From contig CM119371.1 in NCBI GenBank assembly GCA_051294905.1, forward strand, positions 21,082,001 to 21,146,000: DNA of 64,000 nt. The letters run 5' to 3'. Under the pieces are notes generated by a model, which did not search any database, had not been told where the DNA came from, and worked only from the letters and a program-made list of their open reading frames with translations. The number at the start of each line of letters is the position of its first letter. Position 1 is the first letter of the stretch. This document shows, one piece after another, positions 1 to 64,000 of the stretch. Both the position numbers and the translations under genes were made by a program. The stretch comes from Botryllus schlosseri. Its lineage: Eukaryota.

Positions 1-1082
1 AATTTTGGTACCGTACAATTTTCCACTCTGGAAGCCTTGATACCTGAATTGGTCTATTTCAACATACGAAACATAGTACAAAATCTAGGTCGTATTGTAC
101 ATAACACATTTCCGAAGTCGGTAATCGGTATGGTCGAAAAAATACCAAAGTATCTTAAATGTGATAGATAACGGGCATTATATCCTTTGTTGCGGCATGA
201 ACGGTACATATTTGAAATTGCACATCTTACATGCTGTTATGGTGTAATGATCAGGGATTCTCGATTATTCGACTCGAAGCATAATACATGATTCAGATTC
301 GAATCACCCATGTACTCGAATTTGGCCAGCCCTAGTGGCCACGGCCGAAACGCGCCATGCCGCTTCTTTCTCCAAAAGTGTCTGATCTGAATTGGCCATT
401 CGCCCAAATTCATTCAACTTCTGCTATACCGCATGTCGCCTTTTGTCTGGCATATTTTGTCAGAATCATGTCTGGTGTGTTTTCTAGAAATACCCGTAAT
501 ATCCATCTATCGTGAAGCTGCTGGGCTTTTCCCGTGTGAATTTTCAGATATTTCCAGCGTTTTACTTGATCAGTCTGATGCTGACCGCTTACCGCGCCCT
601 GTGTGTACCGGAATTTTGGCTTGCAAATGTGGTGCTTCAAATAAACCCTGCTTGACTTGATTGACTCATCTGTGGAAGTTAGACTTTCTGCTAAACTTAC
701 CAGAGTTGATTTTTCTCTATTCACGAGAAAAATTTTAAGGTGGTCATTGTAGGCTTACAATGCAATTTTATGCAAAAGTAGCGATTTCCACTGCATTAAC
801 GAGCTGCGTCAAGTAGAAGTAGAGAAGAGAAGTTTTGAAAGCTACTCAAGTAGTTCGATGGATTCAATGATAATAATAGGTTTTTTGTCAAGACGTCACA
901 GACTCAAGGGCGAGCTACTTCCTATTTCGCAGGATTCTTATTCGCAACTGGCCCACAATGACTACCTTCACTGTCAATTAATATGATTTGCAAAAATATA
1001 TTCCAGTGAACAATATGTTCATATTGCTAAATTTTTTCCACTCTAAACTTTTTGACTGACAACGATCGTCAGTGAATGCGAT

Positions 1083-1218
1083 TGTTGTGTCTTTATTCAC
1101 ATAACAAAATAAGCCACCAAACGGAAAACTATGAGCACTTATAAGCAACGTAAAGGCACCAATTAGTAGACATGGAAAATGATTATTAGACGTGATTGCA
1201 CCGACGTAATACACCACA
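1083..1218 (-). repeat. 3' LTR of the Gypsy element (136 bp)
   Basis: Identical by eye to 5354-5489; TGTTGTGT...ACACCACA ends; adjacent to the PPT. Confidence 0.96.
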
Positions 1219-1228
1219 TCTCCTCCCC
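1219..1228 (-). other. Polypurine tract
   Basis: GGGGAGGAGA on the minus strand immediately 5' of the 3' LTR. Confidence 0.9.
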
Positions 1229-1236
1229 AACTGATA

Positions 1237-4200
1237 CTATATTTCCTCGATCAAGCGTCTAGGTCGTCGTCGTATTCTTTGTGACGGAGGACGCAAAGGT
1301 GGCACTGTATTTTCAGTGTTTTGTCGCACAGGCGGCGCAGTATGTTCAGTGTTTTGGCGCTCAGGTGTCAATAGTTCATTGTCAACGTCCGCTACATTAG
1401 CGTTGCTTGGACTGAATACAGGTATAGGTATATTTTCTGTTTCCACTGGTGTTGGACTGGATGGAAGACGAGGACTTGCGAGACGACGATCTGGTGTTGG
1501 TGTCATGCTCGGTAATACGACTGGATCGACGATCTCTTCATCTTCCTGGTCGCAAAACCGTGACGCTGACAGATCTCGGATTTGGTCAATATGTCGCTTC
1601 CAGAGTAGGTCACCAACTTGTACGCGATACGTTGCAGGACCCAGCTTCTTGATAACAACTCCTCTTGCCCAGACTGAGGGGCGCTGTCGATAATCCTTGA
1701 CCATAACCGGATCGCCCACTTGCTGCTGACGAGACTTAAGAAGTTCGGTCGGTTTGCAAGCTGGATGATCCTTCTGCAACGTGGACTCCAATTGTGGGTG
1801 CACTAAATGCAACCGTGTCCGCAGCTCCCGTCCGAACATCGCTCTAGCAGGAGATATCTTTGTTGTTGAATGCGGAGTCGTTCGGTAGTGCAGCAACATC
1901 GACTGTAGCCTCCTCTTGATATCCGTTCCTCTGTTCGCTTCCTTCTTTAAAAATTCCTTTAAAACACGAACAAATCGTTCCGCAGAACCGTTGGTTTTGG
2001 GACTAAAGGGAGCAGTTCTAATGTGCTTAACACCATTCTGAGTCAAAAACAACTCGAACTGTTTAGACGTGAAAGGTGGTCCGTTATCACTTACTAGCTC
2101 ATCCGGCAGGCCATGCGTTGAGAAAATCTTACCAAGTACGGAAATCGTATTTTCAGCAGTAATTGAACTCATCTGATGCACTTCCGGCCATTTCGTCCGA
2201 GCATCCACTAGTACCAGGAAGTACTTCCCCATACGAGGTCCGGCAAAATCCACGTGTACTCGCTGCCATGCACGAGTTGGCCAGACCCAAGGATTCAAAA
2301 TTTCTGGCCTTCTGCTTTCACATTGTCTGCAGATAGCACAATCTCTAACCTTCTGTTCGATGTTACCGTCGAGATTGGGCCACCACACATGCATTCTGGC
2401 TGTTATCTTCATCCTTACGATCCCAGGATGGTGTTCATGCAATAAATCAAGGATCTGTCGTTGATATCGCGCTGGGATAACTACTCTGATTCCCCAAAGT
2501 AAGCAGTCCTGCTCGACTGTCAGTTCGTTCCTGCGAAAATAGAACGGTTGATATTCTGGAGATAAGCCGCCAGCAGGCCATCCGTTAATCACATAGTAAT
2601 GAACACGAGATAAAAGCGAGTCCCGGCGCGTCGCAAGGCCAATCTTTTTCGCCGTTATTGGCAGATTGTCTACCTGTATTGCATTTATCTCGTTGGCTTC
2701 CTGTGTTGATGGATCCACATCGGCTGATGCAATCGAGGGACTTCTCGAAAGCCAGTCCGCAGTAACATTCTGCTTACCCGGTTTGTAACGAATTTCGTAA
2801 TTATAACACGCGAGTTTGATTGCCCAACGTTGCAACCTGGATACGGCTAGCACGGGTATACCAGTCTTTGGACCTAGAATCATCGTCAAGGGTTTGTGGT
2901 CCGTAAACAGGGTAAACTTCCTCGCGAACAAGTAGTGATGAAATCTCTGTAACCCGAATATTATAGCCAGAGCTTCTTTCTCGATGTGAGAATAGTTTTT
3001 CTCGGCTGGTGACAATGTACGTGAGGCGTACGCGATTGGGCGCTCACGTTCTCCATCGGGTTGCATGATTACTGCTCCTAAACCATCAGGGGACGCGTCT
3101 ACTGACAGGGTAATCGGCTTATTAGGGTCATAGTGAGCCAATACCAACTCGGAGGTGAGCCAATTTTTCAACGCTCCGAAGGCCTTTTCACAAGCATCAT
3201 CCCACTTCCACTTCACGTCCTTTCTTAGCAAGTTCGTTAACGGTTGCAACAGACTGGATAGGTTCGGTATGAATTTTCTATGGACATTTACCATCCCGAG
3301 AAAAGACCGCAGTACACTCACGTTGTCTGGGCGGCAAGCAGAAGTCACTGATTGCAAATTTGAGTTGCTCGGTCGTATGCCATTCTTGTCAATCACATAG
3401 CCTAAATATTCCAGGGACTCTTCCAGGAAACAACACTTGGACTTTTTAGCTTTCAAACCATATTTATCCAAACGATTACATACAGTTGATAGCAGCTCAA
3501 GATTTTCCTTCTCCGAAGATCCGGTGATTAAGATGTCGTCTAGCAAACACGGTACATTCAGTCCTTGTAGTACCTGATCCATCAGTTGCTGAAAAATCGC
3601 CGGCGCTGATGCCACTCCAAACGGAAGTCGGGTGTATCTGAACAATCCAAGATGGGTGTTAATCACCACGTACTTACGCGAGTCGTCATCAAGCTCCACT
3701 TGCGTGTACGCTTGTGATAAATCGATCTTGCTAAAATACGAACTTTTCCTTCCGTTAAGAAGCGCTAGCAAGTCGTCGGGGGTCGGTAATGGATATTCGG
3801 GTATATCCAACTGCGGATTAATCGTAACTTTGAAGTCGCCACAAATACGAACTTCCCCGGACGCCTTTAGCACAGGCACAATTGGACTCGCCCAGTCGGA
3901 GTGCTCAACCTTTTCCAACACTCCAATATCCAATAACCTACGGATTTCTGTTTCCACTTTATCAAGTAAAGCGTATGGCACTTTACGCGCTTTGTAAAAT
4001 TTCGGAACGGCGTTGGGCTTCATGTTGAGCCGTGCTTTAAAGCCGACAACTTTCCCTAGTTGCGTTTCAAAGATGCTGGTATCCCCCAATAGCCTGCTTA
4101 GACAATCTCTCGAATTCTCACTCTGACCGCTATCCGAGACCATTCCGATTAATTTTGGCAAATTAATTTGTATTTTACGCATCCAGTTCCTACCGAACAA

Positions 4201-5295
4201 CGGCGGAGCTTCCATATCCAAAACAATCAAAGGCAATTTACAATCATGTCCCTGATAGCTCACCATCACCAAGGTTTTACCCAATACCGGCAGAATTTCG
4301 CCACTGTAGGCCTTCAATTTAATGTTGCATGGCTCCAGCGTCGCAAGAGGAAATTTCTCCCACAGTAAATACTTCGAAATTACGGATACTGCAGCACCTG
4401 TATCGAATATCATAGAAATGATAATACCGTCAATGCCAATATCTACGCGAATCTCATCTTTCCCTTCTACGAAGTTGATATTCATCAAGATACTCACACT
4501 GTCGTCTGTCGAGGACTCGGAACCGCAGTCGTCTGCATTACCAGCAACATCAGTTGATTGCTTATCCGTCGATCCGCTCAAACAGTTAGTCTTGCATGCG
4601 GTCTTACTCTTGCGCCTTGTACTTTTTCCGGGGCACATCTTTCTTATGTGTCCGACCCGTCTGCACGCATGACACAGCGCTGTGCGGAAGATACAATGGT
4701 CTTCTCCATGGTTAGATTTCCCGCAGCGCTTGCATTCCTGGTATTCTCGAGTCACCCGTTGTTCCCTTCGTACCATCGCGGTGCTGTAACTACCAGTATC
4801 GAAAAGTTGTCTCCCCGCTGCTTCCATTGCGATAGCCTTTTTAACAGCGTCTTCTAAACTCAAATCATTCTCCAACAGTAAGCGCTCCTGGATAGGTCTC
4901 GATCGCAGACCGCAGATGAGCCGATCTCGAATGGCCTGAGTTAAGAATGCCCCGAATTCGCAATGTTCCGACAATTTCTTCAGTGCCGCGACGAAGGCAT
5001 TGACAGGTTCACCCTCGTCTTGGACCCGTAGATTAAATTTATACCGCTCTGCCACTAACAACGGCTTCGGCGTTAGATGATCCCCGAGCAATTTAACTAT
5101 TTGTCGGTAACTCTTATCTTTCGGTTTTTCTGGTGTCGAGAGATTTCGAACGAGACTATATGCTTTCGCCCCACATACCGTTAGCAAGACAGCTTTCATT
5201 TTTCCTTCGTCGGCAATACCATTCGCTTCAAAGTAAAGCTCCAAGCGTTCGACATACTCGTCCCACTCGTCTTCACCCAAGTTGAACTCGGGCAC
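1237..5295 (-). CDS. gag-pol: Gag-Pol polyprotein (Gag with two CCHC knuckles, aspartic protease, reverse transcriptase, RNase H, integrase)
   Basis: 1352-aa ORF with CKRCGKSNHGEDHC and CHACRRVGHIRKMC knuckles; FDTGA protease; WASPIVPV, RICGDFK, RLPFGVASAPAIFQ and LLDD (RT); VDAS and YSHIEKEALAI (RNase H); HEHHPG...CAIC, VDFAG, SDNG, AERFV (integrase). The annotated start is GTG, so the true start is uncertain. Confidence 0.96.
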   Translation of the reverse strand: MPEFNLGEDEWDEYVERLELYFEANGIADEGKMKAVLLTVCGAKAYSLVRNLSTPEKPKDKSYRQIVKLLGDHLTPKPLLVAERYKFNLRVQDEGEPVNAFVAALKKLSEHCEFGAFLTQAIRDRLICGLRSRPIQERLLLENDLSLEDAVKKAIAMEAAGRQLFDTGSYSTAMVRREQRVTREYQECKRCGKSNHGEDHCIFRTALCHACRRVGHIRKMCPGKSTRRKSKTACKTNCLSGSTDKQSTDVAGNADDCGSESSTDDSVSILMNINFVEGKDEIRVDIGIDGIIISMIFDTGAAVSVISKYLLWEKFPLATLEPCNIKLKAYSGEILPVLGKTLVMVSYQGHDCKLPLIVLDMEAPPLFGRNWMRKIQINLPKLIGMVSDSGQSENSRDCLSRLLGDTSIFETQLGKVVGFKARLNMKPNAVPKFYKARKVPYALLDKVETEIRRLLDIGVLEKVEHSDWASPIVPVLKASGEVRICGDFKVTINPQLDIPEYPLPTPDDLLALLNGRKSSYFSKIDLSQAYTQVELDDDSRKYVVINTHLGLFRYTRLPFGVASAPAIFQQLMDQVLQGLNVPCLLDDILITGSSEKENLELLSTVCNRLDKYGLKAKKSKCCFLEESLEYLGYVIDKNGIRPSNSNLQSVTSACRPDNVSVLRSFLGMVNVHRKFIPNLSSLLQPLTNLLRKDVKWKWDDACEKAFGALKNWLTSELVLAHYDPNKPITLSVDASPDGLGAVIMQPDGERERPIAYASRTLSPAEKNYSHIEKEALAIIFGLQRFHHYLFARKFTLFTDHKPLTMILGPKTGIPVLAVSRLQRWAIKLACYNYEIRYKPGKQNVTADWLSRSPSIASADVDPSTQEANEINAIQVDNLPITAKKIGLATRRDSLLSRVHYYVINGWPAGGLSPEYQPFYFRRNELTVEQDCLLWGIRVVIPARYQRQILDLLHEHHPGIVRMKITARMHVWWPNLDGNIEQKVRDCAICRQCESRRPEILNPWVWPTRAWQRVHVDFAGPRMGKYFLVLVDARTKWPEVHQMSSITAENTISVLGKIFSTHGLPDELVSDNGPPFTSKQFELFLTQNGVKHIRTAPFSPKTNGSAERFVRVLKEFLKKEANRGTDIKRRLQSMLLHYRTTPHSTTKISPARAMFGRELRTRLHLVHPQLESTLQKDHPACKPTELLKSRQQQVGDPVMVKDYRQRPSVWARGVVIKKLGPATYRVQVGDLLWKRHIDQIRDLSASRFCDQEDEEIVDPVVLPSMTPTPDRRLASPRLPSSPTPVETENIPIPVFSPSNANVADVDNELLTPERQNTEHTAPPVRQNTENTVPPLRPPSQRIRRRPRRLIEEI

Positions 5296-5334
5296 TTTCC
5301 CGTATCCTCGGCTTCCGGCCGCAGGAGTGTCGTG

Positions 5335-5352
5335 ATCCCATCCTCGTCGCCA
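5335..5352 (-). other. Primer-binding site complementary to tRNA-Ser(GCU)
   Basis: Minus strand TGGCGACGAGGATGGGAT, 1 nt after the 5' LTR; the plus strand ATCCCATCCTCGTCGCCA matches the metazoan tRNA-Ser(GCU) 3' end plus CCA as I recall it. Confidence 0.85.
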
Positions 5353-5353
5353 A

Positions 5354-5489
5354 TGTTGTGTCTTTATTCACATAACAAAATAAGCCACCAAACGGAAAAC
5401 TATGAGCACTTATAAGCAACGTAAAGGCACCAATTAGTAGACATGGAAAATGATTATTAGACGTGATTGCACCGACGTAATACACCACA
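5354..5489 (-). repeat. 5' LTR of the Gypsy element (136 bp)
   Basis: Identical to 1083-1218 and followed on the minus strand by the PBS. Confidence 0.96.
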
Positions 5490-6801
5490 GCGATCAATGA
5501 AATTCGAAATATATATTGCCTTGTCATTATTACTCCACAATGACTTATGTCTTTCTGCATTTCAAATGTGTTTGATCGCATTTACTGACGTTTGCGCCTG
5601 ATGACAGTCAGTTGAAAAGCTTTGAGTAGAATAGATATGGCAGGATGGACATATTGTTTGCTGTAATATTGAAGTTCTGTACTTTCATAATCCTACATAA
5701 AAATATGTTCATTAATTTATTGTGATGCAGTGACGATTTTGTCTGGTAGTGTGACAATTTCGCTGGTAAAAAGTGATAAAAATGTCACCAAAAAGATATC
5801 ACTTTGCATTAAAAGTATGTGAGAAGTGGAACTAATCTGAAACAATAACCTTTCGAGTACGCACGGAAACGAAGCAGCACCTACCTGAGTATTTGGAAAA
5901 AGTAAAAATTATTACCTACTGATCATCTGTGGATGATAACACTGCTCTACACGATTTTTGCGCCAGGATTTCATTGTGTCAATTGTACCTAATTTTGGAG
6001 CGCTGAATCCGAATCTGGCGTTATTTTTGTTCTAACACGTCGGGTTTTGAGATGCTATGAATATCTCAAATATTACTGCTTTATCGGAGTACTCAATTAG
6101 ATTTCACCTACTTCCAGTACTTACTAAAGTGGTCATTAGGGCTCTTCAAAAATGACTTTTTTTCTTAAATCGTACCGGCTACTTGATAAAATTGTTAGGT
6201 TACCTAATTTAGGCCTACGCACAAAATTTGGTTCAATTCCAACCAGTAACCGCTTTGCTACAGGAGAAGAAAGTTTCTATTTAGTATATAAAAATAAACA
6301 ATAAAAAATTTGAAAATTTTCTGTTCACCCCATAAAAGTGTTAGGCTGTCTATAGAAACGACGCTCACCAAATTTGGTTCAATTCCAACCAGTGGAAGCG
6401 GAGTTATAACCATCGAAAAATTTGGATTCGAATAAAATAGTATTTACGGTGACCGATTCTTTGTTTATTTATTATAGTTGTGCTCACCGTAAATACTAAC
6501 CACTGGTCATGTGTTCCAACTACTTCAATTACTACTCCCACTGCATTTTGGATAAACCATTTACTTTTGCAATTTGGATTTTGAAAAGTAGAAAGTAGTT
6601 TACAAAGAAGATTACACTACTCCCTTACAAAGAAGATTACACTACTCCCATAACAAAAAAAAATCCGTTAAAAACTACTGAATTGGTCAGTCACACACAA
6701 TGTTCAAGTATGTCGATTAGGCAAGTGTGTCACGGTGTCATTATTCAAAATCACAGTGTATCTGGCTCCTAGTTGGGTTTTAATATTCAATTCGATTTCA
6801 G

Positions 6802-7053
6802 GATGCTCCGAAAAGTCCATATCCGACCATCCTCATTGATGATGAAGCAACATTCCTGCTATTTGATGGGGCTCGAGTGTCATGCGAAAATATGGAGGAA
6901 GCTTTAGCAGTGCTGATATCAGTGTATTGGATATTTGACATATGTTTTTCATACTTGAATGCAGCATATATGTGCTTCGTGTGTAGCTATGTGATCAAAC
7001 TGCCATCTATCAAGATGCCTATTCGGGCCATAAAATTACTAAATATTGCATGA
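6802..7053 (+). CDS. Putative terminal coding exon of a CACTA/EnSpm accessory gene (SAMD3 C-terminal-like)
   Basis: TTTCAG acceptor then 83 open codons: DAPKSPYPTILIDDEATFLLFDGARVSCENMEEALAVLISVYWIFDICFSYLNAAYMCFVCSYVIKLPSIKMPIRAIKLLNIA*. The ALAVL..VYWIFDI.F pattern recalls SAMD3-like TE proteins; it lies about 1.2 kb inside a CACTA end. Upstream exons not identified. Confidence 0.55.
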   Translation, partial: DAPKSPYPTILIDDEATFLLFDGARVSCENMEEALAVLISVYWIFDICFSYLNAAYMCFVCSYVIKLPSIKMPIRAIKLLNIA

Positions 7054-8039
7054 GCAATGAGCATGTAGAGGTGTTGAGAAATCTTTTCTTGTCAAATGTC
7101 AGTGATTCAGTTGTTAAATTATCTGGTTGCTTGGCAAAGAAATATATTGCAGGCCAAATTCAGCTCAATTCCTACAAGTAGAAGCCGAGTCAAACTAGAT
7201 ATCAATTTTGGAAATAACAGTTCTGTTTACGATGACAAATTTCGTCAATTTTACATCACAAAAAATTGTGTTTCAGCTATGCCCATTGGACAATGATGAT
7301 TTCTCCATGCGCTTACATATTTACAAGGATCTCTGCCATAGAGTTAGGATAGAGACATCGCCATTTGATATATAAAAACGATGCGACACTGTTAATATAG
7401 CAATGAGTCAACTTCATTGAAATGGCCAAATCGATGGTGATAAAATCGGAAAACATGATACTTTCCACACTGAAATGAATGACCACGAAAAGTAAATAAA
7501 CTGACCAAGAAGGTATAATACTTGTTAATATAGTTCTCAGGTGACAGTCAATATCTGGGACTATCTTTTATCGCGCCACTGTTGATTTCACAAAATCTAA
7601 ACGGAACTTCTGGCTATATGTTTTGAAGAATATGCCTAGGGGCCCTTATCAAGATCAAAACGCGTAGAAAAATCATCATTGTTCAACAAGCATACCTGCA
7701 ATATCGTATTTTTTGTGTGTTATTGTTCTTTTTCATGTTGAAGTGACGAAATTTCCAATCCGCTCCAAGTAGGCTGCTACTGGTTGGAATAGACCTAGCT
7801 CTAACGTTAAACGCTTTTAGACAACCTGACAATAACAACTGAATAGCTGAAATTAGGAAAACAAATTTTAACACGGCAGGAAAAATCATCAAATCAGTGA
7901 TTTTATTCTCTTTCTTCTCAGTTCTTTGGTTATTTCAAGCAATATCTTGTTATTATTTTTTATTATAGTGCAAAGAATAAAAATATATGACATCATGGCT
8001 GTATCTGCTGTTGATTTGCTAAGGTAGCCATTCGTAGGG

Positions 8040-8232
8040 GAGCACAGGAATTACACTGGGTGGTAATAAGGATAATCCACCCCAAACAATTTGGATAGGT
8101 TGGGTGTGATATTAGATCGACACCCAAAGTGTTGGGGTGAGTTTTGACGATATACAACCCCAGGGTTACGTAAGTTCTGTTTTCGTGTACCACCTTTTGG
8201 GGTGTGTATAACCACTTTTTTCGCTAAGAGTG
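8040..8232. mobile_element. Right terminus of a CACTA/EnSpm-type DNA transposon (left end not found in the window)
   Basis: Ends ...TTTTTTCGCTAAGAGTG|TA (5'-CACTCTTAGCGAAAAA on minus), with CACCC/GGGTG subterminal repeats in both orientations. It cuts the palindrome arm exactly at a TA (intact mirror site at 15045-15046). Confidence 0.75.
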
Positions 8233-11200
8233 TACTTTATCGTCGTAATCTGCGGTGGGAATTGAAACACGTTCACACATTATCCGCCGTGCAAGATATC
8301 ACACTAGACGAATTGTCATACCGCCGCCTGATTAATGCTTAATCCGTTCGAACCATTTCACGCACTTTGATCATTACAAAAGTAAATTGTGACATGTTTG
8401 TTAGATGCATCCAATTCAACTAGAAGTGTCTAGTGCCCAACACTCGTAATATCGAAAAAGTACTTGCTGCACTGTTATTTGCTAAACGTGTTTTGCATTG
8501 TTGTTCATTTCTAGTATTGATTGAAATCGTTCTTGAACCCTCAAATAATAATTCCCGACATGAAACCAAGCCGCTGAAAGTCGTTACCATCACGAAGAAA
8601 CAATGTGTACGATGTTTGTCAAATGTGTCCTACCTGGTCAACAGAAAACAATTTTCACTCACTCGAAATGAAACCAATGTGATGGTCTCCACTCGATATT
8701 TTGTTTGTGTCAAATACTTTGCAATGAACACATTTGCGTGGTTGAGCTTTACATCATCAAGCTGTTATTTGTAAATCAAGATTTCGGTAAACTTGTAAAT
8801 GTGTCGTTTAACTAACCGACATTTAGTGATTGGGGAACATACCACTTCGAAATACTGCGTTGATCGTAATTTCCATCATCGTGGTAATCGAAGTACATTT
8901 CTTTTGAATTCATAACAATCGGCTACGACATGATAAATTTTTGACAAGTTATGCTTAGAAGATTGGTTGCATATCGCGAAAAATAATATACCACTCATAT
9001 TGATACTGTTACTCAATTGATCGATATTTTCAAACGAGTAAAATTTATTACTTGAGTTTCTCCGCTTAATGTAAATGCAAACTCAGCCGTCTTTTAACAT
9101 CACAAAGGCATTGATAAAAAGTAGACAATCAAACGCTACAAGTTTAACTTTTGTAGGTTGTGTATGATTACCCCACACAACTCATTTCTTACCAAAAGTA
9201 GATGGAATATATTCATGGTACACGAAAATACTCGACATTCCCATGCTACGAACCTGTACAATGATTGGTGACGCTTTCAAAACTGTTTCCATACCTCAAG
9301 ACCTTTATTGTGTGAATGGATGTTCATGTATCTTAATAATCAAATAGTTCAACACAGAACTAGTACGAACAGAAACACCAGCGTTGTTTACACAAAAGTT
9401 TGTATGTGTACAGTATGCGAATACCATGTGTAAGTCCAGCACAATTGCGGTATCCACCCGAGTTTAGTTAACACAATTTACGACACCGAAGTCGCGTCAT
9501 CTTTCGTAAAACAACAAACCAACCAAGCCTTCAGGATATGTCAACACCATAGCAGTAAATCAGCTACTCCAACAACAAAGTACATATGTTTTTTAGTTAC
9601 GGTGCTTACATCTTACACACAAATCAATCTACTTTGCTAACGAAAAGTGCTGAGTCATCACATGATTACCCTCACAACAAAACAGCTAGAAGATGTTATC
9701 ATACAAAAATATTCCTAACCCTTTGCGCACCAGTGACAAATCATACAACAAACATTTTTTGTGAGTCTAATTGTTGTTCAGTGTCAAGTCTACCTGTTGA
9801 AACGTACATTAAAACAACACAGTCACAATTCAATTAAAACCACGGATCTATTTTCATTTCGTCACATACAGAAAAATAAATCTTCTTTCCCCAACACATA
9901 CTTGTAACCAATCGCTTTCATTAAACACACAACTCCATAAAAGTATTTACTTTCTACAACATAGACATTCCGATGTAGTCAAGAAATATTAAAACGGACA
10001 CGACACGACTGAATGTAAGGGGATAGAAGTCTATCGCATCGATTTACATGTGGTCTTCGCTACGGTTTCAAAAAACGAATCATCTATTTTGCATTGGTCG
10101 AGACCGAGCGAGCCAGTTACATGTATTCGCGGTAATGATTTTGCTTGTCATATGCGAATGATAGGTTTGCTACTCCGACAAATCAAATCAACAAACAACA
10201 ACAATCTTCTGACGATCATAATAGCAATTTCATTTGCCACCCCTTCGTAATTGTACACACACGAAAAGTATATTGTACAACTCGGCAACTACGTTTAACA
10301 AGACCAATCACACTACCAGCGTTGAACACAAGACACCTACCCAAGTCAAAAATATCATACTGGTTTGGGCAACTGACGTTTACCTGTGTAAAATTATCAT
10401 TTTCACTTGGCGATCTATCCTTTCCTAGAGTAACAAACCCTTATCGTTTACAAATCTATTTTTTTCCCACAGCAAAAAACTATTTTCACTTGGAAAAATA
10501 CTTTTACCTAGAGTAACTAATCATTTTCTTTTGAAAATATATTTTCTCTCTGGGTAACAAACCCTTTTCGTTTGGAAAACTATCATTTACCTGAGTACCA
10601 ATACCGTTTTCACTTGGCAGTCCGTCGTTTACCTGGCTAAACATGTCATTTTCACTTGGAAATCTATTTTTTCCCAGAGTAAGAAACCTTTTTCACTTGG
10701 AAATCTATTTTTTCCCTGGGTAACAAACCTTTTTCACTTGGAAATATATTTTTTCCCCGGGTAACAAACCTTTTTTCGCTCGGAAATATATTTTTCCCGG
10801 GGTTACAAACCTTTTTCACTTGGTGGTCCGTCGTTTACCTGAGTAAAAATATCATTTTCCTTTGGGGGATCTGGCGTTTACCCAGTGTAACAATACATTT
10901 TCTCTAGGTCATCTAGCTTTTCCTAGAGTAACAAAACCATTTTCATTTTGAAATCTGACAAACACACCTGACAATTTGATATTTTTGTATATTGTTACAA
11001 CGGATAGCGACAAAATATACACCAAAAACAACTCCAATACATTTGTGTAATCGCATATTCACTTGTGCTGATGCAACCCATCAAAATCATCGGTTACCCA
11101 CATGCAATGTGCTGTTGTACATCGACGTTTATGTTTTCGGAAAATTGGACCATAGGCTTCGATAGTTCTGTGATGTCCGGGCTCGTGCTTTGGATTTTCC

Positions 11201-11282
11201 AGAGTCAAAATGTCTGAATAAAACACCTCCTTGACGATGGTTGGTATGTGGATAACGGTGTTCGGAAAACGGTTGGATTTAT
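8233..11282 (+). repeat. Left arm of giant inverted repeat (3050 bp)
   Basis: Reverse complement of 11994-15046; mirrored ORF pairs in the track (8433..8774/14506..14847; 9586..9837/13443..13694). By eye about 20 or fewer substitutions and three small indels. Confidence 0.97.
10400..10950 (+). repeat. Degenerate ~37-39 bp minisatellite (GTAACAAACCTTTTTCACTTGGAAATMTATTTTTTCCC-like)
   Basis: Motif recurs in tandem; mirrored at ~12325-12900 and present in a different arrangement at ~61530-62060. Confidence 0.85.
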
Positions 11283-11993
11283 GTCACCCATCGCGATAAC
11301 AATTCCAGGTCGAGTTTTCCCCCGCGTGTTTACTATATTGTGTCATTATTGGTCATGTATGTCTCGACATTCAGTTTGAAATCGGAAACCTTGATAAAGT
11401 ATGTAACCGGATCCGGATATCAACTCTGAATCGATAAACCAATGAACAATATTCAAAGTATTCATGTTACACCCTGTGTTTCCACGAAAAAATACCATCC
11501 AGACATACGTCGCGCTTGTTTGCCCACATCAGTATACGCGTAAATGGAGGTGTGTGACATTGCATGCAATGTGTTGGTATACAAACATCGATCCACAGAC
11601 ATTATCATAGCCGGTAGTTTTGATGTAGATCGAATGTCATCACACCCGATAACAATGTCATACCAATAAGCCACATTGCAATGACTCTGAGTCCGCGCTA
11701 TTACATCGATATTTCGGCACCGTTCACTGATTTACTCGATGGTGTTATCGTGTTGTAACATTACAAGATAGTCATGGCCCTATCTCCGGACAGACCACCC
11801 AGACCAATTGGATACATCGGTCAATATCCGTCGTGTTGTCGACACCGAAGTTTTCTGCTGCAGCGTTTGACCAAGGTGAACTATCGAATCACGGGTGCTC
11901 GAAATGATTGCGATCAGTCTTTCAGTCACGATCACTGGATGTCACTACTCCCACATAACGACTCCAGATAAATATCGTGAACAGTGATTCTGG

Positions 11994-14900
11994 ATAAATC
12001 CAACCGTTTTCCGAACACCGTTATCCACATACCAACCATCGTCAAGGAGGTGTTTTATTCAGACATTTTGACTCTGGAAAATCCAAAGCACGAGCCCGGA
12101 CATCACAGAACTATCGAAGCCTATGGTCCAATTTTCCGAAAACATAAACGTCGATGTACAACAGCACATTGCATGTGGGTAACCGATGATTTTGATGGGT
12201 TGCATCAGCACAAGTGAATATGCGATTACACAAATGTATTGGAGTTGTTTTTGGTGTATATTTTGTCGCTATCCGTTGTAACAATATACAAAAATATCAA
12301 ATTGTCAGGTGTGTTTGTCAGATTTCAAAATGAAAATGGTTTTGTTACTCTAGGAAAAGCTAGATGACCTAGAGAAAATGTATTGTTACACTGGGTAAAC
12401 GCCAGATCCCCCAAAGGAAAATGATATTTTTACTCAGGTAAACGACGGACCACCAAGTGAAAAAGGTTTGTAACCCCGGGAAAAATATATTTCCGAGCGA
12501 AAAAAGGTTTGTTACCCGGGGAAAAAATATATTTCCAAGTGAAAAAGGTTTGTTACCCAGGGAAAAAATAGATTTCCAAGTGAAAAAGGTTTCTTACTCT
12601 GGGAAAAAATAGATTTCCAAGTGAAAATGATATGTTTAGCCAGGTAAACGACGGACTGCCAAGTGAAAACGGTATTGGTACTCAGGTAAATGATAGTTTT
12701 CCAAACGAAAAGGGTTTGTTACCCAGAGAGAAAATATATTTTCAAAAGAAAATGATTAGTTACTCTAGGTAAAAGTATTTTTCCAAGTGAAAATAGTTTT
12801 TTGCTGTGGGAAAAAAAATAGATTTGTAAACGATAAGGGTTTGTTACTCTAGGAAAGGATAGATCGCCAAGTGAAAATGATAATTTTACACAGGTAAACG
12901 TCAGTTGCCCAAACCAGTATGATATTTTTGACTTGAGTAGGTGTCTTGTGTTCAACGCTGGTAGTGTGATTGGTCTTGTTAAACGTAGCTGCCGAGTTGT
13001 ACAATATACTTTTCGTGTGTGTACAATTACGAAGGGGTGGCAAATGAAATTGCTATTATGATCGTCAGAAGATTGTTGTTGTTGTTTGTTGATTTGATTT
13101 GTCGGAGTAGCAAACCTATCATTCGCATATGACAAGCAAAATCATTACCGCGAATACATGTAACTGGCTTGCTCGGTCTCGACCAATGCAAAATAGATGA
13201 TTCGTTTTTTGAAACCGTAGCGAAGACCACATGTAAATCGATGCGATAGACTTCTATCCCCTTACATTCAGTCGTGTCGTGTCCGTTTTAAAATTTCTTG
13301 ACTACATCGGAATGTCTATGTTGTAGAAGGTAAATACTTTTATGGAGTTGTGTGTTTAATGAAAGCGATTGGTTACAAGTATGTGTTGGGGAAAGAAAAT
13401 TTATTTTTCTGTATGTGACGAAATGAAAATAGATCCGTGGTTTTAATTGAATTGTGACTGTGTTGTTTTAATGTACGTTTCAACAGGTAGACTTGACACT
13501 GAACAACAATTAGACTCACAAAAAATGTTTGTTGTATGATTTGTCACTGGTGCGCAAAGGGTTAGGAATATTTTTGTATGATAATATCTTCTAGCTGTTT
13601 TGTTGTGAGGGTAATCATGTGATGACTCAGCACTTTTCGTTAGCAAAGTAGATTGATTTGTGTGTAAGATGTAAGCACCGTAACTAAAAAACATATGTAC
13701 TTTGTTGTTGGAGTAGCTGATTTACTGCTATGGTGTTGACATATCCTGAAGGCTTGGTTGGTTTGTTGTTTTACGAAAGATGACGCGACCTCGGTGTCGT
13801 AAATTGTGTTAACTAAACTCGGGTGGATACCGCAATTGTGCTGGACTTACACATGGTATTCGCATACTGTACACATACAAACTTTTGTGTAAACAACTCT
13901 GGTGTTTCTGTTCGTACTAGTTCTGTGTTGAACTATTTGATTATTAAGATACATGAACATCCATTCAGACAATAAAGGTCTTGAGGTATGGAAACAGTTT
14001 TGAAAGCGTCACCAATCATTGTACAGGTTCGTAGCATGGGAATGTCGAGTATTTTCGTGTACCATGAATATATTCCATCTACTTTTGGTAAGAAATGAGT
14101 TGTGTGGGGTAATCATACACAACCTACAAAAGTTAAACTTGTAGCGTTTGATTGTCTACTTTTTATCAATGCCTTTGTGATGTTAAAAGACGGCTGAGTT
14201 TGCATTTACATTAAGCGGAGAAACTCAAGTAATAAATTTTACTCGTTTGAAAATATCGATCAATGGAGTAACAGTATCAATATGAGTGGTATATTATTTT
14301 TCGCGATATGCAACCAATCTTCTAAGCATAACTTGTCAAAAATTTATCATGTCGTAGCCGATTGTTATGAATTCGAAAGAAATGTACTTCGATTACCACG
14401 ATGATGGAAATTACGATCAACGCAGTATTTCGAAGTGGTATGTTCCCCAATCACTAAATGTCGGTTAGTTAAACGACACATTTACAAGTTTACCGAAATC
14501 TTGATTTACAAATAACAGCTTGATGATGTAAAGCTCAACCACGCAAATGTGTTCATTGCAAAGTATTTGACACAAACAAAATATCGAGTGGAGACCATCA
14601 CATTGGTTTCATTTCGAGTGAGTGGAAATTGTTTTCTGTTGACCAGGTAGGACACATTTGACAAACATCGTACACATTGTTTCTTCGTGATGGTAACGAC
14701 TTTCAGCGGCTTGGTTTCATGTCGGGAATTATTATTTGAGGGTTCAAGAACGATTTCAATCAATACTATAAATGAACAACAATGCAAAGCACGTTTAGCA
14801 AATAACAGTGCAGCAAGTACTTTTTCGATATTACGAGTGTTGGGCACTAGAAACTTCTAGTTGAATTGGATGCATCTAACAAACATGTCACAATTTACTT

Positions 14901-15046
14901 TTGTAATGATCAAAGTGCGTGAAATGGTTCGAACGGATTAAGCATTAATCAGGCGGCGGTATGACAATTCGTCTAGTGTGATATCTTGACGGCGGATAAT
15001 GTGTGAACGTGTTTCAATTCCCACCGCAGATTACGACGATAAAGTA
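11994..15046 (-). repeat. Right arm of giant inverted repeat (3053 bp matched; element continues to 18468)
   Basis: Reverse complement of 8233-11282. Sequence beyond 15046 is homologous, inverted, to ~57330-59205, so it belongs to the same element. Confidence 0.97.
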
Positions 15047-16879
15047 TTGTACCGGTTATTGTTCAACAAAGGAAATTGTTGTTTCATCTTTAGTCTTGGT
15101 TACTGAAGACAATTACATTTGTAAAATATTTCCTGATATCCACAATACGCTGCGTGGTTTTTACGAACACGGCTTAATCTTCCCAATCAAAACATTTCAG
15201 ATATGTTAATCTAGTTTCACAAATCGAAATGTTAATAACAATGTTTCTGAAAAGTTTGTTGGTGTCGTGATAACCTTCTACACAACCCTGATCTAATAAT
15301 GTCATGATTTAATAACCAAGTCATGATCGAGTATTACAAAATCTCATATGTCAAAATCAATGTGTCAATTCGTGAAAATTTTCAATATAACACCCGCGTT
15401 TGATCGTAAGAATTCTCAACTACGTGTTCGGACATTCAAATTTCGTATACTCAAATGTAATATGTTAATCTCAAACCACACACCGAGTAGTATTTACTTT
15501 GGTTTATAAAATTTACCGAGTAGTAATTACTTTATCTTACAGCATAGTAACGACTTTTACAGTTGAACAAAGATGATTTGGTGGTATATGACTACAACCG
15601 AACTTGTTATGGATTTTAGATTGTAGCGATTGTATGTACTCGCGTAATCTTGTCTTCTTCTTTCTGTATAGTTGGTTGGCCGAGTTACAAACGGATTTAC
15701 TTGACAAGGTTTTCATGATTTACTCTTTTGAGTATGGTAAGATGTTAAAATTTCGAGGTGTAATACTATTTCCGTTCACTCGATTACAACAAAAAATACC
15801 CAGATAAGTTGCTCAAGGCTTCTTTTGTTTCAAATCAACATGTGAATAATCAGTTATTGTGACAAGTTGAAATGTCGTACCGAAGTTGTGAGTGGGAACA
15901 GTACGCGATTGTGTAAGTGTGAGGACAGCGAGATGGTGATCGTGTGAATAAATTAATCTGAAACGCATTGGAGTGAAAGTTTACCCAGTCTGTCTGGTAA
16001 TCCTACTTCAAATCGTGATATGACAAAGTAGCTTGAAATATTCCGATTCAACTCATCGCATCGCAACTCGATCGTGGTATGCACAAGTGGTTGTCAAGTA
16101 AGAAATATTTACAACAGGTGCTATTTCATTGATTGACTTGATTGTGTGTAGTAACACATTAAAATATAGCGATAGTAATTACTGAAACTCTATTTGACAA
16201 ACGGAAAACTGTGAATAGCGTTGTAAGGTTTCATTACTTGTTTCAAATCAATATGCGTATAATCTCTAACTATGGTTGGGTTGAAAGTTGGTAGTAATGT
16301 TTGTCAATCTATTTCAATTCGGACTATGTCAAGTCCAAATATTTCATTTTGGATTATCTGGATTTACCTTTAGTACATCTCGCGAATGGATTCCGACGCC
16401 GCGCTATAACATTTTTGATGATAAGGACTCGAGGATTTTCATGATAGAGTTGACGAGTGATAAGATGCGTGTTTTTGTTAAGAGTTTGATTTCATGTTGA
16501 TAAAGACAATAACTGTATAATGCACATACTTGTGATTCTTGATTCTTGTAGAATTATAGTTGGTATTGATTCTATAAGTGTGAAAACAGCGGCGTGGAAT
16601 GTGCGAATAATTCGATGTAGCTGAAAGTCGGCGTCAGTAATATTCGGGTTATGGTCGAATCAAAAGATCACGAAAAGATTTCTCAAAATAATTAGAATTG
16701 TACCGAATTAACACATTCAGATACGAATCAACTTGGTTTGTGTAGTAAGTTTCATTTCGAGTTGGCAAATTGATACATTGGTTGAATATTCTCATAATTC
16801 TTATCGCGCAACTAAAGTCAGCCACTGTTCGAAGTGTCAAAACATATAGCGACCACCAGAAAGTGTCAAATTGTTGGTT

Positions 16880-17660
16880 TTCGAATCACCGTCTGCGACG
16901 GTTCTGGGACAAACTAATTACCGAAATATTACCTTGTGAGCGGACATGAGGGATTGCTATGTCTGAAGCATTATCCGGTGAGTGGTCGTTGGATTTTAAA
17001 ATTATATCACACCCTTTTGAATAAGCGTTCACTTCACAGAGGATTAGGGTTAGAGCGGAAATACGTGACAATTTGTCGCTATTCAAGTTACCGACACTGG
17101 CGGTCTGTTATTCGTTACTTGTTAAATCTTACCAGCGAAATCAAGTTCTGTGACAAACTGATTACTAAAATTTCACCGCGTGAGCGATCGGTATGGTTAT
17201 GACACCAAGTCGTGAAAGATGGTTATGTGCGAGACATTATCTTGTCAGTGATCGCGGGGTTTTGCAAATATTTCACACCTTTTTGAATAAGCGTTAACTT
17301 CACAAAGGATTACGGCTAGAATAGAAATAAGTGACACTTTGTTGGTATTCAAGTCTCGCCGGTGGTGTATCTGTTATTCGACACTTATTACACGTATCAC
17401 GAAATTAGAGTGAGAACATAAAGCATCAAGTTGTTGTTTTCGAATTTTGATGCCGAGGTGATAAATTTACGCATTCAATTATAATTCAACTTTGGTTGTG
17501 TATTGAGTGATAGATCGATATGCCGGAAGTGGTATCTTGTGAGTGATCGTAGGATTTTACAAATATTTCACATCTTTTTGAAGTGTTAGTTTGCGAACGC
17601 GACTATTGTTGATATTCGAATCGCCGTCTGCGCCGGCTCTGTGGCAGACTAAATACCCGA
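16880..17660 (+). repeat. Old internal tandem duplications (~270-290 bp period) within copy A
   Basis: AAATATTTCACACCTTTTTGAA-like blocks at ~17000, ~17267 and ~17561; CGAATC.CCGTCTGCG.CGG blocks at ~16882 and ~17617. Confidence 0.7.
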
Positions 17661-17689
17661 GAGTACGACTTACCGCCACCACCTATATC

Positions 17690-18435
17690 CGAAAACGTTA
17701 GCATGCGACCGATCCCTATCTCTGTAACGCTATCATGCAACCGGAGCCTATACCTGGAACATTAGCATGCCGCCGCCGCCTATACCCGAAAGTACGAATC
17801 ACGAACACGAGTTTTCATTACGAGTCACCGCCGCAGCCTATACCCGAAAGTACGAATCACGACCGCACCCATAAGACACAAAAGCCGCTCGCCACCCCCG
17901 CCATAAGACGCAATAGCCGCTCACCACCCCCGCCATAAGAAATAAGAGCCGCTCACCACCCCCGCCATAAGACACAATAGCCGCTCACCACCCCCGGTTT
18001 TCCAGCCGCTCACGACCCCCGCCATAAGACGAAAACGTTAGCATGCCATCCCCGCCATAAGACGAAAACGTTAGCTCGCCACCCCCGCCATAAGACGAAA
18101 ACGTTAGCTCGCCACCCCCGCCATAAGACGAAAACGTTAGCTCGCCACCCCCGGTTTCTCGTTAGCTCGCCACCCCCGCCATAAGAAATAAGAGCCGCTC
18201 ACCACCCCCGCCATAAGACACAATAGCCGCTCACCACCCCCGGTTTTCCAGCCGCTCACGACCCCCGCCATAAGACGAAAACGTTAGCATGCCACCCCCG
18301 CCATAAGACGAAAACGTTAGCATGCCACCCCCGCCATAAGACGAAAACGTTAGCATGCCACCCCCGCCATAAGATGAAAACGTTAGCATGCCACCCCCGG
18401 TTTCGCGTTAGCATGCGACCCCGCCCATAAGAACC
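17690..18435 (+). repeat. Subterminal tandem repeats (33-bp unit CCACCCCCGCCATAAGACGAAAACGTTAGCATG and variants)
   Basis: Directly visible tandem units; a higher-order block repeats at 246-bp spacing (AATAAGAGCC at 17941 and 18187); the array ends about 35 bp from the ACTACT terminus. Confidence 0.92.
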
Positions 18436-18519
18436 CCAGGCACACCCAGACCGATCTATATAACTACTAACATGAAACTTATAAATGATGAAAAAAGAAT
18501 AAAAATCATCCCAATCACC

Positions 18520-19285
18520 TGATGAGCCTGGACACAAAGCATGCGCTCTCCATGAAGACGTACCGGATGCCTTCGTCTTTTCTCTGAGATTCCTCCACTT
18601 TTGTGACAGCTTTTTCGAGAAGTAATACTGAAAAGCATTTGATCATGAATGCACTTTAATACAAAATATATTGAATTCGGAGAGTATTCGGGCAGTAGGT
18701 CATAGTCAAGACTCAAGAGAGGATGGTGCTTCATAGCAAAACAAGTCCGGTGTCTTCATATTTTTGTGTCTCCTTTTACAATGGCTACAGAGATCTTCAT
18801 ATTTTGAATACACAATGCCACAGATCCTGCATGACATGATAACACTAGGATGTTGTCTGTGACAATAAATGTGTAGACAGAAAATCGACAGTTCCGATAA
18901 AAGGGCACAAACAACACTTTCCATTAGACATTCTACCAAACCATATCAAGTAATTGAAACAGGCCAAGTGCAAAGAATGATGTACATAACTTCATCTGCA
19001 AATGAGGTTTCAACACTAGGTCTATTATGATATCTTCAGATGAAATTATTAAACAGCATTAGCTCTTATTTTCATGGTCTGCTCTTATGGCGCATCAAGC
19101 TGCTAGATCGAAAATAGGTAATCTGTATCTACTCATACCGCTCGGCGCTGGTGCTGTATGTGAAACTCGATAACATGAACATAACATTATTTACAGATGA
19201 TGTTGAAAATTTACATAAACGAATTACCTTGCAGTAAATCAATGTGCTCCCTCTTAATTCCGTTTTGAACTAAAAATATCTCCAT
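18520..19285 (-). pseudogene. Degenerate spliced gene fragment with a C2H2 zinc finger, probably TE-derived
   Basis: Candidate first exon MEIFLVQNGIKREHIDLLQ followed by a GTAATT donor (19285-19228); downstream CRICGIVYSKYEDLCSHCKRRH finger in ORF 18706..18939; stops follow. Confidence 0.4.
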
Positions 19286-19629
19286 TTCCTCGCTATATGC
19301 TATTTAGATTCACGTAACAAAGACAGACAGATTCACGGTATATCTCACTCGCTCTGGTCCTGCGTGGTAACGATCGATTGTCTCAGGATTGCGTCATACA
19401 ATCACGTGACTCAGTAAGTCATGCGTAAAGAAGAGACAGAGTCAATTTTTTATTTCATCAATGATAAAATACAAAGGGTACTACTAATAACTGAATGATT
19501 GCTATACTGTTGTTCGATGGCAATGACAGCGGTACCGGATACAAGTAAAATTTTCAACGTCGGGGTGTTTCATACATATTTGTATTATAAATTTCTTCAG
19601 CAAGTTCGGCAGGGAAATAATATGATCAC

Positions 19630-20506
19630 TAGGGCAATTTTTTTTTGACATGTCAAAAAAAGTCAAAATTAGGTCAAAATTGTAGCGTTAGGTCAAAATT
19701 TGTCAAAATTGTTTACAAAGTCAAACATTTTTTGACCTCTGCATTTCGTTTTATCGTAGATTTTGCGCTGTCGGTGAACTTATCATTTGATATTTTACAG
19801 CTTGTAGCCTACTTTATAGGCCTACCGTTGTAAATGGACCATCGTCTGCTCATTGTGAATCATAAATGGTCAAATGAAACAATAGTGACATGGTTTTATG
19901 GTCAACGTACCGCGATATCCTAGCTGAAGCAAGACTGCTTGGACATTGCATGGTTCTTATATCAAGAAGCGCAAGCTGAAAAATTGTGATATAGGCAACA
20001 TTGTCAGAATGAAGCAACACGGTTTGTCACCAGCAGTGTGCACACAACTTGAGTGTTGTCAGCCAACAAATGCTGCTGTTGAACGTTCTTTCTCCGTTCT
20101 TGGCAAGCTACGTAGTAAGGACAGACACTTTCTACCCGAGAATGTAGGAAAGGATCTTTCCTTGTACTACAACAAATTTTAATTATTTTTACCAGAATAC
20201 GTAATGTAACTATTGGAATTCTTCATAGGGCCAGATTTCGTTAAAATACTAGTTTTTCATGTAAAAATCTGTCAGTTTTTGAGCCAAAAACGTTTTTTCA
20301 GGCCAATCTACTTACTAAGGACAGACAGTTCCAACCAGAAATGAAGATAAGTAGTACAATTTTAACATTATATGCGAAAACACCTAATTTGCATACGTGA
20401 GGTCAAAATTTGGTCAAATTTCAGTTTTTTTAGGTAAAAAAAAGTCAAAATTTAGATTTTTTAGGTCAAAATCTTCCGTTTTTTAGGTCAAAAAAAAATT
20501 GCCCTA
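19630..20506 (+). mobile_element. Non-autonomous hAT element retaining the transposase C-terminal dimerisation region
   Basis: TIRs TAGGGCAATTTTTTTTTGAC, perfect 8-bp TSD ATGATCAC (19622-19629, 20507-20514), GGTCAAAA subterminal repeats; ORF 19946..20182 contains PTNAAVERSFSVLGKL. Confidence 0.92.
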
Positions 20507-22434
20507 ATGATCACCTTTTTATTTATGGCAATCTCTTTGTATGTTGATCTGATAATTTGTTTATAATAAACTGAAATGAGAAACAAGCGATTAACTATAA
20601 GGATTAACGTGACTATCGCAGGTATGTAAAGTCAGATCAGAGCAAACCTCAAGACAGCGAGTCGTCAGTCAGGTATTGGTACAGCACGACCATAATATCT
20701 GATCACCAACCTATTTGCTTGAAGCCCGGTACCGCCGTCGGTTACAACCTTGGTTATTTATAACTGTAATGATATTGTTAATTAAACACTGCAGCCTGAA
20801 GAAAAATCTATAGCTTTTAGGACTTACCGATCAAATCACATTTGGCGAGGCCGCGCTTTAGGCTGCCTGGGATGATATATCACGTCAATAGTAACTTCGT
20901 GAAGTTTCAGAGTGAAGATTGGCCAGCGACCTCTCAAATTCCCTCTCAATTTATATCCGGTAAGAATGTTTGACACAGCAGGAAATTCGTCCGGAATGAC
21001 TATACTGATATGCATGTGAGCTCATAGACACATCATATGAGCATTAACCCACATCTTATGACATTCCCTGATGATGTGTGGACGTGCACACAACATGGCG
21101 GATTCTCGATGTCAGATCTCAGCCGATAATATGTGTCAGCCAAATATTGTATATACCTATGCACAATGTTGTGTCTCATTCAACGCTGTGAATTTACAGT
21201 GTACCATGAAAAAGAAATTCAAACCTGAAACATCGTGAATTTTTCTCGTCACTGAATGAATCCGAATTCGGCTACCTGACAAAGATCGCCTTGAAACTAC
21301 TTGTTCTGTTTGGTCTACATACATTCGCGAGCAAATATTTCCGATCATGAACATTAAATCGATTCAGTAATCAAGCCCGCAAATTAGCCTACTTCATTTT
21401 CCCACATCCGGCCCTCCGACTGGAGAAGTTGCCCGTCCGTGGATTATGAGGACAACGGTTCTTAAACTTTACTTACCTGAGGAACACTTAAGCTAAGCTG
21501 GAAGTTTTCGCGGAACCCAAAGATTTCACTGCGTCAAAAAACAAAACTATACCACAAAACATTAATAGTGCACAAAATGAACTGTACATCATAGGAGTAT
21601 AAAGAGAAAGAACTAGATTAGAATATAATTTCACAAAAAAAAGGAAAACATTATGATGAATATGATAGCAAATCACTGAGACTCCTGCTGTTCTCTTTGG
21701 GATATCAGTTCAAAAATGCTAGTTAAACCCTGAAAAATGTCATCGTATTGTTCAGTGGAAACACAACAGAGAGTGATAGGAATTACATAATTATATATGA
21801 GCTTATAAATATTGGAGATAAAATTGGCATTTAAGACGGACGAGGTTTCAAATTTTCAACCCTCACCGTCCTTGAATCGGCCACTGCCCATGAGCAGTCA
21901 CAACCCCATTACTGATCGGGTATATTCACATGTAACTAATGATGCCCAAGACGAGTCTGTCATCACTAATCCGCAGTAATAGTTGAATGCGTGTCCTGAC
22001 CTCCACGGCACGGCTGAGACTGGCTCACGGCTCACTAGTGCGACCATAGATAATTTATTTATGTTTTTGTGTAACGAATATATTCGCAATGTAAACTGCA
22101 TGGAATGGTTTGGCTTTGGCGTTTTCTCTCATGTTTGGATAACAACCTTTTGGTCCACACTTTTTTGCCCTCTCCAAATTGTGTGTCAATGTCTCCGACT
22201 TGTTCCTATTGGTAACTAGAATGAAACCACCACACCACAGTCGGGTGGTTATAACGTGTCCTAAGAACAAACTCGGCATGTGCTGTGTTGAGGTATTATT
22301 TATTGGATGTAGTTCCTTCCAAACATCTCCACATTTGTTACAAATATGCAGGACATGATGGCCATTTTTCAGTCCATTCAGAATAGAATTACTTCTTACT
22401 ATCTACTAGTTGAAGTGTGCTACAAACTCCTTCC

Positions 22435-22437
<3 letters not shown>

Positions 22438-22479
<42 letters not shown>

Positions 22480-22491
22480 GAGAGAGAGAGA

Positions 22492-22522
<31 letters not shown>

Positions 22523-22533
22523 TGAGAGAGAGA
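22438..22533 (+). repeat. (GA)n microsatellite
   Basis: About 95 bp of GA with three GT interruptions. Confidence 0.97.
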
Positions 22534-25500
22534 CAGATACAAAGCCTCTAAGCCTCAAAGCCTCACTCTATTAGCGTAGTGATGGTGAAACCAAAATCTG
22601 ATAAAGTCGAAAAATTCGGGAAATATTTTTCAATAATTCAATTCATATCTGGACGCTTGATCCACGTGTCATGCCCCTCGCTTATGCTTCCATTTGTATT
22701 TACCGCTATTTAGAATAAATAATTTCATTACTGATAATACTGCTCAGAGAGAATCAGTATCATAGAGTACAACAACACTTGTGCAGGTGTGCTCCATCAC
22801 AGATTTCCTGTACATTACCAATTGAACTTCTTTTTCTCGACTCCTATGGTCATTGACATCATTACCGTGCGAAATTTGTCTAATTCAAGCGACTCCCACT
22901 TTAACTTTCTCATTTTGATGTGACATTTTTCTTTTAAATCTTCATAACGTGAAAATCGTTTGAGAAAAAGAAGAAAGACAGAAAATGGAAAGGAGCTCCG
23001 TAAATTTAGTGAAGACATGAATTAAGTTGAGTGCTTGGCCGGGAGAGATAACAGAAGCGTAGCTATTGATTTAAGAATCAGCTATACTAATCCTGGCGCT
23101 TGTAAATAGTTGGACCGTGACGAATATGGCAGAGTCCCAGAATTCCACGAACTTACTTTCTTTGGTTGTTTACATTGCTGCAGCTGTCCAGTATTGTCGT
23201 TTTTAATATAACTTCTATGTGGATAGATATTGTTGATAACTGACCGTGTTACGATTGCCCCGCGGCATGGGGCAATCGTAACGTTTCGGGAAAGTTTAAA
23301 ACCAAATGTTTTTATGACGAAATATTAAATCGAGTTCCGTTTTTGCTTTTATACCAAATATTCGGTGGTCGATTTTGATTAGTATTGATTGAAAAGGACA
23401 TTTCCACGAAACGCCGATATTTCAATGAAAATGTGAACATCGTTACAATATAGTTCCAGGTCGCCACCACTAATTCTGTCTTATCAACAATGAACATGTT
23501 CCGCACTTTCCATCACGGGAGATTCTTTCATTGGAAGCATGTCATCAAGATGTGGAACTGTTGTATAAAACAAGCATCATTTCACTTGCGCAGCATCGCA
23601 TCGCGGGTAGCATCAATTGCGACGCGGACAAGCTGCCCTCGACCATTTTACCCGCCTAAATAGTTCCATATCTGGGATCTCATACCTATAATATGTTGTG
23701 GAGTATTCACAAACACGTGTCCTGAGTCGAGACTAGCTATAAACTACGTCTGCTGGGATTTCATTCGTATACTTTATCCGGAGCTGTCTATCTTTGCAAC
23801 AAACATTGTGTGTCATGAGAGGACGGAAAGACTACTCCAGCTGGTTCAAGTTTAATGAATTTTCCAATACCAGTCAGGCGAAAATATCATCACCGAAGAA
23901 GCAAATGCATAGAGTATTACCTTTAATACGTTTGATATGAGTTGCAAGCTGGAAATGTAATGTGATTGTTCTCTCTCCGAACTTCTCACTAGTAATCGTA
24001 TGCCAGTGAGATCATCACTTGACGCTTTGCGGGACTTTGTCGATCTCTATCAATATTCATCATTTAACACACAGTTCATCTTCTTGATCACTTTATTTTA
24101 CAGCAAGCAACTTCACATTAAAGATTATGGACGTGCAGGACTCTTTGAGGGAAGATACAGATAAATGCAATTCCAAACCTCAAGCGTACAGACGGCAGCA
24201 TTTGACACCGAATCCCATAGACTGTGTTTCAAGCACTATATTGTTTTGTAAATAATGAGGATGGTACTCGTATGAGTCTTCGATGAACCAGAAAGCAATA
24301 TAATTGACGATATTCCAATCATAGCAAACATATGTCTCAAGGGATTACCAAACAGGGAAAAGTGCGTAAACCTAATCAGCCTTATTAATATTCCGGAGAA
24401 TATCAAAATGACAGTACAGTCTAGCTTACGTCTAGTATATATACATATATAGCCATTGGATACATTACAAAAGCGTTGCAATGTCATATATGACAGGTGC
24501 TCGTGCTCAGAAACGAGTTACTTCCACTCTATCAGAGTGCTCACGTATGTTTGACCAATTACACTGCCTACTCAAGTGATTTTGTTATTGACGAATTCCA
24601 CTTTCTCATCAATAGTAAGCTGACGTTAACTACTTGTCAATTCTTCAACTTTACCAATGAAGAAGGTAGAATTTGGGAGTGTTTGAGCTACAAATTTCAG
24701 GGAAATTCTCAAAAATAACTGACCTCTCACGATAACAGTGTACCAGTTTAAAATATAGTTCACCAAAAAACGGCGCCATCATTTATTCATTACCAGTCAC
24801 AAAAACGCCCAACAAAAGTTGATAGCCTTTCCCAAGGATTGACTGGAATAAGTCTGCAAGGATCCTAATACTTCTACCTAATTATTCAATTTTCAATTAT
24901 TTTGTAGCTTCGTAGCCTATACGTTTTTACTTCCACTTCGCGTAATTTATGCATGGATTGGACATCGCTATAATTCTACTTCTAGCTTATTGCTAGTCAC
25001 GTGACAGTACTTTTACTTCGACTTGTATAGCCGTGCTAAAAAACCCGATATGTAATAAAATTACTGTGATGACGTTTGATAATTCTTACCACTGATATAC
25101 TTCCATAATGATGAGACACCAAAAGCAAAACATATAGCGCATACTAATTTAATATTTCTGGCTTATTCCATTGCGCCAAAACCAATATACATTGAAGATA
25201 TCCTTTACAATGAACCAAAGCAAAATATGTTCCAAAAATGACGGATTTAGTTACGTTGGTCTTTCAAGGACATACGGAGATACGCGATCTTCGGAGGCTT
25301 CCGTCTTGACTCAATCAAATTCCGCCGAAAAAGCTGATATGTAATTACATCCAACAGCATGATTTAATACAGTGCTTTTCAACCTGTTTGAGCGTCATCC
25401 GGGATTTTTTAGCACGTAATATTTCATCCGCACAGATGAACCGCAAATTGGTATACCAAAAGAAAATTAAGACACTTAATAATATTTTATTCAGGTGTGC

Positions 25501-25638
25501 AAGTGGGTTACTGATTTAGCCCATCGAGTGTCTCACTAAAAAGACAACAATTTCCCTCGTTTTGATTTATTTCAACCATAGCGCATCATTTCGACCAAAT
25601 CAGTTTTTGGGTTTTATACGGGAAATTCTAGTGCTTGA

Positions 25639-27944
25639 TAGTGATGAGCGGAGTCTGCTTTTCGAGACTCCGAGTCCCTCCGACAACTTTGGTCTCTGAG
25701 GCAAAGTCCCTCCGACTCCGGGGATCTCAATCCCAGACTCCGAGATAACCCGAAGAATCTTGTCCAGTCTCCAAAACCATATCGGTAGAGGTAGTTATTC
25801 AAAACCATTGTCGAAGAATCCCAATCGATGTTTTCGATAGCCTGTCTGATATTCAGACCAGTTTTCTTAGTATCCGTGAATTGCCGAACAGTCGCAACAT
25901 TACTTCTGAGAGTCAAGATCTCTCCAACAAAATATACAGTCAAGCTAATAGAACTGCGACCCTTTAGATCGGTCCACATATCTGTGGTGATGCCAGCCAG
26001 CCCATAAGACTTGATAGCAACTCTTAGTTCCTCTGACAGCTTCTGCTTCAAAGATGAAGCCTCCTCATCCAACTTACATTTCACTGTAAATCTGGATGGC
26101 AAAACGTCTTCTGCACAACACCACGGCAAACCGGCACTTCTTCGGTATATTCTCCACCCGGCGATCAGTGTTCCCCATGATCACCTTCTCCTTTGATTTC
26201 TCGCTTACTTTTTTGTTGGAAGAAAGAAAGGAACTTTCTTCAACTGCGATCAATTCTTCTTACACGCTTCGCTATGTCTTCGAAGATGCGACGTACCACT
26301 TGTCGACTTGTGATGCTTTAGCTGAACATTGCAATTTTGACATCTCGCAAACCCAGTTGGTCGTTATTATCATGCAGCATCAGAGTGAAATCCTTCCACA
26401 CGTCACTCTTTTTCTGCGTCTTTGTGGGTAACCCACTTGACGTCGACGGTGCTTCAGCCATTATATTAAAACGACGAAGGAAGACCAGTCAGTTCGAACT
26501 AACTACCACTAACACCACTGGAATCGACGATCACAGGTTTCAGTAAATTAAGTTCCGCATCGCCATGAAACAGTTGATGGAACTGCACTAAACATACATG
26601 ATGCATCGTTGACGCACCGATCGACGCTCCTTGGAGTTGACTAAATGACTAGTGAGACTGACTTCCAATTTTGAAGCTGATACATGATATCTGGAATTTG
26701 GAGTCTGAGACAGAACAGCAGCAGAAACTTGATTGCGGTGCTGTTTTTTCTTATCACATCAAAGTCATTTCTCAATCAAACCAAACATTACATGACGAAT
26801 ATTCAGATGAGTTCTGGATGACTGACCACGTCAATCAATATTGGCGGAAGCGTAGTTGATGCGAGCAGAGGAAAGCAGTAGGTTGCAGTTAGTGTGGCTG
26901 TTCAGAAATTCGGAATGTTTTGTTTTTACAGGGTAAGATCAGCTTACCTTAGTGATTTATGTATTGTTGAAATCTTTAAAGCGGGCTTAGATGCTGGTAT
27001 GCCTCTGAGCGGATCTTACTAGCGAAATGTCATTAAATCATTGTAACACATTGCATAAGTTATTATTGTTTCCATCCAGAAACTTGCTTGTTGTATGTAT
27101 ATTTCTCAGATATAAAGGTAATATTGATGTAACACTTATTATCGATATCTCTCACTGCAAATTGCAAGTACGATGAAAGTTGCGAAAAGTTATCACAAAA
27201 GTGGTATCGGATATTATCTTGTTTCAACTGATACCAACGTTGGGAATACATTTTCACAAAATGGACCTATTACTATGTTGAATGTCATCGGGATAATGGG
27301 ATATATTCCGTTATGATCATGAACTTGCTGAAAGAATCAGGATAGCTAAAGGTTGTACCATAGGGAAGCCCCGCTGTATGTTGCTGATTGTAAATGTTTC
27401 GCACAATTACTGGGGTGGCATGAAAATCAGTCACCAAACAAATACGAAAGGAGGAATGTGACTTTAGAAAACTGCAACGTGGAAGATTCTGGAGATCTTA
27501 TCTCATAATATGGTGACATTCAGCTGTGGATTCACAGACTGCATCTCAAGGCAGGGAGCAAATGATGCACTGCGAATGATATTGGGCGCCTTTAATTTTG
27601 TGAACTACAGACACTGCTCAACGAAAATGCCTTGCTAGATCACTAGGTTACTCTCCAGTCTCCAATTACAGTGCAGATGGCTGTTTTTTATGCACTTGGC
27701 AATCATTTTTGCATGTTACCCGTCATATTACAACTTTGCAAGGTGTCAGCTGTCTGTGTTTTGGTTTGTAGTCAATAGTGTCTTCTGGTTAGAGCTATCG
27801 AAAGATATCGGGGGCAAAACTTAGAACACTCCGGAAAACTCCGGAAAAATATCTGTTGTAAACTCCGAGCCCACTCCGAGTATCACAAAATTAGCAAAAC
27901 TCCGCTCCGGAAACACTCCGACTCCGCTCCGATGCTCATCACTG
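25639..27944 (-). mobile_element. Internally deleted hAT transposon (hobo/Hermes/Ac-like)
   Basis: TIRs YAGTGATGAGC, perfect 8-bp TSD GTGCTTGA (25631-25638, 27945-27952), CTCCGA/CTCCG subterminal repeats at both ends, transposase remnant inside. Confidence 0.92.
25820..26461 (-). pseudogene. Truncated, frameshifted hAT transposase (BED finger plus first catalytic Asp)
   Basis: MAEAPSTS...SDVWKDF...(frameshift)ARCQNCNVQLKHHKSTSGTSHLRRHSEAC BED finger, then LPSRFTV...GITTDMWTD...SLTVYF...TGLNIRQAI; the C-terminal part is missing. Confidence 0.88.
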
Positions 27945-29452
27945 GTGCTTGAAGGGTCAGGTCTTTATAAGAACCCTCCAGCACTCCTATGCAAAATACA
28001 GCATATTTTTTGTGATTGAAAAATGCTTGATCGCAGGAGTTTTTTTTAGAGTATGGCACAAATGACCCATGAGGTCCCAGTTTGTCGAAGATGTGCGAAT
28101 CCACATGTTCGTTTTGATGTTTCTGCCTGATGGTTTGGAAAAAAAAGCTTCAAACCTCTCAAGGAGAACAGTCACATTAGAGCTCGCTGACTTATGATTG
28201 GCTGCTCCAACTTGTGCTTAGTTATTTTCTTTCAATTTTCCATTTTCTGTGTTTCGAGTAAATGAGAGGAGCAGAGAAAGTTAAGATGCCGTGTGTTCGG
28301 CTTTTTAGCGCAATCCATCTTGAAAGTTCATAACAGTTCAATAACCTTGTAGCAGCGGTTGTTAAAATTTTTAAACAGCGACAAAATTCTGAGGCTTAGT
28401 GACATCACGCGACCCAAGCCTTTCACGTCAGAAATAATGCATTTTTATCATTAGCATGCTACCATTTTACGGGCATGTGAGACGCAGAGAACCCGCATAC
28501 ACTATTTATAAGAAATACAGCTCTACGAAACATGTCTGATACACGCGATTTCAAATTGGAGAGATTTACACGCCTCTGTGCGACGCATTTGTACTACTGT
28601 CTAGTCAGATTGCAAGGACGGGATTATTCGGTGCTGACTGACTGCCAAGCAGCAACGGTAATTGTAGGCCGAGGTTTTGTTACTGCTGATCTTTCTGCCA
28701 CCGCACTTTCCCAGCAGTAGGTTGGCCAAACCTTCACATCTTAATGTGTCCCGACGACCTCGACCCCAAAAGAAATTAGTCTCATTGGCCCGCACCCGCT
28801 CGTTGTACACCCATACACTGAAGAATCGCAGAGGTCTTAGACGGTGTTTTCTAGAGAAATCAGTCGGACTGTCGTGAATTCAAACTAATTTATGTAACGC
28901 AAATGTTGGGACATTTTGATGGTCAAGCCATATTTTCTGCATGTCTCGCATATTGGCTATCGTTCCCTCCACATTTAATTTTTCAAAAACTACCACAAGT
29001 CGTTACGACACCTTCCTATCTTTTCATTGTGTCGCAGTTTTATGGTGATTTGAAATGATGATAATATTATTAAACTGATTCAGTGACCTTGAGTATAAAA
29101 AAACTAACCACGTGCAATCGCGCCCAGCGCGAAGGAATTTGTCGCAACAAATTTAACGAATATTATATACATCATAAAGGGGCACTGCACTCTAAAGTCT
29201 AAATACGATGTGGTCTCAAATTAAACATGAAATCGGGAAAATGTTTTTGTCCGAGGCCATTTTCTTGGGAAAGCCACCGTGATGGAGAGGTAGCTAAATG
29301 AAAATTCAAACTATCCTCATTCCTCGCTATTTGAATTAATAGTCATCAATAGTGGCGCGGCTGCGAGTCTACGGCTGCTTAACCCCTGCTTAATCTCCAC
29401 TTGCACTTGCTCGACGCGGCCACCATATTCTATGCACTTCATTTCTTTAAGT

Positions 29453-30243
29453 CAGTGGTTTTCAACGTTTTTGTCTTAGCAGAACCGTTTTGGACCGTCA
29501 TGGATCCCCGCGGACCCCAAAAGGTTTAGTTCAATTTTAGCTCTATCACCGTGCAACCGTCGTCGTCTGTCCTGAAATGTCGGCTGTAGGCTAGTGATAA
29601 ACAACAACAAGATGACCGTTATTAAAAATAACATCACAGCCAATCTATTTATGTTGGAAGTGGGAATAAGTTTATTACTTCAAAGCTGATTCTGTATCTT
29701 AACTTCTTGAAATATGCGGTCGTGCCTTGAAAATCCGCGACGTCTGTTTAATATGAACAAGTGCCGAAAATCGATTTGCGCAAAGATAGCTAGTGGCGGA
29801 TGTAATAACAACGCATGACACTTTCGACGACACCTTTGGGTATCATCGCGGCATGTATGATAGAAAAAGCGATTTTTAGTTAACATATAACGTCCAGCAT
29901 AGTGATTGATATCTAGCAGTTCATCTTGAAATTGTTCTGGAATAGCGGTTATGCATACCACAGGAGAAAACGGATTTTACAAACATTTCTATTCTAAAAC
30001 GTCAACAAAACATCTTTAAACAGCATTGTTTGTAATGATAGGCTATGAGCAATTTGGCAATTAAAATGAGTTTGCACAGTGGAATATTTCATCTCCGACG
30101 GCCGTTCTGTTTATGTGAGTTATTAAGTTTCAGCGGTCATGAAGAGAAACGGCCACGTGATTTCTCTAATTAAAAAAGTACGGATTAGGAGGTTTTGTGA
30201 ACCCGCTGATAGTCCTTCGCGAACCCGTGATTAAGGACCACTG
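29453..30243 (-). mobile_element. Old hAT-Charlie derivative with a transposase C-terminal remnant
   Basis: CAGTGGTT... and ...GACCACTG ends; minus strand FQDELLDI and SATSYLCANRFSALVHIK, compare the Charlie-type TTYLCESGFSAL motif. No clear TSD. Confidence 0.65.
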
Positions 30244-31877
30244 TTAACCGATAACTGGCACGCTGCGTTTTACTGACGCCCCATTAATTATTATTACAAT
30301 CAAAATTACAATATGACAATCCTTTCTGGGATGCATCGAGTAGAAAAAGCGATGATTTACTTCAAAAACTAAGATATCGGATTCTCCGCATTATTATTAT
30401 ATGTGATGAGTCAAATATACAAGATTTGATGAATCTAGAAGTTTTCGAGTGCATGTATCTATTCCAATGCGGTTACTACCCTGGAAAATTCAATGGCTTG
30501 ACAAATTCTCGGCAGATGATAATGAGTATTGCTGTACCTTGTGAGTCACCAAATAGTTTTGAGGGGTCCGTGAAACATGAATCAATATCACGAGGAATAT
30601 GCTAAAAAACCGGGTATTAAATCCTGACTTTATCGCTAATACGACAATTCATCATTCACACGATTACAAAGTAGACGACTTTCAGGCCGGAATTGGGATA
30701 ATCAATAGAAATCAGCAGAATTTGAAATGAGTGAAGGAGAGACCTGATCTGTACATTTGGCATAATGATTATGCATTTTCCTGTAGTCAAGTCACAGACA
30801 TGATTCTGAAAGATTCAGCCCATTTTCTGGGCGTGTTTTTTCCGAGTGGATGTTTGATTATTGCATTGGCTTGAATAAAGGTTTACCTCATATCAACTGC
30901 TGTAACAATGGTAATAGATATGCCATGAATGATATAAGTAAGAATTTTATGCTTTCGGGTCCGTCAAGGCCGTGCTAAGTAAAAGTGTGAGAACCCCTCC
31001 TCCCTAAATCAAATAAATATTTCAGTTGTCCATCCTTGTATAGTGTGTCAGGATTGGTTGGCGAATTGAAGGAGAAATTGAAACATTCATCGCAATAGCA
31101 TAAAAATATTGTCAGTCTCCTATATGTAACAATAACGGGATATTCATTCTGGATCATGGATTACAAATACCTCGCACGTTTCCATTCGATTACTCAATCG
31201 AGTACATTTCTTGCTCCTAAAACTCGGACTCCCACAGGCTCCAAGCCGTTTTCTTATCCTTATGCATTTTCTGAATCTCTCAGTTATACTGAAAAATAAT
31301 ATTAGACTCGGTAAAACCAGACCTTACAATCGTGCAGTGACAGTAGTTGCTCTCGTCGATCAAACCACCGCGTCGCGAAGATGAACAAATCGTACAATGT
31401 ACACTCTACAGATCCAGCGATTTTGTCTCTATACCGACTAGTTACTGATATGTCATTTGACTCGAAAATTTCACTTCCAGTCACGAATCTCACGGGAGTA
31501 AAGTCATGTCTTAGATTGGAGCGGTTCTCAATAGCCACTCCGCGGACCGGTACCGGTTCGTGAAGTCTCCTGCCGGTCCGCCAAAGATAATTAGACTTCT
31601 CGATTTGAATTCGAAATTTCTAGACATTTTAAGAGACAAATAAAACATCAAAGTGTAAATTGATTTAGAAGTATGGCATGAATTTCTGCATGGTCATAGT
31701 CTGCTTTCAGCGTACATCTCAATGGTGCAAGTATCTCACGAAACTGTTCAAAAGTTGCCCACAACTCGTGTCGTACAAGTTTTATACGTGGAGTCTACGG
31801 AGACGTTTACGAAAACTTAATTCGTTAATTCTGATAGTGCGAATAATCGGCACAAAGGTTTATAATAGAGACTATAG

Positions 31878-32258
31878 CAGTGGTTCGCAACGTGGGCGAT
31901 TTTGTTAAAAAGGAGTTGAAGATAACAAACGGCGATTTAGGGCTACATGCTAGAACGTCCAGTCAGATATATTTAATTACCCGGCAACCGGATACCGGCA
32001 CAAGATATAGGCTACACGTGAGAAATTGTTATTCCGGAACTGCCGCGAAAGTCGACTAAAAAAGAAGTGAACTCGCCACATCATATCCACAGATACCGGG
32101 ATTGCAGCGACAATTTGGCCTTTTTAGTCAACCTACTAGCGATCAGAGTTCGCTGTGTTTATATGTCCTCTTTCTCCGATCAGAAAATATTGGAGGTGAT
32201 AGATATATGTCGAGCTTAATAAGGGGGAGATGAGTCGAAAAAAGGTCGGGAAGCACTG
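31878..32258. mobile_element. hAT-Charlie-type MITE
   Basis: Imperfect TIRs CAGTGGTTCGCAAC / GTCGGGAAGCACTG; flanks GACTATAG and GCCTGTAG (6/8 match). Confidence 0.6.
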
Positions 32259-35200
32259 GCCTGTAGTAGACAGCAAAGTCGAGTTCATTTCAAAAGACCC
32301 AAACAATCACAGTGGCATTATTGATGTCAGTTGACTTCGCTAGCTTCTCGCAGAAACATCAAGAGAATCACGTACAAATATATGATATCAAAAGGGCAGC
32401 GCATAATGAAATTTCCATTATTACATTTGAGTTGCATACATTTGTAGCCTTTAAGTTTAGGATTAATTTGAACATTTTAAGGTACACCAGTCCGCAACAT
32501 TTGTTTGGATGTTTTACCAGTCCGCGTGGTCAAAAAGATCGACAACCACGGACTTAAAGTCGTCATTTCACTGGTATGTGAATATGTGCACGGCCGAGGT
32601 GGCCGTCGCATTCCGCAGCCCTCATTATGCAGGAGATGGTTGAAAATGACTTGTGGTATTTTGCTTATTTACGTTCCATTTCGTTCCATGCAATTTCACT
32701 TGCTTTGTACTGCTCATTAAACCGCGACACGCGGGGCAGAGAGGGATTGTCCACACTGTGTTCATCTGGTAACTATATGATTGGTTTATCAATTTGACAG
32801 GACGTATCAGGGTGATTCAAATTTTAGAGAATATTTAATGTTGCATATTTGCTTACAGATACATGTTCATAACTTCTTTTACGTTAGAGTCGTACCATTA
32901 TCACGCATCGTTTCTCACAGAATCGACAATAGAAATTTCAATAGAGGTACTGTACATGGGCTTATTGGAACGAGATTTGAAAAGGATTAGTTTATCAATG
33001 TATCGATTTCGACAAATTTTGAAACTTAAAAAGTAAGCTTGGATTGAAGTTTACAGTAATCTACAGCAGACTACAAACGTAGAAAATTGAATAACCCAAG
33101 ATAATTTCGTTTCGGCTCGATGCTTCGCAAAAACTTTAACAACATCGTTAACTTATTATATGATAAATATGTAAATTTCTTCATGGCATGGTATGGTAAT
33201 GTGGCTAGATTCGTGAAAATTTGCATATTTTGGACATTTGTCGTAGAGCAATACCTTTATGTGGTCGAAGAAAACCAGCGCCATTTTTAGAATCAGCATA
33301 CCAAAATTAGCCAAATGCAAATGCAAAATCAAATTCAACAATTTTTTCGTTCAAAATTGTTGTCCAGTGTAATTGATAAACATAAGAAAATAGGCGAGTG
33401 AATGCTTTCGCTTGCTGCAAACATCAAAAGCGAATTAGTTCCGAGTTCAGAGTCCGAGTCCGGCCAATGAGGAATATGGAATTCCTACCTACAAGTGATG
33501 GAGGTTTATCCTTGCTACCATACGTAATTTTATCCCACAAGCGATGCCTTACATAAGTTTACAATGAATATGAGCAGCGCTACAAGTCGGCATTTCCGCA
33601 TTCATAATTAAGAATATTGACTTGTTATGAAAGGCCCGATGTCATCTAGACACTATGAACAGCGCAAGAACGATAACAATACCAACAACAAAAATTATAG
33701 ATCCGGTGACGAGTTAGCTTTCGGAGAAAATCTTGGCATGAACTTCAAAATGTGCAAGCCCAAATTGCGATTTTCAGTACTTTAGATCCCGCATCGAGGA
33801 CTCCCGATTACATTCGGTGATATTTATATTTCTTTCATAGTATATACAATACATACGTGAGTCCTTTCATAAATCGAGCATATCTGCGACCTGCGCTAGT
33901 GCCGCGTATGCTTGAGCAGATAACCACACAAGCGAACAGGGCGATAAGTATAGCGGTCTTCATGTCTTAGTGTGTATACCTATAAATTCAATATCATTTT
34001 ATTATACTTGACAATTCCTACGCCTCTCGTTTCAGAATAGTTCAATACCCTGAAAAAACCTCTAGACACAAAGGTACACAGAAGTGAAGATGCATTCTTA
34101 TGCAAAATATATGTCATTGAGACAACATGCATGATCAATTACCCGTCAATATGTGTGTCGAGTACGAACGCGAGCTCTCTAAGTTACAGTTATTACTGCC
34201 TCATAAAACTAATGCCATATAATTTGGGTGCGACGAAATCATTACAGAGCTGCATCACACTTTTTGTTTTACTGCAAATCATTTTCCTAAGCTCAGCCGT
34301 ATGGGCCCAGCAGGTTGATTTTTCGGCCTGATTTGAGCTGGAAACTGGTACAAAATCTGTATTGATAATAAGCCGAGCGCCCTATTTCGTCCCACTCATG
34401 CCAGAAATATTTTCTAGTCACGAAACATCGGAGCCCGACGCGAATTTTATCACTCATGCAAAATGTTACCCGGCAGGTATAGGCGCCAACCCCCGCGTAA
34501 ACAAATGCATTGGAGCCGAAGAGAAAACTCGGCCTTGAAACGACTGTGTATCTATATTGGCCATTGCATCATTTGCATAAAGGCTACTCGGTTTACAGTT
34601 TACACGAATGTGATGTCTGTGCGGAATACAGTGTGCCGAGGACGGTGAACCCTTTCGTTTTGTTTTGCAGTGAATATTTTGGAGAACGCCCCCATCTGAG
34701 CACAGACGCACAGACGTTTCTAAAGTCAAGTGCAATGCTTTTACTCCTAGTTGACCGGGAAACGGTTCATATTTACTTGACGTTATCATATTGACTGGAA
34801 GGGACACACGGCATATGATTTCCTGGTCACGCAATAAACACGTTCCATATGCACAAGTCATAGCAGCTAAGCACCATTTCGCATAAATACCCATCCATCC
34901 CACATATGACAAATTTTAAAATATACATCAAAACGCTACAATGTCAACAAACAGTTTTTCCCTTCGAAATATTCTAATCGACATCCGAAATTTAAATCTT
35001 GCATGACTATGCCCCTGTGACTGATGCTGTTGCTACTGCTAAAAGGCGCTTTTGTCGGCTGATTAGGCTCGCGAAATAGTTTCCCAGTTTTTCAACATTA
35101 TACAAAACTATTAATATAGGGGTGCGTTTTGCATAGACATTGTCGCATATTTTCCAACGGGAAATATAAAATGAAAATAATTTCAATGATATGAGTAGAC

Positions 35201-36964
35201 CTATTCAAAATGTATAATATGAAGGCCTGATCTCGTACCAACTGGACAGTGTAAATTCAGCTAAACGCTATACTCTTACCCCACAAGATTAAGTCACAGT
35301 AGTATCAGAAATGCAGCAGCCAACGTACTGATTATTGAAAACACTCAGCATCCTGTCAGCTTAAGAAAGGATATCCTACAAATATATATGTATATTCTCA
35401 ATATCACTACTATATCCTAAATATTCATAGGTGGTCATACGAAAAATACTTCTACGAAAGTACTCCGAGCAGGTTTCGCCTCATTGCATTACTTGGCTAT
35501 CACAATTCCAACCTGATATTTGACAGTTCATTCTACCTTTCATCATTTCAGAAAAGCAACATATTTATGTATTTCTATTAATGATCGGGCTCATATAACG
35601 CGTGCTATTCCCATAGGCTTAGAAACAACGCCTTTCATTTTTCTGCATCAACATCAAAAACCTTTTCAAACAGTGTTGGGTCTGAGGCTTATTTCGACGT
35701 CGGGAATGTCTTTTCTATCACGCGTACAGGTATTTATAGCAGTGCAAATTGCACAATATCCAATTCGAGAGAACTGCTTCAAATTTTAAAAAAGTGGATT
35801 TTGTTTGAGAACGCGACCAGCAGAACTATATCTGTGGTTTTCCACTCACTCAGCAATGAATTCAGCTGTCTTATCATACATATGCACGTAAATGTAGGCG
35901 TTGAAAGTTCTCGATTTAGTGATATTTGCTGGACTCCACGTATGCCTTCCGACAGACGACCTATAGTTGATATAAACTAGAGGCATGGAACCTCTTCAAT
36001 CACGTATTTATCTACCCATATAAAACATAATTGAATTTTAATGTAAACTTCAAGTTTAAAGCATATATAGACCAAAATAGTCTTCACCGTATTTACCAAC
36101 GTAGTGTACCTCAATATCTGCTGATGTCATTGAGACACATGTGGTCCATCGAAGTTGTGAACAAGTTTTTTGAACTCTGGCTACATGTCAGACGTAAAAA
36201 TGGAAAAGCCCTTTGTGACGGAGCATGGCATAGGCCTACTTGTTACGCGACCAAAAACCGAAAACAAAGAATCGAAGAACAAAAATAACCTAAGAATAAG
36301 CTACTACGGTCACTATAATTCGACGTAGTAAGCAAGAAGGGGGGATTTCGGCAGACTGTGAAGTATCGTCGGCGATTGAACTTTAGCCACTGATCGCGCA
36401 TGGTGGCCCTTTCTTTACATTTAGGGTCCTACGACAATATGCGACCAGCAGAGCGAAATTATGCGCCCCGTGAATAAACGCAAACCAGGAATAGCGCGCG
36501 GCCCAACAAAGAAGTTTTTCTATTACTTGGTTGTGGTACGTGTGAGCGATCTTTTGAGTAGTGACAACTATCTTTGGAGGCAATGAAATAATAGAATAAT
36601 CAAACTAAGAAATTACTGACAATTGGCGAGTTCGACCCTCACCCTCGAGAACCCTATGAATGTCTCACCGTGTGGGATGAACTTCAACAATGAACATAAT
36701 ATATAGCTCAAAGTGTGTAATTTCGTTCGTTTTTATCAGCTCTACGGGTAAATCTGATAATGATAACGTAGCCTATATACAACATGCAAGTAACAATAGT
36801 ATTGACCAATTTTATTATTTAACTTTAAAACTTTTCGCGCTTGGCGCGGAAGTGCGGATCCTGTGAGTTTCCGTAGCATCATTATTCTAACATACCATAA
36901 CGTCTGTGCGTGAAATGTAGGTGTGAATATCTCCCATAAGTTGAGTTAATCATCGAAGAAGGAT

Positions 36965-37346
36965 TGTCCTTGTTATTGACACATTCAGTCCTTCACAGAA
37001 CTGTTACAACTCGACGGCGAGTTGGACTGGAGCAATCGCTGCGAGTAATGACTGACTGAGTTTAATTAACTGGCTAATAAGTCCGGACACAGTAAGTTTC
37101 CTCTTGTGTGTATTGTAGAATGTCGATCAAACAACCCACACTATATCATACCGTTAAAAAATACGCTGGCAAATACTCTAAATGAGAAATTACATTAATT
37201 AGAGTCAGATTCAGAGCGGCGTGGAAGCCCTGTTTACGGCACGACCGCTTTCGGAGAGAATGATTTGTGATCCAGTTTCTTCTCGCATGCGGCGAGATGA
37301 CTCGAGCGTAACGAACCATTGATACAGACAAAAATCCACCGTGACA
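36965..37346 (-). repeat. 3' LTR of the BEL/Pao element
   Basis: Direct repeat of 40756-41137. Confidence 0.95.
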
Positions 37347-37851
37347 TAGCCGCCCCCGTGGCGAAGCGTAATTGCAAAAAGGCAGTTATCGGTGAGCCAC
37401 AGAAAAAATGAAGGAATGGTGGTTTTTTGAATTATGAAGACAATCGGGGCATGAAGAAATATGCAAGGCAAATGCAATGTATAGAAAGCTGATACAGCGT
37501 CAGTAAGCGAAGGCAATGTACAGAAAACGTGCAATATGAGTAGGCAAAAGTTATTCAATTCAAGGCAACACTATTTCGGATGCCACAACGAGTACCAGTT
37601 GTGTACAAAACAGTAAGTTTATGAGTGGAAGTCTGGTCTCATGATCCAGAATTTTTTCTTAAAATTAGGGACAGAACTTGCAGTGGCAGGATAGTGACGT
37701 ATTATCAAAGCGGGTGACATCGTGCGGTAAAATTATGGGTTTTTATGCTTCTCAAGGAAACTGAGAACGATTCAAGTCGGGACAGAAAAGAAACATATGA
37801 CAGAATAAAAATAAAACATGTCAGGTAACGCGCGCGCAGAGCGATCCTGGT

Positions 37852-39912
37852 TCAAGGCGGTCGTTGACGGACGAAGGCGTTGAATCGAGCGGAGGTCGTT
37901 CGAATGCTGCGGAGCATCGCGGTGCTGTCGGTACAGTAGCGAGCGGAGTCGATATCGTAGTTGAAATCTTCTACAACGTCTGTAGCAAGTTTGTTGCCGT
38001 ATACGGCTGCGGCAAGCTGGAGTTTGCGGCTGCTCGGCATCTTTCGTTGTTGGGTATGGAAATGGATAGGTTTGGAAGGTCGTTTGGATGAAGAGAGCAA
38101 GTCAGGCGCACCGACTTGAGCGTACCGCCGAGGTAGGTACTCGTTGATTTTCTCTTTGTACTTTCGAAAGAACTCGGGTTCTTCCGCAAATGTAGTGCGT
38201 TGGTTTTTGAGGGACATCTTGGCAGCTTCTTTGTTGTAGGGCAGTTTGACAGTCTCCGTTTTCTTGAGCGGAAACACTTTGTGACGTATATTTGTTGTGT
38301 GCGGAGGCACAGAGTCTTCTACGTTGGCGTCAGAGTCTTCAGAATCATCGAGTTCAGCTTGCGTGTCGGCATCAGAGTTTCCAAAAATGTAGAGTTTGCC
38401 ATAACCAGGGACACAGCAAGTCGGACTGTCACTTACAGTAACAGGTATAATGTCTCTTTGTCCCTGCGGAGGGACTTCGTCGTTTGCAGGCAAGACCGGC
38501 TTAGTAGGGACATTCGAACTATGTGGAATGACCGTTCGGAATTGGGCTCTGGGAACAGCCCCGAAGAGTTTGATGGTTACATCAGTATCATGATTAGGAG
38601 AGTCGCATGGACTAGGTTTAGGGTTTGGAGAACTTGTCGGTGCGGGCGCCGGCCCATTAACGGGCCTCTGACCGACACCACTGCGTGGTGTGTCAGACGC
38701 AGGCGTGAGGCTTTCGAAAAGCTTGCGGGGATAAGATGTGGTTTCGGTTCGAGCGGAGTGCTTATTGATAGGATTTACATTTATGGGCTCAAGGACGCAC
38801 TCGGGTTCGTAGATAAAACTAAAAGTAGGTGCGACTTTATCGCAAGCATGAGAACTGTAATTGTTGTGCGCTAAGGGCACGAGATCAGCATTGAAATTGT
38901 CTGTACGACAATGATTTGCGAGTTTATCGCGAGAGCGAGAAGTGAGATCGTTGTGCCAGGTTGGCACATTACGAATAAGATCAGTGCGCGCATTCGGCAC
39001 ATTACGAATATAGGCGGATTGACCGCGCGAACGAGGAATAAGATCGTTGTGCCCGGTTGGCACACTACGAATATCGGCGGACTGACCGCGAGAACGAGGA
39101 ACGACATCGTTGTGCCCGGTTGGCACACTACGAATATCGGCGGATTGACCGCGAGAATGAGGAATGACATCGTTGTGCCCGGTTGGCACACTACGAATAT
39201 CGGCGGATTGACCGCGAGAACGAGGAATGACATCGTTGTGCCCGGTTGGCACACTACGAATATCGGCGGATTGACCGCGAGAACGAGGAATGACATCGTT
39301 GTGCCCGGTTGGCACGCTACGAATATCGGCGGATTGACCGCGAGAACGAGGAATGACATCGTTGTGCCCGGTTGGCACACTACGAATATCGGCGGATTGA
39401 CCGCGAGAACGAGGAATGACATCGTTGTGCCCGGTTGGCACACTACGAATATCGGCGGATTGACCGCGAGAACGAGGAATGACATCGTTGTGCCCGGTTG
39501 GCACGCTACGAATATCGGCGGATTGACCCCGAGAACGAGGAATGACATCGTTGTGCCCGGTTGGCACACTACGAATATCGGCGGATTGACCGCGAGAACG
39601 AGGAATGACATCGTTGTGCCCGGTTGGCACACTACGAATATCGGCGGATTGACCGCGAGAACGAGGAATGACATCGTTGTGCCCGGTTGGCACACTACGA
39701 ATATCGGCGGATTGACCGCGAGAACGAGGAATGACATCGTTGTGCCCGGTTGGCACACTACGAATATCGGCGGATTGACCGCGAGAACGAGGGTATATCA
39801 TTGTGCGCATTTGGCACGTAACGAATATCGGCGGATTGACCGCGAGAACGAGGAATAAGATCATTGTGCGCATTTGGCACGTAACGAATATCGGCGGATT
39901 GACCGCGAGCAC
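37852..39912 (-). pseudogene. Repeat-rich gag region fused in frame to BEL/Pao pol fragments (no RT core, no integrase core)
   Basis: LPYNKEAAK...FFRKYKEKINEYLPRRYAQV (pre-RT segment) joined to RKLQLAAAVYGNKLA...YCTDSTAMLRSI...RFNAFVRQR (Pao RNase H / Peptidase_A17 region); a PIILP..T.LIIRHY-like pre-integrase scrap at ~37690-37750. Confidence 0.8.
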
Positions 39913-40050
39913 GAGAAGCTATATCATTGTGCGCACTTGGCACGTAACGAATATCGGCGGATTGACCGCGAGAACGAGGAATGACATCGTTGTGCCCGGT
40001 CGGCACACTACGAATATCGGCGGATTGACCGCGAGCACGAGAAGGTATAT
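38935..40050 (-). repeat. 63-bp tandem array (~17-18 units) encoding IPRSRGQSADIRSVPTGHNDV
   Basis: Plus-strand unit CGTTGTGCCCGGTTGGCACACTACGAATATCGGCGGATTGACCGCGAGAACGAGGAATGACAT; near-identical in the centre, diverged at the edges, no spacers. Confidence 0.97.
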
Positions 40051-40720
40051 CATTAGATCTAAGGCCACTCTGGCGCTGCTGAGTGCTTTGAGAATACGAG
40101 GGAATGACCGGCCTCGAACCGGCTGTGAAACTATGCGAATAGATAGACTGGGAATGACATGGTATTGCTGATGCGGTTAACTGACGAGTGGTCGGTAACG
40201 GTTGGGTTATCGCCGGCTCAGAAACGAGCCTCTGCCCAGTACTGCGGACTGGTACAGATGCAGGTGTGTGCAAGGTAGTGAAAGTCATTGTTCGAGTAGT
40301 GGGCGAAGGTAAGGGTTCAGTACTCACAGTATTGTTTTTGTCAATCAGAGTGTTCGGCTTTTGTGATCCGAGAAAGCCCAAGCTTCGTAACATGGCTTCT
40401 TCTTTAATGGCAGCGTTCAATTTTTCAATAGCTTCCAGTTTTCTGAGCTTGAAATGTAATGCTGTTTTTGCAGCATCTTCTCTGAGTTTTAAAGCAGCAG
40501 CTGCGGCCTCTTCCTCAAGTTTGATTTTCCTAAGTTCCAGGGCAGCCTTGCGGTCTTTGGCTGCTTTTCTTGACGATCTGACGGAATGAAGACTCGGTGA
40601 TTTCTTCAAAGTTTGAGGTTTAATGCAATAGTGATTGATGGTGGAAATTCGGATGACGTCGTCGATATGCTGCTGCTTGCTTAACGCCTGTCGACCGGCA
40701 GCTTGCAGTGTTCGATCCAT
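39758..40720 (-). CDS. N-terminal gag-like ORF of the BEL element (Ser/Arg-rich then coiled coil), split from the downstream ORF by a frameshift
   Basis: ATG 35 nt after the 5' LTR; SLHSVRSSRKAAKDRKAALELRKIKLEEEAAAAALKL coiled coil; one 61-bp unit (2-nt deletion near 39790) breaks the frame. Confidence 0.7.
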   Translation of the reverse strand: MDRTLQAAGRQALSKQQHIDDVIRISTINHYCIKPQTLKKSPSLHSVRSSRKAAKDRKAALELRKIKLEEEAAAAALKLREDAAKTALHFKLRKLEAIEKLNAAIKEEAMLRSLGFLGSQKPNTLIDKNNTVSTEPLPSPTTRTMTFTTLHTPASVPVRSTGQRLVSEPAITQPLPTTRQLTASAIPCHSQSIYSHSFTAGSRPVIPSYSQSTQQRQSGLRSNDIPSRARGQSADIRSVPTGHNDVIPRSRGQSADIRYVPSAHNDIASRARGQSADIRYVPNAHNDLIPRSRGQSADIRYVPNAHNDIPSFSRSIRRYS

Positions 40721-40755
40721 ATCGATGTCAGTCAGCTCTCGTATTTTTTAACTTA

Positions 40756-41137
40756 TGTCCTTGTTATTGACACATTCAGTCCTTCACAGAACTGTTACAA
40801 CTCGACGGCGAGTTGGACTGGAGCAATCGCTGCGAGTAATGACTGACTGAGTTTAATTAACTGGCTAATAAGTCCGGACACAGTAAGTTTCCTCTTGTGT
40901 GTATTGTAGAATGTCGATCAAACAACCCAGACTATATCATACCGTTAAAAAATACGCTGGCAAATACTCTAAATGAGAAATTACATTAATTAGAGTCAGA
41001 TTCAGAGCGGCGTGGAAGCCCTGTTTACGGCACGATCGCTTTCGGAGAGAATGATTTGTGATCCAGTTTCTTCTCGCATGCGGCGAGGTGACTCGAGCGT
41101 AACGAACCATTGATACAGACAAAAATCCACCGTGACA
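40756..41137 (-). repeat. 5' LTR of the BEL/Pao element
   Basis: Direct repeat of 36965-37346. Confidence 0.95.
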
Positions 41138-41792
41138 AGGATCAAAGACGATCGTTTAACTGCGTTTTCCATAAATCTTCAAACGGCGGGCTGTATGTCT
41201 CCTGCTCCTGATATAAATCATGTGCTTTATGGCTGCGGTAAAAGCGTTTTCATACAAACCACATTCTGGGGCAAACATTCTCTCCGTTATTCGTTTGCCG
41301 TTAATCCATACTTCAAGTATTCTGGATTATACTGTCGTTTCGTCATGAGTAAAATATATCATGCTTACTACAATGGTAGCTCTAGTAGCCTAGTCAGCCA
41401 GTCTCGCCAGTTGCTTTGGTGTCTTTGTTGTAAATCTGGTGTAACTCAAAGACACCGATTTGAAATTGATGAACAGCTCAATTATTATATTTTGATCATA
41501 TATTTGCAGTCGTTTTAGCGCTGCAAAGGCCAACAAATCTTCAATTAAATACACATAATACAGCCAGCTCTTCGAGTAGTTATTTTAAAAGCACTCTGGT
41601 ACCCACTAGTGGTCGGCTTAGCACAGTTCTAATGGCATTGCGTCTGCTGGTGTATTTGTCGAGTAGATTGCAGAATTGACGCTTGCGCTCTCTTAAGTAC
41701 AATACCTTCGTACGAAATTCATTCACTGAATTTTCGCGCTCTGCTGCAACATTAACGAAGGCTATATTTCATCAATACATTCGGAATGTGAG

Positions 41793-43279
41793 CAATGTTC
41801 CCTCTAATTTTTCACGAGTCTGCGCAAACAGGTTAACTCACTGCGCAGGCTCCCTGGACAATAGTGCGAAACCAGCCCCCAACATAAGGTGATAAACTGA
41901 ACTTCTGGGGAGATTCGCCCCCCAGACTCCCCTATCGGACTCTGCGCTTTTTGCCAATACTTATCATCTACATCGGGGGCCGGTTGGGAGGTTGTCTCGC
42001 CTGAACGCGCGATGCGCGAAAATTTTATATGATTCATGATTGAATCGGTCAATATGATCGGGAATTGCATATATCTATTGCTATCCATTTTTATCCTCTC
42101 TCTGCTCACATAATCAGATTTACCGGTAAAGCTGATCGAGTGAGGTGTGTTAGAAAAGGTAGGTCCTCTAAATATTAATTAAACATCTTTGGGTGCACCC
42201 GTTGGTATAATGACTTCGTTACATGATGCTATTTCGTGACCTCCTATCGGCTATGTCAAAAGACATTGAAATCGCTCAAACGTACTAAACTAAAACACGA
42301 ACACGATTTAAAATTGGTATTTCTCTACTGGCAAATAATGTTCCCTCGACATGGCATTTGTCTTGTTGTGGGACTCGGATCGCCAGCACATAAACATTCA
42401 GCGCCAGCCATTTACGCGCCTATGGACAATTAAACTTATATGTATGAATCGAAGTTTTCGGTCAGCATATAGGGCAGTCCTTTTCGGCCAAGGTTTTCTC
42501 GCTGCTGATCGTTTTGGCGCACTTCTCGGTGTCGCATGTCACATAGCCTATAACTTCATATGTCTTGGTGCGTCGTGGCAAGGTAATGGCCGACGCCCAA
42601 GTGCCAATTTCTCATCACGCGTATTTTTTGTTGTGGGAAGGGTACCCAATAATCAAGATATTTGACAAAATTAATTCGCGCGCGGCGCGAAAAATATTTT
42701 GAAAAATTCCGAAAAAATACAGCATGATATGTGTTAATTCACGAAATAATTTTGGGCTTCCTTCGATCTCGGCCCCCTAATTGATGGTTTTGGGTGCGGC
42801 AGTTACGGTCCTGAGGAAATCTTACGCAATGTTCATGACACGCGAAGTAGACTATGCGCTAGTTTCTCGCAGATTAACTTCGAGCTAGCCCATTGTTATT
42901 TATAACTTTGTTAAACCATGTTATTTCGCCATACCCAGAAAATAATGCGCTAATCGCTCAAGCGTACGAGACCATACTAAAAAAAACATTTTTCGTTAGG
43001 CTCTCGTGATTGCAAAGTCTCATTTATTAACGGAGCGCAATATTTACCTTTGCACTTGTACCTCGGTGTAAGACTTCAGCGATAACACTATTTGCCCCTG
43101 GCAATGTTCCCTCTAATTTTTCACGAGTTTGCGCGCCTGCGTGGTCCCTTGGACAACAGTGCGCAACGACTTAAAAAAAACATCACATCGGATTTTTGTG
43201 CGCAACTTAGATTTTCTGTGCGCAGAGACCGCTTCAGCACTGCGCATTTGCGCACGTGTGCAGCTTAGAGAGAACATTG
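41793..43279. mobile_element. Non-autonomous hAT (Tip100-like ends) with a duplicated left end
   Basis: CAATGTTCCCTCTAA at 41793 and again at 43102; right TIR TTAGAGAGAACATTG ends at 43279; perfect 8-bp TSD AATGTGAG (41785-41792, 43280-43287). Confidence 0.85.
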
Positions 43280-43549
43280 AATGTGAGGCTCTGAGCTCAG
43301 TTTTATTCAGACACATTTATCCCGTTCGATACGGCCTCAGTGGTGAATGAATATCGCAATTGTATAATGCTGCGTCTATCCGTACTAGGAAATGCTACCA
43401 GTGTCGATTGCTCATATCGTTGCTTGGTTGCAGTCAGATTGGCATCATGTTTATTCAGTAGTGAATTCCGTTTTAAGTCTCATGCGATTGTGCAATTGTA
43501 ATAATATTGGAGTGTATACTGGTAAGAATTTTAGAACTACACTATAGAT

Positions 43550-44710
43550 CAGGGGCGGGCAACATACGGCCCGCGGGCTGGATCTGACCCGCGAAGGGAT
43601 TTTGTCCGGCCCGCGGACAGTTTTCCGTCTTACATGATAATGTGACCCGCGGCCCCAGTCTGCCTAGATTCCCCACTATTTGCTTAGTACGTCAACATTT
43701 AGTGACTGTATGTTATTATATAGGTGTATGCGCAGCGTGCGAGAGTGGAGCGTACGCTCGTCGAGGCGAGAAGACTTGCATTATCTGTGGCGAGATAGCG
43801 TAGGGGTATAATCCCCTGCTACAACATCAATGGGTTGTGGGTTCGAGTCCGACCGCGGTCGACTCCAGAATTCCTACCTAAGTGTTTGAGGTTTATCTAG
43901 GTTGCTCCTCGCCATCTCATCCGCGTAATCGGTGTCTTACAAAAAGCCTAGAAGTGGGCGGTGCTACAAGTCGGCAGATACGGAATCAAAAACAAGGAAT
44001 ATCGGGCTGGTTTAAATGACCACAGTAGTCAACGAACACCATAGGTACCACAAACAACCACAACTTGCATTATTGGTATTTACGATGTACTCAACCCTAA
44101 TGTCATTTGTTTTAATCGCGGTGTTTTTCGACTACAATGGCTATTTACACCAGGCTGATATTTCTTATCCTTAATTCCGTGACCGCCGACTAGTAGCACG
44201 GCACATTTCTATAGACTTTTGTAAGACACCGCTCATGCCAAGGGTCGCCAACTCAAAACGGGTCGAGGGCCACTTTTCAAATTTCGTAGAGGACGCGGGC
44301 ATGCATTCAATATCAAGATTAATTAGGCCATACAGTTGAACAACGGCGCTATCTCGTCACCTACTCAACCTTAATGAATTGATACCTTGGTAAATTTGGG
44401 GTACCGGTCTTAACGAACGCCTTGAAATCCTAATTGAGGATAGCACCGTGTGTTGATTGATCATATAGAAACATACACGGCGGAGCCTGTATGTCAATGC
44501 TATTCTCACATCCACATTGTCTTCGACATTATAGGCGAGAAATTGCTTTGAAGTGACATTGCTGTCGTTAAAATACATTAATTAAATACGATTCATTCCT
44601 TGTATATGTGGATTAAACGGGCGAATAATGTATCGATTTAGCGATCCGGCCCGCCAAGTATTTAATTTTCCTACATCCGGCCCGCCGACTGCAGAAGTAG
44701 CCCGCCCCTG
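43550..44710. mobile_element. Non-autonomous hAT-Charlie element hosting a SINE
   Basis: TIRs CAGGGGCGGGC, GGCCCGC subterminal motifs, TSD CTATAGAT/CTATAGAC (7/8). A related right end lies at ~21375-21441. Confidence 0.85.
43785..44062 (+). mobile_element. tRNA-derived SINE
   Basis: A-box-like head, B box GGTTCGAGTCC, CAA-rich tail, 11-bp TSD ACTTGCATTAT (43774-43784, 44063-44073). Confidence 0.85.
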
Positions 44711-44819
44711 CTATAGACTTTCCATGACGCTATAAGAATCAGCCACACGAGCGAATAGCACACGTGGGATTTTATCAAGGCATTCATGGTATATGGAAAT
44801 ACTGTACCTGTACCTGTAT

Positions 44820-44990
44820 CCGACAGGATAGCGTAATGGTGAAGCGGGTTCGATCCCAAGCCGGGACACACCAAAGATCCGAATAAAAACACTGATATCC
44901 ATGACCTCTCTGCTTGACGCTCTTGCATTACAGGGATAGCATTGGAGGCGGGTGCAAGACTTAGAAAGCCGTCAAAGGCTATATCTGCTC
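44820..44990 (+). mobile_element. Degraded tRNA-derived SINE, central domain reminiscent of MetaSINEs
   Basis: TAGCGTAATGG (A box), GGTTCGATCCC (B box), then CACACCAAAGA...CTCTGCTTGACGCTC..GCATTA.AGGGATAG. The Meta-domain likeness is from memory; the 3' end is uncertain. Confidence 0.5.
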
Positions 44991-45392
44991 CTCGCTTGTC
45001 CAGCGGCATATGCACGCATCGTGCACTCATGGTATGCATACGCACAGATCGTGTGTATGTGTATCGTGATACGTTGTATATGCCGCAAAAACATCAAGGA
45101 CAAAAATATACTACGTCCTTTCCGTATTGGTATCTCATCGATAAGTCGAAATCAATGCCTTCAGTGTGTGATCCAACTGTCATACTGGTAGTGGAAGATG
45201 ACCGTGGAGTAGATAGGTCTACAATTCACTCCAAGGCAGTATTACCAGGTATAAGCGAGGTAAACGGTGTCGTTATCAATTTCAATATTGAGAAAATGCT
45301 ATGGGTCATTGACCATACGATTTTAAATGCGAATAGCATCCTTGTGACGGCATTCACGAGCTATTCACTCAATTCACGCTATACCTGTGTAT

Positions 45393-47023
45393 TAGGGTTG
45401 TCCAAAATGTGGAAAATCTTACAAATCCTCCGTTGTAATGTCTTATTCTATAGATTATTGATAAAAAACGACACTGGGCCTAAAAGAAGCTCACAGGAAG
45501 GCCGTTAAGATTTCGTGCAAAGCGTTTGAAAGCAGCTGCCAAAGAATGGGCGTGCCACCGACCATCGAACGGCGAGAAGACTAGTAATCACGAAACCACG
45601 GCTCTTGATTGGCTGATCGGCTATGCTTCAATGACCACGACAGTAGCAGCTTGCTGATTATGTGATCAAGGAGTCTGCTACCGGCGGCGATTCTGAAAGC
45701 GCATTGTATGTAGGTTGACAGTTAATGATTTAGGATTGATTCAGGGTATGTTGAGGTACGAAATACATGATAAACAAACAGCTGCTTCACAAAAACGTCT
45801 AAAGCATGACTGCTTTATTGTGAAGGACACCGCCGTAGCCTAAATGCCTTGTTTTCATTGAGGGAAAGCATAGGTGCTTATGCAAGTGGCGACGGATTCC
45901 AAGTTTCAGAAAGGATCTATCATTATTGAATACAAATATAAAACTTAACAATGACACTACTTTGTCTGTGTGATCTTATTGGGCTCAGGTTGTAGTATAT
46001 AGTTGAAGTTTTGAAAGCCTCAAGGATCGGCTGAATCAGCGGGTTATGCTTGGCACTTATCAGATGCTTACATCAAATTGTGTTCACTTGCAAGTGTTGT
46101 CAAAGTCCTTAATGCTGATGCAGAAAAGGGTTGTAAAAGTAAGCACATACTATGCTGGATATGATATGTCAAAGTCCTTAATAATCGTGCAGAAAGGGAG
46201 TGTAAAGGTAAGCACAGACAATGATGCATAGTGCACAGGATCCAGCATAGTTTGTATATCATATCAAGCATAGTATGTGCTTACATTTACACCTCGTTTC
46301 TGCGGCATCATTAGTGACTTTGGAAACACTTACAAATGAATTCAATTTACTGTAAACATCTGATAAGTGCCAAGCTTAACTGTCTGATTCAGCCGATCCC
46401 TGGAGCATTCAAAACTGCAACACAACCTGAGCCCAATAAGATCACACAAACTATATTGTCATTGTTAAGCTTTATATTTGTATTCAATAATGATATATCC
46501 TTTCTGAAACTAGGAATCTGTCGCCAATTGGATAAACGCCAATGCTCTCCCTCGTTGAAAACAAGGCATATAGGCTACGGTGGTTTCCTTCACAATAAAG
46601 CGGCCATGCTTTGGACGTTTTTGTGAAGCAGCTGTTGTTTGTTCATCATGTATTTCGTACCTCAACATACCCTGAATCAATCGTAAATCATTATCTGTCA
46701 ACCTACATACAATGCGCTTTCAGAATCGCCACCGGTAGCAGACTCCTTGATCACCTAATCAACAAGCTGCTGCTTCCGTGGTCATTGAAGCATAGCCGAT
46801 TAGCCAATCAAGTGCCGTGGTTTCGTGATTACTAGTCTTCTCGCCGTTCGATGGTCGGTGGCACGCCCATTCTTTGGCAGCTACTTTCAAACGCTTTGCA
46901 CGAAATCTTAACGGCCTTCCTGAGAGCTTCTTTTAGGCCCAGTTTCGTTTTTCATCAATAATCTATAGAATAAGAAGTTACAACGAAGGATTTGTAAGAT
47001 TTTCCAAATTTTGGACAACCCTG
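45393..47023. mobile_element. 1.63-kb fold-back (almost fully palindromic) DNA element with hAT-like ends
   Basis: YAGGGTTGTCCAAAAT termini, ~770-bp imperfect inverted arms (45393 to ~46167 and ~46256 to 47023), ~90-bp centre, perfect 8-bp TSD CTGTGTAT (45385-45392, 47024-47031). Confidence 0.93.
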
Positions 47024-48880
47024 CTGTGTATGCCTGCACAGGTATTCGTTCTATATAGTGTTCTATTTACAGTCCTAACATATCCTCCTAAAATTTGTTT
47101 TATAACGCCCTAAACTTGGCTTCTAACTCAACTATCAGCGGCAAATATTTGCTTGCGAATTTTATGATCATCTACCACGTAGAGAAAAAACCATCAGGCC
47201 CTGTCCAGTCGCATGTTAGAACGGCTAGATGACGTCAGATTTGGATTGGATTAGGATTTGCGATAATATTCAAACGATGGTTAAATTTGAACTTTCGATG
47301 ATACATCGCGGTTCGACCGAAAAAGCGTGATCATGATCACGTCACGACGATTCTTAGATACGGAATAAATACCATGTCATGCTCTCTAGCTCATTTCCCC
47401 ATAACCACGAAAATATGTACGAATACAATGTGCGGCACGAAAACACCTGACAATAGCGACTTTCTGCCATCCGCATAACGGGTTGAACACCAAGTCAAAT
47501 CGAACATGAAACCAGCAGGCCATCTGTTACGTCAGAATGCTACAAATGACCAAACTGGTGACGTTCTAAATCAGATTGAAGTTTGATATTTTAATTCTCT
47601 TATCTGTTATCAAAGGACATTGTGACCTGATCGTTTGTCATATAACACGAGAATTAGGTAATCCTATCTCGAGTGAGCAAGAATTCATACGCTGTATTTC
47701 TGCATTCCGTGACAACGGTATCGTTCAATCCACTTCGGGTCTAAACGAAATTAGATATACATCGTATCTGTTAGAGTGGTTCCGACTGGAAAGCAGCACC
47801 GTGACGAAACATTTGACAACCCGTCAGCGAAGTAAGACAACAAAGGGCTCTTAGATTGTGTCAATATCGAACCATGATTTTGAATGTAATGTAAAAATGA
47901 GTTTTTCTTCGAACTAATGGCCGAGATCCGTTGCCTTACTTCGTTATCATCTTCCACATATCAAATATCGATATCAAATATGAAACTGAAACACCGATGT
48001 CGACAACATATTTGTCAATGACTTTACGCTAGGTGCGAGTGATGGCTGGTGATTCCCAAGCGTCACTGGATTGAAAAAGGGCGAAAAACTACGGGTGGAT
48101 ACTTTCACGACATCTTGTAAAAAAATGTGTTAATAGCAGCGCGGAAATTTCAGGTCTATTTTCAGCCAACAATCCGAACAGGTCATCAACAGATATCTCT
48201 GCCCAATTTCCATGTCACACATCTTTCGGTGCAAGCACCTGCCATCGTTTCTTACGATTCCATATTATTTAACATTTCTGGCTAATTTTTGTTAGATTTC
48301 GCTGCCGCGACTTGTCATAGTAAATTCCCATGTCCTATGCTTACATTGCTGAAAGAAAGAAAGAAAACAGGGATGCTCGCAGCAAAGTTGTTTGTCGTCG
48401 GAATTAGTTTTTCCGATATTTACCGCTGCAAAGAACGGTAGAAATTGAACCATGATCTCGCAAGGTCGAAGACTGTGGGACATATCTTTTGGTTATTAAA
48501 TTTATATCTGCATGGATGCTCTATCGACATGTCGTTTTCCTCCCTTACATTGCCTTTGGCATTTGTCGATTCTTTGAATTACTAATACCGTTACTAGGTC
48601 AAGTTTTTGTTGCACTAAAATCGCGAGAAAGTAGCATTGAATTTTACCAAAAGTAGAATTTATAATATTTGTTGAATTATTAGAGTATGAGATGCTCGAA
48701 ACGTTCCGTGGTATAACCTAGTACCTGTAGAGATGTCGAATTCGTTACCATGCCATTTAACGGTCTGACGAAACCGCCGAAAATTACATTTTCCCCGACA
48801 AAAATCAAGAAAATTACGCAATGCGGGAAAAATTTTCCCCAAAAGCCAAACAGCATAGCGATAACCACCTCCCCCTAAAG

Positions 48881-49330
48881 CAGGGGTTCTCAATCCGCGG
48901 CCTGCGGGCCGCATGCAGCTGGCAGACGGTTATTTTGCGGTCCGCGAGTCTTTCATTATGATCGCAATTACTACTGCCACCGTATTGTTACATATTATCT
49001 GTATTTCTAATTGCCAACTCATTCTTTGTTGTGTTCTAGCTTCTTGATATATGCCAGAGTTGATTGTTATTGTCTTAAATCGGTATTCGGCTGGACTCTT
49101 GTTCCAAGAGAATCCCGCTGTAGTGTAGTACACTTTAAAGAGTGATTCACTCACCGCGAATGGTTTGCAAAGAAACAAAGAACAAGGAACTGGGAATTAA
49201 ACAGCGAAAACTGGGTTTGTGATGTAGCTCTGCGTGGAAAAATGAATTTGCTTTCTCAGATATAAGTGGAAAACCGATGTGTCATATTTGTCGGAGAACA
49301 GTTGTCGTAATGAAGGGTAGAAGCCTAAAT
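48881..49330 (+). mobile_element. Left end and transposase N-terminal remnant of a hAT-Charlie/SPIN-like element
   Basis: CAGGGGTTCTCAA...GCGGGCCGCATGC end; WKNEFAFSDISGKPMCHICRRTVVVMK from 49235 resembles the GTF2IRD2/SPIN-type N-terminal zinc finger. Confidence 0.75.
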
Positions 49331-49882
49331 GATACCTCGGCGGTTTCTTCTGTATAGTTATACATATACATATCGCCTGATCTTAGAAAAAGTTACCAAC
49401 CAGGTGTCAAGCCTGAAATTTATATTTAGAGGCGTTGGTGAAATTGCGGAAGATGTTACAGAGACATTGTTCAAAATTGCTCGGTATATCGCGAAACCCA
49501 AGAAATATGCTAGAGAAGGTGGTATTTCATTAAAAATTTAACATACTGTGCGAATATTCGCCGTTTCCGAATATTTAGCAGCAAGGACAACATCCCCTGG
49601 CAAATTTTAAAGCTACAGTTATCAGATTCAACCGCGACCAGAAGAGTAGCAGCAATGTCACACGATCGTTTAACTCATGTTCTGAAACACGATGCCCCGT
49701 ATAGACTCACTCTAGCCACCCAGCAGCCACCCGACAGTCGTCGCGCATGTCCGCATTCATGTCGAAATACAAAGAATTTCTTCTAAATGAATACTAGCCA
49801 GCCTTCAGGATTACCGGACCGCGATCTAACATCGACCTCGGCCTCCGCCACATGCCACCTCATTTTGTCGCTTGTGTCTTAT

Positions 49883-50253
49883 TTGGTCTGGTTTATTTCA
49901 CATATATAACAGTAGTGTTTATCGCCTGTTAAGGTCATGTACACCACGACAACGATATTGGTAATGTACAGGTCCTTTACTTTTCGTATTCTTTTCGGAT
50001 GACTCCACACTCGCGCGCTTCCAACTTCAGTCTCTCTCTCTCTTTCATGCATCCGGACTCATCTTTACTGCCGACTTCGTTCTGGCGCGGCTCACCATCA
50101 TACTGGGCTTTTTGAGACACTGCTATTGCACTGAGGTTTGCGATGAGGAGCCCAGATAAACCTCCGACACATAGAAGTTGTCGAACCGGGATTCGAACCA
50201 AAGCCATCGGTGTCGTGACGCTGGCGCTTAACCAACTGCGCCACTCGCTTCCC
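49883..50253 (-). mobile_element. tRNA-derived SINE
   Basis: Minus strand A box AGTGGCGCAGTTGG and B box GGTTCGAATCC; 14-bp TSD CGCTTGTGTCTTAT (49869-49882, 50254-50267). Confidence 0.88.
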
Positions 50254-51988
50254 CGCTTGTGTCTTATATTCTCTGCTTTATTTTTCATTCGGTGTGCACT
50301 GTGCATGGCTCTTCTTTACTTCGCCTAGGCTAGGGTGGGTGTCTTATCTTAAATGCTACTCCAATTTGTTTCGACATCTTCCTATCTTTTCATTGTATCG
50401 CACTATTGTGGTGTTTTGAAACGATGGATATATTAATAAACCTGATCGATTGACAGCATTGGACAAATCAACCGACTCCACTGACATTGTATAGCTAATC
50501 ATATGGGTGCAATTTATCGGAGTGGACATATTTTCAGAGAAATTGCTGGCAGGGCAAATATGGGGACGGGACCAGCGTAAATCATCAACTTGACCAAGCT
50601 GACTTCTGTAACTATTGGTGCGCGACTACAGCAATGGAAGGAAAAGGGGAAGGTTGATTGGTTTGCCTAGAAATGACCCCGAACGCCTGACTTCTTCTCA
50701 TACCACTGAGAGCTCGCAAAGTGATGATAATGGCCTCTGCCACGAAAAAGTTACCGTAATTTTGAACTTTCTCGCTCACGCATTGAAACATACAGCTCGG
50801 TTATATGGTGGAAGGGCTAGTTTAAATGTGCATATACCGAAATGGCAACGAATGCATTGCACGCCCCATTTTGCGCCGCTGGAAGAAACGTATTCTCACA
50901 AAAAACAGGAACCGCAAATTTACGAGCGCTGTCCATTAATGCCTTAGAATGCATAAAAGATGTACTAAATGCCTCTATACGACTGGTAAATAGGCTACAG
51001 TAGCCTAAATTTATTGGTAGCCCATAAATACACTGTAAATCCGCAAGGTCGTATTGAACACTTCATAACACTTTTTTCTGAGTACAGAGACACTTTTTGG
51101 GCATATAAACGCATTGGGCCATTATCGTCGCAACGCTTCTGCGTATTTCTCCGTTTATATGTAACACTTCGCCACTGGACCTTATTTTCAAGAAAATTTA
51201 TACTTTGTAATTTATCATCAATTTCGCATTCATAAAGTATCGGTGGGATTGGAGATCACAAAAAATCATGGTATATGTATAATAATGTTATTCAACTGAC
51301 CAAACCACTAAGTTGAAGGGTAATATTACAATAAAATATACATATTTCCCTGTGATGCAGAGGGGTCACCACCTTCGTTACGGTAGAGCGCGCTGGATTT
51401 CAGTTTCGAATTTGAATTGGTGGCTCGTCAGGCTTCAAGCAGAGAGTAGGGTACACTAAAAGACTTGGCAGAATGGATATATTAAAGCAGTTTCTGCTAC
51501 CTGGTGGCGTAAAGGATCATAACGTCCATGTACTGTAAGGTATGGAAATGCGGTAAATGTTATTGAATATATGTAATGTGAGAATAGTCATAAAATGAAC
51601 TCGTTTTGACATTGTGCACAGTAAGGTCGTTTGTTTTAAATGTTTTAGTAGGCTACTGATATCCCTTATTCATATGAATGTTCTTTAGATGCTTTGTAGT
51701 ATATGATTCGTCTGATCTTATTGCTGGAGGATCGAGCTTCGAATTTGATAATATACCAGGCTGCGACCAGGTACAAGGTACTGATGGGAAGCTGCTATCG
51801 AACTAACTTTTTTGATATATAGATAAAGGGATGCTCTCTCCATCCACACTGAAATAACCCTATGTAGGCGATATTGTGGTCCATTGTGGACAAGTACTGC
51901 AATATCAGCAATTGAATACCGGTATGACAGTCATGCAACGGTTTTGATTGTTTTTCAACTGCAACACATTTTACACTGTACTGCTTAC

Positions 51989-52829
51989 TGAAGCGATTTT
52001 TTGACATGTCAAAATAGGTCAAAATTTTGTCAAAATTGTACCGTCTGGTGAAAAATTGCCGAAATTGTTTACAAAATCAAAATGTTTTTGGCAAACTTGC
52101 ATTTCATTTCTATCATAGATGATTGCACTGTCGGTGAACTTATCATTTTATAATTTACATCTTGTAGCCTACTTTATAGTCCTACCGTTGTAGACGGACC
52201 ATCGTCTGCTCATTGTGAATCATAGACTGTCAAATGAAGCAAATGCTCAACGTAGCCTACTGTACTATCCTAACTAAAGCAACACTGCGTGAGCATTGGT
52301 TCTTCCATTAGAAACTGTATGATGAAAAATTGCGATGTAGACAACCTTGTCATAATGAGAGAGAGGGCAGTGTACTCACAACTTCAGCGTAGCCGGCCAA
52401 CAACTGCCGCTGGTGAACGTTCTTTCTTCATTCTTGCCAAGCTACTTGGTTAGGACAGACACTTTCTACCCGAAAATGTTGGAAAGTATCTTTCGTTGTA
52501 CTACACCAAAGTTTTAATTATTTCTACCATAATACGAGATGTAACTAATACTAAAATTCTCCACGGGTCCAGATTTCGATAAAATAAGGTTTTTTCATGT
52601 AAAAATTTGTCAGTTTTCATGCTATAAGATTTTTTCAGGTCAAACTACTTCGAAAGAACAGACAGCTCCATCCAGAAATAAAGATAAGTACCGGTAATAC
52701 AATTCTAACATTATGTGAGAAACACCTAATTTAAGTACGTGGGTCAAAATTAAGTTTTTCATCATCAAAATATGTGTGAATTTGGATTTTTAGTCAAATT
52801 TCCCTTTTTAGGTCCAAAAAATCGCCCTA
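51989..52829 (+). mobile_element. Older copy of the hAT family seen at 19630-20506
   Basis: Collinear similarity over ~840 bp; right TIR ...AAAAAATCGCCCTA; remnant AAGERSFFILAKLLG*DRHFLPENVGKYLSLYY; left TIR decayed, no TSD. Confidence 0.85.
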
Positions 52830-52964
52830 ATAATAGCACAGCAAAACAAACAATCTTTTCAACAAACCATGGATCACAAGGGGTAGTATTTGTTTCGCCC
52901 AATCCGTAAATTTGACTTTTCTGAGTTTATATTATGATACGGTAACTGAACTAAACTCTATGTC

Positions 52965-55938
52965 GCAGGTAGTATGTATTGAAATTGGCACCTTTTTGAA
53001 ATGCATTTGCTGTATGGAATCCTGGTAAGCATCACAGTGATTTGTAAGTGAACTGTAGAGAATGAATTTGATTCTGTTTGCATTCGGTTATCTTCGTGAT
53101 AATGATTTTTATGAGTGTCTGCTGATAAAATTTCACTAAATTTGTTAACAATCCAGGAAGTATACTACCTGTACCAGAGTAAATTGGTGGTAACGTCATG
53201 TGCAACTTTCCATTCCATTACCTAATTATTCTATGAAAGACACCCTTCAGTCATGCACAACTTATTGCAGAAAATAACAACTGTATCCAGTATGATATCT
53301 GCGGGAGAGAGAGAGAGAGAGAGTCTTTACTGAGTAGTTCATTTGTATTGCGAATTTTCGCAACAAATATTTTTTTTTCAATAGTCTTGGATTGATCCTC
53401 AAATTCGTCCAACTGATGTCTACTCTTTAAAAAGAGCCCCCTGGGTCTACCGTGCCTGCGCTATCAGACAATGTTGACAGTGACGTGAGGAGTCGTTCGT
53501 AACGGGTTTTGTGCCAGCACAGTCATCTTATGCGATGCATAGACCTTCTCAAGAACCCATGGATACATGTGATTATGTAAGCCTATTTCTTCATTTTATA
53601 TATCACCATTGATTATGTAATTTGCTGGTTTTTGCAGTCCTACTTTTCTCCCGAACTATCTCGCAGAGTAGCTGACGGACTATTCGATATGAGCTGAAAA
53701 AGGCTTCATCTGTGTACACTGTACAGTGTACAGTGAACTGTATACTCTGAACACTGAACAGAGATGTAGTTGAAAGTAATGAGCTCGTGTAACTTGTACT
53801 TTAACTATTGCTTACTGAACTAGAATGGACTAGGTCAGTGGTTCTCAACCTCGGGGCTGAGCACCTCTCCTGCGCTTCTGTAACCTGCCTGTGTGAAATA
53901 TTTATATTTACTTGTGCATAAAATTTACAATTTTCCTTTGGTATTTATTGTATTTTCTAGGAGCAGCAATTGGATTTGACCAGTACAGAAAAAGAGCCGC
54001 CATGGCATGCCACGAATCAGGGACTCATCAAGCCTGGGTTGCGACTGATGGAAAGAATATGAAAAATGCCCTAAAGTGCAGGTAGTATGTATTGCAATTG
54101 GCACCTTTTTGAAATAGATTTGTTGTTTGAAATACTGGTAAGCATCGCCATGTTTCGTAAGTAAACTGGTATATGCTTAGATAATGAATTTGATTCAGCT
54201 GCATTCGGTTATTTTTATGAATGTTTGCTGGTAAAATTTCACTAAAAGGATTAACAATCCAGGAAAATATGGTACTCGGGCTGGAGTAAAATTGGTGTTA
54301 AGGTCACATGCAACTTTCCATTACAATAATTAATTGTTCTATGAAAGACAAGTCACATACAATACATCCAGTCTGATATCTGCGTAAATACTGAATGCTG
54401 GTAACGTCATATTTTGTGATAATATTGCTGATGTACAAAGTTCTTTAGAGTTCTCCACTAGTTGCTGACGATTACCCCTGACTAGTCTCAGCCGAAAATA
54501 TTCGGGCTCATTTCAATATGCATATACTATTCAATTTTATATTGAAGTTTTGTACCTCGAAGAAGCTGTTCGAATATTGAATAGTTCCCTTGTATTGCAA
54601 ATTTTTAAAACAAGTATTTTCTTTTCAACAGTCTTAGATTGATCCTCAAATTCATCCAACTGATGTCGACTCTTCGAAAAGACCCCCTGGTTTCACCGTG
54701 CCTCTGCTAACAGACAATGTTGATAGTGACGTGAGCAGTCATCTGAACGGATTTTGTACCGGTGCAGTCATCTTTCGTGATACATACTTTTGCCTCAAGA
54801 ACCCATGGAAACATGTGATTATGTAAGTCTATTTATTCATTTCATATATCACCATTGATTATGTAATGTGCTAGTTTTTGCAGTCCCAATTTTCTCAAAA
54901 ACTATCTATATATGCTATATGAGCTGAAGAGAGGCTTGATCTGTGTACATTGAACAGAGGTGTTGTTGAATGTAAAGAGCTGATGTAACTTGTATTTAAA
55001 CTACTTCCTACTGAACTATACTTGGAACATCAAATGGAGATCATTTCCCATGTCGTGCTAATTCCAATTAATTTTGTTAGTTAAATTTAATCAGGAATGA
55101 AGGATTTTGAAAGATTGAGAACAGTTACAATTACTGCAATGAAGAAAAAGTATTCAACACCTTCGATAAGATGTCACCAAGGTTTTGTACTAAAGACAAT
55201 CAATGTGTCCTTTGTCTGGTATATTTTCTCGTCTCAATTCAAAGCAGCTATAAAATCTTGGAATCAAAGTTATATGTAAAGCCTACCGTATGTCAATTAT
55301 AATAATGGAAAACCGAACCCATAGGGATAACAATTCTACTACATTTATTGTCGGATCTTGTTTGCAATCAATTACATTTTCAGCGAAACGAGGTTGATGA
55401 AGTCAACTGTCTTCTTCTCAAAGCCAAATTGAGAGACAAACGAATATAATCCAAGACCCAAGCGCATGTCTTATTGAAACAGGTACCGTAATCTTTCTTT
55501 TTTGTGGACCATACAAATTTACATAGACCTGCGACGTTCTGCTATAACTGTCATTCTGAGTTACAGTTCTGCATTCTCAGTGTTGCCTGTGCGTCTGAAT
55601 GTCAATGTAAATGTCAAAGTGGCCGAATTGAAAAAAACGCAGACCTGATTCAAGATGTTTTTATTAGTCGTTATGCTAATTTTAGTCCTTCTCAGTGATA
55701 GGATTTTACATGTATCCGAGCGCCTTTCCTAAGCTAGTGTAACCTGCATGTGTGAAATCTTTATATTTATTTCTGCATAAAATTTAGAATTTTCATTGAC
55801 ATATTCAAAACTTTGGAATTTAATCACATTTTCAAGGAGCACAACTTGGAGTCGACCAGTAGAAAAGAAACAAACGCCATGGCACGCCACGAATCAGAGA
55901 TTGACCGAGCCTGGATTGCAGCTGATGGCAAGAATATA
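52965..55938 (+). repeat. Old tandem duplication inside the CACTA element
   Basis: 52965 to ~53821 matches 54078 to ~55018, and ~53878-54062 matches ~55738-55938, with indels. Confidence 0.85.
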
Positions 55939-56020
55939 AAACTGCTTCAGTGAAAATGGAGTATTCAGAAACATTCTTGACGTTTTGAGCTGCTACGCAT
56001 TGGATTGTCATACCCTAAAG

Positions 56021-56312
56021 GAGTGGTTCTTAAACAGGAGAAAACATTTGAAGCGACGTGAAGCCGCTGTCAACTAAAATCTTTTTCGCACATGCATGCA
56101 TGGCAGCTTGTAGTTATTTCTCTGTGTATGGTCAGAATTTAATATTTGAATATTCTCTCATCAACAACCATTACCGTCACTGCCATCCAACTATCCGTTG
56201 GGATTTACAGCGTTCTGGTTGCTTTTTTTAATTTTATTATACGACAACAAGAAGTGTGTGAAATGTTTTGCTGCCATATCGGAGCGTGTTCAAAAATGTT
56301 TAAGAACCACTG
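56021..56312. mobile_element. hAT-Charlie MITE
   Basis: TIRs (G/C)AGTGGTTCTTAAACA; TSD CCCTAAAG/CCCTAATG (7/8). Confidence 0.8.
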
Positions 56313-59300
56313 CCCTAATGACTTCAATATTTCATATTTTGCAGCAGACTGGTAAATAACAACAAAATCTTTTTCTATAAATCTGCAAAATTTGTATGGA
56401 CTCAAAGAAACTATTTCTTTGTTATTTGAATAAAAGTGATTGGCATTAAGCTGATATAAATACTTCTAATGCAAGCCCTAGGATATTTTTAGCAACCCCA
56501 ATTTCATTAAGAGTGAAAAAATACTTATGGTTGTTTATCGTGGTAGTGGTAGTGATACTGATACATTCATTGTTTGTTAGTTTACAATAAAATTAGAAAT
56601 TTACAAGCCGTAATTTGATCAGTTTTAAATAAGTTGTAATGATTTGTGTTGATCATGTTTTCCGCTAACGGACGTAACCAATTAATTTGATTACATGCCC
56701 CTGTCACGAAAGTTTAGGATACTAAATGATATTATGTTATCACTATCCCTAATTCCCTATGCATTCATTTTCATCATTGAGCGATTTGCATGATATTTGT
56801 AGTGAGTTTGCTCTTAATCATTTGTGATGTTCGTGATTTCATCGACTCTTCTGGGAACGGTTTCAACTGCTGATCTGAATTTATCAAACCCTGTCACAGC
56901 AGCTATTGGAAATTTCAATGTTTGCACGTATTTAATCACCCAGGTTGGGTATTATAAGCGTCATTTATTCATGAATCAATAAAATCTGATTTTACTTTGA
57001 GCCCTGCGTTCCGGTGACTAGTCAACCAGCCACTTTGAGACTGAACACTTTTTAGGTAAACACCTTAAATTTGAACACTTCGCAACACTTCTAGGCGTTC
57101 AATTTTTGGATCACGTTTCGTGTTCAATTTTCCGGGCTGAGCAACACTTCAAAATTTACAGTGTAGTCTGCTGTTCACAGTCGCAACAAGAATCACAAGT
57201 ATACACATTTACACATTCGTTTATTACTCTGAAATAAAACTCTTCACAAAAGCACGCACAATCGTATCATTAACTTTTTTATCATCCCCAAAATTATTCA
57301 AGTATTCCTTGGCTGAAAATCTACCACGGAGCCGGCGTAGACGGTGACTCGAATACCAACAATAGCCGCGTTCACAAACTAACACTCCAAAAAGGTGTGA
57401 AATATTCTCTACAAGCGCTCACAAGATAACACATAAGAATAGCCATCTCTCGTGGTTTGATGTTACAAAGGTAGGAATTACGCACAAGTAATATTTTGAT
57501 AATTAGTTTGCCACAGAGCCGGCGTAGACGGCGATTCGAATATCAACAATAGCCGCGTTCACAAACCAACACTTCAAAAAACGTGTGAAATAGGTTACAA
57601 ATCCCACGATCGCTCACAAGATAACACCAAAGACATAGCCATTTCTCGCGTCTTGTCATTACATACATCCCAATCGCTACAGTGTAATATGTCGGCGGTT
57701 GTTACTATCAAGTAATAAGTAATGAATAACAGTACCAGCGCAGACCGTGATTCGAAAACCAACAATTTGACACTTGCACGCGATCGCTATATGTTTTGAC
57801 ACTTTGGAACAGTCGTTGACTTTGCGTGATAAGAATCATGCGAATATTCAAGCAATGCATCAATTTGACAACTTGAAATGAAACTTGCTACACAGCTCAA
57901 GTTGATTCGTATCTGAATGTGTTAATTCGGTACAATTCTAATTTGAGAAATCTTTTTAACGTGATCTTTTGATTCGACCGTAACCTGAATATTACTGACG
58001 CCGACTTTCAGTCACATTGAATTATTCACACATTCGCGCTGCTGTTTTCACACCTATAGAATCAATACCAACTATAACTCTACAAGAATCAAGAATCACA
58101 AGTATGTGCATTATACAGTTATTGTCTTTGTCAACTTGAAATCCAACTCTTAATACAAACACGCATCTTATCACTTGTCAACTCTATCATGAAAATCCTC
58201 GAACCTGTATTATTAAGAATGTTATAGTACGGCGTCGGAATCCGTTCGCGGGATGTACTAAAGGTAAATTCAGATAATCCAAAATGAAATATTAGGACTT
58301 TGACATAATCTGAATTGAAATAGATTGACAAACATAACTACCAACTTTCACCCAGTCACATTTCGAAATTATACGCATATTGATTTGAAACAAGTAATGA
58401 AATATTACAACTATATTCGCGATCGGACTTTCCGTTTGGCAAAGATAGTTTCAGAAATATTATCACTATGACATCTCAACATTTTAACATCTTACCATAC
58501 ACAAAAGAGTAAAATACAAAAACCTTGTCAAGTCAATCCGTTTGTAACTCACCGAACCAAAGCAAAAAGTGTCCATACGAAAAGTAGGCAAGACTATCCA
58601 AGTAATTACTACAACCCACAAACATATCAAGTTCGGTTTTAGGCATATACCACCAACTCGTCTTTTTTTTTTGTTCAACTGTAAAAGTCGTTACTATGCC
58701 GCAAGACAAAGAAATTACTATGCGGTATATTTTGTAAGACAAAAGTAATTACTTCTCGATGTCGGCGACTTGAGATTAACATAATATATTTGAGTATACG
58801 ACATTTGAAAGTATGACCATCGTAGTTTCTTACAATCGAACGCAGGTGTTGTATCGAAAATTATCGTGATGTAAACATAAGGATTGTCACATCGATTTAA
58901 CATATGAGATTTTGTAATGGTCTATCATGACTTGATTATTAAATTATTCGCGTTAATTAGACCCGGCGTTGTGGTAAAGGTTATTATGACAGCAACAAAC
59001 TTTTCAGTGCCGTTGTTATTAACATATTGAGTTGTAAAACTATGCGTGTCTGAAATGTCCTTGAATGGAAAATTATTCCACCTTGGTACATATCACCCTG
59101 CGTATCGCGGATATCAGAAAATATTTTACAAATGTATTTGTCTCCACTAACCAAGACTAAAGATGAAACAACAATTTCCTTTGTTAAACAATAACCGGTA
59201 CAATACTTTATCATCATAATCAGCAGTGAGAATTGAAACACTTTCGCACATTATCCGGTGTCAAGATATCACACTAGGTGAATTGACATACCGCCGCTTG

Positions 59301-62300
59301 ATTAATACCTAATCCATTCGCACCCTTTCACATACTTTGATCATTACAAAAGTAAATTGGAATATGTTTGCTAGATGCATTCAATTCAGTTAGAAATGTC
59401 TGGTACACAACAATCGTGATATCAAGGAAGTACTTGCTACGCTGTAATTCACTTAACGTGTTTTGTATTGTTGTTCATTTGTAGTATTGATTGTTTTTGA
59501 ACCCCCAAATAATAATTCCCGACATGAAACCAAACCGCTGAAAGTCGTTACCATCACAACGAAACAATTTGTACGATGTTTGTCAAATGCATCCTATAGT
59601 TAGGTGTACTAGAATTATTTGTGTAACACATACGCCGACAATGCAATCGAAAATTTTTCCGTTGTCATTCGCTAAAGTAAATGTCATCACAATACTCATC
59701 AAGCTGTCATCTGTAAATCAAGATTACATCCAACTTGTAACTGTATCGTTTAACTACCGGGTTGCATCAGTTTGCTATTTTTGTCATTTAGTGACTGCTG
59801 AACATACCAAACGATACACATTCACTTACGAAATACTGTGTTGGTCGTAATTTCCATCATCGTGATAATCGAAGTACATTTGTTTCGAATTCGTAACAGC
59901 CGACTATGCCACGACGATTTTTGGAAAAGTTATGCTTGGAAGATTGGTTGTATATCACGAAAAATAATTACCACTCATATTGATACTGTTACTCCATTGA
60001 CCGGTATTTTCAAACGAGTAAAATTTATTACTTGAGTTACTCCGCTTACTATATTCAAATGTAAACACAGCTGTCTTTCAACATCACAAAGACATCGATA
60101 TAAAGTATACAATCAAACGCAACAAGTTTTACTTTTGTAGGACACTAATTATTATTCCACGCATCTCATTTCATACTAAGTGTATATGAAAGATGTTCAT
60201 GGTACACGAATATATTCGCTCATGCTACGAACATACGCAATGATTGGTGACGCTTTCACACTATTTCGATTTAGTGTAACAAAAACAACAACAACAATTT
60301 TCACTCTCTTGACTTACGAAAACAACAGACGAACCTTCATTCAATATTTTGTTTTTGTCAACAAGTTACTTTTTTCATGAGACCCCCACTACTCTTACAA
60401 AAGTACGAAAGATATTTACATCACACAAAGTAATCAACTTTACTCGATATTCTCACATTACGAAACTAAAGAATGGTTGGTTTGACTCTACAAACTGTTT
60501 CGTTACCTCAAGACCTTTATTGTCTGAATGGTTGTTCATGTGTCTTAAGAACCGAATAGTTCAACACAGCACTAGTACCAACAGAAACATCAGAGTTGTT
60601 TACACAAAAGTTTGTATGTGTACAGTATGCGAATACCATGTGTAAGTCCAGCACAATTGCGGTATCCATCCGAGTTTAGTTAACACAAATTTATTACAAC
60701 GGAGCCACGTAAACTTTCGTGAAAGAAAAGCATACTCACTTCCAGAGGGTTATTTCAACGCCATAGCAGTACTCCAACAACAAAGTACACATGTTTTCTA
60801 GTCACCGTCCTTACATATTTCACATAGATCAATCTACTTTGCTAACGAAAAGTGCTGAGTCACCACATGATTACCCTCACAACAAAACAGCTAGAAGATA
60901 TTATCATACAAAAATATTCCTAACCCTTTGCGCACCAGTGACAAATCATATAACAAACATTTTTTGTGAGGTGAATTGTTGTTCAGTGTCAAGTCTACCT
61001 GTTGAAACGTACATTAAAACAACGCAGTCACAATTCAATTAAAACCACGAATCTATTTTCATTTCGTCACATACAGAAAAATAAATTTTAATTTCCCAAA
61101 ACATACTTGTAGTCAAGAAATATTTTTATTAATCAAAATCATCGACTTCTGTTTACGGTGTTAGTGTGTGCATGTCATACACGTGGGGACCGTATTAAAA
61201 TGGACACGACACGACTGAATGTAAGGAGATAGAAGTCCATCGCATAGATTTACATGTGGTCTTCGCTACGGTTTCAAAAAACGAATCATCTCTTTTGCGT
61301 TGATCTAGACCGAGCAAGTTAGTTAATGGCCATGATTGTGTTTGTCATATGCGAATGATAGGGTTACTGTCAAATCTACATACAACATCCTTCTGGTACT
61401 CAAAATAAAAATTTCATTCTCTCCCTTCGTAGTCATATACCGCCAACTCGGCTTTTTTGTTCATCGACAGCGGCGTTTAACAAGACCAACGACACTGAAC
61501 CCACGACGTTTACCTATGTAAAATTACCACTTTCACTTGACAGTCCGTCGTTTACCTGGCTAAACATATCATTTTCCTTTGGAGATCTGATGTTTACCCA
61601 GAGTAACAAACCCCTTTTCCTTTGGAAATCAATTTTTTCCCTGGATAACAAACCTTTTTCACTTGGAAATATATTTTTTCTCTGGGTAACAAACCTTTTT
61701 CACTTGGAAATATATTTTTTTCTCTGGTTAACAAACCTTTTTCACTTGGAAATATATTTTTTCTCTGGGCAACAAACCTTTTTCCCCGGGTAACAAACCT
61801 TTTTCCCTGAGCAACAAGCCATTTTCACTTGGTGGGTCGTCGTTTACCTGAGTAAAAATATCATTTTCCTTTGGAGATCTGGCGTTTACCCAGTGTAACA
61901 ATACATTTTCTCTTGGTCATCTAGCTTTTCCTAGAGTAACTAATCATTTCTCCTGGGTAACAAACCCTTTTCGTCTGGAAAACTATCATTTACCCGAGTA
62001 CCAATACCGTTTTCACTTGGAAATCTATCTTTTCCCTGGGTAACAATATCATTTTCGTTTTGAAAACTGACAACCACACCGGACAATTTGATATTTTTGT
62101 ATATTGTTACAACGGGTAGTGACAAAATATACACCAACAACGACTCCGATACATTTGTCTAATCAAATATTCACTTGCTCTGATGCATCCCATCAAAATC
62201 ATTGGTTACTCACATACAATAACAATGTGCTGTTGTACATCGACATGTATGTTTTCGGAATTGGCGAATAAAGGGGTTTCCGATATGTCTGTGATGTCCG

Positions 62301-63443
62301 GGTTCGTGCTTTGGATTTTCCAGAGTCAAAATGTCTGAATAAAACACCTCCTTGACTTTGGTAACTGGTTGATACACGGATAATGGTGTTCGGAAAACGG
62401 ATGAATTTATGTTCCCCATCGCGCTAATAACTCCGGGTTACTTGTGAGTTTCCTCAGGTCTGTTTACTATATTGTGTCTTTACTGGTCAATACATGTCGC
62501 TCCAGTCAGCTGCAACCGGATCACTAATATGAGAAAGTGTGTGGGCCTGATCCGGATATTCACTCATGAACCAACGACCAATATTCAAGTAAACATGTTA
62601 CAGACCGTGTTTTGTCTCCATGAAAAATACCAATGCATACACCATCACATCAAGTACTTCACGATTGTTCACAAGTATTCGCGTAAACGAGGTGTACATA
62701 CAATGTGTCGGTGTACAAACATCATGGAAAACAAATTCATGTTCTCAAGTATCATCATGCGACGACTCTGTACATTCAATGTGGGCATAGATGACTTGGG
62801 GACAGACAAGCAGCCATATTTGGACGTAACACGATCTTAGTATGAGCCGCCTCAACCCAACTTGTGAAAAATGAATCTCACACGAGTACAACCCTTTCAC
62901 TGGTTCACACCTTGATTTTGCAAGATTTTTCGGATTCTCATGTAGACTTGCATCGTGATCCAGACCTCGACTTAATCGGGTTGCGTAACTCGCTCAACCC
63001 CTGCGTATCGTTGGTCATAACCTGCTAACTTTTTCGCTGAGACCGCAGTGTTTCACCTGGTTTTATGTATTTGGTGATTACCATCGTTATCAATCTTTCA
63101 CGCGATGAATATGTCGGATGTCGCTACTCCCACATAACGACTCCAGCTAAACATCGTGAGCAGTGACTCCGGATTGAAATCGTAAACAGGGACTCTGTGT
63201 GTGTGTGTGAATCTCGAGTTCGATTACGATTAGATAATGTAATCCAGGGTGTGTCTCTGCGAGCTGAAGGCGGATTTCGTGTTAATCACACCGCAAGAGG
63301 GTGCTATCTCGTAACTCGACAGGTCAACATAAATCGCGGTTGGAAACTTTTGGTCTAGTTGATCCAGCTACGTATTGAAACGTTGTACCCACACAGCCCA
63401 TTGAGAAAACGTTGTCGTTACCTGACCATATCCACGAGTAAAT

Positions 63444-63719
63444 ATGGGACTACGCGTAACTGTCCATAGATTCCTCTGGCCCCACACCGTGGTTTTACGA
63501 CACAGACAAGATGCAGCGGTGGAAATATTGAAAATGAAAAACGATACCTTGGTGACATTTGATTTGGATTTTACACCTGATGAACCATACACTCGATTGG
63601 TACATTGGGATGACAACTCTATCGTCGAGGTCAAGGGAAAAGAAATGTACAGATTTGTTGGTGTTGTGGATATTCAGCGAAAATCAGGGTATATGGTTGT
63701 GTATGGTTCGCATATTTGA
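63444..63719 (+). CDS. Small hypothetical protein (91 aa) in the loop of copy B
   Basis: ATG in AAATATGG context, globular-looking composition, tightly abutting the next ORF. No homologue recognised. Confidence 0.4.
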   Translation: MGLRVTVHRFLWPHTVVLRHRQDAAVEILKMKNDTLVTFDLDFTPDEPYTRLVHWDDNSIVEVKGKEMYRFVGVVDIQRKSGYMVVYGSHI

Positions 63720-63967
63720 CTGAGAATATATCGGTATGCATAATGCACTGTCCATGTATCATGTCGTGTGTCATCTATGCCCACATTGAATGTACAGAGT
63801 CGTCGCATGATGATACTTGGGAACATGAATTTGTTTTCCATGATGTTTGTACACCGACACATTGTATGTACACCTCGTTTACGCGAATACTTGTGAACAA
63901 TCGTGAAGTACTTGATGTGATGGTGTATGCATTGGTATTTTTCATGGAGACAAAACACGGTCTGTAA
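63716..63967 (+). CDS. Small hypothetical Cys/His-rich protein crossing the loop/arm junction of copy B
   Basis: DVCTPTHCM...FTRIL is conserved in copy A (minus 11589-11530) mainly through synonymous changes; the left-arm mirror carries TGG>TGA. Start codon uncertain. Confidence 0.45.
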   Translation: MTENISVCIMHCPCIMSCVIYAHIECTESSHDDTWEHEFVFHDVCTPTHCMYTSFTRILVNNREVLDVMVYALVFFMETKHGL

Positions 63968-64000
63968 CATGTTTACTTGAATATTGGTCGTTGGTTCATG

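Follow-up and report, generated by a model that had tools for sequence, protein, structure and literature searches.

A giant palindrome with Polinton-type ends in the genome of Botryllus schlosseri, likely a decayed copy of an abundant non-autonomous family

A palindromic element occupies C1:21066653-21100468 in the genome of Botryllus schlosseri and measures 13,661 bp after discounting a 20,155-bp insertion. Part of it lies in the window, the whole 64,000-nucleotide stretch of DNA analysed, and part lies upstream, at negative window positions. The inner 3.05 kb of the left arm (8233..11282, plus strand) and of the right arm (11994..15046, minus strand) are defined by BLAST alignment of 8233-11282 against 15046-11994, which covers 3054 aligned positions at 99.28% identity with 17 mismatches and 5 gap positions. 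The inverted blocks are 8292-10223/13057-14988 (99%), 10189-10468/12809-13088 (98%) and 10459-11282/11994-12817 (100%), and the arms are separated by 711 nt, just as the initial annotation had described (arms of about 3.05 kb at over 99% identity around a 711-bp loop). The arms are mostly unique sequence rather than repeat arrays, although the left arm has, close to its inner end (10400..10823), a 41-nt tandem repeat array of approximately 10 copies, mirrored at 12453-12877. Past the inner arm, the right side continues for an outer 3.4 kb to the terminus (15044..18468, minus strand), with two subterminal arrays of 32-33-nt tandem repeats, approximately 12 copies each (17869..18433), and then the end ...CTATATAACTACT at 18468. 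The terminal 30 nt (18439..18468) read AGTAGTTATATAGATCGGTCTGGGTGTGCC on the minus strand.

The predicted mirror of this terminus is present 12-15 kb before the window start. The outer 3,425 bp of the left arm, at window -15347 to -11923 (C1:21066653-21070077), are the inverse of 18468-15044, matching by BLAST over 3425 bp at 99.68% with 11 mismatches and 0 gaps. Both ends of the element are AGTAGTTATATAG, and a 6-bp target-site duplication, AACATG, is on each side (left copy L021:4647-4652, right copy 18469..18474). At the left junction AACATG is followed directly by AGTAGTTATATAG and at the right ACTACT is followed by AACATG at 18468/18469-18474. The duplication is the one that had been forecast from the right end alone, as are the intact size of about 13.7 kb and the arms of about 6.5 kb; the full arms are 6.48 kb each, or approximately 95% of this copy's own length, with 28 substitutions between them.

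The 20,155-bp insertion in the left arm (window -11922 to 8232, of which 1..8232 is in the window) is not part of the palindrome, and the arm breaks at 8232/8233. Its termini are CACTGTAAACG... and ...CGCTAAGAGTG, so that the ends read CACTG... and ...GAGTG (CACTC... when the inner end is inverted). CACTA/En-Spm elements have CACT(A/G) termini, a 3-bp duplication and a Tnp2-type transposase. The insertion contains a frame of 426+365 aa (L022:1567-3942) with one in-frame stop, for which 29 homologues were found, one of the 29 with PF02992. It is plausibly of the CACTA type, as initially proposed, based on the CACT ends and the PF02992 homologue; less in keeping with this are the frame's having no Pfam match of its own and flanks (..caata and tacttt) that leave the duplication ambiguous between TA and a 3-bp TAC. 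Inside the insertion, and likewise not part of the palindromic element, is a Ty3/Gypsy LTR retrotransposon (1083..5489, minus strand) with an open 1376-aa gag-pol frame at 1237-5367, its domains read by eye from the translation. Its LTRs (1083-1218 and 5354-5489) are identical over 136 nt and it is flanked by GCGAT duplications at 1078-1082 and 5490-5494. Dating the arms from this nested element was rejected; identical as they are, LTRs of 136 nt are too short.

The element itself appears to be without genes. The longest stop-to-stop frame within 8233-18468 is 140 aa, in agreement with the initial observation of no long ORF, and no PolB, integrase, ATPase, protease or capsid genes were found in this element, so the supposed loss of all enzymes holds. 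The PolB and rve integrase of an autonomous Polinton are thus both absent. Five frames of the arms and loop have no Pfam match, and in a tblastn search of 51 Polinton frames against the arms only repeat-derived frames match. Open frames of 73-116 aa occur at five positions shared between copies, in the best-conserved DNA, but four of the five vary in extent or sequence among copies, and they are not accepted as genes. Rfam and tRNA scans over 8000-18700 found nothing.

Eleven further paired copies were identified, and all of the paired loci are palindromes (10 of 10 found through terminus similarity and 1 of 1 found through the terminal motif). They are 11.9-14.6 kb where not inflated by insertion, with arm identities of 98.6-100% in 10 of the 11 and 93.8-98.2% in C8b, and across these copies the arms and loops are homologous. 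Direct 6-bp duplications, each copy's own, flank 11 of the 12 copies; C6a is a copy with inverted flanks (aatgga before, tccatt after). A single-arm insertion is present in 4 of the 12: this copy, C11a, C7a and a 17.6-kb copy found through the motif. Seven copies without a large insertion are 13.3-14.6 kb, which is 73-80% of the length of the 18.3-kb candidate helper described below, and approximately a quarter of their alignment columns are gaps.

The motif AGTAGT-N6/7-GATCG-N-TC occurs 1160 times forward and 1160 times in reverse genome-wide, whereas the reversed control gives 10 and 18. Of the first 100 terminal-motif matches, 84 are of this family's type. Statements of copy number are based on these motif counts and the 12 copies examined, rather than on a full census; the family seems to number in the hundreds. 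A survey of one stretch gave 29 same-motif pairs, 21 of them with a spacing of 12.9-15.5 kb (median 13.7 kb), and a large share of the 'Polinton' terminus matches in this genome are thus gene-less satellites. This share matters for annotation and for viral-load estimates.

An autonomous Polinton is present at C1:5923771-5942033. Its 18,263 bp end in TIRs of 443 bp flanked by the duplication GCCGAG, and it encodes a PolB of the protein-primed type (PF03175, 32.6 bits against a cut-off of 25.8) and an integrase (rve, 60.1 bits, with Chromo), along with a weak P-loop/A32-like ATPase match. Among 437 candidates in a protein search, the PolB loci with 92-100% identity number at least 38, of which 33 lack stops. 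Genome-wide profile searches with PF03175 and PF00770 gave no matches, but did not recover their controls either and are uninformative; for PF03175 this is probably a failure of sensitivity, given that the element's PolB reaches only 32.6 bits with this profile and that 38 loci came up in the protein search.

This copy and the 18.3-kb Polinton have the terminal motif and 32-nt subterminal repeats in common, and their terminal 30 nt are identical at 22 of 30 positions by hand count. The similar unit in the Polinton TIR occurs approximately 3 times per array, rather than the approximately 12 here; its similarity was read by eye and is backed by an 87% match over 86 nt. Inward of these 30 nt, similarity to the one Polinton compared continues as patches of 75-87% identity within approximately 1.2 kb. 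In C7b a further 938-bp stretch is 89% identical to one end of the 18.3-kb Polinton, and the arms of C7b hold approximately 1.4 kb of one Polinton end, reaching beyond the TIR. The Polinton-like part of the arms is therefore at most the outer 1.2-1.4 kb of 6.2-6.5 kb, judged against this one Polinton, and more than 5 kb per arm matches none of its genes. It had been proposed that one end of a Polinton was duplicated to form the element; the comparison bears this out for no more than approximately 1.2-1.4 kb of arm. The autonomous partner that had been anticipated was found as far as PolB, integrase, terminal motif and a weak ATPase are concerned, although no helper with a terminus identical to that of this element was found. 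Among the pairs examined, the one whose terminus is most similar, 17.6 kb apart, was considered as a helper and proved to be another palindrome, with a 4-kb insertion. The suggestion that the arms could yield dsRNA against the helper was not borne out: no coding sequence is common to arms and helper, and just 57 among 12.9 million RNA read records fit in part.

The element is likely to belong, as a decayed copy, to an abundant family of Polinton/Maverick derivatives that are non-autonomous and palindromic over almost their whole length ('snap-back'-shaped). The cis-sequences held in common with an autonomous element, together with open-frame candidate helpers in the same genome, identify the palindromes as putative non-autonomous Polinton derivatives, and the family probably hitch-hikes on intact Polintons of this genome. 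The common termini would be recognised by the helper's retrovirus-like integrase, which would insert the element at a stagger of 6 bp. Duplications of 6 bp also occur outside Polintons, but common ends and an equal duplication length both point to mobilisation by the Polinton integrase. Mobilisation in trans, as first suggested, fits the 12 copies, 11 of which have their own direct 6-bp duplication, with the helper presumed to be the source of the machinery. The 32-nt arrays are putative extra binding sites for helper proteins, at approximately 12 versus 3 copies, and the added repeats may let the satellite compete for these proteins. To our knowledge, replication and transposition of Polintons/Mavericks have so far been inferred only in silico. 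The family is a natural cis-only substrate, in that the helper machinery would need only the terminal 20-30 nt and the 32-nt repeats, and it makes single-stranded, self-annealing Polinton intermediates testable.

In the accessible text of the sources, autonomous Polintons/Mavericks are defined by PolB and a retrovirus-like integrase (PMC5499653) and are 13-25 kb, with TIRs of 100-1,500 bp and a 5-8-bp, typically 6-bp, duplication (PMC10748475). The element at this locus has terminal inverted repeats and the 6-bp duplication, its size is within the range quoted there (PMC10748475), and its AGTAGT...ACTACT ends, which had been recognised initially, and its subterminal repeats are common with the PolB- and integrase-encoding element of the same genome. 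It differs in the lack of enzyme and capsid genes and in arms of 6.5 kb rather than the TIRs of 100-1,500 bp given in that text. The nearest match in the accessible literature is in butterflies, where gene-complete Polintons have their hexon and adenain genes within TIRs of approximately 2 kb (bioRxiv 10.1101/2025.02.07.637071). These too, as far as that text describes them, are enlarged TIRs that duplicate internal sequence in inverted orientation, whereas the arms here are 6.5 kb and non-coding with a loop of at most 1 kb between. No description of palindromic, gene-less Polinton derivatives was found in titles, abstracts or consulted passages of the openly accessible full-text literature.

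The two arms of each copy have evolved together. They are sister tips in all seven copies tested, with support of 100/100 (tips of at most 0.0034, stems of 0.035-0.19), and are 99.44-99.94% identical within a copy versus 69.8-91.6% between copies. Because arms are 70-92% alike between copies, the palindrome is older than this insertion; on these comparisons it is inherited from a palindromic ancestor and was not formed at this locus. Arm identity would be kept through the copying of one arm from the other. This may occur in place, by gene conversion or fold-back repair, as is indicated by the C6 locus, where the palindrome of C6a extends through the loop of its host copy. This composite palindrome was apparently formed where it stands; when 40 of 862 candidates were scored, no other locus showed such a junction. 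In-place copying can happen, as C6a shows, but it has not swept the sites of single-arm insertions, since 4 of the 12 copies retain one. Sex-chromosome palindromes, in the accessible text of PMC8981503, have arm-to-arm gene conversion and arm identity above 99%. The long-kept identity of over 99% and the arm copying in place at C6a resemble what that text describes, although those palindromes are large, immobile and gene-bearing and the elements here are mobile and 13-14 kb.

Alternatively, a strand displaced during protein-primed replication could snap back into a hairpin. It is possible, but doubtful, that the arms are reset in this way in each replication or transposition cycle, or by a half being copied and then completed, and that the family is a polintovirus satellite replicon, perhaps packaged in capsids. 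Intermediates of panhandle or hairpin form, as well as palindromic derivatives, are known for adenovirus and for yeast linear plasmids. Sister arms in seven of seven copies over up to 30% divergence, the 13.3-14.6 kb kept in seven copies at 73-80% of the 18.3-kb helper, and single-arm insertions in 4 of the 12 copies, which are expected if chromosomal copies are not converted, are consistent with such a cycle. However, the C6a composite looks formed in place, no extrachromosomal or encapsidated form was seen, and gene conversion alone holds large chromosomal palindromes above 99% according to the accessible text of PMC8981503. The fuller proposal, an obligate polintovirus satellite that is hairpin-copied by the helper polymerase, has its arms reset each cycle and is packaged in helper capsids, is speculative and rather unlikely. 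Were it true, packaging would explain the constant 13.3-14.6 kb, nearly all of it non-coding and 73-80% of the helper's length, over up to 30% divergence, the 32-nt terminal repeats would be decoys for helper proteins, and a gene of approximately 91 aa in the family's loops would be the satellite's own factor. The family would then amount to a chromosomally archived defective-interfering or satellite system for a DNA virus-like element of animals, and would serve as a natural reporter of Polinton replication.

The likely reading as a Polinton derivative also has to be weighed against foldback transposons. Drosophila FB and similar elements have long inverted arms that evolve together, tandem sub-repeats and little coding sequence; the target-site duplication of FB transposons is 9 bp, and their transposase partner is of the FB/MULE type. 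The element could be a foldback of another superfamily (Drosophila FB-like, MULE/P-type) that is Polinton-like only at its tips, and its long arms, near-end tandem sub-repeats, little or no coding sequence and high copy number are as expected of one. It is nonetheless improbable: 11 of the 12 copies have a duplication of 6 bp rather than 9 bp, the terminal motif and 32-nt repeats are common with a PolB- and integrase-encoding element that makes 6-bp duplications, 938 bp of a C7b arm are 89% identical to a Polinton end, no other transposase was found in the 12 family copies, and the arms are mostly unique sequence.

Read literally, the proposal of the initial annotation would be a unique copy-back genome at this locus, made by a template switch on one Polinton end and then integrated, and the 711-nt loop would mark the switch. 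The architecture and ends fit this, and so do the arms of C7b with their Polinton end beyond the TIR. By the wording in the accessible text of PMC13506859, where snap-back defective viral genomes are almost full-length palindromes, the architecture is 'snap-back' rather than copy-back. Like these, the element is a near-full palindrome that would depend on a helper and keeps both replication and integration ends; unlike them, it belongs to a diversified family that is integrated, heritable and transposing, most of its arm is not recognisable helper sequence, and its loop is not a switch junction. Incomplete adenovirus particles, reportedly described by Daniell in 1976, are said to be a precedent; yeast pGKL hairpin plasmids are another. 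The same architecture, with homologous arms and loops, in all 11 other copies and the between-copy similarity of the arms make a switch at this element very improbable, and the loop argues against it as well. It consists of 411 nt of widowed arm (11283..11693, plus strand), which match both arms of C5a, C8a, C15a and C9a and whose right-hand partner is deleted here, and a family-loop remnant of approximately 300 nt (11694..11993, plus strand). By alignment with these copies the 711-nt loop is a secondary product of a central deletion of approximately 1.05 kb, which took 411 nt of one arm, and not a switch junction. On the sequence comparisons a unique copy-back origin for this copy is refuted, while a template switch is plausible for the founder of the family because the C7b arms hold approximately 1.4 kb of a Polinton end.

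Foldback chimeras are a known artefact of long-read data, but that such a read was assembled here as a palindrome can, like chance, be set aside because of the 28 arm substitutions, the 20-kb insertion in one arm, the exact termini with a direct 6-bp duplication and the same structure at eleven other loci, and summed word depths in independent runs, which are not a copy number, are far above the flank. The observation of a giant hairpin with Polinton ends and no genes is confirmed.

This copy is doubly defective, its left arm split by the CACTA-type element and a small gene removed by the central deletion. The gene, conserved, of approximately 91 aa and under purifying selection, is present in 8 of 11 family loops. 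Its product has no Pfam match and a mean AlphaFold pLDDT of 38. Its relationship to the Polinton's ATPase-like ORF, suggested by tblastn (E 0.003-0.009), was rejected with an hhalign probability of just 5%. Five unnamed relatives of 90-93 aa were found.

The palindromic element with its right end at 18468 is one decayed copy from a foldback-shaped, putative satellite family of Polintons. A self-comparison of the window identified two inverted arms 711 nt apart, 8292-11282 and 11994-14988, which match in three collinear segments of 98-100% identity; by BLAST, 8233-11282 and 15046-11994 differ by 17 mismatches and 5 gap positions over 3054 aligned positions. On the right side, 32-33-nt tandem repeats (17869-18433) are followed by the terminus ...CTATATAACTACT, with its last base at 18468. 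In the 496-Mb assembly the window occupies C1:21082001-21146000, and a search of that assembly with the terminal 881 bp located an opposite-strand mirror of this terminus at C1:21066653-21067521 (100% over 869 bp). Self-BLAST with 20 kb of upstream sequence added gave the full mirror of 18468-15044 at -15347 to -11923 (negative positions being upstream of the window; 3425 bp, 99.68%), and the left junction is AACATG followed by AGTAGTTATATAG. The distance from end to end is thus 33,816 bp, including a later left-arm insertion of 20,155 bp; without this the element is 13,661 bp, with arms of 6.48 kb. The initial annotation had described an arm-loop-arm palindrome with no long ORF, and predicted a mirrored upstream terminus flanked by AACATG, as at 18469-18474, in an intact element of about 13.7 kb with arms of about 6.5 kb. 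The palindrome is real, the terminus and duplication match exactly, the sizes agree, and stop-to-stop frames within the in-window part are all 140 aa or shorter, so that the observation and its structural predictions are confirmed. A 2.5 kb inner-arm fragment of another family member is also present 1.7 kb upstream of the left terminus (about -19476 to -17012; L021, an upstream stretch, at about 525-2990). It is 76-91% identical to the focal arms and has no partner arm within the region searched.

Many paired termini 11-22 kb apart were found in a genome search with the focal terminus, and all ten fetched pairs (10/10) are giant palindromes, three of them containing an insertion or nested inside another copy. 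An eleventh pair was selected for having the terminus most similar to that of the focal copy; it is also palindromic, with a 4-kb insertion. Ends and flanks were read in 12 of 12 copies, and 11 have AGTAGT...ACTACT ends with perfect direct 6-bp duplications, each different. A rearranged copy, C8b, is 11.9 kb with arms only 93.8-98.2% alike. The copy C6a (C6:10551600-10574000; fetched stretches L047, L039, L040 and L048) lies inside the loop of a host family member, the composite being a larger palindrome with a single axis. Genome-wide, the terminal motif AGTAGT-N6/7-GATCG-N-TC has 1160+1160 matches, whereas the reversed control has 10 and 18. Of the first 100 matches, 84 are of the family type and yield 29 same-motif pairs, 21 of them spaced 12.9-15.5 kb apart (median 13.7 kb), palindromy being established for the fetched pairs only and not for all motif pairs. 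The other 16 come from another repeat, whose motif is AGTAGTTTT(G/A)GTCGATCG.TC (C1:162774-3823620 and 13022941); this repeat is unpaired, and on the minus strand in 15 of 16 cases.

Polintons have been described as 13-25 kb long with TIRs of 100-1,500 bp and 5-8-bp duplications (PMC10748475, in part), and as defined by PolB and an integrase (PMC5499653, in part). Gene-less palindromic derivatives were not found described in the literature searched; the nearest report, in the portion available, is of butterfly Polintons with gene-bearing TIRs of approximately 2 kb (bioRxiv 10.1101/2025.02.07.637071).

For an arm tree, six uninterrupted copies were used, with arms 6.19-6.87 kb long, loops spanning 332-988 nt and totals of 13,333-14,594 bp. 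Both arms of each were included, with the focal right arm and two pieces of the focal left arm; the interrupted or rearranged copies C11a, C7a, C8b, C6a and the eleventh pair were excluded. The arms are sister tips in all seven copies (7/7, support 100/100), with tips of 0.0034 or less on copy-specific stems of 0.035-0.19. Arm identity is 99.44-99.94% within a copy versus 69.8-91.6% between copies. The palindrome therefore predates these insertions, and the arms are continually re-synchronised.

Upkeep of the arms by in-situ conversion or fold-back repair, as known from sex-chromosome palindromes (PMC8981503, in part), is supported by C6a. Its flanks are inverted, aatgga on one side and tccatt on the other, and consist of inner-arm and loop sequence of the host, mirror-imaged on both sides up to the termini; the host loop and 6-bp flank are duplicated symmetrically around C6a. 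The complete junction was present at one locus only among 40 scored of 862 candidates, so the arm-to-arm copying seems to have crossed the nested boundary in place. However, an insertion in just one arm persists in 4 of the 12 copies, which counts against a purely in-situ process. The arms may instead be reset at replication, with the displaced strand snapping back, and this would also account for the constant length.

The loops are homologous in most copies, and 8 of 11 contain a conserved frame of approximately 91 aa from its Met (L035:7835-8125, L027:8328-8642 and six other loops); gene callers elsewhere also start it at a Met, giving 90-93 aa. It has invariant VLR, DFTPDEP and GSHI stretches, and dN/dS is 0.19-0.42 in 16 of 16 between-subgroup pairs, these being non-independent and based on a gap-free 75-codon core. 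The frame matches no Pfam family, its structure model was unusable, and just five relatives were found, unnamed and on contigs of about 1 kb. The focal copy is without this gene. Mapping onto C5a, its nearest relative in the centre (about 93%), identifies 11283-11693 as arm sequence without a partner and 11694-11993 as the true loop, a deletion of approximately 1.05 kb having taken out the remainder of the loop together with 411 nt of right-arm sequence. The 711-nt loop is therefore not the template-switch junction of a copy-back genome that had been proposed. Snap-back and copy-back defective genomes are told apart in a review (PMC13506859, in part).

A putative helper Polinton is present at C1:5923771-5942033, within an 18.3-kb terminus pair (18,263 bp, 443-bp TIRs, GCCGAG duplication). 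In this element PF03175 falls in a frame of 1214 aa (32.6 bits, cut-off 25.8), and rve (60.1 bits) and Chromo share one of 359 aa. Another of its frames has a P-loop and is weakly A32-like. By hand count, 22 of its first 30 nt are identical to the focal copy. The 32-nt repeat unit in its TIR resembles that of the focal copy (87% over 86 nt), with about 3 copies per array versus about 12, and the family copy C7b matches one helper end for a further 938 bp beyond the TIR at 89%. The expected autonomous partner is borne out in its PolB and integrase; capsid genes were not identified in it. The copy C11a lies in a 432-aa gene of another Polinton (L023:292-1282, L024:about 8121-9140; duplication GTTGTC), and its flanks match helper frames at 4422-7133.

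A protein search identified at least 38 PolB loci among 437 candidates, with 92-100% amino-acid identity, 33 of them without internal stops; they fall into two length classes, matching from residues 5-14 or 75-77. An empty genome-wide Pfam scan was therefore a false negative and was rejected as showing absence of PolB. Judged from these sequences, the Polinton population is probably young and possibly active.

Apart from frames running through the shared repeats, none of the helper's 51 frames of at least 70 aa has a remnant in the arms. One bulk RNA run contained 57 matching reads in 12.9 million records, all partial fits, in 13 of 30 bins. There is therefore no support for the suggestion that kb-long dsRNA is aimed at the helper.

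The insertion in the focal left arm begins CACTGTAAACG... and ends ...CGCTAAGAGTG, with flanks compatible with a TA or 3-bp duplication. Its plus-strand coding frame (L022:1567-3942, window about -8434 to -6059; 426+365 aa with one in-frame stop) has no Pfam match. Its 29 homologues are all uncharacterised, with named sources including ascidians, Hydra, a tick, a crinoid and an octocoral. One of the 29 contains PF02992, the family of Tnp2 transposases from En/Spm elements, and with the terminal sequences this makes the CACTA label of the insertion plausible. Nested within the insertion on the minus strand, at 1083-5489, is a Ty3/Gypsy LTR retrotransposon whose gag-pol frame of 1376 aa is open; it has identical 136-nt LTRs and GCGAT duplications, and looks like a very recent arrival. 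Further long frames in the window are at 37852-40747, 25614-26180 and 44918-45508, with frames of 688, 329, 327 and 308 aa among others, overlapping and on both strands.

Follow-up and report, generated by a model that had tools for sequence, protein, structure and literature searches.

Nested fold points in a family of palindromic elements from Botryllus schlosseri, a probable non-autonomous derivative of a Maverick/Polinton end

The window analyzed here is a stretch of 64,000 nt from the forward strand of the Botryllus schlosseri genome (GCA_051294905.1, CM119371.1, positions 21,082,001-21,146,000), and all positions given below are counted within it. It contains two related palindromic elements, A and B (Table 1), of which A is complete only on its right side and B is cut by the window end. 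The two arms of B pair at all but one of 231 visible positions (BLAST E 3e-115; sole mismatch at 62745), and this pairing halts sharply inward; the next-best inverted pair within 57164-64000 is merely 35 nt long, at 71%. The inverted match continues to the final base of the window, and extrapolation from the arm of A places the end of a complete right arm of B at about 70,065. The full lengths of the two elements are thereby estimated at 13,661 bp (A) and about 13,566 bp (B), with arms of about 6.3-6.5 kb. Folding of the B loop revealed no stability above that of five shuffled versions (-109.8 versus -107 to -116).

Table 1. Features of the two palindromic elements and of the element adjoining B (window positions)
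Feature	Position	Strand	Basis or remark
A left arm, left-truncated	8233..11282	+	99.3% to reverse complement of 11994-15046
A loop, 711 bp, lacking the 91-aa ORF	11283..11993		alignment to B
A right arm, complete, 6,475 bp	11994..18468	-	BLAST, alignment
A subterminal 32-33-bp G+C-rich tandem repeats	17694..18433	+	Tandem Repeats Finder
A terminal ACTACT, Maverick (ACT)2 end motif	18463..18468	+	sequence; motif as given in PMC8097293
Element of 6.1 kb bounded by 10-bp terminal inverted repeats (CACTG...CAGTG), TA on both sides	51031..57163		adjoins truncated left end of B
B left arm, preserved part	57166..62795	+	collinear with reverse complement of A 11994-17655 plus A loop
Degenerate 41-42-bp tandem array in B arm	61500..62070	+	Tandem Repeats Finder, BLAST; also in A at 10348-10956 and its mirror
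B stretch matching the entire A loop	62411..63172	+	collinear alignment; 385 bp in B arm, 377 bp in B loop
B left-arm portion with visible mirror	62565..62795	+	230/231 versus reverse complement of 63770-64000
B loop, unique, 974 bp	62796..63769		arm pairing; fold joint in runs X1, X4, X14
Intact 91-aa ORF in B loop, missing from A	63444..63719	+	four full-length relatives, 67-99%
Initial 231 bp of B right arm, truncated by window end	63770..64000	-	inverted match

The arms of element A differ in 22 mismatch or gap columns, as against the single difference between the visible arms of B, and these differences are scattered along the arm and found on both sides. Among the 17 substitutions, 13 could be polarized using B, with eight originating in the left arm and five in the right, a split that fits two arms starting out identical upon insertion and drifting afterwards. 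The ACTACT motif at the right end of A occurs, by itself, 19 times in the window. Further foldback elements are present in the window at 45394-47022.

The left arm of B lacks its outer ~0.8 kb, including the terminus. A preliminary description of this DNA had taken 57164 as the boundary of B; this position is, however, the TA beside the right end of the CACTG element, a candidate member of the CACTA/EnSpm-like class. The left end of B was removed at this 6.1-kb element, and 57164 is thus not its natural end. A search for the missing outer part, the counterpart of A 17656-18468, found it neither upstream of nor inside the CACTG element (local alignment scores of 22 and 24; shuffled maxima of 29 and 27).

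Elements A and B are clearly diverged: BLAST blocks between them range from 74.6 to 87.4% identity, and 82% of 4,722 aligned gap-free columns are identical. Within each element, the arms are 99.6% (B) and 99.3% (A) identical, as compared with 75-82% between A and B. These values and the inverted pairing uphold what had been described earlier for the arms, the loop size and the divergence of B. All 231 visibly paired bp of B are homologous to the unique loop of A (62% of columns; z 11.5, 300 shuffles), and so are a further 154 bp at 62411-62564 (66%, z 13.6), the mirror of which would fall beyond the window. Hence, the earlier statement that some 300 bp of the B arm correspond to the A loop is right as to homology, while its size is 231 bp as seen, or 385 bp if the arm continues. 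Four segments of the alignment between the A loop and B gave z values of 13.6, 11.5, 3.8 and 14.7; the weak value belongs to the middle third of the loop and equals the best shuffle. Since the A loop lies collinearly inside B, a single lopsided deletion of ~980 bp can turn a B-like palindrome into A. As judged from the alignments, A would most simply be a B-like element that lost ~980 bp on one side of its center, and the proposed deletion would also have taken out the gene for the 91-aa loop protein. An independent origin of the second palindrome, one of two mechanisms envisaged at the outset, is therefore unnecessary.

Evidence from other copies of the B fold joint was sought in contigs from four sequencing runs that were aligned on 1.7 kb of this region. 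The joint was recovered in three of the four runs (X1, X4 and X14, the first of which possibly derives from the same sample as the window), in copies that carry other letters than B. An opposite-strand joint at 62795/63755 was found in five contigs of X1 and one of X4, and a joint at 62785/63751 in one X14 contig, which mismatches B in 13 of 116 loop letters. Contigs beside the joint possess an extra T at 63754 and a different letter near 63764, variants showing that distinct copies share a single fold point. The fold is thus real and common to a family, and the structure occurs in multiple dispersed copies, as seen from the two palindromes in the window and from the joint in variant copies. 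The joint in contigs of three studies, together with diverged relatives of the loop ORF, substantiates the initial view that a replicating class of elements is involved and not a one-off rearrangement. The A-type joint is absent among the 12 joints listed, yet A-type loose ends are common, which indicates that the method misses joints. The numbers of contigs aligning on the 1.7 kb in three runs were 21,975, 495 and 166. Summed contig depth of arm over loop amounted to 7.9 (X1), 3.0 (X14) and 0.87 (X4, without any arm excess), and was rejected as a measure of copy number because the runs are inconsistent.

The same contigs bear on the way in which the arms are kept alike. At position 62751, C accounts for 84% (X1), 95% (X4) and 100% (X14) of the depth, and at 62658 the letter G accounts for 99.7% (X1), 55% (X4) and 100% (X14); B has an A at the first and a T at the second of these positions, each on both arms. 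The aligned contigs are mostly 100-200 bp long, too short for phasing the majority letters to the joint of B; these letters may belong to subfamilies that fold elsewhere. Letters uncommon among the family members and yet mirrored on both arms of B favor continuing homogenization, and the arms appear to have been re-matched after the copies diverged. Of the two mechanisms in the preliminary description, it is thus re-homogenization that gains support, while the nested loops make independent formation dispensable. Homogenization may take place at every replication and through a panhandle; chromosomal gene conversion is a possible alternative. The ends of adenoviruses are repaired through a panhandle.

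The coding content of the two elements is sparse. The longest open frame in B comprises 143 amino acids, no Pfam family was found in any of 12 read-through frames (from B and from the loop and right arm of A), and Pfam searches with eight ORFs, the loop ORF among them, matched no family. The frames of A and B contain, by Pfam, neither a transposase nor any core gene of autonomous Mavericks (protein-primed PolB, retroviral-like integrase, ATPase, protease, capsid). A tblastn search of the window with the 91-aa loop ORF returned itself alone below E 1, the ESM Atlas provided no usable match, and none of 74 viral and 223 metagenome pattern matches was confirmed. A remote search of 1.84 billion representatives gave two matches: one was the cluster of the ORF itself, and the other, a repeat protein of 300 aa (E 4e-4), was rejected as spurious. 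The AlphaFold model of the ORF has a pLDDT of 36.9. One RNA run yielded 45 matching reads among 12.9 million, 93% of which run on into an unlike stretch, and is uninformative on expression.

B probably derives from one end of a Maverick/Polinton, as a non-autonomous element that is palindromic over almost its entire length of about 13.6 kb when complete and that belongs to a helper-dependent family. The evidence consists of the palindrome itself, its joint in other copies, the homology to A, the Maverick-type end of A, the absence of core genes from the frames searched, and the conserved loop ORF. The spread of such a family would use the polymerase and integrase of a helper, none of which was seen within the 64-kb window. 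A displaced single strand would fold onto itself, forming a stem of ~6 kb closed by a loop of ~1 kb; the end of the stem would rebuild the origin for protein-primed copying, and one arm could, in the hairpin state, be corrected or re-synthesized on the other, which would place new mutations on both arms. An occasional template switch or deletion near the center may then shift the fold point and found a subfamily.

Only tentatively do we extend this proposal to satellites of an animal Polinton virus that snap back and are integrated in the germline. These would replicate outside the chromosome as self-annealed hairpins, lose the differences between their arms in every round, be kept near 13.6 kb by the capsid of the helper whatever their fold point, and in some cases carry a small gene acting on the helper or on their own replication. 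If so, the family would represent a fossil record of how Polintons replicated and were packaged. The replication of animal Mavericks/Polintons has been inferred, not observed; the prevailing model for Polintons involves a racket-like, single-stranded intermediate (PMC4196379), and virions have not been observed (PMC8097293). High-copy palindromes in which fold points move and mutations are mirrored would render the racket model testable from genomes alone, through trees of left and right arms, and free hairpin DNA in germ cells is a concrete target for a search. The additions made here are the nesting of two fold points and the seeming re-matching of arms after divergence. Judged by titles and the beginnings of abstracts, the literature searched yielded no report on palindromic Polinton satellites; most subscription papers and Repbase reports lay outside this scope, so that a prior description is possible.

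Alternatively, each subfamily might be its own recent copy-back product from a different, diverged, non-palindromic parent or helper, with arms that are alike through youth and experience no continuing homogenization. The differing fold points of A and B agree with this, as does a weak microhomology at the A junction (seven of nine letters shared between the B continuation and the start of the A arm, allowing a one-letter gap), and snapback genomes of AAV form anew in replication (PMC8235507). We nevertheless regard this explanation as unlikely: a copy whose loop has diverged by ~11% shares its fold point with B, the arms of which differ by 0.4%, minority letters stand on both arms of B, and A can be obtained from a B-like palindrome by one deletion.

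Improbable, too, in our view is a foldback-type cut-and-paste DNA transposon (FB/Galileo-like) that is unrelated to Mavericks and whose arms are kept alike by chromosomal gene conversion, as are the arms of Y-chromosome palindromes. It would account for the very long inverted arms, the internal tandem arrays and the missing transposase; the window holds other foldback elements, and neither a helper nor a TSD was seen in it, where both A and B are left-truncated. FB-type transposons are flanked by TSDs of 7-11 bp and are associated with a cognate family of DDE transposases. However, A ends in the Maverick motif after subterminal tandem repeats, and the spread, two-sided differences between its arms do not point to strong gene conversion following insertion, although some may have occurred. 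An artefact of assembly or polishing, or a single inverted duplication at this locus, is highly improbable and largely refuted, for although the inverted match extends to the last base of the window and polishing may increase the likeness of near-identical repeats, contigs from three studies contain the joint with variant letters alongside, the window harbors another palindrome of this family with a different fold, and the assembly retains the differences between the arms of both elements.

For comparison with Mavericks/Polintons we used a vertebrate survey (PMC8097293) and the anole Polinton (PMC3014272). The former gives (AGT)2//(ACT)2 as the commonest end motif, and 12.7-24.6 kb with TIRs of 46-1,447 bp for intact vertebrate elements. 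Another end motif of the group is (AG)3//(CT)3. The (ACT)2 motif at the right end of A, the terminal inverted repeats and the estimated length of ~13.6 kb, which falls in the published range, resemble these elements. In contrast, the arms of A measure at least 3,050 bp as seen and ~6.3-6.5 kb as estimated, the core genes of autonomous elements are absent from the frames searched, and the B loop has one small orphan ORF. With regard to the 6-bp TSD of Mavericks, A and B both lack the left terminus and offer no pair of ends to compare. The zebrafish Polinton-1N1_DR, so named in PMC9341505, is a non-autonomous Polinton. The family described here would share with such derivatives its scarcity of genes and its dependence on a helper. 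Kapitonov and Jurka are said to have described, in 2006, non-autonomous elements with lengthened inverted repeats.

In the snapback subgenomes of AAV and in copy-back defective genomes (PMC8235507), one end of a linear viral genome is likewise inverted and duplicated around a loop, and a helper is needed; unlike the AAV snapbacks, which are transient parvovirus products, the A/B family is integrated, inherited, multi-copy and split into subfamilies. With Drosophila FB and Galileo, the family has in common long inverted arms, tandem repeats inside these arms, a variable center and, as is often the case in those elements, no transposase; the end motif of A and the estimated size of the two elements, however, fit Mavericks better.

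Self-BLAST of the window revealed two related palindromes, elements A and B, the second of which lies at the right window edge, so that its right arm runs off the window. In an ungapped comparison, the visible arms of B match at 230 of 231 bases (the sole mismatch is at 62745), and their inner boundary is sharp and encloses a loop of 974 bp, in full agreement with the preliminary description. B is also, as described there, diverged from A, with identities of 74.6-87.4% in BLAST blocks and of 82% across 4,722 gap-free aligned columns. When 57800-62400 is set against 11994-16840, A-B identity is uneven (47-98% per 100 bp), and identical stretches as long as 87 bp adjoin badly aligning blocks; exchange between subfamilies by recombination or the conservation of cis-acting sites could account for this pattern. 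The outer arm of B contains older internal duplications (57187-57258 and 58090-58165; 57324-57452 and 57511-57648) with counterparts in A (16952-17405), and hence the arm probably grew in part through local duplication.

Coordinates of the palindromes, the loop reading frame and other elements in the window
Feature	Coordinates	Orientation	Properties
Element A, paired arms	8233-11282 and 11994-15046	inverted	99.3% identity (self-BLAST)
Element A, loop			711 bp, between its arms
Element A, right arm	to 18468		extends past the paired part
Element B, visible pair	62565-62795 and 63770-64000	inverted	
6.1-kb element	51031-57163		10-bp inverted ends CACTG...CAGTG; TA on both sides
91-aa ORF	63444-63719	+	intact; in B loop DNA that A is without
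Gypsy-like LTR retrotransposon	1083-5489	gag-pol on minus strand	two identical 136-bp LTRs; open 1,376-aa gag-pol frame
LTR-like element	36965-41137		382-bp direct repeats (99.2%) around 3.4 kb; interior with long open frames and a tandem array of 16.6 copies of a 63-bp unit
Unrelated foldback element	45394-47022		1.6 kb, 87% self-complementarity
Unrelated foldback element	43930-44231		0.3 kb, 68% self-complementarity
188-aa open frame	25614-26180	minus	

Whole or partial copies of the stretch are contained in 20 listed sequencing runs from 10 studies. Four runs were aligned to 62070-63769 at 85% likeness; X1 perhaps represents the window's own sample, while X4 and X14 come from other studies, X14 being labelled as a different organism. 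Two of the 12 joints listed change strand, and both correspond to the fold of B: 62795/63755 (five contigs of X1, one of X4) and 62785/63751 (one contig of X14). The RNA run X23 gave no fold joint, but just 45 of its reads aligned. In contigs adjoining the joint, an additional T stands at 63754 and a different letter near 63764, and 13 of the 116 loop letters in the X14 joint contig are not those of B; one fold point is therefore common to distinct copies. B is thus real and a member of a spreading family, a replicating class rather than a one-off rearrangement, as had been proposed from the sequence. A 424-bp loop contig of X4 with one difference from B has a depth of 130, compared with 7-20 for the majority of the listed diverged contigs. 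This suggests a recent burst, depth not being a copy number. A-type letters occur in loose ends, but an A-type joint is not among the joints listed, and the list is consequently no census of fold points.

The whole loop of A is collinear with B 62411-63172, of which 385 bp fall into the arm and 377 bp into the loop of B. The homology of the B arm to the A loop put forward previously is thereby borne out; its extent, then given as about 300 bp, amounts to 231 bp within the visible arm and would be 385 bp with a continuing arm. Three of four A-loop segments are clearly homologous to B (z 13.6, 11.5 and 14.7; 300 shuffles), and support for the middle one is weak (z 3.8, a value that the best shuffle also reached). 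The fold point of B lies near the midpoint of this A-loop equivalent, possibly by chance. Since the B loop carries about 600 bp missing from A, B cannot derive from A; A, judged from the alignment, could derive from a B-like palindrome through a single asymmetric deletion or template switch of roughly 980 bp. Independent formation of the two palindromes, one of the two explanations first offered, is possible, yet the collinear nesting of the loops does not require it.

The other explanation, re-homogenisation of the arms, is favored by mirrored rare letters. At 62751, C makes up 84%, 95% and 100% of the aligned depth in X1, X4 and X14, and B has the letter A on both arms; at 62658, G makes up 99.7%, 55% and 100%, and B has T on both arms. 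A family-rare letter mirrored within one copy calls for either arm-to-arm copying after the lineage of that copy had split off or a new fold-back at an unchanged position. Given the short contigs, these letters could not be phased with the joint, and arm differences might in principle be smoothed out by polishing, although the assembly does retain some. Arms thus appear to be re-matched after copies diverge, the timing being conjectural. With B as reference, 13 of 17 arm substitutions in A could be polarised (two of the others show a third base and two lie at gaps); eight arose in the left and five in the right arm, which fits arms that were identical at insertion and drifted afterwards. The summed arm/loop depth ratios (7.9 in X1, 3.0 in X14, 0.87 in X4) disagree, so that depth lends no consistent support.

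The 91-aa ORF of the B loop has relatives in four out of five candidates from a search of 5.8 billion proteins, all full-length, with identities of 99, 73, 75 and 67%. Their longest contigs measure 922-1,075 bp, and two further cluster members lie on contigs of 1,192 and 2,005 bp; short contigs would be the expected look of isolated loops in short-read assemblies. Searches with the ORF gave no family, remote relative or fold. Four variants, three of them amino-acid-changing, occur in 40 displayed rows of 283, and these changes and a 1-bp deletion at 63537 (17 contigs of X1) speak against strict selection. Contigs of several runs exit the ORF into non-window sequence (loose ends 63480-63527 and 63751), and in X1 the ORF has a greater summed depth than the remainder of the loop; both observations point to more subfamilies with only this gene in common.

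Position 57164 is the TA adjoining the right end of the 6.1-kb element, and B-A homology ends near 57320 (17650 in A). The outermost 0.8 kb of the A arm carries 32-33-bp tandem repeats and a terminal ACTACT; a counterpart sought upstream of B gave alignment scores only at shuffle level, so the left terminus of B has been lost. A is likewise cut on its left, next to a ...GAGTG end of similar type and a TA. Both cuts lie exactly at a CACT-type transposon end plus TA (8224-8234; 57155-57165); the partner end with TA for the B cut is at 51029-51040, and none was found for A within the window. Adjacent deletion by CACT-type elements may be a common decay route of the palindromes. The estimated complete length is 13,661 bp for A and about 13,566 bp for B, with the terminal part of A added, which places the right end of B near 70,065. 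Elsewhere in the window, the Gypsy-like element is a very recent insertion, 36965-41137 has the appearance of an LTR element with an internal deletion, and the 188-aa frame, without a match in a Pfam search, presumably resembles a hAT transposase remnant.

The terminus of A matches the commonest Maverick motif, (AGT)2//(ACT)2, and a Pfam search of B and A found no family in any of their 12 read-through frames. Membership among Maverick derivatives, based here on one end motif, is likely. Our best reading is that B is a helper-dependent Maverick satellite made from one parental end, the helper being postulated. A displaced strand would fold back on itself as a long stem, the arms would be matched by correction or re-synthesis of one on the other, and rare switches at the center would shift the fold point. 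A bolder view, in which an animal Polinton virus has snap-back satellites held to capsid size, appears rather doubtful. An autonomous Maverick is ruled out by the absence of core genes and the mismatch in TIR size.

Among the titles and abstract openings surveyed, no publication deals with palindromic Polinton satellites. Kapitonov and Jurka may have described lengthened inverted repeats in non-autonomous Polintons in 2006. The nested fold points and mirrored mutations open the Polinton replication model to testing; the standing model (PMC4196379) invokes a single-stranded racket-like intermediate. Non-autonomous Polintons are known by name, e.g., Polinton-1N1_DR (PMC9341505). Intact vertebrate Mavericks (PMC8097293) span 12.7-24.6 kb, have TIRs of 46-1,447 bp and carry 6-bp TSDs, and the TIR of an anole element measures 584 bp (PMC3014272). 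In its working, the palindrome described here would resemble the snapback genomes of AAV (PMC8235507); unlike them, it is inherited.
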